Shown: positions 1-64,000 of the stretch, one piece after another | How the letters are laid out: each line of letters starts with the position of its first letter | Numbering within the stretch: the stretch's first letter is position 1 | Source: Octopus sinensis | Lineage: Eukaryota | NCBI RefSeq assembly: GCF_006345805.1 | Contig: NC_043006.1 | Span: 63,736,001 to 63,800,000 of the forward strand | DNA: 64,000 nucleotides | Direction: 5' to 3' | The notes under the pieces: generated by a model | Told to the model about the DNA's origin: nothing | Databases searched by the model: none | Seen by the model: the letters and a program-made list of their open reading frames with translations, nothing else | Made by a program: the position numbers and the translations under genes

Positions 1-259
1 ACATGTAGATATATGGAATGTATAGAGAGAAGCAAGAACTGAAAATATTCAGATAAACATTCATGTAAAAGCATATGGACATTTGTATTTACAGATCAGA
101 TTTACGTAGAGTATAAAAGGAGAAAAGACAGCTGTTTCTAGGGGCTCAGACTTATGTACTAGTTGTAATGATGACAGATGGAGTGTGCCAAAAGTCAAAG
201 ATATGCAACCAGTAGTGGATGCATATCAGCATTACGTAAGTCCGGCCTCCGTCTTCAGG

Positions 260-420
260 GCGGAGAGATTGGCAACTCATTTTCACCAGTTGAGAGGACT
301 GGAGCAACGTAAAATCAAGTATTTTGCTCAAGAAGACAACGCATCGCCCGATCTAGGAATCGAAGCCACAATCTTACGATCATGACCGCAACTCCCTAAA
401 CACTAAGCCAGCACCTCCAC
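260..420 (-). mobile_element. tRNA-derived SINE, 5' part
   Basis: The reverse strand has an A-box-like TGGCTTAGTG and a B-box-like GGCTTCGATTCC. The head resembles the copies at 16495 and 41980. Confidence 0.65.
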
Positions 421-722
421 TATGTATGTATGTATGTATGTATGTATGTATGTATGTATGTATGTATGTATGTATGTATGTATATATGATACAACCAGTA
501 GTATCTGCGACAGTTAATGAGACTGCGATAAATGTCAGAATGGCAGGACTCCAATTACTAATCCGATATTGTTTTCGGCCTTTTTTTTTCTCTCAGCCAA
601 AGCTTTTAACAAGAAAATTCTTTTACATATACGCTCAAAATATTTACATACTTTATGTGGTGCGCTGAGAAATATACACACATACATACATACATACATA
701 CATACATACATACATACATACA

Positions 723-754
<32 letters not shown>

Positions 755-1165
755 CATATACATACGTACATACACGCACATACATATACACATACATACA
801 TGCATACATACATATATATACTGATAGATGGATAGATAGATCGGCAGAAAGACAAATAGATAAACAGGTAAATACATACATACATATATATATATAGAGA
901 GAGAGAGGGAGAGAGAGAGAGAGAGGGAGAGAGAGAGAGAGAGGGAGAGAGAGAGAGAGATCAATAAGAAAATGGAGGGATCAATAGCTGATTCATCAAC
1001 TTTTAGACATATTATGTTAACTTAATTATTTATTTACTAAACTGACAATTACAAGAATATACATACATGTATAACATATTATACTTTACATATAATATAT
1101 AAAATATATTAATATATAAAGATACCAGTAATTATAACAATATAACATAAAACATGAATAGATAT

Positions 1166-1213
<48 letters not shown>

Positions 1214-2475
1214 GGGTTGGACAAAATAATGGAAACACCTAGCATCATAATTTTGAAATATCTATAAAACCGTCAAAATCTTGTTTTTTTTATTTATTTA
1301 TTATTAGTGTCGCTTAATATGTTTTGCCAAATTCTTGTTTCTTTTCAGATATCATCAGAAAAAGGTAATTAAAATTCATTAAAATGACAGATCTATCGAA
1401 CTTTCAAAGAGGTCAAATTGTTTGTGCTCGTATGGCAGGCGCTAGCGTAACGAAAACAGCCGAAATCTCTGGTGTATCAAAAAGTACTCGAAGTAATGAC
1501 AGCTTTTGAGAAAAGGAAAAACCCCTCCTCGTCGAAACAAACTCCGGAAGAAACCAAAACTTTCAGATAGGGACCGTCGGACTCTTACGCGAATTGTTAG
1601 AAGGATCACAAAAGTACACAGCTCCCAAATTACTGCAGAGCTTAATGACCACCTTGAGAACCCAGTTTCCACAAAAACTGTTCGCCGGGAGCTGCACAAA
1701 GCCGAATTTCACTACTTTCAAAAACAAACGTTGCAAAGCGTTTAGAGTGGAGTAAAAACCTACAGAATTGGTCCCTAGAGCAGTAGAAGAATATCATTTT
1801 CTCGGACGAGTCATCCTTTAACTTATTTCCGACCACCGGCCGAGGATACGCATGGAGACAGCCAAAGAAGCATTTGACCCAGACTGATTCCAACTAACTG
1901 TTAAACATGGAGGAAGATCTGTGATGATCTGAGGGCTATATCTTGGAAATCCGCCGGCCCAATGGTTTCCCTTCATGGCAGAATTAATAGTCAAGACTAT
2001 TTAAGCATTTTATCTAATCAAATTTATCCTATGGCTGCGGAATTGTCTCGGAGGGAAACGCAATCCTTCAGGGTGATAATGCACCAATTCACACAGCTAA
2101 GGTTGTTACTGAATGGCACGAGGAACATTCTAGTGAAGTTGAACAATTCCCAGCTCTCAATAGTATTGAACATTCATGGTGCATTTTAGAAAAGCAAGTA
2201 AGGAGTTGATATCCTCCCCCATCATCTCTACAAGAACTGGAAACTGTTTTTGGCTGAAGAATGGCAATGTATATGCATGTAGATATATATATATATATAT
2301 ATATATATCTATATATATATATTATATATAATATATATATATATATATATATGTATATGTATATATAAGTATGTATATATATATATATGTATATATATGT
2401 ATATATGTATATATATATGTGTATATATATATATATATTATATACTATATATATATACATAATATTATATATATA
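421..2475. repeat. microsatellite clusters (TATG)n, (TACA)n, (GA)n, (TA)n; similar arrays recur across the window, densest at 8.5-25 kb
   Basis: Directly visible. Confidence 0.95.
1211..2268 (+). mobile_element. decayed Tc1-family transposon, 3' truncated
   Basis: TA|CATGGGTTGGACAAAATAATGGAAAC left end. The transposase starts at ATG 1384 (MTDLSNFQRGQIVCARMAGASVTKTAE) and shows LSDRDRRTL, VSTKTVRREL, FSDES, GDNAP and IEH.W, with stops and frameshifts. No right TIR seen. Confidence 0.9.
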
Positions 2476-5400
2476 TCTCTCTATATATAAACGGCAGTTT
2501 GTCTGTGCGTCGCTTCTGTGTGTTCTGTTTTCTCTCGTACCCTCACCCTGACCACGGCTTTCATTTCAACCGATTCTGATGAAACTTGACCACACATAGC
2601 CCAATGTCATAACAAACTACGCAAAAACTGCAACGCCAGCGAAAATTTTGAAGTTCCCCCAGTTTTTGAAAAAATTGATAAATTCGACATGGGGTCGAGA
2701 ATCATAAACATGAACCACAGACTGTCTAGGGGACGCAACTCGAGAATCTAAGCTTTTTTTATGCAACGCATTATCTATGGTAGTTTTCACAACTTGCAAT
2801 CGATTTTCACAAACACTCATGGTGAAGCTTAATGTTACCCTAAGAAACTCAATTCTGACTTTAGTTTTCCATGCAATACCTTACCATCAGAAACAATCGA
2901 TAAAATCATGCCATTTTGGGAAATCGCGTTCAAATCAAGATGACATATTTTCGACAATATCTTTCAAAATTGGGCGGAATCTTTTTTTTTTCACAACGAG
3001 CATCATGTCTGCTCCAAGGAGCTATATAGCCCTTTTTTTCCAATAGGATACATTATTGGAAAAAATCGGTTAATTTAATCATATGTGGCACACATAGCAA
3101 ACAATTTGTGTATTAAACACAAACCAACTGTCTAGGGGACGCAACTTGACCTTTTTAGCTATCGATAATTCGATCCAACCAATTCCTACCAGGAAGAAAT
3201 TACATTCGAGACTTTACCCCCAACACCGCCACTCTGCTAATAGCTGCTGCAGCCGCAAGTTATTCGAATACTTTTTTTGTTTAAACTTTCTTTATAACTA
3301 CCACCCCAAACGTTTTTACCTTCAATTTTTGACGTACCCTAACGGTCCTCGGACGCTACTTTGCCAACTCTTGGTTTATTATAAACCACTTTTGTCGTGT
3401 GCATCAAAAAACTTTTCCTTTCGTTTGTTCAGTTTGATCACTTTTTTGACTTTTTCCGGTTGTTGTCACTCACATTGCCTGCCAAGCTTTTTGGCCGTTT
3501 TTGTAGCATTTTTATACATTTTCGGATACTTACCCACCCCCACGAGGCTCTTTTATTACACCTTACCAAACACATTGCTATCCACCAAAAATACTTACCC
3601 CACGTGTTCCTTTTTATTACAACCATTTGGCCAAACCACATTGCTATCCACCAAAATGCCACCGAAGAAGAGAAGGACCCTCTCAGCCCTCGGACGGCCA
3701 AGGCATCGGCTGCTAGGGCTAAGAAGGGCACCCGAGACCACGAGGAAACCGCCTTGCGCCTCTCGCAAACACTTCCCGTTATGCCGCTGCTCAGGTATCT
3801 GAAACTACTAGCGACCCGTTCTACCCTACTTGCAAGTGTCGCAGCGTACAGATCTTCCCATCCGCTCGAGGTTGACGAAGAGCAAACAGTCCAGCCAAAA
3901 CATGCGGCTTCTTACTGTGCTTCCATCCGCAGAGCTCGCGAGAACCCCGAACAAGGGCCATTCGGAATGCGGCTAACGCCACTACTACACCGCCAGGACA
4001 CGATCTGTCTCGAAACCTCACAGCAGAGGATACCTCGCCAATGTTTGACGCCGCAAAACAAGGCATGGCCAAAGCTGGCCGAAACACCTCAACAGAGAGA
4101 GCTCGCCAAGCTGCTAACGCGCCAACAGCCAGGGCTCGATCTGATCTGCCAAAACTCAACTCACACCACGGACTATTCGGACATCCAGACATGCCATTAG
4201 CACTGCTTCTGCTAGGGCTTCAGAGGGTGTTGAGGCGAGAGCTGAAAGGCTTTCAAGGGATGCCACTGCTCCTCTACTGCTGTCGCACGTGCATCTGAAT
4301 CTGCTGAGGCACGGTGCAACTCGACTTGAGAGTATCACACAACAAACGTCGGATATCATTCGTGGTGTACGTACCCCTGCCCCCCGCTTTCTGGTTGTCA
4401 CTAGCATTCAACTACGACGCCCACAATTAACTTCTCCTTGCGTGACGACATCAAGATAGGGTCAATGACAATTGTATGCCAGTTTTGCAAAGCCAAGAAA
4501 TGGCCCGGAGAGCCACCTGGTTTGTGCTGCTCTGGTGGCAAAGTGGACTGCAACCCTACGGGACCACCCTCAACCACTGAAGGATCTCGCGGTGGGTTTA
4601 ACCCCCGATTCGTCACAATTCCTTTGAAATAATTCGAAAGTACAACTGCTCATTCCAATGACCTCTTCGGGGCCAAAATTCCTCCCAGAGAAGGCTGGAT
4701 GCCTACTTTCAAAGTGCAGGGACAGGTCGGCCATCTTATTGGGTCACTTCTGCCAGACGAGATTCAGCAGTCTTCTTTCCTCCAAAATACTTCATTGCCG
4801 ACTACAAACCACCAGGTTGATGCACGCCTTGGAATAATACCGGGTACAAGCTATGTTCCCCGCAAAGACATTCTTCTCCGTCTCCAAACCATGCTTCATG
4901 ATACAGCTACGTCTGCAGTTTCAGATATGCCTTGGACAGTGCTCCATCTCCAAACTCACACCGGTTTCATGATGCTGATAAACGACCCCGGGGAGCACGA
5001 CGCCGCCGTTTCAACGCACCTGCGTGCAACGAAATTGCCGCAGTCATACACGGAGAGCAACACAACACCGTGACATAATCATCTCCTCCCGTGGTAACAC
5101 CTACACAGATCAGCGAGACTCACAGATCTTATGACGCGCTTCAGTATCCATTGCTTTTCCCTATGGGGAAGACGGCTACCACTTCGGAATTCCCTTTACG
5201 GCAGCCCTTCAATCAAACTACTCTGCGGCATCAAAGACGGTTTCCTGCAGGGCGTTCTACTCATACCGGTTCATGGTCAGGAGGGTGAGTTCAACTTATT
5301 GCCCCCGCCCCGTTGTCGTCAGCTATTCAACCAGTTCGCCGTCGACAGGCCGCAAAAATGGAATCGGAAAGGCTGCTATACATTAAACTTAATCAGACCA

Positions 5401-8400
5401 AACTTCGCTCCGACTCCTACATTCATCTCCGTGACGGTTTTGCAACAAGAAAATGACCCTCGCAACATCGGCAAGCCATGCATTCTACTACTAACCTCCA
5501 CCTTCACGGAGAGGACCGCGATATATGCGTGAAAGGACCCAAGACGCCTTGGACCTACGTGCGCATTTACGGCCGGCCGGACCTCTTTATCACCGAACCC
5601 GTGCAATCCCAGCTGCGGCGACGAAATCACTCGCGAACTCCGCCCGGGTCAATCTCACCCCATCGACACGACATCGTTGCTTGGGTTTCCGTCTGAATTT
5701 GGGCAAAATGAGGATTTGATAGTTAAGGGTCAGATTTTCGGGCATGTCAGGTGCCACATGTTTTCGGTCGAGTGGCAAAAGAGGGGCTTGCCACATGCTC
5801 ACATCTTAATAATTTGGCTCACTCATAAAATCGAGACTAATGACATTTGAAAATTCATTTCCGCCGAGATTCCTGACCCCCCCGATGAGGACCCCGGACT
5901 CTACGAAATTGTCCGCACTACCATAGTACACGGGCCCTGTGGACGCAAATTACGCGTACCCACACACCATGCTACAAAACGGATTAGCCTGCTCAAAGGG
6001 ATTCCCTAAACGGTTCACTTTGGAGACTCAAACAGGGCGGCGATGGTATCCGCTGTACAAAACGAAGGAGTCCAGCCATGAGGCCGCACGATTACGGTTG
6101 GGGCGACATCAAGTGGACAACAGCTACATTGTCCCCTACTGTCCTCTCCGTCGAAGATATTCAAAGCCCACGTCAACGTGAGTTCTGCAGCTCCATCAGG
6201 TCAATACAATATGTCTGCAAATATATCAACAAAGGCAGCGATGCTGCCATGTTCAGCATCCAGAGGACCACCAGTCGCGACGAAGTGTCCAACTACTTGG
6301 CTGGCCGGTACCTCAGCAGCAACGAAGCGTTTTGGCGCATTTACGGCTTCCCGCTCCATCAGAGACACCCGGCTGTGGTGCAGCTTGCTGTACACTTGGA
6401 AAATGGACAGCGGATTTACTTCACAGAGCAAAGTGCTGTGCAGATAGCCACCAGCCCTAAAGACACAACGTTGACTGGTTTCTTCCAAATTATGCCAACG
6501 TGATGACTTCGCTCGAACGCTTTTGTACCTACAGGTCCCATCGTACTTCGTGTGGTCTAAAACAACCTGGGTTCGACGGAAATCCGGCAAAACGTCGAAA
6601 GCTTCCCAGGCGTCAAGTTGACTCCTGCCTGGGTCGAGTTTACAAACATCCCGCCAAACCAACAAGAATGCGTCTACCTCCGTCCCTTCTACATGAGGTC
6701 ACTGGTCCAACAGGTTTCGCCAATATACGTACCGTCAATGGGGTTTCTGTGCGACACCTTCAGGGAAGCATGTATGAGACTTGGCCTTCTAGAGGATGAC
6801 TCCCAGTGGGACGCCACGATGGCAGAGGGTGCTTTACTGCACCGCATTCGGCCCTACGAGACATCTTTTCGCAATCCTTCTTCAAAAATGTCAGCTTAGT
6901 GATCCACTAAGTCTCTGGATGAAATACAGGGATGACATGTCGCACGACTTCTTACGTACGGCTCAGCAACACCTCGGCTCTGCACCAGTACGTCCAAGAT
7001 AATGAACCACGGCTGCTTCCAGACCAGCGCATAGCCTACAACATCATCGTAGACTCTGTCAGACAGCAACGTGGGGGGATTTTTCTTCCTTGATGCCCCC
7101 GGCGGCACTGGCAAACCTTCGTCACTAAACTAATTCTGGCAGAGGTCAGACACAACAACGGACATTGCCCTGGCTGTAGCGTTCCTCTGGTATCGGGCCA
7201 CGTTGCTTCCGGGTGGCAGAACGCCCCACTCTGCCTTCAGACTCCCGCTCGATCTGGCAAAGTCGAGTCACCTATCTGCAACATCGCCAAGAACTCAGAA
7301 CAGGCCGACATTCTGCGCAGATGCAACTCATCGTATGGGACGAGTGCACTATGGCACACAAAGGCGCCCTTGGAGGCACTGGACAGGTCCCTGCAAACTC
7401 AGAGACTCTACGGCGCCCATGAGGATTACTTTACTTTCTTTCAGGAGACTTCAGGCAGACTCTACCGTTATTCCAAAAGGAACCCGTGCCGATGCCGTGC
7501 GCGCGTGCCTTAAGTCGTCAGCTCTTTGGGCAACATGTGCGGCCCTTGCACCTCCAAAACTAACATGTGCGCGCAGTTAATTGGTGACAGCGGATCCGCT
7601 GCATTCTCAGGACCTCTTAATCGCTCGGTGAAAAATAGGAGCTGTCTGATGCGGATGGCTACGTTCAATTGGACTCACTTTGCATTGCAATCACCATGTC
7701 GACACCCCTGCTAGCCTCCGGGAACGCCTGTCTTCCACGACCTACAAAACAATTTACGCGACCTAAAATGGCTGGCAGGCAGAGCTATTCTCTGCACCCA
7801 AAAATACAACCGTCAAATCCATCAATATCCAGCTACTTGAAGCTATTCCTGGTGATGTCCCGTCTACAAATCTATAGATAGGACAGCAGACCCCGCCCAG
7901 CTTGCTGATTATCCTGTTGAATTCCTGAATTCACTTGAACCGCCAGGCCTGCTACCACACATCCTGAAGTTAAAAGTCGGTGCGCCCATTATGCTCATCA
8001 GGAATTTGGTTCCACCTAAACAGTGCAACGGCACACGTTTGGTTGTGAAACATTTGGCACCACATTTTAATAACGGCCAACAACTTACCGGTTGTGGGAA
8101 GGGAGAGGACGTCTTCATTCCACGGATGCACCTTCAACGTCGGGGCGCGACCTACCAACCACCAATCCACTTCAGGCGTTCTCATTTTCCTGTTAAAAAC
8201 TCTGCTTCGCAATGTCCATCAATAAATCCCAAGGCCAAACGCTACAAGTGTCGCTGGGTTACATTTGGGCGAACAGTGCTTCGCCCACGGTCAACTCTAC
8301 GTGGGCTGTTCACGCGTTGGGAGGCGCAATGATGTTTTCATGTTTTCGCGCCCAACCGGACAGCTAGGAACATCGTATATACAGAAGTATTCCAGTGAAG

Positions 8401-8525
8401 ACAAGACATTGCAACGTCCCACATGCACCTTCGTTCCCTGGAGGGAAAGGACTACTTGGGATTAGTCGTTTGCCTACTAGGGGCTCTTACATACCCACCG
8501 GGCAACGCCGGGTCTATGCTGCTAG
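2476..8525 (+). mobile_element. full-length Helitron (Rep-helicase), frameshifted
   Basis: A|TC 5' end, a GC hairpin at ~8498-8512 and a CTAG|T 3' end enclose the RepHel coding remnant. Confidence 0.93.
3656..8398 (+). pseudogene. Helitron RepHel (HUH/Y2 replication initiator + Pif1-family helicase), many frameshifts
   Basis: MPPKKRR start, [88 protein letters not shown] and NIVYTEVFQ* (stop 8396-8398). Confidence 0.92.
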
Positions 8526-8973
8526 TATTATATATATATATATATATACATATACATACATATATATATGTATGTATGTATGTAATGTATACGCATACAT
8601 AATCACGCATGTATAATGTATGTATAAAACCACTAACACATGACACCCAGGGTATCTATATGCATGTCTAAGTGTCAGCTGTGCAGTGCTGACATCCGGA
8701 AGTTCTATCCAAACGCTACCCGCACCTTAAGCATGACATCTGACTGAGGTAGGGGTTGGAGTCTGCGAAGTGTTTTCATGGAAGTCTTACCCACAATTTC
8801 TTCAATTGCATTCAACAGCCCCGGCATCGCTGATTACAATTATGGAAACGCACATTTGCGCACATGTGCATGCAACTTGTTCTTAATCAGATACAAGCAC
8901 GTAAGCGTTCACACACACACGCGCAAACACGCTCTCTTTCTCTTCTCTCTTTCTCTCTCTCTCGTCTCTCTCT

Positions 8974-9021
<48 letters not shown>

Positions 9022-9126
9022 ATACATATACATAAATATTTATACATACGTACAGAAATATATATATATACATATTTATATATTTTATACACATTTATGC
9101 ATTTACATACATACATACACAAAAAT

Positions 9127-9162
<36 letters not shown>

Positions 9163-9300
9163 CACGCACACACAAACACAAAAACAACACACACACACAC
9201 ACATATAGGTATGTATGTACGTACGTATGAAGTACATGTGGACTATTGGCGATTTTTTTTCCTCCGTCTTCCTTTTCTCTTAGACTTTCCTCTGTTTCCT

Positions 9301-9335
9301 GTTTCTGGAGAAGAACTTTGCTCGAAACGTTAAAC
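9301..9335 (+). ncRNA. hammerhead-like motif, related subfamily
   Basis: GTTT-CTGGAGA-A-GAAC-TTT-GCTC-GAAA-CGTT-AAAC. Confidence 0.4.
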
Positions 9336-9447
9336 CACCTTTCTTTCCTACCCTGAGCGTCTGCTAATACTTTACATGTACCACGTCCTCGCTTTGCTGT
9401 TTCTTGTTGCATTTTTTCTTCGTCTTTTTTTTCTGGGATTAACTATG

Positions 9448-9519
<72 letters not shown>

Positions 9520-10625
9520 GGCACACACATATATATGCACACAACACGTGAACATAGATACACGCCGGTAACAAAATTTGTGTGAAATTCTCTCACAGCA
9601 AACCTCAACTCTGAACATATTTCTTCCCTTCTCTCTCTTTCTCTTGTTACATCCACAAATACACACACACACACACACACGCGCGCGCACACACACACAC
9701 ACGCACACACACACGCACACACACAACGGCAAATGCATATTTGTACGCATACTTTCCATGAACATTCTCATTTAAGGAACCATAATTTAAACATACATTT
9801 CTCTCTCTCTCTCTTTCTCTATCTTTCCACCTCTCTTTCTCTCTCTCTCTCTTTCTCTCTCCCTCTCACTCTCTCTATAATGCTTCGCTTTGTCGTTTGA
9901 AATACCATAAATGTCCATACGCATATACGAACATACAAACACATGTAGTCATATACACATAAATACGTACATACACGCTTTGTTCGCAGGCATACATACA
10001 TGAACACACATACATACGCTCATATATGCATACATATATATATATGAATACTAAAATTACGAACGAAATACGTACATATTTACTATATGTATATTTATCT
10101 ACACATACACATATACACAATCGTCTGCCATGAAATATTTTCCCGCCCTCTAAACAAAGCTGACCAATATGTGAAGTGTCATGTAGGCACGAAACTGTAT
10201 AAATTACGTTAGATGTGAACACGTGTTTTTATTGCTGAAGACGAGGACATAAAAATAATTGTGTAGAGTGATATGTTGTTGTGTGTACTATGATATATAC
10301 ACATAGCCAAGTGGCTTCTATTTGCTGCCTGGCTGTGTGTGTGAGTGTGTGTGCATGCATAACTTTTTTTGCGCATATGCGTACATATATGCGTGTATAT
10401 ATATATGTACACACACATTGTATGCCTATATTAATCTTCATATATATGTATGTGTGTGTGTGCGCGTGTGGATATGTGTGTTTGTGTGTGTCTTCGTGTG
10501 TGTATAAGTGTGTGTGTGTATGTGTGTGTGCGTGTGTGTATGTGTGCGTGTGTGTGTGTGTTTGTGCATGTGTGTATGCATAATGTTTTTTTGCGCATAT
10601 GTGTACATATATGCGTGTGCATGTG

Positions 10626-10659
<34 letters not shown>

Positions 10660-10688
10660 AGTGCGTATACACACATTTCTCTCTCTCT

Positions 10689-10733
<45 letters not shown>

Positions 10734-11259
10734 ACCTATATAAATCTTCATATAGGAGTGCGTGAGTGTGTGAGCGTGTGTATACGTGCATGTGTGTGTA
10801 TATGTATATATCTGTGTGTGTGTGTGTGTGGTATAGTGTATTGTTCCGTTACTGGTGGGATTAACAAAGACGCACTCCATCCAGTGAGAGACAAATATCA
10901 TTTAATTTACACAGGATTAAAATGTGAACTATTATAAGTTTCATGTCTCTGAAAATACAATGGTCGGACAAGCTTGCATAGCGTGCCGTGCTATTATGTC
11001 TTTGTGCGTATACAGATATATATGCGCACAGACTTGTATTTATCTATCTATCAATCTATCTATCTATCTAACTATCTATCTATCTACCTATCTGTCTGTC
11101 TGTCTATCTATCTATCAGACTGTTTGTCTATCTATCTAACTAGTAGGTAGCTATCTATCCATACGTAGTGTGTGTAAGTGTATATCTCGTCATGTTGAAC
11201 CGTTGAACTCTGCACATTTTTTCTCTCTCCGTTTATTATTTTTTTGTTTCCTTTTAATC

Positions 11260-11295
11260 CTTTCTGTCGAAGAGCATAGGCTCGAAATATAAAAG
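11260..11295 (+). ncRNA. hammerhead-like motif, variant core CTGTCGA
   Basis: CTTT-CTGTCGA-A-GAGC-ATAG-GCTC-GAAA-TATA-AAAG. Confidence 0.45.
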
Positions 11296-11750
11296 ACTTT
11301 TCCATTCTTCCCGAGCGTTAAACTAATATACCTGCTTGTTGTTCTTGCACTTATCTTCGTCTTTTGTTTTCTCTAAATTTGCGTATATATATAAGGAAAA
11401 TAAGACAAGATAGAAAATACTAAAATAATTTTATCGTGAAGAACGTATCAAATATTAGGTCTGCTACTACCTGCTACATGCTACCAAGCCCCACAAGAGT
11501 AATAAAAGGGAGACAGACAGGAAAAAAAAGAAAATGTCCCTTTCATTTGAAAACTATAGAAATATTATTTTTAAAACATTTCAATTAATTTTTCCGCAAT
11601 TTAATTTCTTTTCATGCCTAACTCTAAGTTGAAAAAGTCACAAAGATTGAAACCGGTACGAAAATGTTCTTCATAAAATTATTTTAGTATTTTCTACCTT
11701 GTCTTATTTTCCTTATGCATATCAATTCGTATGTTCCTTTTCAGCCTTCT

Positions 11751-11784
<34 letters not shown>

Positions 11785-11849
11785 CACAAACACACACACC
11801 ACACATATATATATGATATATATTTATGTATGCATGTTTTTGTTGTATA

Positions 11850-11900
<51 letters not shown>

Positions 11901-12639
11901 TATATATATAAGTTAGCTGAGTTAAAGGTTAAAATAACCGCCTAAGGGATAAAAGTATTCAATATACTACCGGTATGTTACCTATGTCTAACCATGGGCA
12001 TACATATGCAATCATATTATGCTCATAAATTATAGATAAAGAGAAGGATAAACATGAGCTTATCAGGAATCAAAATTTAAAGAAAACAGAAAATGGAGAA
12101 ATATTGATGAACGACAATTGACTTTCACCAATTATTATTTATTATTTTAATACAAACAGACTGCTTATATAACGTAAAGGAAAAGAGATTTGGAATCTGA
12201 ACTGGTACCTTACTAGTATTCTGATATAATCCAGATTTGGCTAACCATATCGAATGATAGGGAATATACAGAATTGTTTAAGATAAACAATTATATGGTA
12301 CTTCGCACGATAGTTAAGTCCTGAGTTCGCTTCATTGGATTTCATACAGAGCGTATAATCGTGATATCGTAAAAAAAAATAGAAAATTATACATTTTCAA
12401 AATTTGTTTATTACATTATTATACCTGCCTGGGCATAACCTTGAACAACGCTGTATAGGAATGTCTACCCTGGATGAATATGTACTGCGACTGAATCAAC
12501 TAAATACACATAAATGCTACATCAGATGACGCTTGTACAATTATGCAACAGAAACACGTGTCGGGTTGGAATTTAATGAAAATAAAACTGTAATAAACAG
12601 TCTTCTTTATGATGTCTTGATTATATATATATTATATAT

Positions 12640-15258
12640 TCAACAGTGCCATTCTAGCAACATACTCATGATGGGAGACTTCAATCTACCCTGTGTTGAC
12701 TGGACTACAAACTGTTTGAAACCAAGCACTCCCGCCTCAACCGCTGACAAAGAAGCAGCAGAGTCACTTTTCGACTTTACGGATGATTTTTCTTGTCCCA
12801 ACTTGTCCTTGCACCAACAAGACATCAGAACATTTTGGACCTAGTGTTTAGTAACCACACTAACACTATACATAACGTTACAGTGGAAAAAACCCTTCTT
12901 TCAGACCATGACATGGTTCTCTGTAACATGAAATTCCACCAGCCGAAAACTAATCCTAGTGACCTTCCTCCAGCCCACCCATTTGACAACATGGATCTCC
13001 ATAATGCCAACTGGGATGCAATCAGGAACGAGCTATCACATGTTGACTGGTCCTTTACACATACACACATCTCCACCAACCATAAAACATCTTGGCAGAT
13101 CTTTGTAGACACCGTCACAGACATATGTGCAAACACTCCCACCAAGACCTGTGAACAAAAAGTGCAGAAATCCCCCAAACAGAAAACCATTAGCAAAAAA
13201 ATAAAAAGAAAAAAAAAAAAAACAACAAAAAATTAACAAACTAAAGTACTGCCAACAGCAACACACACATTCGACGGCTATCGCACTGCTTGAATCCAAA
13301 AAATATAACCTCCAACAATGCATGAAGACCCTCATCAATAACCAAAGATCAGCTGAGGAAGAAGTGGGCCATTGAAAAAATCAAACTCAACCCCAAAGTG
13401 TTCTTTCATTTGCGAGGAAACGCAGGTCACTGTCTCCACTGTAGGCCCTCTAATTGACGAAACTGGCACTCTCCAAGATAATGCCAAATCCATGCCGAGA
13501 TACTGCAGAAACAATACTGCTCTGTTTTCAGCAATCCTGATATGGCCGATCTGGGCTGTATCAGTGATGTCAACCCCCAAACACTATATCGACATAACGT
13601 TTAGTGCCCCTGATGTCTTAGCGGCGATAAACGAAATAAAACACAATTCAGCAGTAGGCCCCGATAGGTTCCCTGCTTGTGTCCTGAAGGTGTGTCGACA
13701 CCAACTTGCATCTCCCCTTGCTAATCTGTGGAGAAACTCACTGGATGCTGGCTATATTCCAAAAAACCTTCTGTCCCAGTCTGTTGTCCCAGTTTTCAAA
13801 AAGGGAAACAAGTCCCTCTGCAGTGAATTACCGTCCGATCTCACTCACCTCTCATATCATCAAGGTATTTGAGAGGGTGGTGAGATCTCGAATAACCCAA
13901 TTTCTGGAAGCAACAGACGGCTGATCTCCACCAACATGGGTTCCGTAATGGAAGGGACTGCCTAACGCAGCTCCTGCATCACTTTGAGGACATTTTGAGA
14001 GCTTTGGGGAGAGGGCTCCAACACCGATGTCATCTACCTTGATTTCAGTAAGGGCCTTCGACAGGGTCGATCACAAGATCCTATTGAAAAAACTATCCAA
14101 CATTGGTGTCTCTGGAAGTTACTGAAATGGATCAGTGTTTCCTGACAGACAGATCTCAACATGTTTGTAGTTGAAGGGGTAAAATCAAGCCCAGCCAAGT
14201 CAGTAGTGGCGTTCCGCAAGGCACTGTGCTGGGCCCACTTCTTTTCATCATTTACATTAATGACATTAATGACATCATCAAGCACAGCAACATAAAAATC
14301 TTTGCAGATGACTCCAAGCTACAGAAGGTCATAAATGAGGCGAGTGACCGGACATGCCTTCAGTCAGATCTACTGGCTGTTATCCAATGGGCAGAAAAAA
14401 ACAATATGCTGCTGACGAGGATAAATTTGAGCTAATCCACTTTGGAAAAGAGGATGCCCTGAAACTCCCATAATCCCTTCCTTCAGGTGAAACTCTCGCG
14501 GCGTCCAACAACATCAGAGACTTGGGAGTAATTGTGGACAACAACATAAGCTGGGCCACTCATATAAACACCAAAGTTGACATGGCCCGCAGAATGTGTC
14601 CTGGATTCTCAGAACTTTCCAGTCGAGAGATATCCACACCATTATCCTTCTCTTCTCCACTTTTGCCCGACCCCACCTTGAATACTGTTGTCCACTGTGG
14701 TTCCCCACACAATACAAGGTATCATAAAAGTTGAAGCACCTCAAAGGGCAATCACAAAAAGATAGATGGCATGACAGGCCTCGACTATTGGGGTCGACTA
14801 GAAAAGCTAAAACTCTATTCTCTCCAACGTCGTCGTGAGCGCTACATCATCTGCATGATGTGGAAAATATTCCATCAGCATTGCCCAAATGATGTTGGCA
14901 TCACCTTTAAGGTACATCCAAGGCTTGGGCCCCGTGCCATCCGCCCAAAACAAAAAATCGCACTCTCATCTCATAACAACAATACGGCACAATTATTTCA
15001 CCTCAATTGGCCCCGCTCTCTTTAACATTACACCAAAACACATTAAAACAGAAACTGACCCTATAGGGTTCAAGAAGTCTTTGGACAGATTCCTTCAAGA
15101 AATCCCGGATAAACCCCCTACACCCGGATATGTCTCTGTAAACAATAACTCTCTACTTGAGTGGGCCATAGTGCCCAAATTCTGACTTGAAAGACTTCAC
15201 CAGGTGGTGCTATTAAGTTAGACATGGCCTGGGCCAATAATGGCCGAAACCTATCAAA

Positions 15259-15260
<2 letters not shown>
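12640..15260 (+). mobile_element. 5'-truncated CR1/L2-group LINE (APE + RT ORF2 remnant)
   Basis: MGDFNLP, LDLVFSN, SDH (APE); NYRPISLTS, QHGFR, YLDFS, GVPQGTVLGPLLF, FADD (RT); LYSLQRRRERY C-terminus, stop at 15185. Flanked by (TA)n. Confidence 0.92.
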
Positions 15261-15296
<36 letters not shown>

Positions 15297-15355
15297 GGGT
15301 GTTATATATATAGGGGTTAGAATATATATATTATATATATATAATATATATAGGG

Positions 15356-15750
15356 GGAGGTGTGGCTGTGTGGTAAGTAGCTTGCTTACCAATCACATGG
15401 TTCCGGGTTCAGTCCCACTACATGACACCTTGGGCAAGTGTCTTCTACTGTAGCCTCGGGCCAACCAAACCCTTCTGAGTGGATTTGGTAGATGGAAACT
15501 GAAAGAATCCCTTCGTATATGTGTGCGCGTGCGTTTGTGTCTATATTTGACCCCCATCAGCGCTTGACAACCGGTGTTGGTGTCTTTACATCCCCGTAAT
15601 TTAGTGTTACAGCAAAGGAGATCGATAGAATAAGCACTAGACTTAAAAAATAAGTCCTGGGGGTCGACTTATTCGACTAAAATCCTCGAAGGTGGTGCTC
15701 CAGCATGGCTGCAGTAAAATGACTGAAATAAGTAAAAGAATAAAAGAATA
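15356..15750 (+). mobile_element. tRNA-derived CORE-like SINE (further pieces at ~18665-18800 -, 19360-19480 -, 23993-24265 +, 50250-50400 +)
   Basis: A box TGGCTGTGTGG, B box GGTTCAGTCCC, CACCTTGGGCAAGTG core-like motif, A-rich tail. Confidence 0.75.
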
Positions 15751-15754
15751 CACA

Positions 15755-15785
<31 letters not shown>

Positions 15786-15825
15786 TGTATGTATGTATGT
15801 ATGTATGTATGTATGTTTGTATGTG

Positions 15826-16110
15826 AGTGACAACCTGGCCACTGGTGGTGGTGTAACACACCATACTAATCATATCTGTCGGGCATGTGGAAGAGAGTGT
15901 AATTCGGCAGGAGGACTTAAACGACATGCAAAGGTACATGAAACTCAGTTACAACTACAGCCGGCTATTACCAGTAAAGGTCTTAATTGTCAATTTTGTA
16001 CAAGACGTTGTAGATCTTTAGCTGGGCTAAAAAGTCACATTCGATCACAGCACCAGTAACAGTTAAGCTTCGTGCAATGGCCATACTCGATAACGAGGGG
16101 GGAACCATAA
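15826..16110 (+). mobile_element. 3' end of an RTE-like LINE with two C2H2-type fingers
   Basis: CRACGRECNSAGGLKRHAKVH and CQFCTRRCRSLAGLKSHIRSQH*, then a short 3' UTR running into (TATG)n. Confidence 0.6.
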
Positions 16111-16136
16111 TGTATGTATGTATGTATGTATGTATG

Positions 16137-16167
<31 letters not shown>

Positions 16168-16365
16168 TGTATGTAGTTCAGTTCAGGTTATGGTAAAAAC
16201 AACATACAATTCTATGCTGGATGTATGTGGAGTGTATTTAATGTATGTTAATTTATGTAAAATGAACAGGAATTAATTTAACATCTCCCGTGGTTTTCGT
16301 TCTATCGATGCAATGCATATATTAGCGGGTTTGGAAGTTATTGCACTCTGTGACAGTACACGTGT

Positions 16366-16432
<67 letters not shown>

Positions 16433-16494
16433 GTGTGTGTATGTGTGTGTGTATATATGTGTGTGTGTGTGTGTAGGGAGAGAGAGAGAGACAT

Positions 16495-16842
16495 GCGAAG
16501 GCGTTTGGCTCAGTTGTTAGAATGTCGGGCTCACGATCATGAGGTAGTGAGTTCGATTCCCGGACCGGGCAGTGTATTGTGTTCTTGAGCAAGACACTTT
16601 GTTTTCACGTTGATCCAGTTCACTCAGCTGTGGAAATGAGTTTCGACGTCACTGGTTCCAAGCTGTATCCGCCCCTTTACCTTTCCCTTGGATAACATCG
16701 GTGGCGTGGAGAGGGAAGGCTGGTATGCATGCGCGACTGCTGGCCTTCCATAAACAAGCTTACCCGAACCTGTGCCTCGGAGGGGAACCTTCCAGGTGCA
16801 ATCACGTGGTCATTCATGACCGAAGCGGGTCTTTACCCTTGT
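16495..16842 (+). mobile_element. tRNA-derived SINE
   Basis: A box TGGCTCAGTTG, B box AGTTCGATTCC, TTGAGCAAGACACTT central motif. Confidence 0.75.
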
Positions 16843-16849
16843 ATGTATG

Positions 16850-16881
<32 letters not shown>

Positions 16882-16956
16882 TGTATGTATGCTGGACCGC
16901 TGAAATCTACATGTTTGTTTTTTTTTCATTCTCTCTCTTTTTACTTTCTCTTATTC

Positions 16957-16992
16957 CTTTCTGTTAAAGAGCGTAGGCTCGAAACATTAAAG
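16957..16992 (+). ncRNA. hammerhead-like motif, decayed variant core
   Basis: CTTT-CTGTTAA-A-GAGC-GTAG-GCTC-GAAA-CATT-AAAG. Confidence 0.4.
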
Positions 16993-17701
16993 ACTTTTTC
17001 ATTTTTCCCGAGTGTCAAACTAATACACTTGCTTGTTGTTCATACACCTGTCTTCGTCTTTTGTTTTTCTATAAATTTCAACTATGTATGTTTTTATGCC
17101 AAGTTTATAATAAAAACAATTTAACATTGAAAAAATACTTTTTGCAGAGACCATATAGAAGTGAGATGATAGTAACTTCGAAGTTTCAACGTCCTAGCTT
17201 TCGCAAACATATATGTGTTTGCGTATGTTTATGTGTGAGTTTATGAGTGTGTGTATGTGTGTGTGTGTGTGTGTGTGTATGTGTGTTGTGTGTGTGTGTG
17301 TGTGTGTGAGTATGCGCCAGTGCAAATATCACAACATCGCATAATGCACATACTATGACACACACACACAAGAAGACACAAAAACACACGCACTCACACA
17401 TACACACATGCATACACACACACATGCATACACACATATATACACACACTCATATACAGACACACATAAACACACACCCACACAAACACACACATAAACA
17501 CACACATACTCACGCACTTACACACACACACACGCACACACACACACACATACGCAGTCATACGCACATGCACGCGCATGCGTGTGTGTTTTAGCAAGAG
17601 TGAAAAGGAGAAGGAAGAGGAGACCAGCGAAGCGTGTTTTCTCCACATCACCACCATCTCCACCACTATTTTTCTCTTCCCCCCACCACCACCACCATCA
17701 C

Positions 17702-17766
<65 letters not shown>

Positions 17767-18983
17767 GCTTTCTTCTCTTCACGCTTACGTTTTGCGTCTG
17801 TATCTGTTTGGCTAGTCTCATTTGGTCTGATGAACACAAACACACGCGGTCGCTATGTGTGACATCTTGTTTATATATATATATAATATATATGCGTGTG
17901 TTTGTCTTTGAACATTGCTCCGGTGTGTTTGTGCATATGTTTACATTTGAGTCCGTCTTTTTGGAAAAGTATGTGTATATGTGTGAATATTCATGGTGGT
18001 GTAATTCGGACTGTATGTAGTATATATGTCTGTGTGTATTTTGTGTGTGTGTGTGTGTGTGCCGTGCGTGTTATTTATGTTGTTCTCTGTTGTCTTGGTA
18101 TGGCTAATGTCATCTACTCCCTGTCTGTATTAACCAGACGCGAAGTTCTAGGAATCTAATAGCAAACAGCTCAACATTAAACTGGTAAACAGATTCGTGG
18201 TTTGTTCTTGCACACAAACCTAAATAGACAAACGATGTACAAGCACAATACGCTGTGCATATATCATATATCACGTGATCACGTGACCGACCAGACCATC
18301 AGATGTTGTTACACATCGCTGGTCACAATACGTTCGCATTGTTTTAGCCTTCGAATGACGCCACCCCGTTTGGCTAAGCGAGCAGGCCAACAGAAGAAAG
18401 AGTGAAAGAAAGAGTGGTGAAAGAGTACAGCAGGGATCATCCCCACCCCCTAGATAATAAAATTAATGGTATACACCTGGTATACACCTGGTAGCTTATT
18501 GGTAAAGCACGGTCACAGTCAAGTGTTCGTTATGTATATGGCAAATGATAGACGGAAGATGGAATATACGAGAATTTTTATTATTAACTACAATTGTTTC
18601 ATGGTTAATAATAAAAATTCTCGTATATTCCATCTTCCGTCTTTCATTAGAGAAAGAGAGAGACAACAGGCTTCTTTCAGTTTCCTTCTACCTGATCCAC
18701 TCACAAAGTTATATTAGAAGATATCAACCCTTGGTGCCACGCATTCGGACTGGACCTGGCACTATGTGGCTTGGAAGCAAACTTCTTACTACACAGCCAC
18801 GACCCTGCCTATACATATATATATAGTAGAAAAACAGCCAACAACTGATGAAGGGTCGTTATTTGTGTTATTTTCTTGTTTTCCATTTGTGTCTTTCGTT
18901 GTTCAAAAACATAGTTCATATTCCATGTACTCGTACTTCGTATTTTTTGTGTTACACGTTTCATGACGTCCTGTGTACACATA

Positions 18984-19026
<43 letters not shown>

Positions 19027-19929
19027 AATAGTAAAAAGTGAAAACAACTACAGAAGGCTTAAAGGTTTAAAAATATATATATTTGCGTCAATATGTCTGA
19101 AGAATATTAAAAAAATTTTTCTTATAATGACATAATTTTGAAGAAAGACCGGTTTCGCGTTTAGCTTTTCATGTATGTATGTATGTATGTATATAAGAAT
19201 TTTTGCGTAATGAGATAAAAAACCAAGGTTGTGTAGATATATATATATAAATATATATATATACGTATAGATGTAAGTATGTACATATACGTATATATAT
19301 ATACATATATATTAATTATATTATATATGTATATATATACACACACACACATGCTTCCACACAGTTTCACTTGCAAGGTATTGGTCGGTTCACGGCTAAG
19401 ACACTTGTCCAAGGAACTGCGTAGTGGTACTGAACCCGAAACCACATGGTTATAAAGCAAGATTCTTAACCAGACAGCCATATCAGAGTTTTTTTGTTTT
19501 TTGTTTTTTGGTCTGCAACTACGATTCTTTTTACTGACATTTTTAATTTTACACGTAACTGTAGTTTTTTTGTTTTTTGGGAGCTTTTTCAATTGTTTTT
19601 GAAATTTTACCTTTCTTAAGACACCTGGAAAGACCGCTTTAACATTTTCTTAATTCCAGAGTACTAATGCCGAATTGCTTCCTGTATGGTGTGTATCATT
19701 ATTGTTATTATCATCATACTCAACAGAAGAAATGAGATCATGTCTCGTTGCAGACAACAGAACAAATTCATTTTTAAAAACTAGTCTCAACAAGTGTGTG
19801 TGTGTGTTTGTCTGTATAGTGTTAACAATAGCAATATTGCAACTAGTCATGTTATTGATTAGTAATATCTACGAAATTGATAGCGCTGATGTTGACTTAT
19901 CAGCTCTTGTAGTATATAGCATTGCTACT

Positions 19930-20060
19930 TTTGGTGGTAGTGGTAGGGAAACTGTTATTAATTTTGGTGGGGATGGTGGTTGTGGTGGAAGTGGTGATGG
20001 TGGTTTTGATAGAAGTGACAGTGATATTAGCAGTGGTGTTGTTGTAATTGTTGTTGTTGC

Positions 20061-20091
<31 letters not shown>

Positions 20092-20962
20092 GGTGTGGTT
20101 TCTGGTGGCGGTGGTGATGTTGAAATTGCTGTTGATGTTGGTGGTGGAAATGTTGCCGTTGTTGTTGTTGTTGGAAATAGTAGTGATGGTAATGGCGGTG
20201 GGGGAGATGGCGGTCGACGTGGTGGTTGTCATGAAGTTGTTGTTAATGGTGGTGGTGGTGGTGTAGTTAGCGATGATGATGTCTTGTGGTGAAGGTGATG
20301 GTAGTGATGGTGGTGATGATGATGTTGGTAAGGGAGGCGGTGATTGTGGTGTTGGATGCTGTCGGTGTTGTTGTTGACGATGGTAATGGCGGTGGTGGTG
20401 GTGGCAGCAGTAGAGGAGAAGGTGGTGACGGTGGTGTGTGTGTGTGGAGGATAGTGTTGTTGTTGTTGTTGTTGATCTTGGTGGTGGTGGTGGTGGTGAT
20501 GGTGGTGGTGGTGGTGGTGGTGGTGGAGCTTATGATATTGGCAATGGCTGTGGCATTGTTCTTGGTAGTGGTGACGGAGTTGATGGTGAAAGTGATGTGA
20601 GTGGCGTCGGCCGCATCGGCGGAATCGGCGGCAGCATCGGCATCGGCGGCATCAGCGGCATCGGCGGCATCAGCGGCATCGGCGGCACTGGCGGCGGCGG
20701 CGGCGGCGGCGGCACCGGCGGCACCGGCGTCGGTGGGGGAGGTTGTGGGTGGGATGATGCTAAGTGGTAACGACAGTGATGCTATTAATATTATTGATAT
20801 TGAAGTTAAAACTCTCAGGATTCCTCAATGTTGATGCTGTTGTTGTTGTTGTTCCGCCTCCCCACAAACACAGCCCCACCACCACCGCCAACACCATCAC
20901 CACGTTATATCCCTCCCCCTCACCTCCTCCTCCCCCTCCACCACCAATACCACCACCACCAC
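19930..20962. repeat. degenerate (GGT)/(GTT)n array with a CpG-rich (CGG)/(GGCATCGGC)n core at ~20601-20735 and a (CCA/CCT)n end
   Basis: Directly visible low-complexity triplet repeats. Confidence 0.9.
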
Positions 20963-21146
20963 GGCTTTCTCTCACGCTCTCAATATATTTGATTTCCTAC
21001 TTAATGTATTATTTTACCTCTTATCTTTATTTCTAATAGATTATTTCTGAAACACTTGCCATATCGATGAGGCAAAGCTACGGCTTTATCGTTAATTGAG
21101 ATTATGTGCGAGCGAGTGTGTGTGTGTATGTGTAAGTACATTATAT

Positions 21147-21207
<61 letters not shown>

Positions 21208-21235
21208 ATATATATATATACATATATATACATAC

Positions 21236-21292
<57 letters not shown>

Positions 21293-21311
21293 TACATACA
21301 TATATACATTC

Positions 21312-21342
<31 letters not shown>

Positions 21343-21389
21343 CATACACACATGCAGAAACATATGTACTTGTAAATATATATATATAT

Positions 21390-21433
<44 letters not shown>

Positions 21434-21552
21434 TATATAGGAGCATAATGCACACACATACATATATACATGCATACCAATATCTACTCATAAATACAGA
21501 TAATATATATATATATATATATGAACATATATGCACATATATATATGTAAAT

Positions 21553-21627
<75 letters not shown>

Positions 21628-21721
21628 GTGTATGTGTGGGTGTATGTGTGTGCACATGCACATTTGTATATACATATGTACATAAATACATACATTCATA
21701 TTACATTGTTAAACACAGAAG

Positions 21722-21937
21722 AGGCGGCGAGCCGGCAGAATCGTTAGCACGCCGGGCGAAATACTAAGCGGTATTTCGTCTGCCTGGTACGTTCTGATTT
21801 CAAATTCCGCCGAGGTCGACTTTGCCTTTCATCCTTTCGGGGTCGATAAATTAAGTACCAGTTGCGTACTGGAGTCGATGTAATCGACTGGCCCTCTCCC
21901 CAACAATGACGGGCCTTGTGCCTAGAGCAGAAAAGAT
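21722..21937 (+). mobile_element. tRNA-derived SINE, GGCGGCGAGCTGGCAGAA family (more than 10 copies in the window)
   Basis: The recurrent core TTCAAATTCCGCCGAGGTCGACTTTGCCTTTCATCCTTTCGGGGTCGATAAATTAAGTACC also occurs at ~25.6k, 25.9k, 27.1k, 27.6k, 37.1-37.4k, 43.0k, 43.6k, 44.3k, 47.1k, 56.3k and 59.7k. Confidence 0.8.
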
Positions 21938-22384
21938 TGCTACAAACAGATTGCTCAACACATGTATATGCATGTTTTATATATATTTATATATTATTTG
22001 TATACATGTTGTTATATATATAATAAAACTTTATATATAAAGAACGTGAAATACACGAAGTGACGAACACGGAAAACAGACAGTCATTCGAAGCCTTCAT
22101 TCTTCAGTCAGAAATCGATTCATCATGGCAAATTTCGCTGTTTAATTCTGAGATTTGCTCCAAAACGGCCAGCCCCAAGGAAAAGCTAAGCTATGGGCAT
22201 TAGATTTCTTTGGTAGAAGGAAAGAATGTGAACGCAACAACAGAGACGAATAGGAAAACAAGAGACGAAGATAAAATTGGAAACAGCAACGGTTAAAAAC
22301 AAGACTTTGAGACAAAATGATATAGTTGGAATTTTCAATACAACAAATAGATGTATTAGGTTAACGCTCGGGAAGTGAGAAAGT

Positions 22385-22420
22385 GTTTTACATTTCGAGC
22401 CTACGCTCTTCAACAGAAAG
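22385..22420 (-). ncRNA. hammerhead-like motif, variant core CTGTTGA
   Basis: CTTT-CTGTTGA-A-GAGC-GTAG-GCTC-GAAA-TGTA-AAAC on the reverse strand. Confidence 0.45.
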
Positions 22421-23344
22421 GAACACAGAAATAAGCAGAGAGAGAAAATAACACGGGCGTGCATGCACACACAGTGTGGGGAGAGGAACTTTTATTTAAA
22501 ACATGTTGTCCTTCGTTCAACTGCTTTTTGGCCTAACCTTTGGACTGTTACTTTTGTTGCCATGCCCACTTCTAATTCTACCCGTTTCTGCTTCCGTTCG
22601 ATCTGATAGATCAGGGTTGAACAGATCTAAACAATGACTCTCTCCCTCTCTCGCTCTCTCTCTCACACACACACACACACACATACTCTCTCTCTCTCTC
22701 TCTCATACACATACTCTCTCTGCCACTCTCTCTCTCTCTGTCTTTCTCTCTCTCACTCACTCTCACACTCTCATACACACACTCTCACTCACACACACAC
22801 ACTCTCTCTCTCTCTCAAACTCTCATACACACACTTCTCTCTTTCTCTCTCTCCCTCCCTCCCTCCCTCCCTCTCTCTCCCTCTGTCTTTCTCTCTTACA
22901 CACACGCACACACACACACACACATACACACACATCGGGGTACCCTCTTGAACAAGAAGCAACCAACCTCTGGCCTGCAAACAAAACCTTGGTCATGCTC
23001 AAATTTGAACCACCCATACGAAGGGCAGAAAATACAATTTAAATTTCAACCCAAAAGACAGCAATTTTCGACATAAATTACTTATCACACTGCCATAACA
23101 TTAAACGAGATTCTGTGAGCCTTTAAGATCTTGTAACGTTAATCAGGAGTTGAACATGTACGAACTGAACGCATAACCGTCACACTTTTATTTATTTCTT
23201 TATTGCACACAAGGGGCTAAACAAGTCACGCTTTTATCGCTGACAATTAGCTTTTAACATCTGTTCCCCTACCCACGTCATACACACACACACACACACA
23301 TACAAGATCCAAGAATACGCACATTTGTTCTATTTTCTTGTGTA

Positions 23345-23992
23345 CTGTGCTATTAGTAAAGAAAGGCCACATTAGAGCTCACTGCCCTCTACAGAGGAAG
23401 ACGAAAGAAGAAGCGGTACTGGAGACGGAGGAGATAAAGGAAGAAGTACAGAGAGATGGAAGGAAGAAGTAAGATGAATGGCCAGTGACAGAGAATAAGG
23501 GGAAAAGGAGAAAGAAGAGCAAGGTCAGTGTGATGTGGGACCCCAGACAAACTCTATCGTACCCAACACCACTCAGACCCACCCTCCCCATACAGACACC
23601 AAACCCACCCACCCCCTCTCCCCACAGGAAAAATAAAGAAAGAAGAGACACCACAAAATTTGCAAGACCCCTCACCCGGTGAAAAAGGTTATGTGTACAT
23701 GGAGGAGAGAGTGTTGTCACTCAGTGATGGGGGAAACGGTAAACGAAAGATTAGATCAAAGACTAAAGAGGACTCAGGTCTCAGAGATGGCGAGTGGTGT
23801 TACTCAGTGTGGCGTGAGTAACACACTTTTCATATTCTCAAGTTATCATTCATGTAGCATTATTTTTATATTTTGATTTTATTGTTTTTCATGTTCATTT
23901 TCATGTGTCATTCATAGCATCATATTTTTATTTTATTATATGTCCCCACATGTGTTGTAGTGTCTCCCTCTATGTAATGCCTTTATGCCAAT
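23345..23992 (+). mobile_element. 5'-truncated, diverged copy of the ORF1-only retroposon family
   Basis: CY..KKGHIRAHCP knuckle remnant, then acidic/basic and Pro/Thr-rich segments, a hairpin at 23797-23824, a T-rich tract and a TATGTCCCCA...CCTTTATG tail, as in 29121-30737. Confidence 0.7.
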
Positions 23993-24749
23993 CCCACAGC
24001 GTCGCACCTTGGGCAAGTGACTTGACCCCGGCCTGACCAATGCTTTGTGAGCGGATTTGGTAGGCGGAAACGTGTGGAAGCTCGTCGTGTGTGTATGTGC
24101 TCATATCACCACCACTTAACAACTGGTGTTAGCTTGTTTACGCCCCCGTAACATAACAGTTCGGCAAAAGAACCCGAGAGAATAAGCACCAGACGGGGGA
24201 TTGATTTATCCGACAAAAATCTCTCAAGGCAGTGCCCCAGCATGGCCGCTGTTCAATGACTAAAGATAGACCTGAGATTAACCAACAACAGTAAAAGAAA
24301 AACAAAACACATTAGCCACCACAATACCAGACTGTTTTTCCCCTCTCCTCTTTGTGTCAGAGGGGTGGGCGCCACCGACGACAATTGGGGATTTCGAAAT
24401 ATTTAGGTATCCGTTTTTGTTTTTCTTTTCTTTCTCCATGTGTGTGTGTGGTGTGTGTGTGGTGTGTGTGTGGTGTGTGTGTGAATAAACCTTTCTTCTG
24501 GTGAAATTTCATCTCCGCAGTTTTAGCTTTTTAACAATACGAAACAAGAAAAATTTTCGAATTCTGAGCATTTCTGAAGACACACACACACACACACACA
24601 TTCCCCCACAAACCAAATTCAGTGTAATTTTTCTCAATTACTCGCTAATTTTATTTTCATTGTTTACGTGTATTTCTATACATAGATACAAATACATACA
24701 TATTGTGCACGTGGGTAACTCTGTATACATACACATATAACACACACAT

Positions 24750-24782
<33 letters not shown>

Positions 24783-24830
24783 CCACACACATTTATATGT
24801 ATATATATATATATATATACACACACACAT

Positions 24831-24868
<38 letters not shown>

Positions 24869-24894
24869 TATATATATATACACACATTTATATG

Positions 24895-24928
<34 letters not shown>

Positions 24929-25822
24929 TTTATATGTATATATATATATATATATACACACATTTATATGTATATATATATATATATATTATATATATAT
25001 ATATACACACACACAGCTGGTCTTTTACAGTGTTTTTCCTATCTTAGCTAACTCATAAAATGTTTCGGGTTACCCAAAAACTGACAGCCAACTATTGTCA
25101 TATTCAGGGTAGATGGGGTAGAGATCACCCACCTCCTCTTCCTCTCAACGCAATCGACATCTTGCCGGAGGGAGAAGGCGGGAGTGGAAGACTCTCTCGT
25201 CACCTCGCAGTAAACAAGAAATAAAATACTTTCCAAAAAGAAAAACAAAATCAAACATAACTGATGATATTTCTATTTAATGAAGTTCACAGAATTTGAT
25301 ACAATAACAGGCAATTAAAATTTACGTTGCCCTTCCTGATGGAGTCAGGGGAGCGCCGTCGTAACAATGTAGCGAGTCTTGCTTGCTTCTAAAGTCGATT
25401 TGGAAGAATTTGAACTCAGAATGTAAAAGAGGCCAGAAGATTCTGTTAGCTCCGCCACCCTTCTCTTCTGAATAAATCATTTGTTTTTAAATCTATTTTC
25501 CTTTGACTAATTTTTTGTTTATAAAATTATTTTCTACTCTAGGCACAAGGCAAGAAATTTTTTTGGTGGGGGGGGGGCAGTCGATTAGATCGACTCCAGT
25601 ACGCAACTGGTACTTAATTTATCCGAAAGGATGAAATGCAAAGTCGACCTCGTCGGAATTTGAATTCAGAACGTAAAAAAGCCCGGAAGAAATTCTGCTA
25701 AGCATGTTGTCCGGCGTGCTAACAATTCTGTTTGCTCACCACCCCTCTCTTCTGAATAAACCTTTTTTTTTTTTTATCTATCTTCCTTTGTCTAATTTTT
25801 TGCTCATAAAATTATTACCCAA

Positions 25823-26052
25823 GGCGGCGAGCTGGCAGAAACGTTAGCACAACGGGCCAAATGCCTAGCGGTATTTCGTCTGCCGCTACGTTCTGAGTTC
25901 AAATTCCGCCGAGGTCGACTTTGCCTTTCATCCCTTCGGGGTCGATAAATTAAGTACCAGTTACGCACTGGGGTCGATGTAATCGACTTAATACCTATGT
26001 CTGTCCTTGTTTGTCCCCACTGTGTTTAGCCTTCTGTGGGTAAGAAAGAAAT
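25823..26052 (+). mobile_element. intact SINE copy with target-site duplication
   Basis: TAAAATTATTACCCAAGG occurs at 25807-25824 and 26053-26070. Confidence 0.85.
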
Positions 26053-29000
26053 TAAAATTATTACCCAAGGTTGTTGTGTTCAAAAATCTATGAAAATGGA
26101 CTCAGTTTAATACACTATGGTGGCATTAGAGTCGGAGCTGCCCGCTTACTTGTGAATGAAAAGATCGACCATATCTGGAGCATTGAATCCTGGGTAATGT
26201 GTTGCCCCGCCTTCTTTTATCAAAGATCCCTGTTATTTCTGCTTTTCGTTTTATCTTAAAATACAGAGACCAGAACCCATGAATTTTTACAGAAGAGAAA
26301 GAAGACAACTTCAGATTAAGGGCCTATTCGCAATGTTGGTAACAGGAGTGATCCCACTAAAAGGTCTGCAGGGGTCAAGTGATGGGATTAAACTAAACGA
26401 CTTCTTACTTTTGGGCTTTATAAATATGTTTTAAGACATTTCCAGCCTTATCTCTAAAATAATTTGCAGGATGGCTAACGAGGGAGCCTCGATATGGTCG
26501 CTCGCTTCGTGAAAATATCAACCAAAGCATTCACATTACACTACCATCTTAAATGGAAAGTTGGATGATTTTGTCCTCGATATACTGTCTGAATGGTCAT
26601 GACTGGGCAGCTTTTGACCACAGGCCAGCTTAAGAGTGACCAACAGGCTGGGTTGGTCAAAACTGTACAACAATTACAGCAACCGAAGGTTCAGAATTTT
26701 AATTTTAGTTGAATAACGCCGTGCCCTAAAAGAAATTGTATTCTCACGGTCGGAGTGGATGAAAGAAGACGAACTGAATAAACCAAATAATTGTTTCAAA
26801 CGGTATAACTTGATTGATCCTTAAAAGGAAACGCAAAATAAAAAGAAAAAAAAAGAAAACGAGGTTTCGTTAATGACAATAAACAAGTAGCAACAATTTG
26901 TATTGTATATTGTTATAAACGTTTATCATGAGAAACCTCTTACTGCTCCAGAATCCAACAGAACTACTTTATTTTCCGCATATGAATAGTTTACTTTACC
27001 GTATTCATTTCTTTGTGTACCACTGGCAATAATATCGATCAGTACAGTCCATTATAGATTACTTATTTTATTGACCTCGAAAAGATAAAAGGCAGAGTCA
27101 GCCTCGACAGAATTTGAGCGGATGAAATGTCGCTAAGCATTTTGCCTGGCGTTCTTAACGATTCTGTCAGTTCGCCACCGTCACACCACGCTACAGTATT
27201 ATACATTATAAACATCAATTTTAGACAAAATAGCAACAAGCTCGTTAAGGAGACTTGAACTCGTGTCTATCGCTTGCCGCTTGAATTCAACAGTCGGTTG
27301 TTGAGCCTTCGCGATTTCCTCACCCCCGTTGGATTAGGTCTATCTTAAAATATAAATCTTGTTTAGAATTCATGTCTTTTATGTAACGGTGGGAAAATGA
27401 GAGGCAAGTATACAGCTACGCATTGGTTTGATCTTCGATCAACTCAAATGCTGTATTTCTTAAACTAATTATGATGTCATCGGATGTCTTATACCTGACC
27501 TTTTGTTTAGAAAATATTGTTTTCAAATTTTTGCACAAGGCCAGCAAGTTGATTACAAGGATTCCAGTGCTTGACTGATACTGGTTTTATCGACCCAGAA
27601 GGATGAAAGGCAAAGTCTACCACGGGAGGAATTTGAACTCAGTTTAGAAAATATTGAAAAATTTTAATTTGAATTCACCTGCTTGCAATCAGAAGTAACA
27701 AATGTAAAGGTTGATAATACACTTTCAATTCTCAGTCATCGCTCCGACGAACTTTGTCAGTTTTTTTTTAAACATGTCGCCTGCTTCTCTTCCCAAGTGC
27801 ATAATTTCTCTGTTGATCTTCTTGGTAGTCCTTTCCTTAAACTGCTACTCTCTAGATCCCATTACCATTGTCTTCTTTCCTCTCGTCTACGATGTTCAAT
27901 CCTTTAAATTTTCTTTCAATCGACACCTTTTGAACTCGTAGCCCGCCCCCCTTCTTTTCCTTCGTCATCCCTTACGCCACAGCGGCATCAAGCTTTGTTT
28001 GAGAGAAAAATCATTAAAACAAAAAAAAAAAAAAAAAAAAAAAAAAATTAACGTTTTTAATATAATCTTACAATCGTGTCTTTCCGAATGACTTGATCAG
28101 TTGAATCCTCTCACTTATAAGGTCTTCATATTCTGACATTTTAAAAAGTTCCAAGACTTAATTTTTAAAAAAATACACAGAATTTAATTGACATGATTTG
28201 CCGAGAATGTGACAAGCGATTTCAAAGATACATTCCGTTGATTAACAAAACAGGATTCCACTGAATTCCAGATTACATACAGAATTTTCTCTTTTTTTTT
28301 TTTTTGCGGGATCAAGGTCTCATAAGGGTGGCTATCCCCTTTCCATGGCATATAAGTGACCGAGATCATAATATTCCTTCTGAACGAACGCTGGTTCATT
28401 GCAAGAATAAAAACCAGTAACTTTTGAAGGGAGAAGGCACGTAGATTATTATATCGATCACTGTATTTCTTGACTGATACTTTATTGTATCGATCCTGAA
28501 TTGATGAATGGCATAACTGACTTCGGCGGGATTTGAACTCGTAACGTAAAGAGCCAGAAGAAATCTCACTAAATATTTTGTCCGACGTGCTAACGAGCCA
28601 GTCAGCTTGCCACTTCACATATTGTACACTGGATGGTGAATATAATGCTTGAACACTCGCATCGATCTTGAGATCCCATAAAAGGCGAAAATCATGTGAA
28701 ATCAAAACATTAAAATATTGTTTAAAGCCATAGCAAAGGATTTCTAACTCGGCTCCAAAATTAAATTTTTATGGGAAAATATTTTGAAATTATATTTATA
28801 CCATTTGATAAAAGGTTCGAATTTTATATCTTGCTGAAAAAAAAAAAAAAAAAAAAAAAAAAAGGTAGCTCCATGTTTATAGTCAAAATTCGATTTTAGT
28901 TTCAAAAAAGTTCGGAATATATTTTCCTAATATGCTTGAAACTTAATTTTCAAGACATTTTAGAAAATACAAAAAAAAAAAAAAAAAAAAAAAGATAACC

Positions 29001-29120
29001 ACCAGTATTTAACTTTTTTTCATGAGATGTTGCTGTGGAAAATTAATTATTATTCAATGTACGGTGGGGATAAGAGAATTATAAACCAAAGTCTTTAATA
29101 CATTCAACATAAGTTGCTCT

Positions 29121-30737
29121 CTTAGTTCCCCTTGTTCAGAGTTAATTCTTCCTAATTTTGTTGCTCCGTATGCATGTGTATTGCTTGCTCAGTTCCACTT
29201 TACAACTGTTTATTTGTTGAGTGTTAATTTTTGTTAAACATTTTGTTGCACGGTTTTTGTCTGTGTGTGTTGAGACAGACAAGGAAGAAGTGGACGGCCC
29301 CTCCCTACCGGGAGAGATGGCCAGACGAAGTATGTTCGAAAGTGTGTCGGATTTATCGACTTCTGAAGAAGAACTTGAAAAGGCGATAAAGAAAATGGAC
29401 AAGCAATTAGGCAACACATACGCAGGAGTGACAAGAACGGAGGAAAGAGAAATAGACTTGGCCAAGTTTCCAAGCTACCAGGCATTTATTAAAAAGGTCG
29501 GCGGTGAAGTGGAGTTGTCACTGCCACCAAAACGAAGAGAGTTGCATGAACGAAGGACCATCAAGTACCGAGTTTATGCCAATGGAAAATAGAAGTCGTC
29601 GGTATGGAAACAAAAGAAGAAGCATTAAAAAGAACGGAAGAAGACATAATATTCTTGGCAAGAGGCATAAATTTCGGTACAGTGGTGGTCCAATTCAAGA
29701 ATGAAAGTGTGGCGAGGAAAATGGCAGCGAGAACGGTGAAGACAGAAAAGGTGTTCCTTCTGCCCTCATATCTGGGTAGAAAAACTACTCGGATCAGTGT
29801 GGAGGGGATAGTGGCAGCCGTAATCAGTGGATGTAAGGAAGAAGTTGACATCCTCCATGCTACAGTGAAGGATGAAGGGGTGCAGTTTTGGAATTGAACG
29901 GGCAAGCGGAGGCTGAAATATTGGAACAATTGGCTGAGAATATCAGAATGGGAAGTGTTATTATGAGAGTGTGGTTGGAGGGAAGAGCTCCACGCTGCTA
30001 CAAGTGTGGCCTGAAAGGTCACTTAAGAGCTAACTGCCCTCCCCCATCAAAGGAAATTGATGCGGAACCTCAAAGAGAGGTAGTGGCCAAAGAGCAGATA
30101 TCAACGGAGAAAGACACAACGGAAGAGGAGGAGGTACAAAAGGAATGGGAAGAAGGCAGAAGGAGGAAGAGAAGAAGGAAAATAAATAGTGCTGAACCCC
30201 AATCCACCCCAACACCAGCCGCACCCTCTGAGACCCACCCTTCCCCTGCAGACAGTGAACCCACCCGCTCCCCACCAACAAGAAAACAAAAAAAAGAAGC
30301 AAACAGACAAGATACCGCAAAAAAACCTAGGCCCAATTTTCTAGGTATTTCGAGGAAAAAAGACGTAAAAGAAATATTGAAAGACTATCACTGGTGTGAC
30401 AAGGACAGTGATAGGTACGCTGTAATCTCGGAAGAACGTATAGAAGAATTCGTGGAAAAATGCAAAAAGAAAAACTATAAAGTGTTTAGATTTGAAATAG
30501 ATGAGATAATAACGGAAATGGAAAAGAGATTTGAGATGAAAATAGAGCACAATATGTATTACATTCAGGATAAAGTACGAAGGACACGTAAGTGATGCTA
30601 GCGGATGGGGCCGTTAGCATCACTTTCATTTTTCATTTTCGTATTTCAATTTCCATATTTATGTAATTGTGAGGTTTTATGTCCCCAATGTTTGTATTGT
30701 CCCCTCTGTGTAGCCCTTTATGGGTAATAAAGAAAAG
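29121..30737 (+). mobile_element. non-autonomous retroposon encoding only a gag-like/ORF1 CCHC protein (HAL1-like architecture)
   Basis: 14-bp TSD ACATAAG(T/C)TGCTCT at 29107-29120 and 30738-30751. The ORF runs 29317-30595 with two frameshifts and a CYKCGLKGHLRANC knuckle; AATAAA at 30726. No endonuclease or RT inside. Confidence 0.8.
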
Positions 30738-31401
30738 ACATAAGCTGCTCTGAGCTGCGTTAAAAAGAATGTGGCTACTACAACAGTGATGGTCGAAGCA
30801 TTCTGATGATCAGTTGAAAAGCATTGCTTTCAATCCCAGCTACAAGTCCATTGCACTGTCGAAGCGTATCATGGACAATTGCTGGAAGAGGAGTTTCACT
30901 GGGTTTTATCCGTGATTCCTCGCAGCAAATACCAAAACAATTTTTTGGTGAAAATGAAATGAATGAAGAAGAGTTATATATTTCAGCACCATGGTTGGAG
31001 AAGAGGAGCCTGCCACAGAAAGAGTATGTGAAACGTTGGAAGGATGTGATGAGAAAGGTGGGTGTTAGTAACCCAGCTTAATCATCAAAGAAAGGAAAAA
31101 TTAGTTGCTGGGCCTTATAGGCTGCCGGGTTCAAAATTCGGAACCTGCACTTCTCCCCCTTTTCATTTTAACATATGTTATGTTTTCTAATGTTACTAAA
31201 AAAAAAAAAAAAACGCACTAAAGTTCTCGTTATAAAGGCAAAAGTAAGCCAAGTTTTCGTTTATGTCATATTATAACTAAATTTTTAAGTTTCATTCGAA
31301 CTCTCATAACATTCTTTGTAATTGTTTGTCTTGTTATGTCCAAATTTATGTAAAATCGTATGATTATAATAAAGATTTTATCTTTCAGCACCATGACGTC
31401 A

Positions 31402-31988
31402 CCTACCGCAGTCACATCCGTCTCCTCGAGCGCTTCCACCAGCGATGTCTCCGCACCATCCTCAACATTCACTGGAGTGACTTCGTCACAAACATTGATG
31501 TTTTGGAGCAGGACGAGATCCCCAGCATTGAAGCCATGCTACTGAAGTACACCACCTCCGATAGGTAGGGTATGTCTCCAGAATGGAGAACCATCGCCTT
31601 CCTAACATTGCCCTGTTTGGCGAACTCTCCACCGCCCACCGTGAGAGAGGAACCCCGAGGAAACGCTACAAAAACTGCCTCAGAAAGTCTCTCACCGCAT
31701 GTCATGTTGACCACCAATGCTGGACAGACCTGGCTGCGGACCGTGATGCCTGGCGCCACACGATCTTCAACGCGATCAATGGGTGAAGAACACAGAAGAG
31801 AGGCGCATAAAGACAATAGACACAGGGGGAAGGCCCGAGCCGCTTCTGACACCACACCGGATGTTACCTTCATCTGTGGACACTGCTCACGAACCTGCCT
31901 TTCCCGCATCAGACTTGTCAGTCATGAGCGTGCATGCAGACGACGTGGACAACCTTCCTAATATTCGTTCGCAAAGCCAAACCATGGA
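31402..31988 (+). mobile_element. 5'-truncated RTE LINE
   Basis: LERFHQRCLRTILNIHW, RMENHRLPNIALFGEL, RGTPRKRYK and a C-terminal CGHCSRTCLSRIRLVSH finger. ATGACGTCA is duplicated at 31393-31401 and 31989-31997. Confidence 0.9.
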
Positions 31989-33479
31989 ATGACGTCATCG
32001 TCGTCGTTGCACGGAGAGTAGGGAGTGAGTGCTTTGAGGTTTTTTTTATCACGAAGTAAAAAAAACTTCAGGATACGGTCGTAGCTAGCAAGGTCACACT
32101 ATTTGAGGTATCTGACCGGCTGGAGGAAGAGGAGCTAGCTCAATGGATCTGCGAGTGGACGCAACCAATGAAGGTAAGAAAGAGGGTGAACAAAGTTCAA
32201 GGTAGGCCACACAAGCAAAAAAAAATGAATACAGCGTACAGACATGTTTTACGCACTTAAAGAATCTGCTGGGGCAACCCACCAGTCAGACAACAAAAAG
32301 ACATCAGCGCCACCATTGGACGACCACACAATTACTATAACTGAGCTGAAGTGAAGCAGGAGTTCGCAGATCCAAGGAATGAGCGCTGAATCTGACGAGA
32401 TGTCATCTGCAGATCTCGAGAACTGCAGCCTGGAGGACATCTTGCGAACCATCTGCGACACACCACAGAGGAAGAGAGCTAAGCAGGGAGCCGTGCTTTC
32501 TTTCGAGTAACTTGTGGTAGCAGTGAGACTTGGGGATCAAAGCTTTAAAATCGGATGATGTTCAATCGGATAAAGTTTGCCATTAACATCAAGCAACCAG
32601 AATTATTTCGCATCAGTCACTACAAATAGACAAAAATTCAATTTCTTTCATGACAGTTGATTGCAATGTACACATAACTGTGGGGGAGGAATGTGTTGGC
32701 ACAAGTTCAGATGTAGACCGATGTAATTTTTCTATGAGACATTTCATACATAGGTTTATTATAATTCTACAAAGAAATAGTGAGTCTAACCCACGTGCCT
32801 GTGGAAATTAAGAAAAGGTTTTCATCGCATGCAAGCACGAAAATAATGGTGTGGATGGCTACCCAGTAAGAGATGATGTCGAACTGTAAATTATGAAAAT
32901 ATATTCCCAACGGAAGTATCAAATTTTAAATTACCAATAATACAGATTTGTGTAGCTTGGTTCTCTTCTAACAGAGCAATGGTCTTCGTACAATATGGAA
33001 AAATACCTTCCAAATATTCAATAATTAGAAATACAGTTGTTAACCAATGGGACAACTTTACTGATGTCAATTTTCCTGTTGCCTGTACACGCAACAGGGA
33101 GATATTCGAGAACAGTTCTCGACCGGGGTCTATGATATCTCTGCTGAGTCCGCGCAAGCAAAATAGTAAATTGGGGGTCCACTAGAATTTTAAGGGTCCA
33201 TGAAAAAAATTTTGCTTTGGATGTATTTATTGCAAGAAGGGGGCTTCTGTTTTACACAGTTCAATAGGTTTTCAGTCAGTGAAATATATTCTCAAAAGGA
33301 AATCTTATTGCAGACCCACGCAAGTGAATGAGTGAAAAACTAAATAGGAATTTTGAAAGTATCTATAAAACAAGGTTTTAAGTGTCGAATAGCTGTGGGG
33401 TCCACCAGAATAAAATAGAAATCAAAGGGGCCCATTATTAAAAAATGATTGATAACAACTGGTCTAGAAAGAGTGATTC

Positions 33480-34400
33480 TACAAAGTCGGAAACCCTAAA
33501 ATGACGCTGGTCAGAAAATTATTTTCGGAGCAGTTTGTATTTATGGAGGTTGACCAACGAAGAGCGTTGAAGTTAATACCGGAACGAGACCGGGCTTTCT
33601 GTCATCCTTTTCCAGTTTGTCATTGAATGGATCACGAAGAAAACCTCACACAGTAAATAGACCAATCACAACTAGAGGAACAAGATTTTACCTTTCTTTT
33701 GGCATTGTTGTTTCACATTCAGTAGCAAATGCAGAAAATGGAGACGATTCTGGCCTACAACTTCGAAAGTTACAAAAAAAAAAAAAAATTGAATAATAAT
33801 ACTTCAGTTTTACACTGTCATCGCAGAACCAATTAGCCTTTACATTCCTAGGCAGCAGTATCGACAAAAAGATAGCCTCGTTGGATATGTAATGGTAAGA
33901 ATTGGCAAGGATATCAGCTTTTCCAGATATCTAACCTTCGCCAGAAAGATCAGACTACTCCAACATTAAAATCTTGCTTTTGGACTCGATTCTCTAGCAA
34001 GGCTATGGAGACTCTGATGATCTGAGCTTCCCTAATTACACTGCAATTTGTTGTAAGACGAGATCAGACATTCATGCCCTTATATCAAGAAAAGAAATCT
34101 CGCGCAACAAAATCGGAGTACGCTTGAATTCCAAGATGGATTAATGCCCTACAACTGAGCTGACCACGAATCGTTTTAGACTGTAGCGGATACCACAATC
34201 ACTTAAGCCTAATGGGATTCATAACGGGCTAAGAAACGGACAACATTGTATGTAGAGGGCTCGCCTAGAAGCACTCAATGACAAAAAGTTCCAGACAAAT
34301 ACAGAAATAGAATCCTTTACAGGCGTGATCCTAAGGCCGTTGAACAGTCTTTTGGACGTTAAAAGTGACCAATGAGCAGTTTGACGGGCATTATCTGAAC
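33480..34400 (+). mobile_element. heavily decayed RTE-like RT fragment
   Basis: Faint remnants resembling TG.RQG..S..LF, FTFLGS and YG.ET motifs; no open frame. Confidence 0.35.
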
Positions 34401-34896
34401 ACCCGGTGATGCCACCAATCAAGTCATCATCTCGGAAGCGGTTCACGAAAAGGAAAACAAAGTTCTTCCAAAACTAGTCAAGGCCTTGGGGGGAAAATGC
34501 TGCCCTAACAGTTGAAGTGAAGACACCGATGACAAAAAAAGAAGTGAGGCGTAACCGTCATTGTGTCCAGTCAAAAGATGTTTCAACCGATAAATGGTCT
34601 ACTTTAAGTTCAAATCCCACAGCAGGGATTGTTAATCCTGCCGATGCAAATTATGAAGAGTTGCTTCAACTGACTAAACACTCGACGTTATTTAGTTTTA
34701 TCTCCAGTCATGTTTAATCAAATAAGGTTGATCTTGCCAGTCAGTCACATTCGCCATAAAAGTTCAGTAAAGAAACCTTCAAAACAATAGAAAAACTCGA
34801 CGGTATTCTAATGGAGGTTCATCATCAACAAAAAGTTATGAGAGATTAAAGTATTTGTATATAGCGAAATGTATATTCTCATTCTTATTGTAAACA

Positions 34897-35271
34897 CTAG
34901 CAGTATCGCCCGGCGTTGCTCAGGTTTGTAAGGGAAATAACTATAAAGCATTTTTAGAGAGTTATAGCCAAAAAATGGAAAAAAAATGATGGTAAATTTT
35001 TTTTTTGAGAGTAATAAAAGGTTGAGTTGCGTCCCCTAGACAGTCTGTGGTTTGTTTTTTTTTTATTCTCGACCCCATGTCGAATTTATCGATTTTTTCA
35101 GACTGGGGGAACTTTTCAAAATTTTCGCTGCGTTAGTTTTGAATTATGACATTGGGCTATGTGTGTGTCAAGTTTCATCAAATCGGTTGAAAGCCGTGGT
35201 CAGGGTGAGGGTACGAGAAAACAGACACACAGAAACACGCACAGACAAACTGCCGTTTATATAGAGAGAGA
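34897..35271 (-). mobile_element. 375-bp non-autonomous Helitron related to the 2476-8525 element
   Basis: The reverse strand starts A|TCTCTCTCTATATAAACGGCAGTTTGTCTGTGCG, matches ~2476-2740, and ends GCAACGCCGGGCGATACTGCTAG|T. Confidence 0.92.
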
Positions 35272-36103
35272 TAACGGTGAGTTAAGTAATACATCATTAC
35301 ATATAATCTTAAATTAGAAACAAACAAAAAATGTACAGCAGAGGCGTTGCCATCTGAATAAATACATTATCACGAAAGTAGTCGTGATTGTTGAAGAAAA
35401 TTTACTAAAAACTGGAAAAAAAACTATTTTAAAATGTGTATTCGAGAATAAGGAAAAGAGAAAAACAACAACAGTTGGTCTCCAATTCTGGAATATAGCA
35501 GCGACACATTTTGTAAACGATTTTTTCAAATAGATTACCAGCTTCGTTTGAATGTTTGGAGTAGTTTAGGTCGGGAGGGATTTGAAAACTAATATTGACT
35601 CACCACCGTTTTTGAGATTTTTTTTTTGTAACTACGCCCTTTAAAATATTAAAGAGAGTATCTTTCTTTTTCCAGTTTAATTTACTACAGTTTTTAGAAT
35701 AAGTCTGACCAAATTGCTCGACTGAAGCACCACTTGAAATTACGATATACCAGCCATTAAAAAGAATTGCATCGCATCCATGGCACTCAACGAATGTTAG
35801 TTCTTTCAGTGTTGACACAGGAACCTGAAGTCAACTTTAATTCCATCCATATTATATTTCTTTCTGATAGAGAGGGAAGCTACAAGATGGCGGCGATACG
35901 TTAAACAAATTAATACTTGGCAGACATTTTCTTCTCACCTCGTTACTTTTTACATTTTTTTTTCTGTCCGTTTTAATAATAATACAATTATAACAATGAA
36001 GGAGGTTGGCACTTCAGAATTGAAAGCTGAAGAATCCACCCATCAAGCTCTTTCACAAATATATAATAATTTCTGTAATACGTCAAGAATATCGTCATCT
36101 CTG

Positions 36104-36481
36104 CTACTCATGATGGTCTTCCAAGAATGAGCTTCTTCTAGAAGATGCTGGACTGATAACTGGGAAATCTAATAGTCCGATTTTCTCTTCGGTTGGTCGA
36201 TTCGTGGATCTCTTCCCTTTGAACCAAAGACACAACGACAATATCACCATTGCACCGAAGAGAACACAAATGCTGACCAAATACAGAATATCCTTTTCGT
36301 GCACGTATATATTGGTCAGTTCGTGAAAACGTGGTACGAATACTTTCTTGTGATTTTGACCAGTTGACTGTATGTGGTCAACGATGTTAGCTGCCATCAC
36401 TGGGTTCGTCACAAGAGCGGTTGTGTTGTTCATGCTGTTGTTCTGCTCCTCTTTAACGCCGAACATAAAACCTTCATCCAT
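36104..36481 (-). CDS. candidate 125-aa single-pass membrane protein, unknown family
   Basis: Non-repetitive ORF with Kozak-like ggaATGg, N-terminal NxS/T sequons, a hydrophobic helix ILYLVSICVLFGAMVILSLCLWF followed by KGKR, and a Ser-rich tail. No family recognised. Confidence 0.45.
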   Translation of the reverse strand: MDEGFMFGVKEEQNNSMNNTTALVTNPVMAANIVDHIQSTGQNHKKVFVPRFHELTNIYVHEKDILYLVSICVLFGAMVILSLCLWFKGKRSTNRPTEEKIGLLDFPVISPASSRRSSFLEDHHE

Positions 36482-36604
36482 TCCAGATTTATTCGTAAAT
36501 TACTCACCGTTACTTCCGGTAAATAAATAGTAGCAGAGGTGGGTGTTGCAGAAGTGGTAGGAGTAGCCGTAGTGTTGTAGTTGTTGATGATGGTGGTGGT
36601 GGTG

Positions 36605-36638
<34 letters not shown>

Positions 36639-37729
36639 TAGTAGTAGCAGCAGTAGTAGTAGTAGTTGCTGATGATGATGATGGTTGTTGTTTTTTTATT
36701 CCCCACCCTCTCCGCAATAAAATTGTTTTCTGCCTCACGGTAAAATTCATTATCAAATTAAATAAAAACCAAAAATAAAGGAAATGAGTTCGATCCCGCC
36801 TGTTGTTACGTCAACATTTTGTTTTACATAACCTTTCGACATTTGTGTGACTAAAGAGGGAGCGATCTGCCCCGGGCGACGCTTTTATAGAAACGGCATT
36901 TCAGGGCTTGCTGTATAAATCTGTATAGGGATTAAGGGCTTTGGGTGAGAAACGCAACAACCTCAGGGGCTGCCCTGAGCGGCATACATCCTAGTTACGC
37001 CATCACCTTCCGTACTATGTGTATTGCAGATGATAAAGAGCCAAACTTTGAGATATTGATTTCAAATTTTGGCAGAAGGCCAGCAGTTTCGCGGGAGGGG
37101 ACAAGTAATTGACATCAACCCCACTGCTGTACTGGTACTTATCTCAATGACCCCGAAATGATGAAGGGCAAAGTCGACCTCGGTAGAATTTGAACACTGA
37201 ACGTAAAGACGGACAAAATTCCTATTTCTTTACTACCCACAAGGGGCTAAACACAGAGAAGACAAACAAGGACAGATAAACAGATTAAGTCGACCCAGTG
37301 CATAACTGGTACTTAATTTATCAACCTCGAAAGGATGAAAGGCAAAGTCGACCTCGGCGGAATTTGAACTCAGAACGTAACGGCAGACGAAATTCCGCTA
37401 AGCATTTTTGCCCGACGTGCAAACGTTTCTGCCAGCTCGCCACCTGGGGAATTTTTTTTTTTTTTTTACGAAATCACCCGTTGTCCTTCGATGATTTCGA
37501 TCTGTCTGTCGGTCGACGGAGAAACTAAAAAAGTGTATCGAAAAAAAACCACTTGACCGCACCGCACCTATCCACACCAATACTCTTTAGAAGATAAAAG
37601 AGAAACTGGATGTTGTTACTTTTATGCCTTTCCCTGGCTGAGACTGAAACCATTATGGTCTTCAGATTATTCAGTCAGAACGGACGACGAAAGCGGACGA
37701 AATAAACCAAATAACTGTTGATGTAGATT

Positions 37730-38200
37730 AAATTCTTTATTCGGCACAAAGGCCTAAAACACAGAGGGAACGGTACAAGGACAGACAGAGAGGGTACACG
37801 TAGGGTCATGAAATATAAAAACGATGAATGAAATGAATATATGTACAAAATGAGGATGAACGCCATTGCCTGAGCCCCATCCTCAAGCAATTACGTTTTT
37901 ACTGTTCGTTGTCTATTAAATCATTACATCAATTTTACTTACCCTACTAAATAAAGGTTCCAATTCTTTATATTCTACCACCGGGGGTACGGTTTCAAAC
38001 TTCGCCTCTCTCCCCAGTGGGCCTATATCAGATTTGTAACATTTTGTTAATGTTTCGTATTTTAGTTTATCAATCAAAATGCACTTTATTTCAGCTGAGT
38101 AGATTTTAGAAAGTTTCACTCTGGTGATATTTCAAAACATTTTGATTGTTTTCTCTATAGATTTACTGCTTCTGTTAACTCATTATGCCGTTTGAATTGT
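37730..38200 (-). mobile_element. 3' remnant of a third ORF1-only-family copy
   Basis: Reverse strand: hairpin ATTGCTTGAG-GATGGGG-CTCAGGCAAT, a T-rich tract, then an CCCTCTGTGTTTTAGGCCTTTGTGCCGAATAAAGAA tail. Confidence 0.55.
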
Positions 38201-38559
38201 CGGGGTTTCACCGTGTTGTGTGTCTGCTTTTAACGTAGAATGATCCTCAGAAAGAAACGCAAAGTAAAAGACACTTGTTTACTGTAAACAAGTAACAAGT
38301 AACAACAATTTAAGTTTGTGTTGCATATTGTTGTACGTGCTTTTCTCTTCAGAAACATAAAATTAACTAAACATAACTCATGCAGACATCAAAAATGAAC
38401 GTGTCACAGACTAAAACATCTTTTTCTAGTTACTTTAGCTATCTACGTATTGGTCCTTTACTTGTTTCAGTCATTTGACTGCGGCCATGCTGGAGTACCG
38501 CCTTTAGTCGAACAAATCGCTGTATATTTTCCTTTCCTTTCTGCTTTCGCGATAATAAG

Positions 38560-39420
38560 CTGTAGCGAGCCATTATCAGGTTGTAAGACTGGTGAGATGT
38601 TAGAGGAGGTGAGTGTTTTTAAGAATCTGGGATCACATGTGACGGCGGATGAGAGGCGGGGTTGGCCGAGGAAGTAGGGATATAGAGTGAGGGAAGGGAA
38701 TAAGATAATTGGAGTTGTGAAAGTTAGGCTGAGAGATAAAAGATTGAGTATGAAAGCGAAAAGAGGTGTGTATGAGGGCTTGGTTGTGCCGACAATGTTA
38801 TATGGTACAGAGACGTGGGGTCTGAGAGAGGCAGAAAGGAGGCGACTAGATGTGTTTGAGATGAGATGTTTGAGGGCTGTGGTTGGTGTGACACGGAAGG
38901 ACAGGATGAAGAATAAAGAGGTGCGAAGGCGAGCAAGAATGAGAGAAAAACTAACCAAAATGGGTAGACGAATGTTGAGGTGGTTTGGCCACACGGAGAG
39001 AATGGATGAGGAGCGGATGGTGAGGAGGGTGATGAGGACAAAAGTGGTAGGCAGCAGAACCAGAGACAGACCTCAGTTTGTGTGGATGGATGGAGTGAGG
39101 AAAGCTTTGGTGGTTAGAAGTGTTGGAGTGAGAGAAGCAAGAGTTTATAAATGAGAGCTTGGAGAGTGTGTGGATGGATAGGTGAATTTGATGTTGCTCA
39201 AAGGGATACGGAACCAGCATGATGCGGTGGCGGGGGGTGGGGTAGTAAACAAGCATGTCAGGCCTCGCTGCTGATATTGGGGTTTGCGTTCTATGCCTTG
39301 ACCCAAGCATAAGACGGGACTCGCCTCTTTGAGCTGGGAAATGAATGGAATGCCTGGTATGTCTTGTTGTGACTACCCCGCTCCTAAAAGATTTGGGAAT
39401 AGGCCTGGGTATATAAGAAT
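38560..39420 (+). mobile_element. 5'-truncated RTE LINE
   Basis: FKNLGS, LYGTETW, FEMRCLR, LRWFGHTERM, RDRP...WMDGV. Confidence 0.9.
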
Positions 39421-41597
39421 AAGTCTGAACTAAAGCAAACTCCAGTACAGTCGTGGGCAACCTGCCGGACTTTCTGAATGTTACACCCAACGAAAAATTA
39501 CTCTAAATTTTTAAGCAGTGGGGTCTACTTGATGATGACCCATGTCTCATGCTGGCAGCTTCTCGGAAAAGGTTGCCCATGTCTGTTCTACTACATTCAA
39601 CGTTTCTTGGACTATCTCGCAATTTTAAATTCATCAGACGTGATTAATTAGGTTTTAATTTGTCCCATTAACGCAGTTGTTCGTTCTACTATTCCATGTA
39701 TGTAGTTCACCTGAGCCAAGCCTTTACGGTATCAAGAATATCAGCTTTGTCAATGAAGTAATTTCGTCTTGAAGAGTTTCGAGATGTCGTGTGACATACA
39801 AAGTTGCAGATGTTGGTGGTGGTGACGGCGGATTCTTAAAAAGTTTTTTCGCATGTTGAAGAGGGCGTACTCTAAATTAGTCGACTAAATTAACTTGAAA
39901 TAAAATTAACAGCAATTATGATGTTGTATGACGTTTTGTCCAATAAGAACAGCTGCGGTGATGTTGCTTGACATCGCATCCAGTATAGGAGATCACTCAA
40001 CTGTTTAAACTCAGCAGTATACTTATGGCCCGATTTCTGTATGGGCCATGGCCTAGGAGAGCGCAAGCTTGGGGCTACCCTTTAACGCAGAGAAACCTAA
40101 AGATTGGAGTTTAAAATCTTTTTAAATATTTACAATTTGTTTGTTTTTTAATCCAATGAAGTTCTTTTAAAATTACTGAATTCTCTTTTGATTTGACCCT
40201 TTTAGATTTTAAAATCCATTAAATTTAACCGATACTCCTGGATCTACCGAAGCTCTTTTATTTTTGAGGGCCACTTCAACCAGTTTTGAATTAGCAAAAT
40301 CATAGGGTCCCAACCAGGTGTAAATCCGGCCCAGAGTACACCTTGATAGGCGCGGTGATATATAGCATTATCTCGCTAGATGCTTGATAGGTAAAGCATA
40401 AACTTAGAGGTGAATACATTCTGCACGAAGACAGCATAATTGCCGACATCCTGTATGACAGATTAGAATTCTTGAATCTAGAGATTATCTCCCTTCCATT
40501 TAAGGAGCAGTTTTCATCGCCGTTTGGAAAATTGCGGTGCATCCTCTAGAGGCGGAGATTATGTTAATAAATCAACAATTTATGTAGCATAGTATTTGAT
40601 ATACCCGTATATGTCTGTGAGCACGAGGCTTAGCGGACAATGTGTTACATTCACGATCGCGAGGTCGTGGTTTCGGTATCCAGGCAGGTCAGCGCATTGC
40701 ATTCTTGAGAAAAACTCGTTTCACATTTGACGTGTGGCACACCTGTACAGGTAATGCCGATTTGATGGAGGGAGAGAACTAAAGTAGAGCACTAACATTT
40801 GATCCCTATATAATCATCTGCGCAAGTTGTTCGGCAACAAACTGCAGATAGCTTATATACATGCCAGACATATAGCAAAGACTACATTGTTTTTCTTGTT
40901 TTGTTTTGTTTTCTTGTTTTTTTGTTGTTGTTTTTTTTCTTGCTTGCTTAAAGAGTAGGAAGTGATTTGAGGGATATTTAGCATCTATTTCTTGATTTCT
41001 TGCAGAACGAGCGACTGCATCGCGGTTCAATCAATTGGTTATTTCCTTAGAGTTATCTTCCGCTAACTGTTTGACATTTTCTAAGTCGAATATTATTGTG
41101 AGTTATCTCCCTTGTAACAGGCGATTAAACCGTAAAAGAATTTACACTGAGTTGTGCACACAAAGCGCAGATGCGCGCGAGCTGAACGCGATTATATATT
41201 TTTATTCTTTTTTTTACCTTTCACTTGATCCAGCCGTGCTGGGGCACCACCTTGAAGGTTTTAGTCGAACAAATCGAAAGGTTTTTTTTTAACCCTGGTA
41301 CTTATTCTATCAGTCTCTTTTTGCCAACCGCTAGGTTATGGGATACACACAAACCTGTTGTTACTATTATATCTTGGCTTACACTGATGTTCAGGTAATT
41401 AGAGACGATGATCTTTTAATGTAAACATCCATGTAACCCATTGACCATTCTGGGGTTTTATAAAGAAAATTAAAAATGTCACTTGCGTACAAATTTTACA
41501 GTTACATCCTCATCAACGCCTCTTCTCTGAGGGTAGATGTATCCTTCAAGCAAAGTGAAATACATGTGTGATATACGTACCTCTATATGCTTACATT

Positions 41598-41982
41598 GTC
41601 ATGGCACTCTGTTGGTTACGACGACGAGGGTTCTAGTTGATCTGATCAACGGAACAGCCTGCTCGTGAAACTAACGTGCAAGTGGCTGAGCACTCCACAG
41701 ACGCATGTACCCGTAACGTAGTTCTTGGGGAGATTCAGCATGGCACAGGGTGTGACAAGGCTGGCCCTTTGAAATACAGGTACAACAGAAACAGGAAGAA
41801 AGAGTGAGAGAATGTTGTGTTGTAAGAGTATAGCAGAGTTCGCCACCACCCTCTGCCGGAGTGTCATGGAGCTTTAGATGTTTTTGCTCAATAAACACTC
41901 ACAACGCCCGGTCTGGGAATCGAAACCACGATCCTTCAACCGCAAGTCCGCTGCCCTAACCACTAAGCCATTGCGCCTCCAC
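41598..41982 (-). mobile_element. tRNA-derived SINE, full length
   Basis: Reverse-strand head GTGGAGGCGCAATGGCTTAGTGGTTAGG...GGTTTCGATTCCCAG. The central segment is shared with ~18385-18450 and ~43255-43345. Confidence 0.8.
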
Positions 41983-42299
41983 AAATGCATATATAACCAT
42001 GGTAGTATACGTACTGTGTTTAATACCAAACTGATGTTTATTGTGTAGGAAATAATGGAAGAACACTGAAAGATAGATGAACAGATTCCTGTATTATGAA
42101 AACACACACCACACACGCACACACTTAGGCAACACTCATAGATATGTTATCAACACCTTCATATATTTTCACTGATTTAACCATTGACATGTATGTCAGT
42201 GTGTGTGTGTGTTTATTTCAAATATGTATGTACATATGTATATGAATATGAATATATATATATATATTATATATATATATATTATTTTTGCATAAATAT

Positions 42300-42356
<57 letters not shown>

Positions 42357-42514
42357 ATTTTTGCATAAATATATATATATATATACACATAACAACACAC
42401 ACACATACGGTTGCGCTAGTGGAAACATATACATGGGCCCATAGACGTACACACATATCCAGAGCATCACACAGAGTTCAGTTGATAGACTCATAAACAC
42501 ACAACATTCATGTA

Positions 42515-42558
<44 letters not shown>

Positions 42559-42560
42559 TT

Positions 42561-62859
<20,299 letters not shown>

Positions 62860-63730
62860 CTGACAATGAAATGATAGAAACAGTGTATTAGAAACACTGA
62901 CTTTTATTCTCTTAATTTTGATATTAATGAAAAAGTTTGTAAAATAACTTCGCCATTATTAAGATGGTCTTCAAAACAAATTAACATGAAATTTTGACAA
63001 AAGTCTTTAATTTAGATAACTTTAAAACATAAAATTTGCATCATTGATCCAGAGGCAGTCAGGGGGGGAGGGGGTATCAAAAGTTCAAAATGGTAGGATT
63101 TGAGCTGAGTGAAATTTGATGCATGCACCCTGCCACACACACACATGTGTGTGTGTTAAATTTTGATCTTAATCTTGTAAGTCAAAATTTCATGTTAATT
63201 TGTTTTGAAGACCATCTTAATAATGGCAAAGTTATTTTACAAACTTTTTCATTAATATCATAATTAAGAGAATCAAAGTCAGTGTATTTTGATAACAAAA
63301 TGGTTAAAAAGGAGTAAAGAACACATTGGGTACTTCAGTCCTAGGTGTACCAAGTAGGCACAGGCATGGCTGTGGTAAGATGTTTGCTTCTCAACTACAT
63401 GGTTCTGGCATTCCTAATGTCAATCACCATACAGAGTGCTTTAATGCACTAAAAACATTTTTTATCTTGAATATGCACTACCGAAATTGGGAGTGTGCAT
63501 CTAATGTGACTATACACCAAAATACTTTTCTATAACTAAACCCTTTCAAACTTCGTATACTGGTAGAATGTGTCATATAAAATATCTTTTACTCTTAGCG
63601 TTTTTGAGAAAAACTTATATTTATGAAGTTATTTTGTGTTAAAGTTGTCGTATTTTGGTAATTTCAACCAATCAATCACATGTATTTAGCTGAATAAAAT
63701 TACTGCCGGCATTTATCAACAACTACCGGC

Positions 63731-64000
63731 GGTGTATTTTTCATTTGTCACTGTTATTTATGACATCGTTCGTGCATTAGTATTGGTTTTAGCTTTAGGG
63801 GGTTAGGGTTTTAGAGTTAGGGTTAAGATGTTGGGGTTGGGATTTTAGGGTTAGAGTTACAGAAAAAAAATGAAAAATGAAGCACAAACGATTATGGTGG
63901 TGCCATGAAGTAAACATGCTTCAGATACACTCGTTTATTCATACAAACGTAACTGAGATGAAATATGTCATAAATAACAGTGACAAACGAAATATACACC
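63731..64000. mobile_element. inverted-repeat element with a degenerate TTAGGG-like core, cut off by the window end
   Basis: 36-bp arms at 63731-63766 and 63965-64000 (2 mismatches); GGTTAGGG-like repeats at 63795-63858. Confidence 0.6.

Follow-up and report, generated by a model that had tools for sequence, protein, structure and literature searches.

A sense-strand hairpin in the 3′ UTRs of octopus ORF1-only retrotransposons and its putative role in ORF1 protein loading

Three hairpins in a 64-kb window of octopus DNA (the whole stretch analyzed) sit in the 3′ UTRs of related ORF1-only, HAL1-like retrotransposons. Comparison with relatives in the same genome supports their being one homologous RNA stem-loop, here called H1, whose sense strand appears to be under selection. 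Its most likely, still putative, role is to load the CCHC ORF1 protein of the element. The parts, ORF1-only elements and 3′ stem-loops, are of kinds already known. Backed by strong evolutionary evidence and available in many natural variants, this 36-nt hairpin, together with a candidate protein and a SINE devoid of H1, makes it possible to test in vitro how LINE ORF1 proteins pick their own RNA and why ORF1-only elements retain the protein. The elements also provide a non-mammalian case of long-lived half-L1-like lineages. In open full texts, we found no paper on cephalopod ORF1-only Tx1-like elements or on this hairpin; the families may be named in Repbase or Dfam.

Elements carrying the hairpins

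For all three hairpins, the original prediction is confirmed at the stated coordinates, from stem, loop, and any G-U pair to the U-rich tract and the tail. These and the surrounding features are as follows.

29206–30734, + strand: copy A, a near full-length ORF1-only non-LTR element of ~1.55 kb; relatives are colinear over its whole length (70 to 91%)
29317–30595, + strand: ORF1 of copy A, split into three reading-frame pieces
30578–30580, + strand: family stop codon site, CGA in copy A
30590–30625, + strand: H1 of copy A, 15-bp stem with one G-U, ATGGGG loop
30713–30734, + strand: H2 of copy A (30713–30725, 4-bp stem, TTTAT loop) and AATAAAGAA end
23361–23991, + strand: copy B, a 5′-truncated ORF1-only element of a second family, final bases lost
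23797–23824, + strand: H1 of copy B, 10-bp inner stem, loop GTGTGGCG
23978–23990, + strand: H2 of copy B, disrupted by a single change in the window copy
37733–38084, − strand: copy C, the 3′ end of an element of a third ORF1-only family, comprising ORF1 tail and 3′ UTR, with its 5′ limit placed approximately
37865–37891, − strand: H1 of copy C, 10-bp inner stem with one G-U, GATGGGG loop, short outer helix
37733–37754, − strand: H2 of copy C (37754–37743) and AATAAAGAA end
30880–31375, + strand: 3′ fragment (ORF2 end) of an autonomous L1/Tx1-group element, stop at 31079–31081, 5′ limit approximate
25823–26050, + strand: tRNA-like SINE with the same ~55-nt tail including H2, no H1
37226–37443, − strand: second copy of the tRNA-like SINE

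Copy A, whose 5′ end is placed approximately, has neither ORF2 nor poly(A). Its ORF1 encodes an RRM-like core, one CCHC knuckle (~29993–30040), and a low-complexity linker; Pfam assigns zf-CCHC, not Transposase_22, to ORF1, and the RRM is only weakly recognized (best E 0.009). Right after copy B, at 23993, begins the 3′ part of a tRNA-like SINE into which the copy B family inserts. The autonomous fragment carries H2 at ~31354–31365 and AATAAA and is without an H1 with the RUGGGG loop. Target-site duplications were not found around window copies A, B, and C.

The homology of the three loci, on which the original prediction depended, is borne out by their family ORF1 proteins, which are 30 to 39% identical. 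ORF1-only elements of this kind are ~1.5 kb long (between target-site duplications, about 1.6 kb for A and about 1.45 kb for B), with one ORF1, the AATAAAGAA end, and no poly(A). Duplications of 10 to 46 bp flank many full-length relatives, indicating that they move as a unit. A 638-amino acid ORF2 query had no match between ORF1 and the 3′ end in the 30 loci of the C search. In the ORF1 tree, two ORF1-only clades, A+B+E and C+D, are supported (100/99 each). ORF1 is under purifying selection, with dN/dS of 0.10 to 0.13 in all four pairs of A subfamilies; the ratio is 0.39 for two B subfamilies and 0.56 to 0.69 among copies of one subfamily. Only two named ORF1 relatives were found, both from Octopus species; a search for longer, fused ORF1 proteins yielded none, which is weak evidence.

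The single ORF of these elements has its homolog in the ORF1 of an autonomous LINE from this genome, and the 3′ UTR plan is common to autonomous ORF1+ORF2 elements there. The best Protein Data Bank match of the partner ORF2 is human L1 ORF2p (E = 3e-66 versus 4e-23 for R2), and its relatives carry PF03372, PF00078, and PF13966 (APE, RT, and zf-RVT). Repeated targets are preferred: the same SINE position follows nearly all of 30 B loci, and one position of a second SINE follows at least six of eight copies of autonomous cluster 6. Insertions end 3 nt past AATAAA, without poly(A). By sequence comparison, the ORF1-only elements derive from an L1/Tx1-group LINE abundant in this genome, the Tx1 likeness being one of domains and target preference.

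Pairing, strand, and distribution of H1

Folding of short regions gives the three hairpins with z scores of −6.7, −3.5, and −5.8, for windows picked post hoc; in 146-nt windows, the scores are weaker (−2.3, −1.6, and −0.55), and copy C prefers another fold. When the 64 kb were scanned on both strands for stems of 10 bp or more with no more than one G-U and a loop of 4 to 8, simple repeats being filtered, ~11 distinct hairpins emerged, among which only the three H1 hairpins have at least four G in the loop. An Rfam search of positions 23000–39000 at E up to 1 returned no match at the three hairpins; its 14 matches all lie on microsatellites.

Beyond the window, H1 was found in about 30 families as a variable stem under a RUGGGG loop, shortly 3′ of the last stop codon and 130 to 200 nt from the element end, from which it is separated by a U-rich spacer of 46 to 128 nt. 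The loop of the copy B family reads GTGTGGGG in most relatives versus GTGTGGCG in the window copy. Autonomous families also carry H1 (clusters 4, 6, 9, 31, 34, 51, and 60). A clear RUGGGG-loop H1 is absent from one autonomous lineage, comprising clusters 2, 8, and 49 and the window fragment at 31 kb; this lineage still encodes a CCHC ORF1. Two details of the original prediction hold in part. The stop codon inside the stem is real in copy A but is a read-through peculiar to that copy: family A has TGA or TAA at the site equivalent to 30578–30580, 9 nt before the stem, in 21 of 30 loci, and since copy A reads CGA there, its ORF continues to an in-frame TGA within the stem. Likewise, the stem sequences differ between families but not within a lineage, seven divergent family A elements being 97% identical in the stem versus 65 to 89% in parts of the ORF.

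The arms of H1 match each other specifically. When arms were swapped among 35 clusters, cognate pairs folded at −12.2 versus −5.9 kcal/mol for non-cognate pairs (0 of 20,000 permutations), and among eight groups the true pairing was the best of all 40,320 permutations (1/40,320). In a composition control, the arms scored −13.1 versus −5.4, and in 20 of 30 clusters no more than 10 of 200 shuffles did as well; in the other 10, some of them single-copy, the true arms were not better than shuffled ones at the 5% level. In a tool-based count over an ordinary MAFFT alignment, shuffles were not outdone on two of the five H1 measures (117 and 270 of 500).

For lineage A, stems were collected as 58 copies with a pattern leaving the outer 3′ arm free, and 29 of 33 haplotypes were kept. 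These 29 contain 66 G-U versus 4 A-C pairs, with five two-sided changes, three of them recurrent. The excess of G-U over A-C indicates that selection acts on the sense RNA. Over the full set of 30 clusters, which includes many single decayed copies, the two pair types are equal (15 versus 16); strand asymmetry is demonstrated for the A lineage only. With homology, the advantage of cognate over swapped and shuffled arms, and this asymmetry, the proposal of a selected RNA element is upheld.

The loop may instead pair downstream with the YYCAY after the stem, as in a pseudoknot or switch; such pairing was noticed by eye in several families, and folding favors it in some C families.

The shared tail and possible roles of H1

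A second covarying hairpin, H2, with a 4-bp stem, lies directly before the AATAAAGAA end. In H2, 81% of cells are paired versus 63% in shuffled and 27 to 49% in slid controls, with 23 two-sided cells; swapping its arms lowers the number of pairs from 3.4 to 2.2 (0 of 20,000 permutations). H2 covaries across LINEs, ORF1-only elements, and the abundant tRNA-SINE, which shares just the final ~55 nt, with H2 and without H1. Of 41 clusters, 27 matched the SINE; in these, similarity extends from the SINE end over a median of 54 nt and never beyond 69 nt. The SINE's own TGGGG is mostly paired. The tail also points to the likely LINE group behind this SINE. Since the SINE tail has H2 but no H1, RT recognition fits H2 better than H1; the argument draws on a single SINE family with a candidate partner LINE. 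The original prediction offered RT recognition or ORF1 protein binding as the role of its hairpin. The first has lost ground, given the SINE without H1, the separately covarying H2, and the autonomous lineage without a clear H1; the second stays the best guess.

Our preferred reading, held tentatively and put just short of probable, is that H1 is selected on the sense strand in ORF1-only L1/Tx1 derivatives and likely loads the CCHC ORF1p, while the borrowed RT likely reads H2. H1 keeps the RUGGGG loop exposed, and its stem changes via G-U intermediates. Once translated, ORF1p would bind the exposed guanines in cis and package the RNA. ORF2p of the autonomous partner would bind the last ~55 nt (pyrimidine tract, H2, and AATAAAGAA), and target-primed reverse transcription would start at this bound terminal tail. 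Such a division of roles would explain why H1 is kept by ORF1-coding elements and not by the SINE. There are precedents: PMC4120745, citing the primary paper, describes packaging of element mRNA by the CCHC knuckles of SART1, PMC7599994 describes binding of retroviral knuckles to exposed guanosines in hairpin loops, and PMC4176376 and PMC5135761 describe stringent LINEs using a terminal stem-loop common to SINEs. The CCHC ORF1 of the autonomous lineage lacking a clear H1 counts against loading by ORF1p. A more general formulation is possible, though we are inclined to doubt it: an L1/Tx1-group clade may have split its 3′ UTR between a psi-like guanine-loop hairpin that loads a Gag-like ORF1p in cis and a terminal hairpin that serves the RT, with LINE, half element, and SINE forming a natural deletion series that displays the split and explains ORF1 retention by half elements.

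It is rather unlikely that H1 is instead the upstream half of a two-part ORF2p signal, raising affinity or cis-preference while H2 positions initiation and the SINE manages with H2 alone through transcript number. H1 does occur in autonomous families, and L2 ORF2p recognizes the stem in a general and the loop in a specific way (PMC4176376), which fits the variable stem and fixed loop of H1. According to PMC11194090, R2 protein requires two stem-loops for binding; an upstream hairpin can thus serve an RT too, which counts against the ORF1p-loading reading. However, the SINE does without H1, the U-rich spacer parts H1 from the end, and a clear H1 is missing from one of the autonomous lineages.

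Less probable still is a role in host handling of polymerase II RNA, in which a host factor or U1 site at H1 would control AATAAA polyadenylation, stability, or export and which the polymerase III SINE would not need. The restriction of H1 to protein-coding (polymerase II–type) elements and the termination of inserts 3 nt after AATAAA without poly(A) are compatible with it, as are the perfect 9/9 donor-like 9-mer kept at the H1 base in lineage A and the GT near that place in many families. Yet donor-like scores near H1 barely exceed controls over 30 clusters (mean 5.4 versus 5.1 upstream and 4.9 shuffled; at least 7/9 in four versus three clusters), the candidate acceptor AG is missing from most A subfamilies, and YCAY is only mildly enriched (168 versus 139 expected). 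As candidates in their own right, a U1 or splice-donor role as a general feature was rejected on these scores, as was an intron from the donor-like site to an AG near the end, which is not kept across A subfamilies; none of the joints listed for four contig sets, which are presumed RNA or of unspecified type and attest presence only, lies at that place. A look for expression listed no RNA data set that carries the sequence.

It is highly improbable, and for lineage A already largely refuted, that the stems are free of selection, whether as DNA quasi-palindromes kept matched by template-switch correction or as folds that arose by chance in G-rich/U-rich sequence. The overall balance of G-U and A-C and the single-copy clusters that fail against shuffles would suit this view, but lineage A shows the G-U excess and retains wobbles for long periods although DNA correction should remove them. 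Among 30 A copies, changes that perfect the pairing are no commoner than others (one on each side of the wobble), and loop sequence and position are kept across families.

Comparison with known systems

Mammalian HAL1 (half-L1), as portrayed in parts of PMC5753468 and PMC3627910, is a non-autonomous L1-group derivative that encodes ORF1p only, stayed coding for long, and has several origins. The octopus elements resemble it as ORF1-only L1-group derivatives with ORF1 kept coding. They differ in having a type I ORF1, with CCHC knuckle and RRM-like core, where HAL1 has the mammalian coiled-coil/RRM/CTD type, and in ending without poly(A) in a structured tail common to the partner LINE; they are not HAL1 in the strict sense of mammalian L1 origin and type II ORF1p. 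HeT-A, a gag-only non-LTR element, forms head-to-tail arrays; the likeness is functional only, the octopus elements being L1/Tx1-derived and dispersed on many contigs. Functional, too, is the likeness to retroviral psi hairpins, where knuckles bind exposed loop guanosines (PMC7599994, in part); the octopus elements are not viral, and binding in them is putative.

The stringent-type LINEs UnaL2, ZfL2-1/2, and SART1 and a monocot L1 lineage have, in the portions of PMC3472496, PMC3747384, PMC5135761, and PMC4176376 concerned, a SINE-shared hairpin near the 3′ end with a variable stem, fixed loop, and compensatory changes. H2 fits this role, as its tail is common to a SINE and contains a covarying terminal stem-loop, whereas H1 is a second, longer hairpin 130 to 200 nt upstream that is absent from the SINE. 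The Tx1 subgroup combines an APE, RT, and zf-RVT ORF2 with an RRM/CCHC ORF1, prefers repeated targets, and inserts in tandem (sections of PMC4494074 and PMC5203782). The octopus elements share these ORF2 and ORF1 domain sets and the use of repeated targets, a likeness drawn from domains and targets; unlike Tx1, they target tRNA-like SINEs as well as related elements at their 5′ ends.

The three hairpins and their host elements

The original prediction held that three hairpins with differing stems represent a selected RNA element. Each lies in one of three ORF1-only retrotransposon copies (A, B, and C, names also used for their families). Stems, loops, U-rich tracts, and tails of these 3′ untranslated region hairpins (H1; variable stem, RUGGGG loop) are present as described, and in short windows all three fold as stated. 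The window contains ~11 distinct hairpins of at least 10 bp; only the three H1 hairpins have at least four G in the loop.

H1 hairpins and copy A
30590–30625: H1 of copy A
23797–23824: H1 of copy B
37891–37865 (minus strand): H1 of copy C
about 29206–30734: copy A, colinear over its entire 1.55 kb with ~20 of 30 fetched loci (70 to 91% identity)

The loci proved homologous, the ORF1 proteins of families A, B, and C being 30 to 39% identical. The single ORF of copy A is broken; it encodes a CCHC knuckle and, with weak support, an RRM-like core. Two further families are represented by copies B and C, both 5′-truncated. The stop codon reported within stem A is present in the window copy, but it is a read-through there, and in 21 of 30 A loci the stop codon lies 9 nt 5′ of the stem.

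The genome is 2.7 Gb and microsatellite-rich. Only two relatives of the ORF1 protein carry a name, both from Octopus species, in keeping with an octopus host. ORF2 is absent 3′ of ORF1 in families A, B, and C. Full-length relatives show 10- to 46-bp flanking duplications and a 3′ end at AATAAAGAA, without poly(A). Autonomous ORF1+ORF2 elements begin with the same ORF1 type; their ORF2, for which a first look gave about 13,000 genomic candidates, is among solved structures most similar to human L1 ORF2p. In an ORF1 tree of 52 pieces, whose bootstrap is not fully settled, the ORF1-only rows fall into two clades with support, one of A+B+E and one of C+D; a further row, L172, probably stems from an autonomous copy that was truncated and has a SINE tail 3′ of it. 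The ORF1 dN/dS ratio was 0.10 to 0.13 between A subfamilies (four of four pairs) versus 0.56 to 0.69 among copies of one subfamily. The ORF1-only build, the autonomous ORF1 kin, the supported clades, and the low dN/dS between subfamilies therefore identify these families as long-lived HAL1-like elements, as defined in PMC5753468 and PMC3627910.

Selection on H1

A tail profile search of the collected loci yielded 213 ends in 65 clusters, of which 41 were kept after removal of 24 (SINE copies, duplicates, and short or false matches). An RTGGGG match of at least 5/6 lies 100 to 215 nt from the end in 35 of 41 clusters, as a raw count. When arms were swapped between clusters, cognate arms folded at a mean of −12.2 kcal/mol versus −5.9 for swapped ones (0 of 20,000 permutations). 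With 5 doubtful anchors removed, 30 clusters were pooled into 8 groups of relatives; of 40,320 permutations, the true pairing scored best. Shuffled versions of a cluster's own arms were beaten at 5% in 20 of 30 clusters but not in the other 10. On a plain MAFFT alignment (22 sequences, several rows out of register), three of five H1 measures exceeded every one of the 500 shuffles and the other two did not, under a control that ignores kinship. When all 30 clusters were counted, many of which consist of one decayed copy, G-U and A-C pairs were about equally frequent (15 versus 16).

The cleanest test comes from lineage A. A search pattern in which nine 5′-arm bases and the outer 3′ arm could vary matched 191 times; 58 distinct copies were read, from the first 30 loci and 20 further regions picked largely because their 5′ arms were rarer. 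Among 33 stem haplotypes, the 29 free of register shifts contain 66 G-U versus 4 A-C pairs, counted over related haplotypes and thus not independent events. They also contain five two-sided changes, three of them recurrent, via G-U intermediates, and two recurrent mismatches close to the loop. The asymmetry points to sense RNA, not a DNA palindrome, as the level of selection in this lineage. Within lineage A the stem is 97% identical versus 65 to 89% in the ORF, so turnover of stem sequence is visible only between families, and the predicted difference in stems holds only there. Together, the arm swaps across families and the G-U/A-C asymmetry within lineage A bear out the prediction: H1 is a real, selected RNA element.

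In C-group loci and in the window (37880–37850, minus strand), the H1 loop can also pair with the segment directly 3′ of the stem, an alternative fold or pseudoknot that is preferred in some C families.

Insertion habits and neighboring sequences

Family B copies (L032–L060; window 23993 onward) occupy a single site in a tRNA-like SINE and are accompanied by a ~14-bp duplication. Private changes common to both duplicated halves in L037, L054, and L056 suggest independent targeted insertions; the SINE 5′ part is missing from most 5′-truncated B copies, as would also be expected if SINE and element moved as a composite. About 15 A copies (L002–L017, L020) have both flanks and one 13- to 16-bp duplication in common, and seem to be one insertion amplified as cargo; their 3′ flank is ~270 bp long and terminates in a CTAG-containing palindrome, similar to the end of a rolling-circle transposon. 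ATCA, presumably an initiator-like word, occurs within 9 nt 3′ of 27 of 56 A-lineage ends (background 2%), so insertion may favor 5′ ends of related elements. Head-to-tail arrays of ORF1-only and autonomous elements occur at L122, L125, L126, L129, L132, L260, L263, and L268. As a further target preference, the same ~230-bp repeat lies 3′ of most copies of one autonomous family (L094–L120). Elsewhere in the window, a Pif1 helicase 2B domain (E 5e-15) marks a fragment at 7856–8332 as a probable Helitron remnant, and a 201-codon open frame without a Pfam match (38467–39072, minus strand) probably reads another LINE fragment in antisense.

A second hairpin and the role of H1

The elements carry a second hairpin, H2, unmentioned in the original prediction: a 4-bp stem directly 5′ of AATAAA whose base pairs switch between families. 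Its pairing over 36 sequences was 81%, versus 63% in shuffled and 27 to 49% in slid controls. Anchoring succeeded for 39 of 43 tails, and in these H2 passed the arm swap. The same tail ends an abundant tRNA-like SINE.

SINE copies in the window ending in the LINE tail
25823–26050: copy 1
37443–37226: copy 2

Similarity between SINE and LINE ends extends a median of 54 nt (maximum, 69 nt) and covers H2 but not H1; the SINE's own TGGGG is mostly paired. One SINE position recurs 3′ of at least 6 of the 8 copies in one H1-bearing autonomous cluster and of 4 of 12 SINE copies, which hints at shared machinery. Under the common-tail rule for SINE/LINE pairs (PMC4176376, PMC3472496, PMC3747384, and PMC5135761), the reverse transcriptase (RT) probably reads H2 and its flanks, which leaves H1 with a role linked to protein-coding elements.

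Two roles had been offered for H1, RT recognition and ORF1p binding. The first is better matched by H2, given a SINE tail without H1. Because H1 is tied to protein-coding elements and knuckle precedents exist, we tentatively prefer the second, with H1 as a candidate ORF1p loading site: H1 would load ORF1p, while H2 and its flanks would serve the RT. Against ORF1p loading, an autonomous lineage that includes the window's 31 kb fragment lacks a clear H1 although its ORF1 is of the CCHC type and H2 is present; the R2 case, in which an RT can need two stem-loops (PMC11194090), also counts against this reading. A general U1-site role was tested and is unsupported; at the H1 base, a partly unpaired 9-mer conserved in lineage A is a perfect match to the 5′ splice-donor pattern, with one change in the window copy (30584–30592).

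Neither ORF1-only elements nor stringent 3′ stem-loops are new. For the two-hairpin plan in an L1/Tx1-group clade, no description was found in the main text of openly available papers; a recent octopus repeat annotation lists L1-Tx1 families, its available part lacking two-hairpin detail (PMC13282606). LINE, half elements, and SINE form a natural deletion series for this plan. The precedents for ORF1p loading are retroviral CCHC knuckles, which bind loops of fixed, exposed guanines carried by stems that vary in sequence (PMC7599994), and SART1 knuckles, which package their own mRNA (PMC4120745, citing the primary paper). H1 resembles the retroviral targets in its exposed guanine loop and in a stem free in sequence.

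What the first reader, a model, noticed from the sequence alone, without database searches (positions are those of the whole stretch)
29107..30751. Complete TSD-bounded retroposon that encodes only a gag-like CCHC ORF1 (a half-LINE)
Seen: a 1617-bp unit lies between two 14-bp repeats (ACATAAGTTGCTCT / ACATAAGCTGCTCT). It has a ~195-nt leader and one reading frame (29317-30595, two frameshifts) with a CX2CX4HX4C knuckle at 29996-30037 preceded by WLEGRAPR. A ~140-nt 3' UTR ends in AATAAAGAAAA. There is no room for an endonuclease or RT. Known: ORF1-only HAL1 elements exist in vertebrates and are mobilised in trans by L1-clade ORF2; CCHC ORF1s are typical of Tx1/L1-related LINEs. Inference: it retrotransposed as an ORF1-only unit. 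Diverged relatives at 23345-23992 and 37730-38200 point to an old, successful family. I do not know of this being described in cephalopods.
Basis: partly seen in the sequence, partly recalled or inferred. Interest (0 to 1): 0.8.

Follow-up and report, generated by a model that had tools for sequence, protein, structure and literature searches.

The report
Octopus half-LINE riding a Tx1 partner
This is a broken copy of a 1.6-kb jumping-gene family, in what is likely an octopus genome, that encodes only a predicted RNA-binding protein and likely borrows its copying enzyme from full-length LINE elements that share its tail and often lie head-to-tail with it in long chains.

Summary
Confirmed and extended. 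The 1617-bp unit between 14-bp target-site duplications is a frameshifted copy of an ORF1-only retroposon family ('H'; 396 exact hits to a junction 18-mer). Of 133 H units examined, none is followed by an endonuclease and 123 end in the tail. 45 of those 123 keep an intact 420-469-aa ORF, with dN/dS 0.12-0.24 between subfamilies. The protein is two predicted RRMs plus one CCHC knuckle, a Type I LINE ORF1p, not a capsid gag. Candidate partners were found: ~5.2-kb Tx1-type LINEs with intact 1132-aa ORF2, homologous ORF1 and the same 45-nt 3' tail. A second ORF1-only lineage ('D') and a SINE-like repeat share that tail. Autonomous, H and D units form mixed head-to-tail arrays of up to 36 kb, many at one site of a non-autonomous Helitron. 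H keeps the partners' ORF1/ORF2 junction, a perfect splice-donor motif; D lacks it. ORF1-only elements (HAL1, HeT-A, Ag-Sponge) and Tx1 targeting of DNA transposons are known. A Tx1-derived, array-building version in octopus was not found in 10 paper searches; Repbase and Dfam could not be checked. Trans-mobilisation and expression are untested.

The parts
29107..29120 (+). 5' target-site duplication (14 bp)
29121..29316 (+). 5' UTR (196 nt). Relatives align from about unit position 86-122; the extreme 5' ends differ between subfamilies
29317..30595 (+). ORF1, broken in this copy by frame-breaking deletions near 29584 and 29877. Intact natural relatives are 420-469 aa: N-terminal helix, two predicted RRMs, CCHC knuckle, acidic/basic and P/T/S-rich linker, variable C-terminus
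29996..30037 (+). single CX2CX4HX4C zinc knuckle
30583..30597 (+). remnant of the partner's ORF1/ORF2 junction (AG|GTAAGT then ATG). This copy has one change just before the GT
30590..30625 (+). 15-bp RNA hairpin overlapping the stop codon; variants favour G-U over A-C pairs (106 vs 12 cells over 44 variants)
   Evidence: (z -2.6)
30692..30737 (+). about 45-nt 3' tail with a small terminal stem-loop and AATAAAGAAA, shared with autonomous Tx1-type LINEs, family D and a SINE-like repeat
30738..30751 (+). 3' target-site duplication (14 bp, 13/14 identical)
23345..23992 (+). old 5'-truncated relative (part of the knuckle, P/T-rich linker, 3' UTR)
25808..26052 (+). SINE-like repeat with the same 3' tail (second copy 37224-37458, minus strand)

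Best explanation
The unit is a broken copy of an old ORF1-only retroposon family that likely moves by borrowing the endonuclease and reverse transcriptase of Tx1-type LINEs, which likely recognise the 45-nt tail that both share. SHOWN: unit structure, TSDs, absence of ORF2, purifying selection on ORF1, intact ORF2-bearing LINEs with the same tail, homology of the two ORF1s, and co-occurrence in arrays. INFERRED steps: (1) H arose from an ancestral Tx1-type LINE by loss of ORF2 just after its start codon, since the inter-ORF junction is kept. (2) A Pol II transcript is translated into ORF1p, which coats its own RNA; selection acts because copies that make ORF1p transpose better. (3) The partner's ORF2p binds the tail, nicks the target and primes reverse transcription, giving TSDs of mostly 11-23 bp and occasional 5' truncation. 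(4) The currently active families prefer one site in a non-autonomous Helitron and the 5' ends of their own kin. Repeated insertion plus local duplication then builds head-to-tail arrays, and Helitron copying spreads some insertions further. The window copy belongs to an older, dispersed subfamily and is a solo insertion.
For: 0 of 133 H units are followed by an endonuclease; 123 end in the tail. The median knuckle-to-tail distance is 765 nt (a slightly wider set of 128). TSD score >=11 at 27 of 61 distinct flanks vs 2 of 150 mismatched pairs. dN/dS is 0.24, 0.18, 0.14 and 0.12 in bins of rising dS, and 0.75 among near-identical copies (94 intact cores). 45 of 123 units have an intact ORF. Model pLDDT 86 with tandem-RRM matches. 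The partner has EN (PF03372) and RT (PF00078); 26 of 150 listed EN hits lie in frames of 1121 aa or more; its ORF2 is 30% identical to Xenopus Tx1 ORF2 (E 3e-93). Last-45-nt identity to four autonomous examples is 0.73-0.87, against shuffled means of 0.50-0.52; the preceding 100 nt are at or near shuffle level. GGTAAG precedes ORF2 in 38 of 39 VFV-type and 5 of 5 VVV-type loci (duplicates included), and AGGTAAGT is present in 99 of 117 H units. Five 5'-junction classes occur at the Helitron site, a 5'-truncated unit lies inside an array, and 16 of 35 array units are closest to a unit in another array.
Against: No experiment shows trans-mobilisation, and expression is untested. No autonomous element with an H-type ORF1 was seen (23 of 30 EN loci carry a VFV-type knuckle, 7 none, 0 H-type), so the parent is extinct or unsampled, and the family that mobilises H is not pinned down. 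Only the best 95 of 48,340 first-look candidates were scored. About half of the distinct flanks (34 of 61) show no clear TSD, and a few long matches are array duplications. The Helitron flank tree is star-like (1 starred branch of 66), so hitchhiking cannot be separated cleanly from repeated targeting. 19 of 35 array units are closest to a unit in their own array. No empty site was found for the window copy.
Confidence: 0.85

Rival explanations
1. The units are passive cargo: a few ORF2-deleted LINE remnants were multiplied by Helitron copying, segmental duplication and unequal crossing-over rather than by their own retrotransposition.
For: About a dozen of the closest relatives (L002-L011, L013, L016, L022, L023, L029) share flanks and one TSD inside a Helitron-like repeat. 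L032 and L050 share one internal deletion in the same flanks. C6 units are up to 99.8% alike within the array.
Against: Many distinct sites have their own TSDs. There is strong purifying selection across subfamilies with saturated dS. Arrays are mixed in content and order, with TSD-like spacers. The same Helitron site holds different elements with different junctions.
Confidence: 0.07
2. The ORF is a host RNA-binding (ZCCHC3-like) gene family, and the dispersed units are its processed pseudogenes or host-selected retrocopies.
For: The Atlas lists a ZCCHC3 RNA-binding-domain cluster at score 0.90. Octopus homologues are annotated as uncharacterised genes. dN/dS is low.
Against: The protein is homologous to ORF1 of RT-bearing LINEs here and falls among them in the tree. 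The tail and the inter-ORF junction are shared with those LINEs. Selection fades among young copies (0.75 at dS <0.03). Fish Tx1-like gene models also carry the ZCCHC3 domains fused to EN-RT. No spliced parent appeared among 96 matches (best hits only).
Confidence: 0.04
3. H is a helper rather than a parasite: its ORF1p serves the autonomous partner or the SINE in trans, or array read-through puts H and a downstream ORF2 on one RNA, as in the HeT-A/TART partnership.
For: H often lies directly 5' of an autonomous unit (C5, C9, C10a, C16). 77 of 123 units have a kin neighbour (biased sample). Copies end without poly(A). A perfect U1-type site sits about 140 nt before AATAAA.
Against: The partners encode their own ORF1. 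Many H units are solo (33 of 123). D lacks the motif (0 of 49) yet also forms arrays. There are no RNA data.
Confidence: 0.15

Closest known systems
HAL1 (half-L1) of mammals
   Same: Non-autonomous LINE derivative encoding only ORF1p; arose several times (PMC5753468, passages). Kojima groups it with HeT-A and Ag-Sponge as ORF1-present bipartite non-autonomous LINEs (PMC5786205, passages).
   Different: HAL1 derives from L1 with a Transposase_22-type ORF1p (type per PMC5203782 passages). Here ORF1p is tandem RRM plus CCHC, the partner is Tx1-type, a specific 45-nt tail is shared, there is no poly(A), and there are target preference and arrays.
Drosophila HeT-A with TART/TAHRE
   Same: An ORF1-only element and RT-bearing partners in mixed, same-direction head-to-tail arrays, with the ORF under negative selection (PMC5537684, passages).
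   Different: HeT-A is Jockey-derived and telomeric, and has a host function. These arrays are interstitial (telomeric repeats in only 1 of 23 stretches), have TSD-like spacers and sit in a Helitron. No host role is shown.
Tx1L/Tx1D of Xenopus; Tx1-Mar with SINEU in crocodilians
   Same: Tx1-clade LINE preferring a DNA transposon as target, a dependent non-autonomous element with the same preference, tandem insertions sandwiching a TSD, and hitchhiking considered (PMC4494074, passages and section 15).
   Different: The target here is a Helitron, and the dependants include protein-coding ORF1-only families. Mixed arrays reach 9 units and 36 kb.
Ag-Sponge (CR1-derived); Dictyostelium TRE5-A.2 (recalled, not found)
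   Same: ORF1 kept, ORF2 lost, mobilised in trans. The TRE5-A.2 details are from memory.
   Different: Other clades and hosts; no sequence comparison was made.

Membership tests
ORF1-present non-autonomous LINE (HAL1/HeT-A/Ag-Sponge kind) | Family encodes ORF1 and lacks ORF2 | tested here: met
   0 of 133 H units followed by EN; 123 end in the tail
ORF1-present non-autonomous LINE (HAL1/HeT-A/Ag-Sponge kind) | Retrotransposed as a unit (TSDs at independent sites) | tested here: met
   27 of 61 distinct flanks vs 2 of 150 null; examples
ORF1-present non-autonomous LINE (HAL1/HeT-A/Ag-Sponge kind) | ORF1 homologous to a LINE ORF1 and under purifying selection | tested here: met
ORF1-present non-autonomous LINE (HAL1/HeT-A/Ag-Sponge kind) | Mobilised in trans by a partner ORF2p | not testable with these tools
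   Shared tail, junction and sites only
HAL1 in the strict sense | Mammalian L1-type (Transposase_22) ORF1p | tested here: not met
   Pfam finds only zf-CCHC; the model is tandem RRM plus knuckle
HeT-A | Telomeric location | tested here: not met
   Arrays mid-contig (e.g. G000:C3:123.73M of 174M), flanked by Helitron halves; telomeric repeats in 1 of 23 stretches
Tx1 clade (partner LINE) | APE endonuclease plus RT in ORF2, with a Type I (RRM/CCHC) ORF1 | tested here: met
   the Type I/Tx1 association is per PMC5203782 passages
Tx1 clade (partner LINE) | RT groups with Tx1 rather than L1 in a reference phylogeny | tested here: inconclusive
   BLASTP 314 bits to Xenopus Tx1 and phmmer 221 bits to human L1 come from different programs; no clade tree was built
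Tx1 clade (partner LINE) | Target preference | tested here: met
   9 of 13 stretches fetched around intact ORF2s carry a Helitron anchor at the element's edge (some chosen for clustering); 4 of 29 Helitron copies found by flank search are filled
LTR/retroviral gag | LTRs, capsid fold, pol/env | tested here: not met
   No LTRs in the unit; the folded core is RRM-RRM-knuckle; retroviral PDB hits cover only the knuckle

The most novel reading that the evidence does not exclude
Octopus genomes host an interstitial counterpart of the HeT-A/TART system. Two ancient ORF1-only lineages and their Tx1 partners build arrays in a Helitron site. The conserved U1-type site and hairpin at the end of ORF1 suppress polyadenylation, so that H is transcribed through into a downstream autonomous unit and gains access to ORF2p from the same RNA. 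D, which lacks the donor, arose separately by splicing ORF2 out.
Probability: 0.15. Interest if true: 0.78.

Novelty: new variant of a known kind. Interest (0 to 1): 0.52.

Why it matters
The genome holds a young, complete set of elements that depend on one tail: autonomous LINEs, two ORF1-only lineages and a SINE-like repeat. Units in different arrays are typically 97-99% alike. That makes it possible to test directly why some non-autonomous retroposons keep ORF1 while SINEs do not (in a human L1 assay, Pol II transcripts need ORF1p; PMC2666806, abstract), and whether ORF1-only elements parasitise or assist their partners. It adds Tx1 to the LINE clades listed as yielding ORF1-only offspring (Jockey, L1, CR1; PMC5786205) and gives a Helitron as a Tx1 target. 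In practice these ORFs are being annotated as uncharacterised octopus genes.

Tried and rejected
Word-indexed protein search with the full ORF1 found nothing; the HMMER search of the core did find relatives. The single-sequence fold was uninformative (pLDDT 37) and was replaced by a 62-row alignment fold. One versus two origins of H and D: AU p 0.29, inconclusive (two odd rows dropped). The Helitron flank tree was mostly unresolved (no label shuffle was run). The search for an empty site of the window copy found only an unrelated repeat. A hAT-like reading of the right flank was not supported by Pfam. An Rfam scan of 21000-39000 gave only microsatellite-driven miRNA hits below gathering score, so the tRNA head of the SINE-like repeat is judged by eye only. 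Sequencing runs: 20 holders in 10 studies under 4 organism codes; no RNA holder listed; no reads were laid, so expression is open. The relative at 37730-38200 was not confirmed. Papers: Bao and Jurka 2010 (HAL1) was not held. The 10 searches listed no paper describing an ORF1-only Tx1 element or this octopus family. Most hits were seen as listings only, and no supplements were opened, although the O. vulgaris repeat library (PMC13282606) may contain these units. Earlier scan notes: nothing by sequence or place. No complex prediction was run.

Full report
Observation. The unit is as described: 14-bp repeats at 29107-29120 and 30738-30751 (13/14 identical), an ATG at 29317, three frame pieces, a knuckle at 29996-30037, a stop at 30593-30595 and a 142-nt 3' UTR without poly(A). 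No other 250-nt tile of the window (0 of 253) matches the repeat as well. Against natural relatives, this copy has frame-breaking deletions near 29584 and 29877 and an in-frame loss near 29805, so it is a dead copy. One cited relative (23345-23992) is confirmed; the other (37730-38200) is not. The closest named homologues are Octopus and Argonauta proteins, so the host is likely an octopus.

It is a family with a fixed ORF1-only build. The DNA search gave 54 matches (40 of 955 candidates scored), 24 of them near full length including the window's own. A natural intact copy (L030, 443 aa) gave 96 protein matches (95 of 48,340 candidates scored). An 18-mer at the end of the ORF has 396 exact hits against 0 for the control. 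I fetched these loci with flanks. After removing identical duplicates (186 to 177 knuckles) and keeping the family's knuckle signature, 133 H units remain. Of these, 123 end in the tail within 1300 nt, 0 are followed by an endonuclease, 8 have a damaged tail or are interrupted, and 2 run off the locus. TSDs scoring 11 or more occur at 27 of 61 distinct flanks against 2 of 150 mismatched pairs. Clean examples are 15-22 bp, with one group near 40 bp. Some long matches are array duplications.

The ORF is selected. 45 of 123 units keep one frame of 420-469 aa. Over the 218-codon core of 94 intact copies, pairwise dN/dS falls from 0.75 (dS <0.03) to 0.33, 0.24, 0.18, 0.14 and 0.12 as dS rises, and 981 pairs are saturated (pairs are not independent). 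This is the pattern expected when source copies need the protein and inserted copies then decay. An alignment-based model (pLDDT 86) matches tandem-RRM proteins (Foldseek E 1e-5; VIA Z about 8-9 for the first RRM). With the single knuckle this is a Type I LINE ORF1p, the type associated with Tx1 (PMC5203782, passages), and not a capsid gag.

Partner. At the ends of several clusters lie ~5.2-kb LINEs. They have an ORF1 30-40% identical to H, an ORF2 with endonuclease and RT, and the same tail. 26 of 150 listed endonuclease hits sit in frames of 1121 aa or more. One intact 1132-aa ORF2 is 30% identical to Xenopus Tx1 ORF2 (named). The clade call rests on similarity and ORF1 type, not on a reference tree. 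The last 45 nt of the window copy are 73-87% identical to four autonomous examples, 84% to a second ORF1-only lineage D, and 80-82% to a SINE-like repeat in the window. Shuffled means are about 51%, and the preceding 100 nt are at or near shuffle level. D has 49 distinct units ending in the tail and a 52%-identical homologue in O. bimaculoides. Whether H and D share one origin is unresolved (AU p 0.29). No autonomous element with an H-type ORF1 was seen (0 of 30 EN loci).

Junction. In the autonomous families the few bases between the ORF1 stop and the ORF2 start hold GGTAAG, mostly as AG|GTAAGT (38 of 39 and 5 of 5 loci in the two main types). H keeps the motif and the following ATG (99 of 117). 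In young subfamilies the ORF1 stop overlaps that ATG. This places the ancestral deletion at the ORF2 start (inference). D lacks the motif (0 of 49). A 15-bp hairpin follows in H; across 44 variants the non-Watson-Crick cells are 106 G-U against 12 A-C, which points to structure in the sense RNA, though related variants are counted more than once. The motif is a perfect splice donor or U1 site by established consensus; its function is untested.

Arrays and target. Units stack head-to-tail. Examples: six H then an autonomous unit (G000:C5:19.14M); H-D-auto-D-H (C14:25.85M); nine units of D and autonomous elements over 36 kb, including a 5'-truncated one (C3:123.73M). Many arrays lie at one site of a non-autonomous Helitron (5' TC, 3' hairpin and CTAG, between A and T; the Helitron call rests on these hallmarks). 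The empty site is seen in most copies, and 4 of 29 are filled. Among 38 filled sites there are five 5'-junction classes, including insertions at the same position in a shorter Helitron variant. The only starred clade of the flank tree mixes 4 filled and 7 empty copies. Spacers between units resemble TSDs. 16 of 35 units are closest to a unit in another array and 19 to one in their own, so both fresh insertion and local duplication act. Hitchhiking is also real: about a dozen relatives share one insertion inside a Helitron-like repeat. 77 of 123 H units have a kin neighbour and 31 abut the Helitron site; these rates are inflated because I extended arrays on purpose. The window copy is solo, and no empty site was found for it.

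Mechanism. Most likely (0.85) H RNA makes ORF1p for itself and borrows ORF2p through the shared tail. Structure, selection, partner, tail, junction and co-location are shown. Transcription, cis action of ORF1p and trans-mobilisation are inferred. Rivals are passive amplification alone (0.07) and a host gene family (0.04). A helper or read-through role (0.15) would be an addition to the main reading.

Known versus new. ORF1-only derivatives are known from the Jockey, L1 and CR1 clades (PMC5786205, passages; PMC5753468, passages). Mixed arrays are known from Drosophila telomeres (PMC5537684, passages). Tx1 targeting of DNA transposons, with tandem dependants, is known from frogs and crocodilians (PMC4494074, passages and section 15). 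The 2026 O. vulgaris annotation lists 13 recently active L1-Tx1 families, and 'autonomous', 'ORF' and 'nested' do not occur in its main text (PMC13282606; first third read plus passages; supplement not opened). PMC9115989 has no Tx1 mention (passages); PMC4758252 passages name an octopus SINE without a partner. Unchecked notes from this scan report ORF1-only families in fungi and protists, which lowers the surprise of the basic design. Verdict: a real, well-supported new variant of a known kind; interest 0.52.

Noticed in passing
window 25808-26052 (+), 37224-37458 (-); partial copies 21722-21938, 43525-43737, 56256-56476, 59642-59858: Abundant SINE-like repeat with A/B-box-like head (by eye) whose last 45 nt match the Tx1/H/D tail; these Tx1-type LINEs are therefore its likely partners. 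Two H units at G000:C2:169.36M are inserted in its head.
   Followed up: partly
G000:C3:123730300-123766300 (L255-L258); C7:96.72M; C17:14.51M: Arrays of D and autonomous units in one Helitron. The spacer copies vary (GGAGGAAA, GGCGGAAA, GGCTCCAAG) while the right flank stays fixed, as if the elements carry target-like 5' ends.
   Followed up: partly
L002-L011, L013, L016, L022, L023, L029, L032, L050: One H insertion amplified inside a Helitron-like repeat, including a shared internally deleted form.
   Followed up: partly
L178 about 3850 onward; P0176: An H 5' part runs into a C2H2 zinc-finger array, and a database protein joins this ORF1 core to C2H2 fingers; possibly chimeric gene models.
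   Followed up: no
window 45998-46471 (-): DEAD-box helicase exon (Pfam DEAD, E 8.5e-12). Whether the element lies within this gene was not checked.
   Followed up: partly
window 3385-8332: GC-rich stretch with Helitron Rep/helicase-like frames (by eye).
   Followed up: no
window 31281-31568, 38678-39154, 13357-13872: Decayed LINE ORF2-like fragments of other clades (by eye).
   Followed up: no
window 30993-31085: Short repeat with many 96-100% identical copies genome-wide, so probably young.
   Followed up: no
L017 about 655-1308 (-); L161; L019: Further divergent ORF1 types next to H units; whether they are ORF1-only was not determined.
   Followed up: no
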